The notes beneath the pieces are model-generated. The model saw only the letters and a list, made by a program, of their open reading frames with translations. It ran no database searches and was not told where the DNA came from. From NCBI GenBank assembly GCA_032718475.1, contig JAUCBJ010002135.1, forward strand, positions 1 through 36,111: 36,111 nt of DNA. The letters are read 5' to 3'. The position numbers and the translations under genes were made by a program. Shown here one piece after another: positions 1 to 36,111 of the stretch; position 1 is the first letter of the stretch, and each line of letters starts with the position of its first letter. The DNA comes from Nemertoderma westbladi. Its lineage: Eukaryota > Animalia > Xenacoelomorpha.

Positions 1-410
1 AGTCCTCCTACCTCCTGCCGGAAGTCCTCCCACTTCCTATCGGAAGTCCTCCCCCTTCCTGCCGGAAGTCCTCCCACCTCTTACCGGAAGTCCTCCCACC
101 TCCTACCGGAAGTCCTCCCACCCCCTACCGGAAGTCCTCCCACCTCCTGCCAGAAGTCCTCCCACCTCATACCGGAAGTCCTTCCCCTCCTGCCGGAAGT
201 CCTCCCACCTCCTACCAGAAGTCCCCCCCCCCTCCTGCCGGAAGTCCTCCCACCTCCTACCGGAAGTCCTCCCCCTCCTGCCGGAAGTCCTCCCCCCTCC
301 TACCGGAAGTCCTCCCACCTCCTACCGGAAGTCCTCCCACCTCCTACCGGAAGTCCTCCCCCCTCCTGCCGGAAGTTCTCCCACCTCCTACCAGAAGTCC
401 TCCCACCTCC
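1..410. repeat. 22-bp minisatellite (consensus CCGGAAGTCCTCCCACCTCCTA), about 19 copies, truncated by the window start
   Basis: The CCGGAAG core recurs at 18, 40, 62, 84 and onward with 22-bp period. ORF 103..318 is only its translation. Confidence 0.95.
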
Positions 411-530
411 TTTTCATCTTCTCACATTTACTACTGTAGTTCCATGTCTGGCCGTCAAAAGAAAACAACATATTGTTGTCTATCTCAATGTCAAAAGCGA
501 TCATATCAGATTAATTTTACTTAATAATTT

Positions 531-818
531 TTAATTGGTGGACTTACAGTTAGAATTTGTTAAGAATTTATCTAACTTACAGTGATTATTAAGAAAACCG
601 CTTCGCTTAGTTGTTCTACAACAACACCACAAACATAGTACACATAATGCTATCGTTGCTACAACTAGCGCCGCTATGACAACTATCAACCATGTTGCTA
701 TGGTAACTTCATCTTTTCGCTCATCTTGGACCACTTTGTCTCTATTATCTGTCCAACTCTGCCCTTCCAAAACGCAGAATATTGTAAATAAAAATGTTTG
801 AAATACTCGAAACATCAT
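531..818 (-). CDS. Possible small single-pass membrane protein (95 aa), unknown family
   Basis: ATG start, hydrophobic N-terminus resembling a signal peptide, a long hydrophobic stretch (TIATWLIVVIAALVVATIALCVLCLW), then CCC and basic residues (RTTKR). No homology recognised. Confidence 0.3.
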   Translation of the reverse strand: MMFRVFQTFLFTIFCVLEGQSWTDNRDKVVQDERKDEVTIATWLIVVIAALVVATIALCVLCLWCCCRTTKRSGFLNNHCKLDKFLTNSNCKSTN

Positions 819-1918
819 TCACATTAAAGTCCAAAACTTATTGCCAGACCAGTCAACGAAGTTTTCATATAATACCGGTAATCAGTACCAAATTAAATTT
901 AATAATAATATAATAGACACATAGACCCTTAGACACTCTTGGTCTATGACTAATAACATTAAGTAATAGGCTATATGACATGTACCTAACTAATATAGTT
1001 AATAATAAATTTAAAACAATAACTTATTCAGTACATTATATACAATGTAGTTGGTTATTATTATCCAATATATTATTTGTTGTTTTATCTCCTGATTAAT
1101 TAAACCCAATTCATTTAAATTATTTATTTGTCGATGTTACCGTTATCAGTAGATAACAGAGTTGAAGGAAAAAGTACAAACACACCCTTTCTAAATATTG
1201 TTTATGTGTCGATAAAATTCACAACATTTGCAACAACTAGTGAAAAATATTGTCAATTAAATTGCGCACATGTAGAAAATACATATATCGTAATTTGTTT
1301 GGCAACCATGAAAACTAACTCCATTACGACCCTACCTGCATCAAATGATAATCTGACATAATCATTGATTGAACTTATTCGAATTCGAAATACCAGTTGA
1401 CTAAATATAAGCGTCTGTAATTTTGAGACAATCCATCTATTTTGCTTCCACCGCCACATAATATATATCCAACCATAGCCATGACTATTTACACAAATTA
1501 TTAATATGATAATTATCATTAATTTACTGCTTTAGAAGTGTATAACAAAGTCTATTTGTAGCCTTCTGATACCACTCACGGGCTACAGTAGCACAAAGTC
1601 CAAATGGTGCTGTTGGTTTAAATAATAACTATGTAGCAGATAATTAGACAATATTACACGGTATTGTGCGTAATGGAACCTCAACCAGTTCCCAAAGTTC
1701 TACAAATGTGAACGTTTATTACTGGAAAGGGTTTGTCTTCTACAAATTGTAACTGGCATAGAATTTTGGTAGAGTTCTGTTGCGATAGAAGAGGGGTCTG
1801 AAGCCCGGGCACATACATCAGAACGCTGTATACTCTACTGATATATAAAAAACAAAAAGAGTGAGTGCAAAGAAAGAGAAAGCCATATGGATCAGAACAC
1901 TGTATACTCAACAGTAGA

Positions 1919-3270
1919 CAAACTTAAACTAGAAAGTTTTTATGATGACTTCACAAATATCTGTAAGGATAACCTTCCCTCCGTGGTTGTACAAAAACGA
2001 GATGTTCCAAAGAAACCTTGGCTCACAAAATCGCTAATTTTAGGAATAAAAAAGAAAAACTTATTATACGCAATATATTCTAAATCGCCCACAACTGAAA
2101 ATCATAATCGTTACAAATTATACCGAAATAAATTAACCACACTACTTAGAGCAGCTGAAAAACAATACTACAACTCCGAATTCAATAAAAATTCTAATAA
2201 TATGCGTAAGACTTGAAAAACATTAAACTCTTTATTACACCGTTCTGAAAAAACATCAACACCAAAGAGACTAAACGTGGACAAAGACGGGAAAATTATT
2301 TCTCTCTCCAATCCAGCTGATATAGCCAACGCCTTTAACAATTTCTTTTCCAACATTGGTCCTCAACTTGCTTCACAATTTACTTCAAGTTCTCGTTGTC
2401 CTACTCGCCACGTAAGACATCCCAAATCCATTTCCTTCGGACTTTCAGAAACATCTCCCGCTGAAATTCATTACATCATTTTACAATTAGATGAGAAGTG
2501 CGCCTCCAATGACGATTTTCAGATTTCTTTAGTAAAGCTTGCGGCCCCGTTTATATCTACTCATTTATGTAGCTTGATTAATCCCAGTTTACGAGTAGGG
2601 CATTTTCCTGATTGTCATAAGTTAGCAAAGGTTATTCCTGCTTATAAGGGTGGTAACCCATTTTTTCCTACAAACTACCGTCCAATCTTCCTCCTCCCTG
2701 TTTTGCATAAAATTTTCGAAACAGTTTTATACAACCAGCTTATAACATACCTTAATAAATTCAATGTAATTTCGCGTAATCAATTCGGCTTCCGGAAAAA
2801 ATTCACCACATCATATGCAGTAATAAATATAGTGGAGTCAATTCGAAATGCTCTCGATAATCAGCAATCCTCTTGTTTAGTATATATAGACCTCCGTAAG
2901 GAATTTGATACTCTTGACCACTCCATCCTTATAAAGAAACTGCAGTCATATTGTATACGCGGAACCCCTCTGTCTATTTTCTCAGGTTACTTATCCAATC
3001 TCAAACAGTTTGTTTCATTAGGTGTTACGCCATCTTTAGTTAATTCAATCACCTGTGTGGTATCCCGCACTAGGCCCTATCCTTTTTTTACTTTATATAA
3101 ATGCTCTCCCAAATGCAACGTCCCTCATTACCACACTGTTTGCAGACGATACATCTCTCATGCTCCATAATAGTAACATAATCAGATTAACTAATACTAT
3201 AAATACCGAAAGTAATTTAATTAATGATTGGCTGATAGATAATAAATTAACCTTAAACACCGATAAAACA
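1919..3270 (+). pseudogene. LINE ORF2 reverse transcriptase, N-terminal part (stops and frameshifts)
   Basis: ORFs 1887..2216, 2277..3170 and 3055..3387 carry successive RT motifs and end at LTLNTDKT. Confidence 0.88.
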
Positions 3271-4129
3271 CGTTGTGGGGTCTTCGAGCAGCACGTGTTC
3301 AAATGTTCAATGACTGAGCAGCGACTAATTAACACATTTATGAGAGAATCATTGACCAGCTACCGACAGACCAATATTGTGACATAGTTTAATGTTTGAT
3401 TCAATTAGAGGCACAAATTAAAAAGGCTACAAATATATAAGGGTGAAGAATTAAATTAGTCACCCATTAAAAGGTAGCCAAATATAAGTTGCAATCTATA
3501 TAAATTGTTAAATTCAGTAGTGTGCGTGTGTATTGATTCCGTAGATTTCATGTTGAAATAGCGTTCATTAATTCAATTTCTAATTAATTATTCAGGCATA
3601 CTAATACACACATTAAATTAGTTCGTGTGTGTTAAGTGTGTAAGATTTTATTGTTTCGTCACGAAACCATTAGGGCACAGAAACTGACGGATTCTTCGCG
3701 AATTTCGCAAACGTCGCAAACTTCGGGAATTTTTTCTACAATTTTGACTCCTTAAGCAAAAGAGTCCCGAATGAGTTTTTTAACCTTTATTTTTTGTGAT
3801 TTTGAGTGCTTTTTTATATTAGTGAATGTTCTAGAACCTTAGTAGATTTTTTATGGTAGCTAGTATTTTTTACTATCTAGTAATTTTTGGAAATTATTTT
3901 GGTCATTAATATATTCTTCAACAGTTTAACCTGAAATATCATGGACTTTCACATTTTTTATAATTTCAAAAAATACTAGCTAGCAAAAAAACACTAGCTA
4001 TCATAAAAAACATAGCTACTAATGTTGTAGAACTTTCACCAATACCAAAAAAATTAAAAAACTCTAAAAAAGGATTGGTGAAAAATGGCTGGGGTGTCGA
4101 CAGGGCGAAGTAGGGACCGTGTTGCTTAA

Positions 4130-5286
4130 CCCCTTAGAGCCTATGACGTCCACTGCACGTCACAATGGACAGCACGAAGACGTGCAGTGCACGTCATGCT
4201 GGAATACATGTTTTATTAGAAGGCTCTTGGTCTAGGTATACTGGTGGATAGTATTAATGACATTTATTGCTCTTCGTGGCAAAAAATCCATTCTGTACTG
4301 TAGATAGGCTGTATTGTAGACTGTATTATTAGTGTTAGGTATATGGCGTAATGCCAACCACAGTGCAGTAGTTCAGACTGACAGAGAGACCGACAGACAG
4401 ACAGACTAGATTTATGTAAACGTGTAAACTGACACCAAAAAAGAAATCAGCAACCCTTAAAACCCCCATAACGAGAATGTTGGTTAGTTAGTATACTTTC
4501 TTAAGTTTTCACAGACTGACTGACAGAAAGACCGACAGCCAGACAGACTAGATTTTTTTAAACGTGAAAACTGACATCTGAAATAAAATTAGCACCCATT
4601 AAAACCCCATAACGAGAATGTTAGTTAGTTTGTATTCTTTTTTAAGTTTTGACAGACTGACTGACTGACAGAAAGACCGACAAACAGACAGACTAGATTT
4701 ATGTAAACCTGTAAACTGACATCAGAAATGAAATCAGCACCCCTTAAAACCCCCATAGCGAGAATGTTAGTTAATTTGAATTATCTTTTATGTTTTGACA
4801 GACTGACTGACAGAAAGACCGACAGACAGACAGACTAGATTTATGTAAACGTGAAAACTGACATCAGAAATGTAATCAACACTCTTAAAAACCCCCATAG
4901 CGAGAATGTTAGCGACAAGTTTTAATGATTAACCATATTTCGTAAGATATATTTTAAAACATTTATTTAATGCAATAACTGAATAACCAGATAACGGAAA
5001 GACAAACCGAATTGAAACTTTTAATTACTAATAATAATTGTGGTGAGAGGTGATGGAAATCAAGAATATATGTTATGTTATGGAGCACGCGTTGGTTGGC
5101 ACAGGCAAATGAATTGATGTCTGTTGAGATGTATTGAAGGAGCACTATTCCTTCTACTGGACTACTATGTCCTTGTGTACTAGCCTAGGCACTGGCTTGG
5201 TCAAAGACTTTAGCTTGCAGTAATGTAAAACTTCAAGAAATATTATTGGGCACGGCTGCCCTTGCCGTGCCTTAGGCTCTATGGGG
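4130..5286. mobile_element. piggyBac-like non-autonomous element (tentative)
   Basis: TTAA at 4126-4129 followed by CCCCTTAGAGCCTA; inverted match TAGGCTCTATGGGG at 5273-5286 with 1 mismatch. The right-hand TTAA is absent. Confidence 0.4.
4374..4910. repeat. Tandem array of four ~142-bp units with (CAGA)n tracts
   Basis: The CTAGATTT anchor recurs at about 4406, 4548, 4693 and 4835. A related core (aaactgacatcggaaatgaaatcaacgacccc) is at about 8879-8910. Confidence 0.9.
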
Positions 5287-5667
5287 GAGAATGGAATCAG
5301 CGTATGAATTTACAATGTTAATTATGTTTAAATCAATTAAAAATACATTTATTAACGCAAATCACTTGAAAAAATAAAAAACTATAATGGAATGGGGTAC
5401 GTGGATTCCAGATATCTAATTTCTGTGCAAAATAACTTTAATCGTATGGTGCTAAACAATTAATTTCCATGGAGAGACCGTTCAAAATGACTCAACCATA
5501 CAATTTAGCAGTTAGCTGAAGATATTAACTTCGATTATGGCTTCCGACATTTATGGCTTCCGACACACTGACACACACACACACACACACACACAGACTT
5601 TTGAAAAACTGCCATAGTGTAATTATATCAGTTCGCTGATGGCTCGCCATACGTGTCTCGCCCCACA

Positions 5668-6292
5668 GAATACTCCATATTTACATTCTCGCAAAATTTC
5701 AACTTACCAAGCACAACAATTAATATCAACAACAAACCCATCAGATATACGTCCGCTGCAAAATACTTAGGCATAATTATAGATGATAAACTCACATTTA
5801 AGGCGCACATTAAATACATACTTAAATTTCTAAAACAGGTGGACTGTTCTATAAACTTCGACATATACTTTCTAGAGATTTACTCCGCATGCTTTTTAAT
5901 ACATTAATTTATCCTTACATTTTCTATGGCTTGATTGTTTGGGGCGGCACTTACAAATCCAACACAGATAATTGAAAATAAAAATCAATAAGATATTGCG
6001 TTGTATCACATTTAATCATCCTCAATCCTCATCCTATCCCATCTACCAACAATTACGCATCCTACCTCTAGATCTCCTCTATAAATACCAGGTGCTAATA
6101 CTCATGTTTGAAGTCCATAATAATCCCTCTGGCCTGTTGTATCATTTACCTCCGGCTCGTTTGGATATTCGCCATCTTTCATTATCTATGCAAGGGCCAC
6201 TTTTGTGGAACTCATTATCACAACTTATTAGGGACAGTCGAAGCCTGGCGATATTTAAGAAAAAATTAAAATACCACTTACTGCAGATATGA
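5668..6292 (+). pseudogene. LINE ORF2 C-terminal part
   Basis: EYSIF...KYLGIIIDDKLTFKAHI...GPLLWNSL...FKKKLKYHLL, a typical LINE ORF2 C-terminus, with frameshifts. Confidence 0.85.
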
Positions 6293-7115
6293 TTTTAAAC
6301 CATTTCAATTTTAATAGCATACATATAATTATAATTTTTTTTTCATACACAACACATTCTCCCCAATTGGTTATCAACAACTTGCGTTATATAAATATAT
6401 TTTCCTTTACATATTTTGCGTCATATATATAGTTTCATACTTTTTTTCTTTACATATACATTCTCCCATATTGGTTATCTGTCTTGTATACCACAAATTT
6501 ATTTTTTACATGCAGGTAAAAACAAATATTTATAAAATTCCGACAGCAGTCAACCGCACCGCACGCACCTATCTGTATAATTAAATTTACTTTAAACATT
6601 ATAGAACTCTCCAGATGCAGGGGTGAGCTAAACCTACACTAGCTATGCTATAGCGGAAGCTCACACCAATCAACCCAGCAATCAATTTTGTAGGGTATTG
6701 TGCATTATTTTTATTTTATATTTTGGAGGAAATAAATAAATAAATAAGTAGATCGGTGTGATATAGGAAGAACAAAATGAGTGAGTGTAAAGAAAGCCAT
6801 ATGGATCAGAACGCTCTATACTCAACAGTAGATCGGTGTGATATATAAAAAAATTGTTAAAAAAAGGGAGATAATGGATATCAATTGATATTACGATAAA
6901 AAAATTGGAAGGACCCGTATTATGTATGTAGTTATAGTTAGTGGGGTAAGTAAGACAGTTGGTCGTGGTTCCGTCTGTCCGTAGCATGGCGTATTGTAGC
7001 CTTGAAAGAAAGTTGTAAATATTGGTTCCTGTATAAGACGGCAAGTTATATTAGGATGGCATATTTTAATCACTATTTAATTTACATAGGAATTACAAAC
7101 GAAGAAAAAATAAGC

Positions 7116-7898
7116 TTACACCAACATAACTGCATTTATAACCCCGTCATTCTCAGGATTGTTTGTGACCTGGGCGTATTTACCCCAGACAACCTTCCCT
7201 CCTTGAGTCACTAGACCCAACTCGCTAACATTCACCTCCAGCACAGTTCCCTTGGTAACCACCCCCAATGAGGTGTAGAGAGAGGAACCGGGGTTCTTTT
7301 TAACCCCAATGATCGGCAGATAGAAGGTTGCCTTCAGTTCGGGGTGGGTGACGTGGGCCTTCTTAAATCGCAACGCCATTGGCCGAATAAAACGCTCGTA
7401 TTTCGGCGGTTTCCGTGTGAATCCATCACCCACGAACGTTACCTTGGTTACCATACGTTTCCATGACTTTTTCTTCCGTTTGCCGGTGGCTATCGCTCGG
7501 AATACTTCATCCTGACCTTGTGCCCGCACCTTTGGTATCGGTACGTCCCACTTACCGGCTTTCTCTTTACGTTTCTGTTTTATCATATTACTGAGAACCT
7601 TCCCTCGAGTCTGCCCCTCCCGATCAAGTAAATAGGCGGGAACCGCCCCCTCCGGACTTATCTTATCATTTTTCTTCCGAGTTTGTCTTTCCTCGTGCGC
7701 CTTTATAGTCTTTTTCATTTGCACTTTCTCTGAGTGTCTTTTTTTGTGCAGCAGTTTCGCTTTGAGGCCCCTGGCTTTCTTAGCTTCGATGGCGCGATCG
7801 TGGGGTTGGCGACTGAGTTTCTTACGCTTGCGTTCCTGGTAGTCGAGTCGGTAGCCATGGCGTTTACGGAACTCCTCAATATGTTCGTTCTGAGGCAT
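7116..7898 (-). CDS. NSA2: Ribosome biogenesis protein NSA2 (TINP1), full-length 260 aa, single coding exon
   Basis: Diagnostic termini MPQNEHIE...HGYRLDY and [21 protein letters not shown]; internal [27 protein letters not shown]; canonical length and intact frame. Confidence 0.98.
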
Positions 7899-10800
7899 CC
7901 TGAAAAGATCTACCGCGAATACAATTACAGCGTTCCTGTTCTGGTACTGCTGTACTGGTTTCTGGATTTACTGGTTTATCGTGAACAACTAGCAGCACAG
8001 TGATCCCAAATGACAGACAGGCAGCAGGACTGAAAGACCAAACCTGTAGCCACTACCTGACTACCGGCTGACCGGTACAATCCACAATACAGGTGCTTGC
8101 AGGCTTGTGTGTTGTGTGTGTACAGAACCGGAGAACGGCAGCTTACAATAACGATAAAGGTAGGCCTACCTACTTGTCTCTGCAGGGGACGCATATCATA
8201 TTGAGCATTGAGGTCAGCCTGGGGAAGTATTTCTGGGCTTCTAATTGGCTGTTCCATAAATAAGTTCACCTCATTCGTTAACACGCTCCGATAGCCAAAA
8301 GAAGTGTCTGTTCGGCCTAATAATAGCCAGAAGGAATAATCGGTTGGAGAAAATCAATTTTGTTACTTTTACATTTTACTTAACCCTTCTATTTAGCAGG
8401 TAGAATCACAATTATTTTGTCTAGGGGGCCTAATTCATTAAAGTTTGGTGTTATGTTACCATACCACACACACTTTATTGCAGGGTTTAATTAATTAACA
8501 AATACTACTGCCATACACATACTAAACGAATCTATGGGAAAGATAAAATTAGATTTATTTTTTTGAATTATTTTGATTTGAAAAAAATAATGTATACATC
8601 CGCAGTAATAAATATTTTATGGGAAAGTAAAAAAAACTGCGTTAGATGAGTTGTAGTTTGAATTTCGACAGAAATCATAAATCGTTTTGGGTGCCAGAGG
8701 CGACTGCTAGTGCGCTGCCTTTGTGTTTATTTATAATCACCATCTCTGCCACGTTCGCTGGGGAAGTGATTACTCCAAACAATTTAAGGGTGTTCGTCGT
8801 GTCTGTGAAATAAAATGATCTCCTTTAGTTCTCGTGTTATCGTGAAATATCTGTATCTATAGATTCCACCAAATATTAAAACTGACATCGGAAATGAAAT
8901 CAACGACCCCAAAAACTCCCAGAAATATAATTTTAGCTGGGTGGTGTGCTTTCATCCTGTTAGACTAATAAGGCAATAAGGCAATTTTGCGCGGGAAGGT
9001 TTGAACTTTGAAGGCAATTATCTCTGAATGTTTTTTTTTCACACGAAAAATAGCACTCCTCCTACTCTTAACCATTTTCGCAATTTTTTATTTATATGAA
9101 AAGTAATTTCATAAGCTTCAATAAATTTCGACCAGTTTTCTTGATTTCATGATATTTCCCCATTTTTTGTGAAAAATTAGAAAAACAACGGGTTTTTCAT
9201 TTTTTAAAAATAGTAACTTTTTTTTTACAAAATTGCAAAAAAAAAGAAAATGCAAATGCAAAAAGTGGTCGACAAATATGATGAAAATGCTGGTTCAAAA
9301 AAATGTGGTATCGAAAACTAAAATGAAAAATAACGGAGGATTAGCAAAAATTTTAAAATCTCACGCCAGCCGCTAGGGGGTGCTAGGGGGTTATGTTGAT
9401 GAAGTAGGACGCCGCCTTGTCGCAATGCGAGTTGAGTGGCGGTCGCCCTAAAATGTGAAGCCTATGGATGATATGATTATGAAGATGATCAGATCTATGC
9501 AACACCATCTGTTTATAAGCCCAAACTACACCTTCAGTCCGGCAGTGCAGTGCAGTACTGCAGTATGGCTGTATGGTGTATGCCATATGCAGGTCAGCAG
9601 GTATGGTTATGCAGTTATGGTATAGTCAGCCAGTCAGCATGCTGGCATGTAACAGCAGAACAGAGTAAGCCTAGACTACTGCCTGACTGCTGTACTGCAT
9701 TCCGTCATTCAGCACTGTCAGACTGTTGTGTCTGGCTGTAGGCTGCAAGGCTGGTAGGAGGCCAGTACCGAGTACTGCAGTAGGCAGGTTAGTAAACCTG
9801 TAACAGTCTGACAGTGTAAACAGTCTGACAGTAATGGAGCAGGCAGGCAGGTTAGGCCTACCCGTTACCAGTCAGCCAGTTACAGAGGCGAGTTGTGCCC
9901 TTCTGCCCTTCAACCGTTGTGCGTTGTGCAGTTGTGGGAACCGGAACCGGCTGAACGTAATGCTGTAATCAGGTAATGTCAATGTCAGTTAGGTACAATG
10001 CCCAAATCTGGCAATGATTGTGATTGCCATATTCAGATATTCGATAAATAAAAATAAAAAATAAAAAGATAAATCTGGCAACATTTCTGATTGCCTGATT
10101 TGGCAACTATATAAACCCGTTGTTGCTATATTTGGCAACTTAACTAACAGACTAACTCTTTGAATGTCTGAATATGGCTTCAGGGCTTATACTGTTATAC
10201 TGTTATAGGCCCTATAGTTCTGCATCATTAAGTCCTTCTATCAGCAGTCAGGGAGATCATCAATTTTGGGGTTACCCCAAATTTCGAATTCTGGTAATAG
10301 ACTGTCGAAAATTTGGGTTTTTTGTTCAAATTTGAGGTATTTTTAGGCTCATAATATCGAGTGTTGCTGCGACTTAGGGAAACTGTTGGAGCAACTTCTA
10401 CTTTTAATATGTGAAAATGGGGGACGTCTATTTACACCAAAAACACACAAAAACACACAAAAACACACAAAAACTCACAAAAACACACAAAAACGCACAA
10501 AAACACACAAAAACACACAAAAACATACGGCACATAAATGAAATGCCTGCAAACCTGATTCTGAACGATAATTAATTACAGAATTATCATTGTGGTTTGG
10601 ATTGTTGTCTGTTTGTATGCCTGTTTGTATGCATGTTTGTCTGTATGGTGTGGATGTACTTAATTGTAATCCAAAACGCAAATAAATTATTGCTGAAATA
10701 GGCATAGTCCAGTAGTCTACGCTCGCTACAGGTACCTTCAGTATAAATTAGATCATTGATGCCCTCGATCCTCTGTGGAATTCCCATAGAACATCACATT

Positions 10801-11680
10801 GTCTAGGCGGATGCATTGCGCTTATTCCATCTAAACATTACTAATGATTGTGATCAGGTTATGGTTGATATAAGTTGATGATGCCTTTGATAAATTGCGC
10901 AAACTGCGATTATTACAGTGGACAGTGGTTGCGTTTCCCCAACATCTCTTTCCAAGCTTGGTGAGAATAACTCTTCCGGGAAGAAAAATATACTCGATTT
11001 ATGACTACCATCATCCTGTCATCTGATACATCATATGTTGACGTCACAGTGAATTCTCCCTGAATCTGAAACTACAGTACAAGCTCGATTCATTCATACT
11101 TTATCATTATACACACTGTGTCTGTATTTCATATTCCCTATCCTATGCGTAATATTATTATATGATCATTATTATTATGGTGTCCGGATATTGCAAATAA
11201 TAATAATTGTGTAAAGAAATATTATACTGCATTTTTTTGTAAGAGTTGGGTCCAAAGGTGCCAAATTATGGTTGAATTGAATGGCCGTTGTAAAACTAAT
11301 TATTTGTTACATGCAGACATGGGAAAGCAAGACCAGTTATAAACCTCACTGCTTATATGTTCTAAGTTTTTTTTCCATATGTAATAGGTCTACGTAATTT
11401 TATTCTTAAATTGGTACTTCATTGTTGCTTAATTCTTTAATAAAAGATAGAGCGATTGCGATATTGTGTTACAAAATAAATTGAACTGTTTTTCACATAA
11501 ATATACTGTACAAGAGTAATAAACACTAATCTGCTAATAGTGCTACTTTTCATACAATAATGTAAATAGTTATTATAATTTGTGTGTTTTATATGTTTTT
11601 GTTTGTTTTTGTTTGTTTTTGTTTGTTTTGTTTGTTTTTATTTGTTTTTGTGTGTTTTTGTTTGTTTTTGTGTGTCTTTG

Positions 11681-13775
11681 CAGTAGGGAACACATGCCCA
11701 AACAGGCAGTGCAGACTTTGCAAAATGCACTGCCATATTAGGCAGTTTTAGCCTAAATTTCTGATAAAATGTCAATTTTTATTAACTTCCTGCTTGAAGG
11801 GCCCCTTTTTTATTTCATGGGATGAAAATATAATATGTATTGCAAGGTAAATGGAAAATTTGGTAGACTTTCACAGTTGGGTTTTAGAGACATCAGACTT
11901 TGAGAATTGCTAGTCAAAAGCATGCACTGCCCGAAATAGCAGTGTTCTGCTTAATATAGCAGCATACTGTTTGAACTAGCAGTACAATGCTTAAAATGGC
12001 AGTGCAAAATCAGAAAATGCATTCAGCATATCAGCATTACATACAATTCAGCAATTCTGATGGAAACAATATATATATAAATAACCAATATTCAACAGAT
12101 TTTATAAATCAATTTTTCACAGTTTGAAACACCAGTAGACTGGGAGAGTTGGAAAAAGAAAGACCCGATCATATTTCTCCTGAATTTGTAAATAATATAG
12201 GCCTATCTGTATGTTGGTTTGTATTGTATTCTCTATATCCGTTACAATTGTCGAATGAATGACTTTGTATGTGTTTTAATCTACGTACTCCTATTGCCTA
12301 TTGTAAACATAAACGCTCATCTCAGTTTAAGCTTAATTTATACTATCACATCACAATATTAGCTTGTTAATTTTAATTTTTAATTTGTAATATTTTTATA
12401 TTGTAGATATTCAGTATTATGTTAGTTTTACTTGTGGCTTACTCTACATGTTTTACTATTGACGTTTTAACCTATCAGCCAGCTTATTGTACTTGTACAC
12501 AAAAACGTTAGTATCAAATTTTGCTTTAAAAAATATAAACTGTTGCAACAGGTGTTTGTGAGAATATATTATCTTTATCTTTATTATTATTTTTATTTAT
12601 GTTGGTTTTACCCATTCTGCCATTGCTCACTCTATATTTTACGTTTTCCATCTACTGTAAAACTAACATAATACTGTATCAATTTACAATTAATTGATAT
12701 ATATATATCAATTTTAGATTACTGGTCAGCCGGTAAGTCATACTGTATCAAAATTCTAGTATATTATATAAATTTTGTGTCTGAACGTGTAAATCTAAAT
12801 ATAGGACTATTTTTTAGTATCTACATTGGATTTAATTATTTCTTACTAATGATCTGATGACTTCTTATACAGTAATTTGTATTTTGTTAACAAATAATGC
12901 CTTATCAGTTAATCCTTAAAAAGTGCCTTATAAGAAATTTATTTCTACATCCATAAATTACTGAATTATTAAACAATAAATTAATCAAGGGGAGGTAAAT
13001 TTATGTACAGACCCCTTAAAGATATGACAGTTTTAAATATGATATATATTAGGCCTAATGACTTTATTACTAACTATTTACTATCAATAATTATCAGTTA
13101 CCATATCAATCAGTCAATAAACATAAATTTTATCATTAGCGAACCGTAACTGTTAATATTAACAAACTATAGGCCTATAGCTATAATACATATTGTTATA
13201 ATGGCCACATATATATTAATATTTTATACAGTACCGGTATAATAAATATATTAATAAATTACCTGTCATTGACTGTGTAAATTATTTAAAACCAGTTAAC
13301 TGAATAACTAACAAAAACAAAATATATAAATTGCTTTCAAAAGGATAGGCTTATATACTGTAGATAGAAAGATAGATAGACTGCTTAGCAGATACAGTAC
13401 AGACAGAGATAGATAAACTCTGAAGGACTGAAGGATGCCTGGCATTGCCAGGCTCTCCAGCTCTCCTACAGTCAGACAGAAGGAATTAATTCAATACCAT
13501 AACTGCCATTTTAGGCAGTGCATGTTTTTGACTTGCAATTTTAAATGTCAAATATCTCCAAAACCCAACCATGAAACTCTTACCACATTTTGTATTTACC
13601 TCCAATATATATCATATTTTCATCCAATGAAATAAAAATGGGGCCCTTCCAGCAGGAAGTTGATAAAAATTCACATTTTATCCGAAATTTAGGGTAAAAC
13701 TGCCTAATATGGCAGTGCATTTTTCAAAAATGGCAGTGCGTCTGTGCTGCCAATTCGGGCATGTGTTCCCTACTG
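11681..13775. mobile_element. Non-autonomous DNA transposon with CAG termini, ~270-bp imperfect TIRs and 5-bp TSD (hAT5-like, tentative family)
   Basis: CAGTAGGGAACACATGCCC at 11681 and GGGCATGTGTTCCCTACTG ending at 13775. TSD CTTTG at 11676-11680 and 13776-13780. Removing it restores the decamer pattern tgtgtctttgtttg. Confidence 0.85.
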
Positions 13776-16018
13776 CTTTGTTTGTTTTTGTGTGTTTTTG
13801 TTTGTTTTTGTGTGTCTTTGTTTGTTTTTGTGTGTCTTTGTTTGTTTTTGTGTGTTTTTGTGTGTTTTTGTTTGTTTTGTGTGTTTTTGTGTGAATGGGG
13901 TAGACGACTCGGAAAATTTTTTTCGAGTTTTCGTTGGTTTCATGTGAAAGAGCATGTGAAAAAACCCCAGAGAGCAATTTTACTTGAAAAAAAATAATAT
14001 TGGCCGAGTTATAGCGATTTTAAAACGCAAAATTCGCAACACCGAAAAATCAGGTCGTTTCAGAAAACTGCACTAGTGACGTCACTAGTGCAGCAGTAAA
14101 TGTTCATTGGTTACTATACAATATAAATCTCTTAGTAACTAAAATAAATAATGTAGCTAATATTTATTTGGTGTGTTTTTGTATTGTGTAAAGAATACAT
14201 TATTTGGCTACTGCTGTACTGGTCCAGTATGCGTACACCCCCCACCAATTTTTTTGTACTAGATAGTTTTTGATAATTTCTTTTTTTGATATGTTCTAGA
14301 ACTTATTAGCTATTTGTTTATAAAAAAATAATGTTCTAGAAAAAATATTTTTTATTCTGGAACATATTATTTGATATCTTTATGGCGGAAATTGATTCAT
14401 AACAAGTTAATTATTCCAGAAAAATAATTATTTATCCCAAACTATACAGTTGTTAGCTATAAAAATAAAACATACAGTATTTTGTAGCTAAAACTGCCAG
14501 GTGGTAGAAATTCAGTAGCATATTGATGTTTTATTCAGCTTCAAAACTTAGATTACTTTGGATTAGATTGTGGATTCGAACTTTTTCGATTGCAATTATT
14601 TGTATACAAGTTAAATTATTGAATTCCAAAAAGCATTGATAGAGTTATTCCATGTAGCTGTGTAAAAGCTTTTGTGGGATAACTGATACGTTTGCCTTTG
14701 CTGGCCAGTTCCCCCCCAGGCGCTGGAATACTCTAAAAAGGGTTTTCTAACTGTATATATATTCCCCTCGCCCGCAAGGTACCTTTACAGGTGTTTTAAC
14801 GGACATAAAAATCATTCTGCTATATACGTGTTTTAGCGGACATGGTAAGACAAAAAACTTGTAATGCACCAACCACCTTTCACAGCTTAGCCGTGATGAT
14901 TCATATTACGACATCTAGCAGCTGGTTGCTGACATGGAAACAGCCATTGGCCGCGTGGTTCTTTGTTTGGCTTGGGCCAATCAGGGCGGTTTTTCCTGTC
15001 GACGTGTAGCTTTTCTGCCGATCATAAGGAGAGTGTCCAGTCTTACTGTTTTTTCTTGATACTTTGTTGTTATTGCTGTCTAAGCCAGAAACACCGGCAT
15101 TTTTGGATAGATACTGCTGTACCGTAAACTGCTTGAATTATCGAAAGTATAAACTGTTACCGAACTAATTTAACTTGATAATCATACTCATTAACTAATC
15201 TTGATACTTTTGCATTAATCATATTGCTTGTACTGTTATTTTACCGTCAGTTATTAATTGTACCTATTTGTTGATGGAAATATTGCTATTTGGATAATAC
15301 GGATAAATCACCCAATTCCCAATTTTCTTGATAACACTACAGGTTAGAGAGACCGGCTATACATAACAATTGCGATTTATATTAATGTGGTGTGTATTGA
15401 ATCCAATGTTATTTAGCAGACCCTACGTGAGTCAATTACTGCTCTCTTTATGTGTGATCAAATGTACTGACTGGCGGCAGAATAGTGTGTATGATTGTGA
15501 TTGGTAACAAAGTATTTCCTAAAGAATACGTTTTATACTTTAATCATAAGCAGTATCGTTGCGTTTAGTATAAGTCCTAGCTCTGTTTAAATAGATAAAG
15601 CGCCACGTCCTAAAGGAACTGTTAATATTTCCCGAAAGCCAATAATATCTGTCAGAGATTAATTATTAGCGATCTATCGAATAATACATTAGGTATACAC
15701 TGCAACCTTACACTGTAATAATACAATTCAAGCATCCGAATTCAGTCTCCCGGGTGTAGATCCATCGGGTGAATGATCGCGCATGGGCTGATTTCGGCTA
15801 ATGTTTTGCGTATTAGCATAAATTATTGTCGTATGCTAAAGTGGTTTTAATTAACTAAAAGACATATAAAATTTGGCAGGTTAAACTGCTAAAGGTCTTC
15901 AAAGGCGCGAACAAGCTGTAATGGATGACGTCGTATCTTCAGCTGCCATCTCAATACAATCAGCATTAATCAGAATTTAGTTGAACTATAGGCCTAACTA
16001 CTGTATAATTTACATTTT

Positions 16019-16370
16019 TTAATTATCTATTTTTTCACAATTTTGGGAAATATATATTCCTTCCAGAAGCTACGACTACTTTTCAGTAAACTTTGCATGT
16101 ATATGGAATCATATGATACTTAACAACTATTTTCACTTCGCCATTTATTTCAAAAGATGGATCTGCGACGCTAAACAAGGCCAATTGTTTATTGCAAAGA
16201 AGCATTTGAAGTTGGATTTGTGACATGAATTTAGCGCTTACGATATTCGATTGTGTAAGATAAGATTTTTGAATGGCATGTTTTGATGTTGGACATTTTA
16301 CTTCTACCACATGCGTTGGTGTAATGGCATCTGAAATGGCATCAAAAAATAAGATTTTGTGGTATTTTAT
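16019..16370 (-). pseudogene. YqaJ / lambda-exonuclease-like (PD-(D/E)xK) domain fragment
   Basis: DAISDAI...VVEVKCP...QIQLQM...LFSVADPSFE, and after a frameshift FWKEYIFPKI. These match the SPDG / ExKCP / QxQxQ motifs of transposon-borne YqaJ proteins. Confidence 0.8.
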
Positions 16371-16765
16371 AAAAACACTAGCTACAATATTAAAACAGTA
16401 CATACCATTGAAAACACTAGCTATCACAAACATTTGTTTTTATTTTCTTTAAAACATTTTTTTTTTCACATGTAACTAGCCAAAATATGTCAAGAACATA
16501 AATCAATAGCCCAAAACATTATGTTTTGGTATTTTTTGGTATTTTGATATTTTTGGATGTCAAACCAAAAACAGCTATTATGAAAGGCAGGGATCTAGGG
16601 GTCTTAACCTCGAATGATAAGTTTTTATTTTACCGAAAATAACTTATCTTTTATTGGCGCAATTGTAGGACTAATCCCATCACATGTGTACTTTTTAACC
16701 GGGTAGTGTACAAATTTAGGAATCGCGTATTTTTTCTTGAAATTAATATCTCATATCTCTCCAAA

Positions 16766-16806
16766 CCACGTACGCGTTTCGACCTTACTGGGTCTCATCA
16801 GCGTGG
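16766..16806 (-). ncRNA. Type I hammerhead ribozyme (inverted copy)
   Basis: Exact reverse complement of the 17013-17053 motif. Confidence 0.85.
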
Positions 16807-16947
16807 TGTCGGATTCGAACCTGGGACCTCGAGGTGGAAGCCGAGACTACAACCACTAGGCCACAGGTCACATTGTTACTATCAATAATCAAAAATCAGG
16901 GGCTAATAAAATGGCAGCTGGCTTTGAAATTAATACTCCATATCTCA

Positions 16948-17012
16948 AGAACCTGTGGCCTAGTGGTTGTAGTCTCGGCTTCCACCTCGAGGTCCCAGGT
17001 TCGAATCCGACA
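16948..17012 (+). promoter_or_regulatory. tRNA-derived internal Pol III promoter (A box and B box), tRNA-Gly(TCC)-like; further copies at about 17360-17424 (plus) and 16807-16868 (minus)
   Basis: A box TGGCCTAGTGG at 16956-16966 and B box GGTTCGAATCC at 16998-17008 with tRNA spacing; anticodon-like loop CT-TCC-AC. There is no intact acceptor stem, so this is not a functional tRNA. Confidence 0.8.
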
Positions 17013-17053
17013 CCACGCTGATGAGACCCAGTAAGGTCGAAACGCGTACGTGG
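17013..17053 (+). ncRNA. Type I hammerhead ribozyme with minimal palindromic stem III
   Basis: CCACG-CTGATGA-GACC-CAGTAA-GGTC-GAAA-CGCG-TA-CGTGG: stem I CCACG/CGTGG, core CUGAUGA and GAAA, stem II GACC/GGTC. Predicted GUA cleavage after 17048. Confidence 0.9.
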
Positions 17054-17424
17054 TTTGGAGAGATATGAGATATTAATTTCAAGAAAAATTACGCGATTCC
17101 TAAATTTGTACACTACCCGGTTAAAAAGTACGCATGTGATGGGATTAGTCCTACAATTGCGCCAATAAAAGATAAGTTATTTTCGGTAAAATAAAAACTT
17201 ATCATTCGAGGTTAAGACCCCTAGATCCCTTCCTATAATAAATGTATAATAACAAACACCTCGAAAAATGCAGCTTGCCAACACATTGTTACTATCAATA
17301 ATAAAAAATCAGGGGCTAATAAATGGCAGCTGGCTTTGAAATTAATACTCCATATCTCAGGAACCTGTGGCCTAGTGGTTGTAGTATCGGCTTCTACCTC
17401 GAGGTCCCAGGTTCGAATCCGACA

Positions 17425-17465
17425 CCACGCTGATGAGATCCAGTAAGGTCGAAACACGTACGTGG
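17425..17465 (+). ncRNA. Type I hammerhead ribozyme (second direct copy)
   Basis: CCACG-CTGATGA-GATC-CAGTAA-GGTC-GAAA-CACG-TA-CGTGG. The stem II change keeps a U-G wobble pair. Predicted cleavage after 17460. Confidence 0.8.
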
Positions 17466-18289
17466 TTTTGAGAGATATAAGATATTAATTTCAAGAAAAT
17501 TACGCAATTCCTAAATTTGTACACTACCCGGTTAGAAATAGTACGCATGTGATGGGATTAGTCCTACAATTGCGCCAATAAAACATTCGAGGTTAAGACC
17601 CCTAGATCCCTTCCTATAATAAATGTATAATAACAAACACCTCGAAAAATACAGCTTGCCAATTGTTACTATCAATTATGAAAGGCAGAATAATGGTGAC
17701 ACGTGCAACACTAGTACCATTAACACTTTACAGTGAACTGACAAAAAATCTCAATAATTTCCATCTAGTGCTAATCTACCCATCCCGCATTGTTCGCTGT
17801 AAAAACAATTAAAAAATAGATTAATGAAACGCCTGGCAGTATTTAGCTAGCTATATTTATTTTTAGCTACACCTCTACGATACAGGTATGACCGAAATAA
17901 ATATTATTCTAGAATAATTAACTTGATATGAATAATTTGCCTCCATGCCGCTATCCTATAATCGATTCTTAACACAACACAAATACACATCCAAATAAAT
18001 ACATAGCTACATTCATTATTTGTTTTATTTTAGATACTGCAATATTATACTTTATATTAGCCAATCAACTGCGCTTGACAACTGTTGCTGTGTTATGGCT
18101 GACGTCACTCGTGCAGTTTTCTGAAACGGCCTGATTTTTCGATGTTGCTAATTTTGCGTTTTAAAATTGCTATAACTCGGCAAATATTAATTTTTTTGAA
18201 GTAAAATTGCTCTCTAGGGTTTTTTCACATGCTCTTTCACATGAAACCAACGAAAACTCGAAAAAAAATTTCCGAGTCGTCTACCCCAT

Positions 18290-18900
18290 TGTATGTTTTT
18301 GTGTGAATTGTATGTTTTTGTGTGTTTCTGTTTGTTTTTGTGTGTTTTTGTTTGTTTTTGTGTGTTTTGTTTCTTTATGTGTCTTTTGTTTGTTTTTGTG
18401 TGTTTTGTTTGCTTTTGTTTGTTTGTGTGTGTTTTTGTTTGTTTTTGTTTATTTGTGTTTGTTTTTGTGTTTTTGTTTGCTTTTGTTTGTTTGTGTGTGT
18501 TTTTGTTTATTTGTTTTCGTGTGTTTTTGTTTGTTTTTGTGTGTTTTTGTGTGTTTTCGTTTCTTTTTGTGTGTTTTGTATGTTTTTATTTGTTTTTGTG
18601 TGTTTTATTTGTTTTTGTGTGTTTTTGTGTGTTTTATTTGTTTTTGTTTGTTTTTGTGTGTTCTTGTGTGTTTTGTTTGTTTTTCTGTGTTTTGTATTGA
18701 CCCACTTCCCATTGATTTATCGACCTACTTTATCGGCCAATTTTACGAATATAATACTTATATTATATTTATATTATATTTATATTATATTTATATTATA
18801 TTTATATTATATTTATATTATATTATATTTATATTATATTATATTTATATTATATTATATTTATATTATATTATATTATATTTATATTATATTATACTAT
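18290..18900. repeat. Decamer (TGTGTTTTTG/TTTGTTTTTG) array followed by an (ATATT)n tract, left arm of the Foldback element
   Basis: Direct inspection; mirrored at 23385-24760. Confidence 0.95.
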
Positions 18901-19109
18901 ATAGAACTATCGCCTACCATGACCTATTATAAATACAACAGTAAGCTGCAGCAGCCCACTAAATTAGTGGGACGTTTGTACTTATAAACCGGTGGTCATT
19001 AGACCTACTCTTGGCCGCTGGCACTAAATTTGCTTAGTATTCTATAGAGATTCCAATAGAGATATTCTACGTATATTCTACTGTATAGAGATCTAGGACC
19101 ATCAGGACT

Positions 19110-19520
19110 CTGCCGCAACGACGGGGAGCGTGTAGACGGAGAGACACTTACTTGTGCCTTGGTCCCAGGGTTGACAGTGGTGTTTTACCCCCTTGCCCCT
19201 AGTCACTGCCAACAGACCCTAATTGCAGGGGGTCGTGCTGCAGGAGGAGCCGAGTAGGGGAAGAACATGACGTATGTAGAGGTGGTGGATCAGGGGCATA
19301 TATTCCACCCTTTTGCGTTCAAGACGCAAGACCCTCGGCCGCCCCGGTCCGGAGACATCCTCCAGGAGATCGGGTCCCATCTCCATACCGTGACGCATGA
19401 GCCACGCTCCCACAGGTCCCTACTTCAGCGCATCGTCGTGGCCATTCTGGTGGGCAATGCGGCGTCTGTCCTGGCACTGCCTGCCCATCCCCGGGTTGAC
19501 TCTTTGGGGATTAGTCTCTA
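19110..19520 (+). pseudogene. 3' fragment of an RLE-type (CRE-like) non-LTR retrotransposon, restriction-like endonuclease region
   Basis: Degenerate VPWSQG, F-PFAF-T, L-EIG--L--VT-EPRS---LLQR--VA---GNAASVL, matching the CRE-clade C-terminus. GC-rich island inside an AT-rich arm. Confidence 0.7.
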
Positions 19521-20593
19521 GTATTTATATCTTCTATGTTGACAAAGTTTGTGACAAATGTATGTTTTATAAACTCATGTATAAATTTATGACAATATTG
19601 TATTTTTTAATATACAGTATGAAAATATTAATATGTAAATATAAATACGATAATTACTCTTATCCATTGTTTGCCTCGTTGCGTTCGTCCTGTTTAGTCT
19701 TAAAGTATTATATTTGTAATATGTTAGCCACCGACGAGAATCGAAATTAATAATAATTAAAAATAGTGTATATTGCTCGACATACTCTACATATACTGTA
19801 TAAAGGGTACAGGCATTGATTCTAATTTGCGTCCAGTTCCCCCCCCCCCCCCCCCCCCCCCCCTGCCACGATCCAACAGGGACACCGACACAGGGTAGGA
19901 GACCAACCGTATTATCTACGAAGCTCTTTAGTGCACGTCGCAATCCACTGACAGCCTAGATTAAAGTCTTTATATCCCGGTGGGAATTAGAGTGTCGAAT
20001 AGAAATACATTTGATTTACTTGCTACGACCGGATGATCAATGGACCTCGGAATACGAGCTAAGAGTATGGATTGTCGGTGTCGCTCTCCTCAACGATTAC
20101 CAATATGGGACGCAAATTGTCAATTAGGGTGTCGTTTTAGCCTTCTCGTTGGGTCAATGTTAAATTAATATTGAACAATTAGTGTCTAGAAGTATAAATT
20201 TTACTGTAAACTGTGTTCCTAAATTTAGTTTATTGTTTTGGTTTGAAAAGCCTGCCATTATAACCTGCTACTTTCCTTTAAAAGGTACCTAAATTGTGAA
20301 TATCGAAATTAAAATATGTTAAAATAGGCTGAGACGACACCCCAATTGTTAATATGCATACGGGACATATTTGCTAATAATTGTAATCGTAATACTGTAG
20401 TTAGAGAAAATTCAACATACAGTAAAAATTATATTACATATTAAGAGACTCTTATTATTTTTGTTAAAGCCTTTGTGTCCTAAAATACGCATTTTATTCC
20501 CACTAAACTCTGTCCCCTACTCCACACGCCCCGCCGTGTCCGGTTCTGGTATACACCTAAAGTAATCAACCATTAAAAGCTATTTTTCAACAG

Positions 20594-21499
20594 AGCTTTT
20601 ATTGGTTGTTGACCAGCAACGAGCAACCGGGGACGGCACCACAGATAGTATTCGGGGAGACGATGCCCGAGAGGGGCGGAGAGATCGACGTAGACAGGGA
20701 GACCAACGTAGAGAAGTTCGCCTACCAGCGACTCCACAGACCGCGGAGATCGCTTGGGACGAAAGACGAGGTGGGACGGGAGACATTGGTACTCGGCTGC
20801 GACTACTGTGGGAGACAGACCCATCGGGAAAGCAGCTGCCTATACCGGTTCCAACAGGGAACCTTTTGTCTCTACTGCAGAGAACCAAGCCACAGGATGG
20901 GGGCGTGTCCACGGTTGCATAACCGATGTCCAAAGTGCCACTTTCGGGGACACTACGGACGCGAGTGCGACTGGATGAACGACGAGGAGAAGTTCACGAG
21001 ATTCGAGGAGTGGGCCGACGTCGGGGCCATGACGCGCCAGCGCATGAAGGCCCAGGAGTTCAAGTGGGGTTTCTTCCTTATCAATCAGGAGACTCACATG
21101 GAAATCATAAAGCGGAGGCTACCGTTTACCTACCAAGAGGTAGCAACGGCGGCGTCGTACGCTGGAGTGATGAACACGCAAAGGTATCTGGACAGGTGGA
21201 CGCCAGAGAACCGAAGGGAGTTTAGGGATTTCTTGGCGGAGCACGTACCAAAGGCAATGAAAATGATCCTATGGGACGCCACTAGAGGGAGACAACCGGG
21301 CCATTCTGAGGGGCCACCGGCGAAGCGATATCGGGCACTAATAACACCAGCGCCCAAGGAGCCAACGACCGGGATCAGCAAGGAAGTGGCGGCGAAGGTC
21401 CGAAAGCAGAAAGCGGATGATGCCAGAGGAACGGTGATAACCAAGAAACGACCCAGGGAAGAGGACGCCAGGGGGAACTACCCCCGGAGGAACAGATAG
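20594..21499 (+). CDS. Triple CCHC zinc-knuckle protein, probably retroelement-encoded; 5' end uncertain
   Basis: Three exact C-X2-C-X4-H-X4-C motifs: CDYCGRQTHRESSC, CLYCREPSHRMGAC, CPKCHFRGHYGREC. About 300 open GC-rich codons. In-frame acceptor-like tttttcaacag ends at 20593; first ATG at 20663. Confidence 0.7.
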   Translation, partial: SFYWLLTSNEQPGTAPQIVFGETMPERGGEIDVDRETNVEKFAYQRLHRPRRSLGTKDEVGRETLVLGCDYCGRQTHRESSCLYRFQQGTFCLYCREPSHRMGACPRLHNRCPKCHFRGHYGRECDWMNDEEKFTRFEEWADVGAMTRQRMKAQEFKWGFFLINQETHMEIIKRRLPFTYQEVATAASYAGVMNTQRYLDRWTPENRREFRDFLAEHVPKAMKMILWDATRGRQPGHSEGPPAKRYRALITPAPKEPTTGISKEVAAKVRKQKADDARGTVITKKRPREEDARGNYPRRNR

Positions 21500-22208
21500 G
21501 TTCCCAGAGTCGAGGGAGAGAGACTGGGACTTGGACGTGGTACGCCTGGTAGGCGCCGCGTGGGATGTACGAACTATTAAGTACAAATTCAATTAATGCA
21601 AAATAATCATATAAGTGCAATTTGTATGTACGTACGTAGTAATTAGTAATCTAGAAATATATACGTTCGGAGTAAGTACTATAGTCATACAACCTTTCTC
21701 AATTAGCTACTGGGACTGGGGGATAACTGACTATGGCACTATGGACGAGACACCAGACAATTTCACACTTCTTGAGTGCGACGGCACGAGAGGGGGGGGA
21801 GATTCGTCAGAAGGGAAGAGACAGTCGAAGTGAGGTTGAGGGACGGAATAATAGTGCGGAGTGCGGAGAGAGTGCGGACGCAATTCTAGTGTGGGGGGGG
21901 GAGAATAAGAGGCTGAGTGAGGGACGAGGAGGTCCGAGTGTGAGAGAGTTAGGGTGAGAGTGAAGAAGAGATAGGGCGGAAGTGTTGGGGAAACAAAAGT
22001 TGCGTGAGAGGTGAGCGCGATCGGCCCGACATGAGACGCCAGGCACACAGGGTAGCGTTATCATACCCATAGGGGGCGGCCTGGAAAGCCGACTCCGAGA
22101 GAAAAGAATTCCACCCCACACCCGATACTAGATCGGGATCCAGCGGGATTGTAGCGCACTTTTTTGGTTGATGCTATCTTCTTACCGGGAAGATAGCATG
22201 GGGGGGAG

Positions 22209-22747
22209 TGTTAGCTTATTCAATCCCGCTAACACCCCATAAAGTTATAAGCCGATAAGCAATATTGGGAGCCACGAGATTGGATAATTAACCAACTCGT
22301 GCCATCCCAATAAGAGTGGGAAGGAAGCACACAATAGAGGGTCAGGGGCCAAACCCCTAACCCAGAGAGAATAGGTGGAGTGAACGGGAACACTCCAAAG
22401 GGCGCCAACAAGGGTATCAACCAATCAGAGGGGGGCAAGGCATCGATTAGGTAGTAATCAGGCCAACCGTGCAATATAACCAGTAACCCAGTAATCAGTA
22501 CATTCAGTTATCTCAGTGCAGTACCGGTGCTAGCTTAGGTTAATTAGTTTTAGATAGGGGAGCACCGGGACTTTTAGTTACCGTATCCCGCCTTCCATAT
22601 ACTATACATACTATATCTATATCTTATACCTCATATTATTATACACCGAACATCAGAACTCATTGAACTTCATTCACTCTTTATACACGGCGGGGACGCG
22701 TGAACTAAATACCGGATAAATCGGGATCCCTCCTGGATCCCGTCACA
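22209..22747 (+). mobile_element. Probable 3' LTR (TGT...ACA, 539 bp) preceded by a polypurine tract
   Basis: GGGGGGGAG at 22200-22208 directly precedes TGTTAG. The segment ends GTCACA exactly where the Foldback right arm begins. A hairpin atgctatcttc/gaagatagcat lies just before the tract. No second LTR is present. Confidence 0.5.
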
Positions 22748-22764
22748 ATAGAAGATATAAATAC

Positions 22765-23175
22765 AAGAGACTAATCCCCAAAGAGTCAACCCGGGGATGG
22801 GCAAGCAGTCGCCAGGACAGACGCCGCATTGCCCACCAGAATGGCCACGACGATGCGCTGAAGTAGGGACCTGTGGGAGCGTGGCTCATGCGTCACGGTA
22901 TGGAGATGGGACCCGATCTCCTGGAGGATGTCTCCGGACCGGGGCGGCCGAGGGTCTTGCGTCTTGAACGCAAAAGGGTGGAATATATGCCCCTGATCCA
23001 CCACCTCTACATACGTCATGTTCTTCCCCTACTCGGCTCCTCCTGCAGCACGACCCCCTGCAATTAGGGTCTGTTGGCAGTGACTAGGGGCAAGGGGGTA
23101 AAACACCACTGTCAACCCTGGGACCAAGGCACAAGTAAGTGTCTCTCCGTCTACACGCTCCCCGTCGTTGCGGCA
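22765..23175 (-). pseudogene. Mirror copy of the CRE-like endonuclease fragment in the right Foldback arm
   Basis: ORF 22786..23019 gives essentially the same peptide as 19267..19521. Confidence 0.7.
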
Positions 23176-23384
23176 GAGTCCTGATGGTCCTAGATCTCTA
23201 TACAGTAGAATATACGTAGAATATCTCTATTGGAATCTCTATAGAATACTAAGCAAATTTAGTGCCAGCGGCCAAGAGTAGGTCTAATGACCACCGGTTT
23301 ATAAGTACAAACGTCCCACTAATTTAGTGGGCTGCTGCAGCTTACTGTTGTATTTATAATAGGTCATGGTAGGCGATAGTTCTA

Positions 23385-24760
23385 TATAGTATAATATAAA
23401 TATAATATAATATAATTATAAATATAATATAAATATAATATAATATAAATATAATATAATATAAATATAATATAATATATAATATAATATAAATATAATA
23501 TAAATAATATAAGTATTATATTCGTAAAATTGGCCGATAAAGTAGGTCGATAAATCAATGGGAAGTGGGTCAATACAAAACACAGAAAAACAAACAAAAC
23601 ACACAAGAACACACAAAAACAAACAAAAACAAATAAAACACACAAAAACAAACAAAAACACACAAAAACAAATAAAACACACAAAAACAAATAAAAACAT
23701 ACAAAACACACAAAAAGAAACGTAAACACACAAAAACACACAAAAACAAACAAAAACACACAAAAACAAATAAACAAAAACACACACAAACAAACAAAAG
23801 CAAACAAAAACACAAAAACAAACACAAATAAACAAAAACAAACAAAAACACACACAAACAAACAAAAGCAAACAAAACACACAAAAACAAACAAAAGACA
23901 CATAAAGAAACAAAACACACTAAAACAAACAAAAACACACAAAAACAAACAGAAACACACAAAAACATACAATTCACACAAAAACACACAAAAACATACA
24001 ATTCACACAAAAACACACAAAACAAACAAAAACACACAAAACACACACAAAAACACACAAAAACAAACAAAGACACACAAAAACAAACAAAGACACACAA
24101 AAACAAACAAAAACACACAAAAACAAACAAAGACACACAAAAACAAACAAAAACACACAAAAACAAATAAAAACAAACAAAACAAACAAAAACAAACAAA
24201 ACATGTAGAAAGAAACAAAACACACAAAAACAAACAAAAACACACAAAAACAAACAATTCACACAAAAACACACAAAAACATACAATTCACACAAAAACA
24301 CACAAAACAAACAAAAACACACAAAAACAAACAAAGACACACAAAAACAAACAAAAACACACAAAAACAAATAAAAACAAACAAAACAAACAAAAACAAA
24401 CAAAACATGTAGAAAGAAACAAAACACACAAAAACAAACAAAAACACACAAAAACATACAATTCACACAAAAACATACAATTCACACAAAAACACACAAA
24501 ACACACAAAAACACACACAAACAACACACAAAAACACACAAAAACAAACAAAGACACACAAAAACAAACAAAGACACACAAAAACAAACAAAAACACACA
24601 AAAACAAACAAAGACACACAAAAACAAACAAAAACACACAAAAACAAATAAAAACAAACAAAACAAACAAAAACAAACAAAACATGTAGAAAGAAACAAA
24701 ACACACAAAAACAAACAAAAACACACAAAAACAAACAAAAACATATAAAACACACAAATT
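23385..24760. repeat. (AATAT)n tract and expanded decamer (CAAAAACACA/CAAAAACAAA) array, right arm of the Foldback element
   Basis: Direct inspection; includes higher-order duplications marked by acatgtagaaag at about 24201, 24405 and 24682. Confidence 0.95.
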
Positions 24761-26280
24761 ATAATAACTATTTACATTATTGTATGAAAAGTAGCACTAT
24801 TAGTGTTTATTACTCTTGTACAGTATATTTATGTGAAAAACAGTTCAATTTATTTTGTAACACAATATCGCAATCGCTCTATCTTTTATTAAAGAATTAA
24901 GCAACAATGAAGTACCAATTTAAGAATAAAATTACGTAGACCTATTACATATGGAAAAAAAACTTAGAACATATAAGCAGTGAGGTTTATAACTGGTCTT
25001 GCTTTCCCATGTCTGCATGTAACAAATAATTAGTTTTACAACGGCCATTCAATTCAACCATAATTTGGCACCTTTGGACCCAACTCTTACAAAAAAATGC
25101 AGTATAATATTTCTTTACACAATTATTATTATTTGCAATATCCGGACACCATAATAATATTACGCATAGGATAGGGAATATGAAATACAGACACAGTGTG
25201 TATAATGATAAAGTATGAATGAATCGAGCTAGTACTGTAGTTTCAGATTCAGGGAGAATTCACTGTGACGTCAACATATGATGTATCAGATGACAGGATG
25301 ATGGTAGTCATAAATCGAGTATATTTTTCTTCCCGGAAGAGTTATTCTCACCAAGCTTGGAAAGAGATGTTGGGGAAACGCAACCACTGTCCATGTAATA
25401 ATCGCAGTTTGCGCAATTTATCAAAGGCATCATCAACTTATATCAACCATAACCTGATCACAATCATTAGTAATGTTTAGATGGAATAAGCGCAATGCAT
25501 CCGCCTAGACAATGTGATGTTCTATGGGAATTCCACAGAGGATCGAGGGCATCAATGATCTAATTTATACTGAAGGTACCTGTAGCGAGCGTAGACTACT
25601 GGACTATGCCTATTTCAGCAATAATTATTTGCGTTTTGGATTACAATTAAGTACATCCACACCATACAGACAAACATGCATACAAACAGGCATACAAACA
25701 GACAACAACCCAAACCACAATGATAATTCTGTAATTAATTATCGTTCAGATTCAGGTTTGCAGGCATTTCATTTATGTGCCGTATGATTTTGTGTGTTTT
25801 TGTGTGTTTTTGTGCGTTTTTGTGTGTTTTTGTGAGTTTTTGTGTGTTTTTGTGTGTTTTTGGTGTAAATAGACGTCCCCGTGAAAATGTAAAATAAGAA
25901 CTTTTATCGATGCAATAAAATATTTCACCGATGCAAACATGCTTTTATTGGGGGCGAAAATTGAAATTTGAGGTTAAACCTCAAATTTGAGACAAAACCT
26001 CAAATTTCGCCAGCCTTTACAACATCCTGACATCACCAGCCTGTCAGCAGTAGGGTGTAGCAGTAGGCTTTGCTGCTTAGTGCTTATAGAGCTTGGTGAG
26101 AATGGGTGACCAGTGAACCTGTGACATGACATGTATGCAGGGTAGGCTTAACCTTACAGCACAGTAACTTACAGTCAATAACTTTAATGATTGTTAACTC
26201 CGTTAGTGATTGGTGAGAAAAAATGCAGAAGACTAGAGAAATTCGCTATCCTTACAGCCTTACTGTTGGTAAGAAGAACA

Positions 26281-26903
26281 CGTTCGTGGGGACTTCGTGC
26301 AGCACGTAGTCGGCAAGCCTTGGCATACGGTTCATATAGAGCAAATGGGGCATGTCTAGTTTGGACCCCATATCCCATGCTATAAATGTATTCATTCGAT
26401 ATACAATCATATGTTAATCCGCTAGGTGGTGTCAAATTGTTATTCTGCAATTTCGTACTTACCACCAGTGCAGCACTGTACAGCAGTACCGTACCGGTAG
26501 GCCTATGTCATTACTTCTGAGTCTCTAGCGGATCCCCAATTGAATGTCTTAACTTTTCAATTTCGTAAAAGATAGACTTCATGATTCTCTACAGGCCACC
26601 AAAATTTCCGCTCAGGAAAATGAGGCCTTCCCGAGAAATTTAACATTTTCTAAAAACCACATAATCTGTCGTAGCTGACGTCAGACTGCATGATTTTTCA
26701 CCAAACTTTACAAACTTTCTAAACTTTCTCTCTACTACTTACCTACTAAGTTTGGTTCAATTCCGAAACAGCGATGCCGAGAAATTCGCGTTCAAACATT
26801 TACCAGACAGACGGACAGACAGACAGACAGACAGACGGACATGCCCCATTTGCCCTATATGAACCGTATGCCAAGGCTCGCCGACTACGTGTCTCGCCCC
26901 ACA
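26281..26903 (-). mobile_element. HINE/DINE-1-like non-autonomous element (623 bp), flanked by ACA
   Basis: ~55-bp subterminal inverted repeat (about 26305-26357 vs 26838-26891), a (CAGA/CGGA)n microsatellite next to GGACATG as in DINE-1, and an ACCAAACTT core. Termini are shared with 3271-5667. Confidence 0.8.
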
Positions 26904-27429
26904 GTAGACCAAATCTTCACTGTTGCGAGATTCAAGCTCACACAGCTGCACAGCACCTGAGCACAGTCACAGACTCAGGAAGACCTACTATCTACTATAT
27001 CTTGTAGATGTTGAATCAATTCCAGAATTTGGAAGTTTACATATTCTGGCATTCATCTGTTCTGTTCATCATTCATATCACACATCTTCGGAAAAAAATA
27101 TGTTTTCTGCTGTGGATATGTTGATGTCCTCTTTAAAACTTTGTAGGCCGATATCAAATGAAGCCATTCCTCTCCTGATAGCCTGAAGACTTATGTAATA
27201 TTCGCCTGCCCTAGCTCTATCTGTCAATTGGAATACTGTACCATCAGTTTGGAGCCCATTTCTAGACAAATGTTGCAGCAAAGGTTGACAGGTTGACGTG
27301 GTTTATACAATATATGTGGACTTGATTCTTTTGTTAGTTACCGGTATTCTATATGACTAGCAACTGGAGACTCTAAAGTTGGAACCTTATGAAGCAAAGG
27401 CCAAGCCCCGCCCATCTGCCCATGCTGCC

Positions 27430-27600
27430 ATGTCTTCATGTTCCATACATCACCTCTTCTTTATCAGGGTCATTAACATATGGAACATGCTGGACCTGGA
27501 ACACAGTCAGACAGTAGAAACATCATCATCTCATCACTAATCGCTAGTCTTTTAAACAGTCTTTAGACAGTTAGACTCTGCTTTCTTATCAAGACATCTG
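27430..27600 (+). pseudogene. Highly degraded CR1/L2-like LINE 3' end
   Basis: Peptide HLFFIRVINIWNML resembles the FF--RV---WN-L C-terminal motif of LINE ORF2. Confidence 0.4.
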
Positions 27601-28191
27601 AAATGTTTTAGAAATCGAAGTGACTGTTTGTTTAAAGGCCTACTATACATACTTACATCCTTTTAAATTGGCCTTATGTGGAACCAGAATCATTTATAAC
27701 TTGGGCAAAAAGTATAACCTTTTTCACTAATCTATTCTCGAGGCTTTATCTCATTTCTGGAGTACACCTTGCAGGCACTAAAGTTGCATTGCAATAATCG
27801 ATAGTGTGTAGGGATGGATTTCGCTCAAATTTCGATCAAAAATTTTGATCAACACTTTCAATGAAATTTTAGAAATTCCACCAAAAATAGTTTGGCACTT
27901 GTGTCAAATCAAATAGGTGAGGTGACCCTCCTAATTATAGGAAATATAGGAATTTATATATAGGAATTTATAGATCATCTAATATAATTAATTGTTTAAA
28001 GATTAGCAAACAATACGATGTAATTGCATTGATAAAACCCATAAATAAAACTTGGATATAAATTGTAAAATCGGGATGCAAAAGATCACTTTCTGAGCTA
28101 CGAAATGAAAATTGGACACAACTTATCTGGATACAAGCAGTCCGTTTACCTTACAAAATGAAAAATACGAATGTGCGAAGTTAAGAACAGT

Positions 28192-28315
28192 CGGGGGGGA
28201 AGTGTCCGCGGGGGGGAAGTGTCTGGGGGGGAAGTGTCCGGGGGGGAAGTGTCCTACTTGAGCGGGGGGGAACTGTCCGGGGGGGAAGTGTCCGGGGGGG
28301 AAGTGTCCGAACACC
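28192..28315. repeat. 15-bp tandem repeat (GGGGGGGAAGTGTCC) ending in GAACACC, likely one terminus of a Mutator-like element
   Basis: About seven units. The adjoining flank 28316-28418 is an inverted copy of about 5053-5153. The partner terminus is not in the window. Confidence 0.55.
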
Positions 28316-29399
28316 AAGGAATAGTGCTCCTTCAATACATCTCAACAGACATCAATTCATTGCCTGTGCCTACCAACGCGTGCTCCATAACATAACAACA
28401 TATATCCTTGATTTCCATGTGGCAATATTATTGCAGGTTGTTGCTGTGTTGCCGACGTTGCAAAAGCTTTGCCCAACAAAAAGTTACAATATTCAGATAT
28501 TATGGGGACAACTTTTTCCCTACAAGTAGGGAAAAGAAGTAGGCCTACTACTTTTTCTCCCGATTTTAGGGCATATTCAAGCAAAAAGTAACAATATAAA
28601 AATATAAGTTCTTTAAGCTCTGTAGGTACTTCGTTTTATATGTCTACCATCTGATCAGCCACCCCACTGCACCCCTACCAGTAGCCTTTTTAAGTATAAG
28701 CCTTTTTAAACTACCGGTAATACTGAATATGTTTTAAATGTTATATTTCACAACACTCAGACACTACCCTAGCCCTAGGCCTACATAAGTTTATTTTTTT
28801 ACCTTTGCAATACAGTAACAAGCTAACAACTACTGAACTAGGCCAACTGTGACTTCAGTCTGTATCTGACTATGCTGCTATGAAATTGAAAAATTGTGCG
28901 CAGGCGTTGTGCGCTGTTCAGTGGTTGATTGCCTATTTACCAAAATGCGATTGTACTTCTGGACGTGCGAAAATTAGAAAAACCCAAAGTTGCCAGATTT
29001 CGCAATAAACATTGCCATATGTGGCAACTTTTGAGGTTGCCAGATTTGGCCATTGTACCTAACTGAATGTCGGTATCTGTCTGTCTGTGACTGTGATCTA
29101 AAAATGGTAGGCCGATCTGCCGATAGGCCTATTCCGTAGAGAGAAAATTAGTGGACATAAATTTCGATACCGGTAACGAGATAACTTCTTTAAATTCGCC
29201 CCACGTGCCGTACTACCGGACTTCAGGCTTAGAGGTCATGGTCTGACGAGTTTGACTAAATCAGTAAATACAGAAATACGCCACCAACAACAGAACAACC
29301 ACCGACCCCTTTCTGCCTTTCGCTTCGCTTTGCATACCACAACCACACCACTGATAACGAAAGACACAAACAAACCGACGGGTGGTGTCTGGTGTAATT

Positions 29400-31520
29400 A
29401 GTCATCAGAAAGAACTGATGACTTTATGAAGAGATATGAAGAGGAGCATTGTGAGGACAGCTCCCTGTGGACACCGATGTCGCATGGGCGTGTCGAGGAG
29501 GTAGTATTACCAATCTGGACAAATTGACTACGGTTTGATAAGTAGGATTCGAACCATGCTAATGCAGTTTGAGAGAATCGAGGTTCCTGTCGACTGTGTC
29601 GAAGGCTTTTTGGAAGTCAATTGCAATCATTCCATCATAGTTTCCATTTTTCATAGCATCTTTGATAAAGTTATCGAGGAATAATGCACATGTTTGTACG
29701 GAGTAACCAGGTCTAAATCCAGATTGGAAATTGTCAAGGATGTTGTTGGTGATATAATATTTCATTAATTGGTCGAATATAACCTTTTCGAGGACTTTTG
29801 AGATAATCTGTAGGAGGGCTATTGGTCTAAAATTTGTTCTTTGGGTTGTGTTTTTACTTTTGTGGATGGGTGTCACCTTTGCCAGTTTGAAGATTAGTGG
29901 GAAAACTGAGTTGTCTATTGAGAGGTTTATGATTTTGGTTATGTATACCGAGAGGAAGTCGGAGCCATCACGGAATCTGATGGGTGGTATGTTGTCCGGG
30001 CCACAGCTTTTACATGTGTCTAAGTTATTTAGAATACCTGTTATGGTTTCTTGGTCTATTGGGGATAGAGAAAAAGCATTGGCTTTGATTCCTCTTAGGG
30101 TGTAGAAATGTTCTACTTGCGTCCGATAGGTTTTGTCTGCTGGGGCTGGGGGTAGCTGGTCTACTAGCTCCTTGGCAATGGTTGTGTAGTATTTGTTGAA
30201 TTCATCAGCAACTGTGGGGGCATCGTGTATCTTTGTTTCTCCAACTTGTAGCATTGGGATGTTGGTGCAGGTTTTTTGTTTTCGTGATGGTGCCCCGAGG
30301 CATTTTAAAGTTTTCCATAGCTGTTTACTGTTACCTTTGTTTGATTCTAGTTTTATGCTGAAATAGTTTGCCTTTACTGATTTTATTTGGGCTGTGAGTT
30401 GGTTACGGAGCTTTTTGTATTCAGAGTAATTATTCGGAGTGCGGTTATTATGGAATCTCTCCAATGCCTTGCGTCTAGTAGGGCTCGATCGGAGTTGGGA
30501 TTTGGCCGGAGCCGGAGCAGGAGCCGGAGTTGGACAGTTTGGCCGGAGCCGGAGCCGGAGTTTTTCAAAAATTTTAAAAATTTAATTATTTATTTAAAAA
30601 AAATAAAGTATGGTTATCGTTCGCCAATCGCTCAAAATCAATCATACTGTAGGTCTAATTAATTTCATAATTTATAGATTTACGAATTTTCAATTTAAAA
30701 TTTAAGTAATTAATTTATCACGGACAGACGGCCTGGCCTGACGTGACGGCTAAAAATTACCTACAATTAGGGCTCGATCGGAGTTGGGATTTGGCCGGAG
30801 CCGGAGCAGGAGCCGGAGTTGGACAATTTGGCCGACAATCTGACGCTGACGGCGACGGACTGATGCTGACGGCGACGGCCTGACGCTGACGGCTAAAAAT
30901 TACCTACAGTACCTAACTCGCTGTCTAACTGTGGTAGAGGTGTGTACTGTAGGTAGCCTACCGTACGTGTACCAGTACTGCAGTACAGTACAGCAGTATG
31001 CTGGCATGACAGCAGTAAATGGCTGCAGACGTACAGTCTGACAGTGTACAATCATAGCATTTACAATTTTTTAAAGTAGGGCCTATCTGTAACAGTCTGC
31101 TAGTCAGCCAGCTGGCCAGTACCAGTACTGCAGTACAGTCAGTCAGTCATTGACTTTAAGTAAATACTGCAGTATTATCAGATTATACTTGATATTGAAG
31201 CTGTACTACAGTACTTATAGTGTTAAATAATTGTTCAGATTAGAATATGCACGAAATATAATACTTTATTAAAAAATTAACTCCGGCAATATTTTTACCG
31301 GAGCCGGAGCAGGAGCCGGAGGTGCCAAAATGGCCGGAGCCGGAGCCGGAGGCCGGAGCTCCGATCGAGCCCTAGCGTCTAGCTTGTATATGTATAGTAT
31401 TTGTAATGGAGCTAGTGATCCAGGGTTCTGTGAGAGTATTGAATCGTATTTCTTTGATAGGTGCGATGGTTGATTGTTATGACTACTCGTTGTGAGGGTG
31501 GTCATTTTACCCAAGAAGGT
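29400..31520 (-). mobile_element. Degraded LINE ORF2 fragment (CR1/L2/Jockey group RT), split by a hAT MITE
   Basis: ORF 29559..30464 has GPDNIP, FKLAKVTPIHK, NFRPIALL, QSGFRPG and IDFQKAFDTVD. A PQG-like motif lies near 29470, and EPWIT continues beyond the MITE at about 31410-31430. Confidence 0.85.
30479..31374. mobile_element. hAT-family MITE
   Basis: TIR TAGGGCTCGATCGGAG / CTCCGATCGAGCCCTA, 8-bp TSD GCGTCTAG at 30471-30478 and 31375-31382, GCCGGA subterminal repeats, and a second internal copy of the left end at about 30768-30833. Confidence 0.92.
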
Positions 31521-32770
31521 AAATTATCCTCCTTGATTTAAACTACATGCAGACATGTAATGTAAGAAAACTGCAATACTAAACTGCTAAATGTACAGGC
31601 CAATACAATGATGTAATGTCCTCAAAAGTTGTAAAGTGCTAAATATCAACTCGCTGTTAATACTAACGGCGGTTGAGTAATGTTACAATTTTGGAATAAA
31701 GATATTATTACCCGTTAGAATAGCATCCCCAACAAGTTATATATACTTTGTGTTAGTACAGTAGTAGTAGACTAGTAGGCCTAGAATTAGGATTGTTCGA
31801 AGTTCGAGCAATCCTTAATGTGGATTTTGTACAACAGAGTATTAATGAATTGAATTTGTTACAGAAATAGCATCGAGTCATACGAAATGCAATACTTTTA
31901 TAATAGATACAAATCCAGCATTTTACAGTTTTATATGTTCTTCCAATTCATGGCAAATCAGCTGTTTTTTATTCCATATAATCAACGCGTTCATTTCAGT
32001 AGATTTGGTTTAAGTTCCCGTTGTTTCCGAATAGATATGCTTGTGTATCTACTCTAGTAGTGCTCGTGTATATATATCAGTGTGAAGTGTGACGGCGGTA
32101 CATGGAATTTAATGTATTATTAAAATGTCCAAAAACTGTTGAATTGATAAATAAATATAATATAGATAGGGTGTAACAAACTACCGGTACCAGACTTTAT
32201 GGGCAATTTTTTTTCCACCATTGTCAGATTGTGATTGTGAAGGCCAGTGTTATAACTGAATGCCTGCAGTGTTTTGAGTGATTATATACTTTTAATTGAA
32301 TAATTGATTATTCCTGACTATTGTGCTTTATTTACTTTACTTCATTGTTTATTAATTTATGAAATCATTATTAGCCTGATTTGGTGAAAATTGTGAAATG
32401 TTAAAAATAAATATCAAACATAGTCAATAAACATATAGGCAATAGGCCTATATGGAAATGGTGCAAGAGTGTCATCCCGAAGGACTTTGGATTTATCTGT
32501 GTCACTATTAGCAGTGGACTGGACTGGACACCCGTGTGTGGTGTGGTTGTGGAACCATCATGCGAGGTGCGACATAGTAGGCCATGGTCAGAGTGTTAAG
32601 ATAGATATACTGACTGACCAGACCACAGATTTACACGGATTGGGTATAGGTCAAGCAGGCTACCCAATTGCTTTTGATCTAGGCTAGGCCCACAACTACT
32701 CATTAACTCATTTTGTATTTCTGCTGTTTATTTCATACCGTGAAGTTATCTCGATAATAATATATGTATT

Positions 32771-34522
32771 ATGGACTCCAGTGATGCAGCTGACTCGAGC
32801 GAAGTTGAGGAAGTCATGGATACTCCAGCGCAGATAGACGAGGATGACTGTGATACTGGAGAAGAAATGATAGCGGAGGCAGAGGAGGACGATATTGGCG
32901 GAGAGACTGATGGTGGAGTGGAGGAAGTTGATGGCGACGAAGAAAGCGAAGTAGCAGTCGAGGAGGTGAAGAAAGTCCACAAGAAAAATAAAAAAGGTAA
33001 GAGGGGGAAAAAGAAGAAAAGAAAACATAAAGATGTTGACGAGGAAGATGATGTTGATGGCATGGACGAAGATTCCGATTTTTGTCCGGGGTCTAAGTTT
33101 AAACCGAAGAGGCCAAATTTCCAGGACATGACGTCATCCGAGCTCAGCGAATACTTCGATTTGAAGGACGTTTACGTTGAATATTCGGACGAAGAATTTA
33201 ACAGTTTAACTTCTTATAAAACGTTCCAGAATTACATGAGGCCGTTGTTGGTTGAGGAGAACGAAGGTCGACGGATTCCGACCAGTAAGATGGTCGCCGT
33301 TATATCGGCCAAGTGGCGGGAGTTTACGGCGCAGCATCCCAACCCGGAGGTGCTGGCGTCGTCCGCATCCCGGAAGGCCCAGTCCTCTGAGCGGAGTTCC
33401 CGACGGTCCAGTCCCGTCGCGGAGCTCCGCAAGTCGAAACGCGAGCGGAAACCCAAGAAGGTAGCCCCGATAAAGATCCGTCTGGGTGGAGGAGTCGGCC
33501 GGAAACGGAAGCGGTCGTCGAGCGAGGAGCTCGAGGATGAGAGTTCCTCGGAGGAGTTCCAGATGGAGGATTCCCCGCCGTCGACGTCGGCCGCTCCGTC
33601 TCCGGCTGCTGGGTCCGCTGCGGAAGCCACCTCGGCGCGCTCCACCCCGATACGGATCCCCCAACGCGAAGGGAAAGCCAAGATAAAGCACGGACAGCCG
33701 CTGAAGAAGAAAAACAAAAATAAAAACAAAAATAAAATAAAACCTCCGTTGAAGAAGAAATTTAAGGAAGGGGAAGACGGATACGAAACGGACCATCAGG
33801 ATTACTGCGAGAGCTGCCAGCAGGTCGGGGAGATAATCCTGTGCGACACGTGTCCCAAGGCCTACCATCTCTCGTGTCTGTCACCGCCTTTGGATGTAGC
33901 CCCGGAGGGGGATTGGAGCTGCCCGCAGTGCGTCGAGGGAGCCGAGGAGAGCGAGGATGACGACCACAGCGAGACCTGTCGGGTCTGCAAGGACGGCGGC
34001 GAGCTGCTCTGCTGCGACACCTGCTCCGACGCCTACCACATGAACTGTCTGAACCCGCGGGTCATCGAGGTCCCAGACGGAAGCTGGGTGTGTCCGCGGT
34101 GCAACTGTCTGCCGCTAAAGGGCCACGTCGAGCGGATACTCACGTGGCGTTGGACGGGACCCCCGACGCGGATCACCGATCCGACCGACCCGGATTGCGG
34201 GTCTCCGACAAAGGACGGCACGTCGGACGGCGAACGACCGCGTCGGGAATTCTTCGTGAAGTACCGCGGGATGAGTTACTGGAAGTGCGACTGGGTTAGG
34301 GAGCTGCAGTTGGAGGTCTACCACCCCTCTTTGCATCGGTTCTACGTACGGAAGGCCGACACCATGGAGGAGCCGCCACCGCTGGAAGACGGATCGTCGT
34401 ACGGACTGGACGAGGTCCGGAAGGACAGGATCCGGAAGAAGTTGGCCGCATGCGAGGCAGATGAGGAAGACGATCTGGAGACGAAGTATTACAGATACGG
34501 GATCCATCCAGATTGGTTGATT
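32771..34522 (+). CDS. Mi-2: Mi-2 / CHD3-4-5 chromatin remodeller, 5' coding exon (acidic N-terminus, CHDNT, PHD1, PHD2, first chromodomain); the gene continues beyond the window
   Basis: SAKWREF (CHDNT), [25 protein letters not shown] (PHD1), CRVCKDGGELLCCDTC (PHD2), REFFVK--GMSYW (chromodomain) and YRYGIHPDWLI. Phase-0 donor GTGAGT at 34523 after 584 codons. The start codon is inferred. Confidence 0.95.
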
Positions 34523-36111
34523 GTGAGTATTACAGATACGGGATCCATCCAGATTGGTTGATTGTGAGTATTACAGATACGGGATCCATCCAGATTGGTT
34601 GATTGTGAGTATTACAGATACGGGATCCACCCTGATTGGTTGATTGTGAGTATTACAGATACGGGATCCATCCTGATTGGTTGATTGTGAGTATTACAGA
34701 TACGGATCCATCCTGATTGGTTGATTGTGAGTATTACAGATACGGGATCCATCCTGATTGGTTGATTGTGAGTATTACAGATACGGATCCATCCTGATTG
34801 GTTGATTGTGAGTATTACAGATACGGGATCCATCCTGATTGGTTGATTGTGAGTATTACAGATACGGGATCCATCCAGATTGGTTGATTGTGAGTGTTAC
34901 AGATACGGGATCCATCCTGATTGGTTGATTGTGAGTATTACAGATACGGGATCCATCCAGATTGGTTGATTGTGGGTATTACAGATACGGGATCCATCCA
35001 GATTGGTTGATTGTGAGTATTACAGATACGGATCCATCCTGATTGGTTGATTGTGAGTATTACTGATACGGGATCCATCCTGATTGGTTGATTGTGAGTA
35101 TTACAGATACGGGATCCATCCTGATTGGTTGATTGTGAGTATTACAGATACGGGATCCATCCAGATTGGTTGATTGTGGGTATTACAGATACGGGATCCA
35201 TCCAGATTGGTTGATTGTGAGTATTACAGATACGGATCCATCCTGATTGGTTGATTGTGAGTATTACAGATACGGGATCCATCCAGATTGGTTGATTGTG
35301 AGTATTACAGATACGGGATCCATCCTGATTGGTTGATTGTGAGTATTACAGATACGGATCCATCCTGATTGGTTGATTGTGAGTATTACAGATACGGGAT
35401 CCATCCTGATTGGTTGATTGTGAGTATTACAGATACGGATCCACCCTGATTGGTTGATTGTTAGTATTACAGATACGGGATCCATCCAGATTGGTTGATT
35501 GTGAGTATTACAGATACGGATCCATCCTGATTGGTTGATTGTGAGTATTACAGATACGGGATCCATCCAGATTGGTTGATTGTGAGTATTACAGATACGG
35601 ATCCATCCTGATTGGTTGATTGTGAGTATTACTTACAGATACGGGATCCATTCTGATTGGTTGATTGTGAGTATTACAGATACGGGATCCATCCAGATTG
35701 GTTGATTGTGAGTATTACAGATACGGATCCATCCTGATTGGTTGATTGTGAGTATTACTTACAGATACGGATCCATCCTGATTGGTTGATTGTGAGTATT
35801 ACAGATACGGGATCCATCCTGATTGGTTGATTGTGAGTATTACAGATACGGATCCACCCTGATTGGTTGATTGTGAGTGAGTATTACTTACAGATACGGG
35901 ATCCATTCTGATTGGTTGATTGTGAGTATTACAGATACGGGATCCATCCTGATTGGTTGATTGTGAGTATTACAGATACGGATCCACCCTGATTCTGGTT
36001 GATTGTGAGTATTACAGATACGGGATCCATTCTGATTGGTTGATTGTGAGTATTACAGATACGGGATCCATCCTGATTGGTTGATTGTGAGTATTACAGA
36101 TACGGATCCAT
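34485..36111 (+). repeat. 41-bp minisatellite made from the CHD exon end plus splice donor, about 40 copies, runs off the window
   Basis: Unit AGTATTACAGATACGGGATCCATCC(A/T)GATTGGTTGATTGTG. The first copy encodes YYRYGIHPDWLI. Confidence 0.97.

What the first reader, a model, noticed from the sequence alone, without database searches (positions are those of the whole stretch)
16591..17674. tRNA-promoter plus hammerhead ribozyme retroelement (retrozyme-like) with inverted and tandem units and a 14-bp TSD
Seen directly: each ~412-bp unit has Pol III A and B boxes running straight into a complete type I hammerhead (CUGAUGA / GAAA / GUA, stems I-III). There are three copies, one inverted and two direct. 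A 14-bp TSD flanks the insert and it has no coding capacity. Established: minimal hammerheads with a tiny palindromic stem III occur in Penelope-like element pLTRs and animal non-LTR retrozymes, schistosome SM-alpha combines a tRNA-type promoter with a hammerhead, and inverted 5' copies are typical of Penelope insertions. Inference: this is a self-transcribing, self-cleaving non-autonomous family mobilised by a Penelope-like RT. Cleavage after 17048 and 17460 would release a 412-nt monomer that could circularise. I cannot tell whether this family is already described.
Basis: partly seen in the sequence, partly recalled or inferred. Interest (0 to 1): 0.87.

Follow-up and report, generated by a model that had tools for sequence, protein, structure and literature searches.

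The report
tRNA-promoter hammerhead jumping element, Penelope-style
This is one insertion of a young, abundant, non-coding jumping repeat of an animal that carries a tRNA-type promoter motif fused to a predicted self-cutting ribozyme, a design already known from blood flukes; its ends suggest that it likely borrows a Penelope-type enzyme and that this copy was likely made from an uncut multi-unit RNA rather than from one RNA circle.

Summary
Observation confirmed, with corrections. Between a 14-bp TSD lie an inverted partial unit (278 bp), a full unit (413 bp), a decayed unit (380 bp) and 13 bp of a fourth. Empty sites exist in other contigs. Each of the three copies has A/B boxes and a type I hammerhead, canonical rather than pLTR-minimal (0 hits in 300 shuffles). 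Contigs of three DNA runs show a homogeneous high-copy family with head-to-tail joints, about 320 partly matching contigs in each of the two deeper runs, and 3' ends in two zones about 60 nt apart. The two ends of this insertion fall one in each zone, and the TSD starts with ATT. That matches the Penelope 'tail' signature. The three units are unequally diverged, which argues against copying one monomer circle, and the inverted arm stops at the tRNA head. The best reading is an Sm-alpha-like, Pol III-driven non-LTR retrozyme moved by a Penelope-like enzyme. Cleavage, transcription, circles and the partner were not shown. It is a new member of a known kind, in a host that is not a schistosome. 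The scan noted this design before on other DNA (e1-9924037).

The parts
16577..16590 (.). Left copy of 14-bp target-site duplication (begins with ATT)
   Evidence: empty site
16591..16868 (-). Inverted partial unit (278 bp), equal to 16951-17228 with 2 substitutions; starts 2 nt inside the tRNA-like head
16765..16807 (-). Hammerhead of the inverted copy (predicted cut after 16771); A box 16853-16863, B box 16811-16821
16869..17281 (+). Direct unit 1 (413 bp, 39.5% GC), close to the family's majority sequence
16924..17082 (+). Long predicted stem (16924-16946 with 17060-17082) that extends helix I and encloses the tRNA-like head and the ribozyme
   Evidence: I8; z -5.2
16949..17011 (+). tRNA-like head: A box 16956-16966, B box 16998-17008, 31 nt apart; predicted to fold as a hairpin, not a cloverleaf
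   Evidence: not detected by ARAGORN or Rfam
17012..17054 (+). Canonical type I hammerhead, predicted cut after GUA at 17048; begins 3 nt after the B box
   Evidence: helix I pair probabilities 0.76-0.97, helix II 0.99-1.0
17171..17202 (+). AU-rich hairpin holding the only T4 run of unit 1 (17180-17183), a possible leaky Pol III stop; deleted in unit 2
17229..17308 (+). 'Tail' zone: family 3' ends cluster at 17238-17251 and 17302-17308; 66% A+C
17282..17661 (+). Direct unit 2 (380 bp), decayed; A box 17368-17378, B box 17410-17420, hammerhead 17424-17466 (predicted cut after 17460)
17662..17674 (+). 13 bp from the start of a further unit; the insertion's right end
   Evidence: (D8)
17675..17688 (.). 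Right copy of the 14-bp TSD

Best explanation
This is one insertion, with a 14-bp target duplication, of a young high-copy non-coding repeat whose 413-bp unit joins tRNA-type A/B boxes to a type I hammerhead motif; it is likely transcribed by Pol III, predicted to self-cleave, and likely copied into new sites by a Penelope-like reverse transcriptase/endonuclease. Proposed cycle. (1, inferred) Pol III starts at the tRNA-like head of a unit in a tandem array and often reads through the single T4 run. (2, predicted) Some transcripts self-cleave at GUA into 412-nt monomers that may be ligated into circles, as in other animal retrozymes. (3, inferred) A Penelope-like enzyme makes a staggered cut at AT-rich DNA and starts cDNA synthesis from both cut strands, at two internal sites about 60-70 nt apart; short target-RNA pairing likely sets the exact start. 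(4, shown as anatomy) The product is an inverted 5' arm ending in the first zone plus a direct tandem ending in the second zone. This copy was likely made from an uncleaved multi-unit RNA that began at the tRNA head, not from a single monomer circle.
For: Motifs far above chance. True TSD with empty sites. Depth about flat over the whole unit; only 3 (X3) and 4 (X1) substitution sites at 5% or more; head-to-tail joints present; 323 of 1449 and 317 of 3671 laid contigs only partly on the unit. 8 of the 12 loose-end rows shown for X3 and X1 are 3' ends in two zones (27 and 34 contigs) with unrelated AT-rich flanks, agreement 0.44-0.68. This insertion's two ends fall one in each zone and the TSD begins with ATT. 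PMC11167929 (parts 1-2 read) reports for a purified Penelope-like protein: cleavage at ATT on both strands, extension of both strands, two internal start sites that define the genomic 'tail', and unprocessed RNA as the main template. Inverted 5' copy and one-sided tail are described for PLE insertions (PMC8557442 passages). Junction likeness to the target: 7 of 9 at the right end (best of 413 positions), 5 of 6 at the left (top 2 of 413) (lengths chosen after looking). Unequal private changes 2:0:7. The 32-bp deletion of unit 2 is seen at depth 117 in X1 against 15-31 for the long contigs listed, so such units may exist elsewhere. The inverted arm ends at 16951, and the tRNA-equivalent +1 is 16949.
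Against: No partner element was found: no whole genome is held, and no GIY-YIG match appeared among 141 window frames scanned. No cluster of 5' ends at the tRNA head appears among the 18 of 470 loose-end rows shown. Other inversion joints lie at other positions; only one shown row (X3 16857->17152) ends near the head. A T4 run is conserved in the unit (no variant at 5% or more), unit 2 has another at 17466, and T runs are not depleted beyond composition (P=0.56), so Pol III read-through is assumed. The head does not fold as a tRNA and is not found by ARAGORN or Rfam. The published tail is 30-40 bp with non-homologous initiation, against about 60-70 nt with microhomology here. Helix III is only 2 bp over a 2-nt loop, and the unit1/unit2 dimer helix is weak (-2.6 against -7.5 kcal/mol). 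In the 2026 preprint 8 of 9 predicted retrozyme dimers did not cleave in vitro. Likeness of the two inverted arms could also come from fold-back copying or gene conversion.
Confidence: 0.72

Rival explanations
1. Same element and same partner, but insertions are copied from RNA circles by rolling-circle reverse transcription; unit differences come from template switching between circles or from later mutation.
For: This is the published model for non-LTR retrozymes (PMC7229834 Discussion). The circularised unit folds well (z -3.8) with the ribozyme open. cDNA starts inside the monomer and crosses cut sites.
Against: Private changes 2:0:7, plus 3 indels in unit 2 (p 0.025 and 0.0016). The inverted arm stops at the tRNA head, which a circle gives no reason for. 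PMC11167929 finds unprocessed RNA to be the main template. The closed 441-nt contig of run X4 (411+30) fits a circle and a DNA tandem equally.
Confidence: 0.14
2. The unit is the pseudo-LTR of an autonomous Penelope-like element, and these are heavily truncated copies rather than an independent family.
For: PLE-type ends and inversion. Retrozymes are related to pLTRs (bioRxiv 10.64898/2026.07.22.740005, parts 1-3 read). Only the best-supported rows of the contig tables are visible.
Against: Nearly three units abut with no ORF between them. Head-to-tail joints and flat depth. No long shared 5' extension among the rows shown. Canonical rather than minimal hammerhead (PMC4209133). Intact Pol III boxes.
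Confidence: 0.07
3. A tRNA-derived SINE moved by an APE-type LINE, with the inversion made by L1-like twin priming.
For: Microhomology at both junctions and an inversion with a 53-bp gap. LINE-type RT remnants at 2217-3387 and 29559-30581. Twin priming is recalled, not from a call.
Against: No poly(A) or microsatellite tail. Two fixed internal 3' zones shared across the family. Head-to-tail multimers and a hammerhead. No likeness to the unit elsewhere in the window.
Confidence: 0.04
4. A satellite that spreads at the DNA level (rolling-circle or recombination), with ribozyme and boxes as passengers.
For: Most depth runs across the head-to-tail joint, so many units sit in arrays.
Against: TSD, inverted arm, strand-specific fixed 3' ends, and listed ribozyme-core variants under 0.5% in X1 and X3.
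Confidence: 0.03

Closest known systems
Sm-alpha / Sj-alpha SINE-like hammerhead retroposons of Schistosoma (passages in PMC6765202, PMC2770079, PMC8490949; Ferbeyre 1998 not held)
   Same: tRNA-derived Pol III promoter followed by a type I hammerhead, tandem units of a few hundred bp, thousands of copies, no ORF, promoter lying at the 3' end of the cleaved monomer.
   Different: Host is not a schistosome (window NSA2 best hit 82%; 0 of 43 species-labelled rows among the best 120 are flatworms). Unit 413 bp against 335 bp. GUA triplet here (GUC in Sm-alpha is recalled). Sequence homology not tested. The passages read do not give a Penelope-type end signature for Sm-alpha.
Metazoan non-LTR retrozymes (PMC7229834, parts 2-4 read; PMC7761336 passages; bioRxiv 10.64898/2026.07.22.740005, parts 1-3 of 5)
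   Same: 150-450-bp tandem units with a canonical type I hammerhead, GC under 50%, TSD longer than 4 bp, no ORF, strong predicted fold, proposed PLE partner.
   Different: PMC7761336 says retrozymes seem to carry no promoter; this one has intact A/B boxes. Circular RNA not shown here, and this insertion does not look like a copy of one circle.
EN+ Penelope-like elements, e.g. Poseidon of Anolis (PMC11167929, parts 1-2; PMC8557442 passages; PMC4209133 parts 1-2)
   Same: Partial tandems, inverted 5' copy, tail at one end only, two start sites, ATT at the target, hammerhead copied uncut.
   Different: No RT/GIY-YIG ORF; canonical not minimal hammerhead; tail about 60-70 nt rather than 30-40; junction microhomology.
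Helenus/Ajax/Cassandra TRIMs (PMC10886601, passages)
   Same: Non-autonomous elements with a Pol III small-RNA-derived sequence inside the repeated unit.
   Different: Those are LTR elements with PBS/PPT and an internal region, and the passages show no ribozyme in them.

Membership tests
Metazoan non-LTR retrozymes | Tandem units of 150-450 bp each with a type I hammerhead | tested here: met
Metazoan non-LTR retrozymes | No coding capacity, no internal region between LTRs, GC under 50% | tested here: met
   longest ATG frame 36 aa, units abut, GC 39.5%; PBS/PPT not searched for separately
Metazoan non-LTR retrozymes | Dispersed copies, TSD longer than 4 bp | tested here: met
   14-bp TSD with empty sites; about 320 partly matching contigs in each of X1 and X3; TSDs at other loci not visible
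Metazoan non-LTR retrozymes | Self-cleavage | not testable with these tools
   fold prediction only
Metazoan non-LTR retrozymes | Expressed as monomeric circular RNA | tested here: inconclusive
   only contigs were available; the closed contig in X4 fits a circle or a DNA tandem
Sm-alpha / Sj-alpha | tRNA-derived A/B boxes directly ahead of a hammerhead | tested here: met
Sm-alpha / Sj-alpha | Pol III transcription | not testable with these tools
   boxes intact in 3 of 3 copies; one T4 inside unit 1
Sm-alpha / Sj-alpha | Schistosome host | tested here: not met
   works like Sm-alpha but is not filed as a member
Sm-alpha / Sj-alpha | Sequence homology to Sm-alpha | not tested
Autonomous EN+ Penelope-like element | RT + GIY-YIG ORF between pLTRs | tested here: not met
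   no ORF in the insert; no GIY-YIG match in 141 window frames
PLE-mobilised elements | Two 3' end positions (tail), inverted 5' copy, AT-rich/ATT target | tested here: met
   spacing about 60-70 nt, longer than the 30-40 bp described
PLE-mobilised elements | A partner PLE in the genome sharing the terminal segment | not testable with these tools
   no genome held
Classical LINE-mobilised tRNA SINE | Monomer starting at the tRNA head and ending in an A-rich or simple-repeat tail | tested here: not met
   permuted tandems, internal fixed ends, depth flat on both sides of the head

The most novel reading that the evidence does not exclude
Sm-alpha-type elements are a wider class of Penelope-borne SINEs: a tRNA-derived Pol III promoter fused onto a hammerhead, possibly more than once in animals. 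Their new insertions are copied from uncleaved, Pol III-initiated multimers primed at two fixed sites with microhomology, so the ribozyme and any RNA circles are not the integration intermediate. This young family records its templates in single insertions and would let the circle-versus-multimer question be settled from genome sequence alone.
Probability: 0.35. Interest if true: 0.68.

Novelty: new member of a known kind. Interest (0 to 1): 0.46.

Why it matters
Two points about animal retrozymes are open in the papers read: which enzyme moves them, and whether circles are the template. This family shows the two-site end signature established biochemically for a Penelope-like protein, and one insertion whose unequal units argue against a single circle. 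It also carries its own promoter motif, which a review says retrozymes seem to lack, and extends the schistosome design to another animal. The family is young and homogeneous, so it suits cleavage, Pol III and mobilisation assays. The design itself is known, which caps the interest.

Tried and rejected
No whole genome was held, so no genome-wide BLAST, TSD census or partner search was possible. Sequencing runs: no RNA holder listed; all laid runs were contigs. Summed contig depth (about 0.5-0.8 million in X1 against 15-31 for long single contigs) is not a copy number; I take only 'hundreds of loci, likely thousands of units' from it. Long high-depth contigs in X5 looked like a possible partner, but the same variants have depth 20-41 in X1 and X3, so this was dropped. 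The B-box-to-hammerhead pattern gave 0 hits in viral contigs, 4 in metagenome contigs and 2 in prokaryote genomes; 0 of 6 form helix I or II or resemble the unit. T-run depletion was not significant. The predicted 5' end cluster at the tRNA head was not seen among the rows shown. The parent tRNA could not be assigned. The host could not be placed beyond 'animal, no flatworm among labelled hits'. Eight literature searches found no paper on a tRNA-promoter hammerhead repeat outside Schistosoma. Repbase, Dfam, SINEBase and most subscription journals were not searchable, Ferbeyre 1998 and Lunse 2017 were not held, and no supplements were read; these could hold the family or similar ones.

Full report
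Anatomy. The insert lies between two identical 14-mers (16577-16590, 17675-17688), the only copies in the window. From left to right it holds an inverted 278-bp piece equal to 16951-17228 with 2 substitutions, a 413-bp unit (16869-17281), a 380-bp unit with a 32-bp deletion (17282-17661) and 13 bp of a further unit. No other copy lies in the window. The longest ATG frame of the circularised monomer is 36 aa, and 0 of 8 frames over the insert match Pfam.

Motifs. Each of the three long pieces has an A box and a B box 31 nt apart. Three nucleotides later comes a hammerhead with helix I of 6 bp, helix II of 4 bp with a 6-nt loop, intact core, palindromic CGCG and a GUA triplet. A stem-checked descriptor and the box pair each give 3 hits and 0 in 300 shuffles; the box consensus is recalled. 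Rfam gives Hammerhead_HH9 at 26.6 bits, under its cut-off of 52, for 2 of 3 copies. By PMC4209133 (parts 1-2 read) this is the canonical metazoan type I motif, not the min-HHR of most pLTRs. Helices I and II form with probabilities 0.76-1.0 in the nascent RNA and in the circle, and a 23-bp stem extends helix I (z -5.2 and -3.8). The tRNA-like head is predicted to fold as a hairpin; ARAGORN and Rfam do not call a tRNA. Unit 2 has lost the palindrome, and its dimer helix with unit 1 is weak. Cleavage is a prediction.

Family. No genome was held, so I laid contigs of public runs. The TSD is real: X3 has a contig joining 16590 to 17687, and 5 X1 contigs continue from 17675 into the left-flank sequence. 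The target is itself a moderately repeated element with a weak YqaJ-like remnant. On one unit, 1449 (X3), 3671 (X1) and 82 (X5) contigs were laid, of which 323, 317 and 28 fit only in part. Depth is about flat along the unit and head-to-tail joints are present. Only 3-4 substitution sites reach 5% in X3 and X1, and the listed ribozyme-core variants stay under 0.5%. So the family is young, abundant and mostly intact; summed depth is not a copy number. Of 470 loose-end rows 18 were shown. Of the 12 for X3 and X1, 8 are 3' ends in two zones, 17238-17251 (27 contigs) and 17302-17308 (34 contigs), with unrelated AT-rich flanks. X1 and X3 carry the same organism label and may share loci. No long shared 5' extension was among the rows shown.

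Mobilising enzyme (inferred). The left end of this insertion extends by microhomology to 17241 and the right end to about 17299-17306, one in each zone, and the TSD begins with ATT. PMC11167929 (parts 1-2 of 4 read) shows for a purified Penelope-like protein: cutting at ATT on both strands, extension of both, two internal start sites that bound the genomic 'tail', and unprocessed RNA as main template. PMC8557442 (passages) describes the inverted 5' copy and one-sided tail. Differences: the spacing here is about 60-70 nt, not 30-40, and both junctions resemble the target (7 of 9, best of 413 positions; 5 of 6, top 2 of 413; lengths chosen after looking), whereas the in vitro start was non-homologous. 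No partner was found; 141 of the window's frames were scanned with no GIY-YIG match (158 frames of 55 aa or more passed the complexity filter).

Template (inferred). In the span shared by all three pieces the private substitutions are 2, 0 and 7, and unit 2 has 3 private indels. Equal divergence from one template is unlikely (p 0.025, or 0.0016 with indels). The 32-bp deletion shows at depth 117 in X1 against 15-31 for the long contigs listed, but not in the X3 rows shown. The inverted arm stops at 16951, 2 nt inside the tRNA-equivalent start. The simplest account is one uncleaved RNA that began at a tRNA head, ran through nearly three more units of a mixed array, and was primed from both cut strands, losing 53 bp at the inversion. 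Against this: no 5' cluster at the head was among the rows shown, other inversion joints lie elsewhere, and the RNA must pass T4 runs at 17180 and 17466. Template switching between circles, fold-back copying or conversion between the arms are not excluded.

Expression. No RNA holder was listed. One contig in X4 is exactly a 411-nt unit plus a 30-nt overlap. It fits a circle or a DNA tandem equally and is not used as evidence.

Host. The window is animal (NSA2, CHD3/4-type gene, LINE remnants). NSA2's best hit is 82% identical and 0 of 43 species-labelled rows among the best 120 are flatworms, so the host is not a schistosome; I could not place it further.

Comparison. Sm-alpha and Sj-alpha combine a tRNA-derived Pol III promoter with a hammerhead in tandem units (passages of PMC6765202, PMC2770079, PMC8490949). 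Non-LTR retrozymes are 150-450-bp hammerhead tandems expressed as circles (PMC7229834, parts 2-4) and were linked to PLEs in bioRxiv 10.64898/2026.07.22.740005 (parts 1-3 of 5), where 8 of 9 tested dimers did not cleave. PMC7761336 (passages) says retrozymes seem to lack promoters. This element meets the testable retrozyme features and works like Sm-alpha without being filed as a member. Eight searches found no paper on this design outside schistosomes, but repeat databases, subscription journals and supplements were not seen. Scan notes (unchecked) report the same design in another animal (e1-9924037) and ribozyme-free tRNA-headed Penelope-borne tandems (e1-8147901, e1-8148089, e1-9541180); no look-alike of this sequence was indexed. 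Pattern scans of viral, metagenome and prokaryote collections gave 0, 4 and 2 hits, none a hammerhead.

Verdict. The feature is real and well supported as a young non-autonomous retroelement. It is a new member of a known kind. Its added value is the family-wide Penelope-type end signature and the hint that the template was an uncut multimer. Interest 0.46.

Noticed in passing
window 16083-16439 (-) and flanks to about 18140: The insertion target is a multi-copy element with a weak YqaJ/lambda-exonuclease-like remnant (Pfam E 0.0015, below cut-off); probably a decayed DNA transposon.
   Followed up: partly
window 7116-7967 (-): Intronless NSA2 reading frame of 260 aa, at most 82% identical to any database protein; gene or retrocopy, host without close annotated relatives.
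   Followed up: partly
window 32744-34561 (+), 34485-36111: 605-aa uninterrupted CHD3/4 (Mi-2)-type frame (CHDNT, two PHD fingers) that runs straight into a 41-bp satellite of about 40 copies.
   Followed up: no
window 10420-11678 with 24660-25880; 18289-19543 with 22742-23991: Two pairs of about 1.26-kb inverted repeats (96-97% identical), nested around a 312-aa Cys/His-rich frame at 20561-21499 without a Pfam match; possibly a large element with long terminal inverted repeats.
   Followed up: no
window 1842-3387 (+), 29559-30581 (-): Broken LINE-type reverse transcriptase remnants.
   Followed up: no
window 4376-4912; 1-411: 142-bp tandem of 3.8 copies with GACA microsatellite, and a 22-bp minisatellite of about 19 copies.
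   Followed up: no
window 17193-17194: About half of family depth (45-55% in X3 and X1) lacks 2 nt here, in the 3' arm of the T4-containing hairpin; two subfamilies of 411 and 413 nt.
   Followed up: partly
window 17008-17011 and 17055-17058: The end of the B box doubles as the predicted distal stem of hammerhead helix I, so promoter and ribozyme overlap in sequence.
   Followed up: partly
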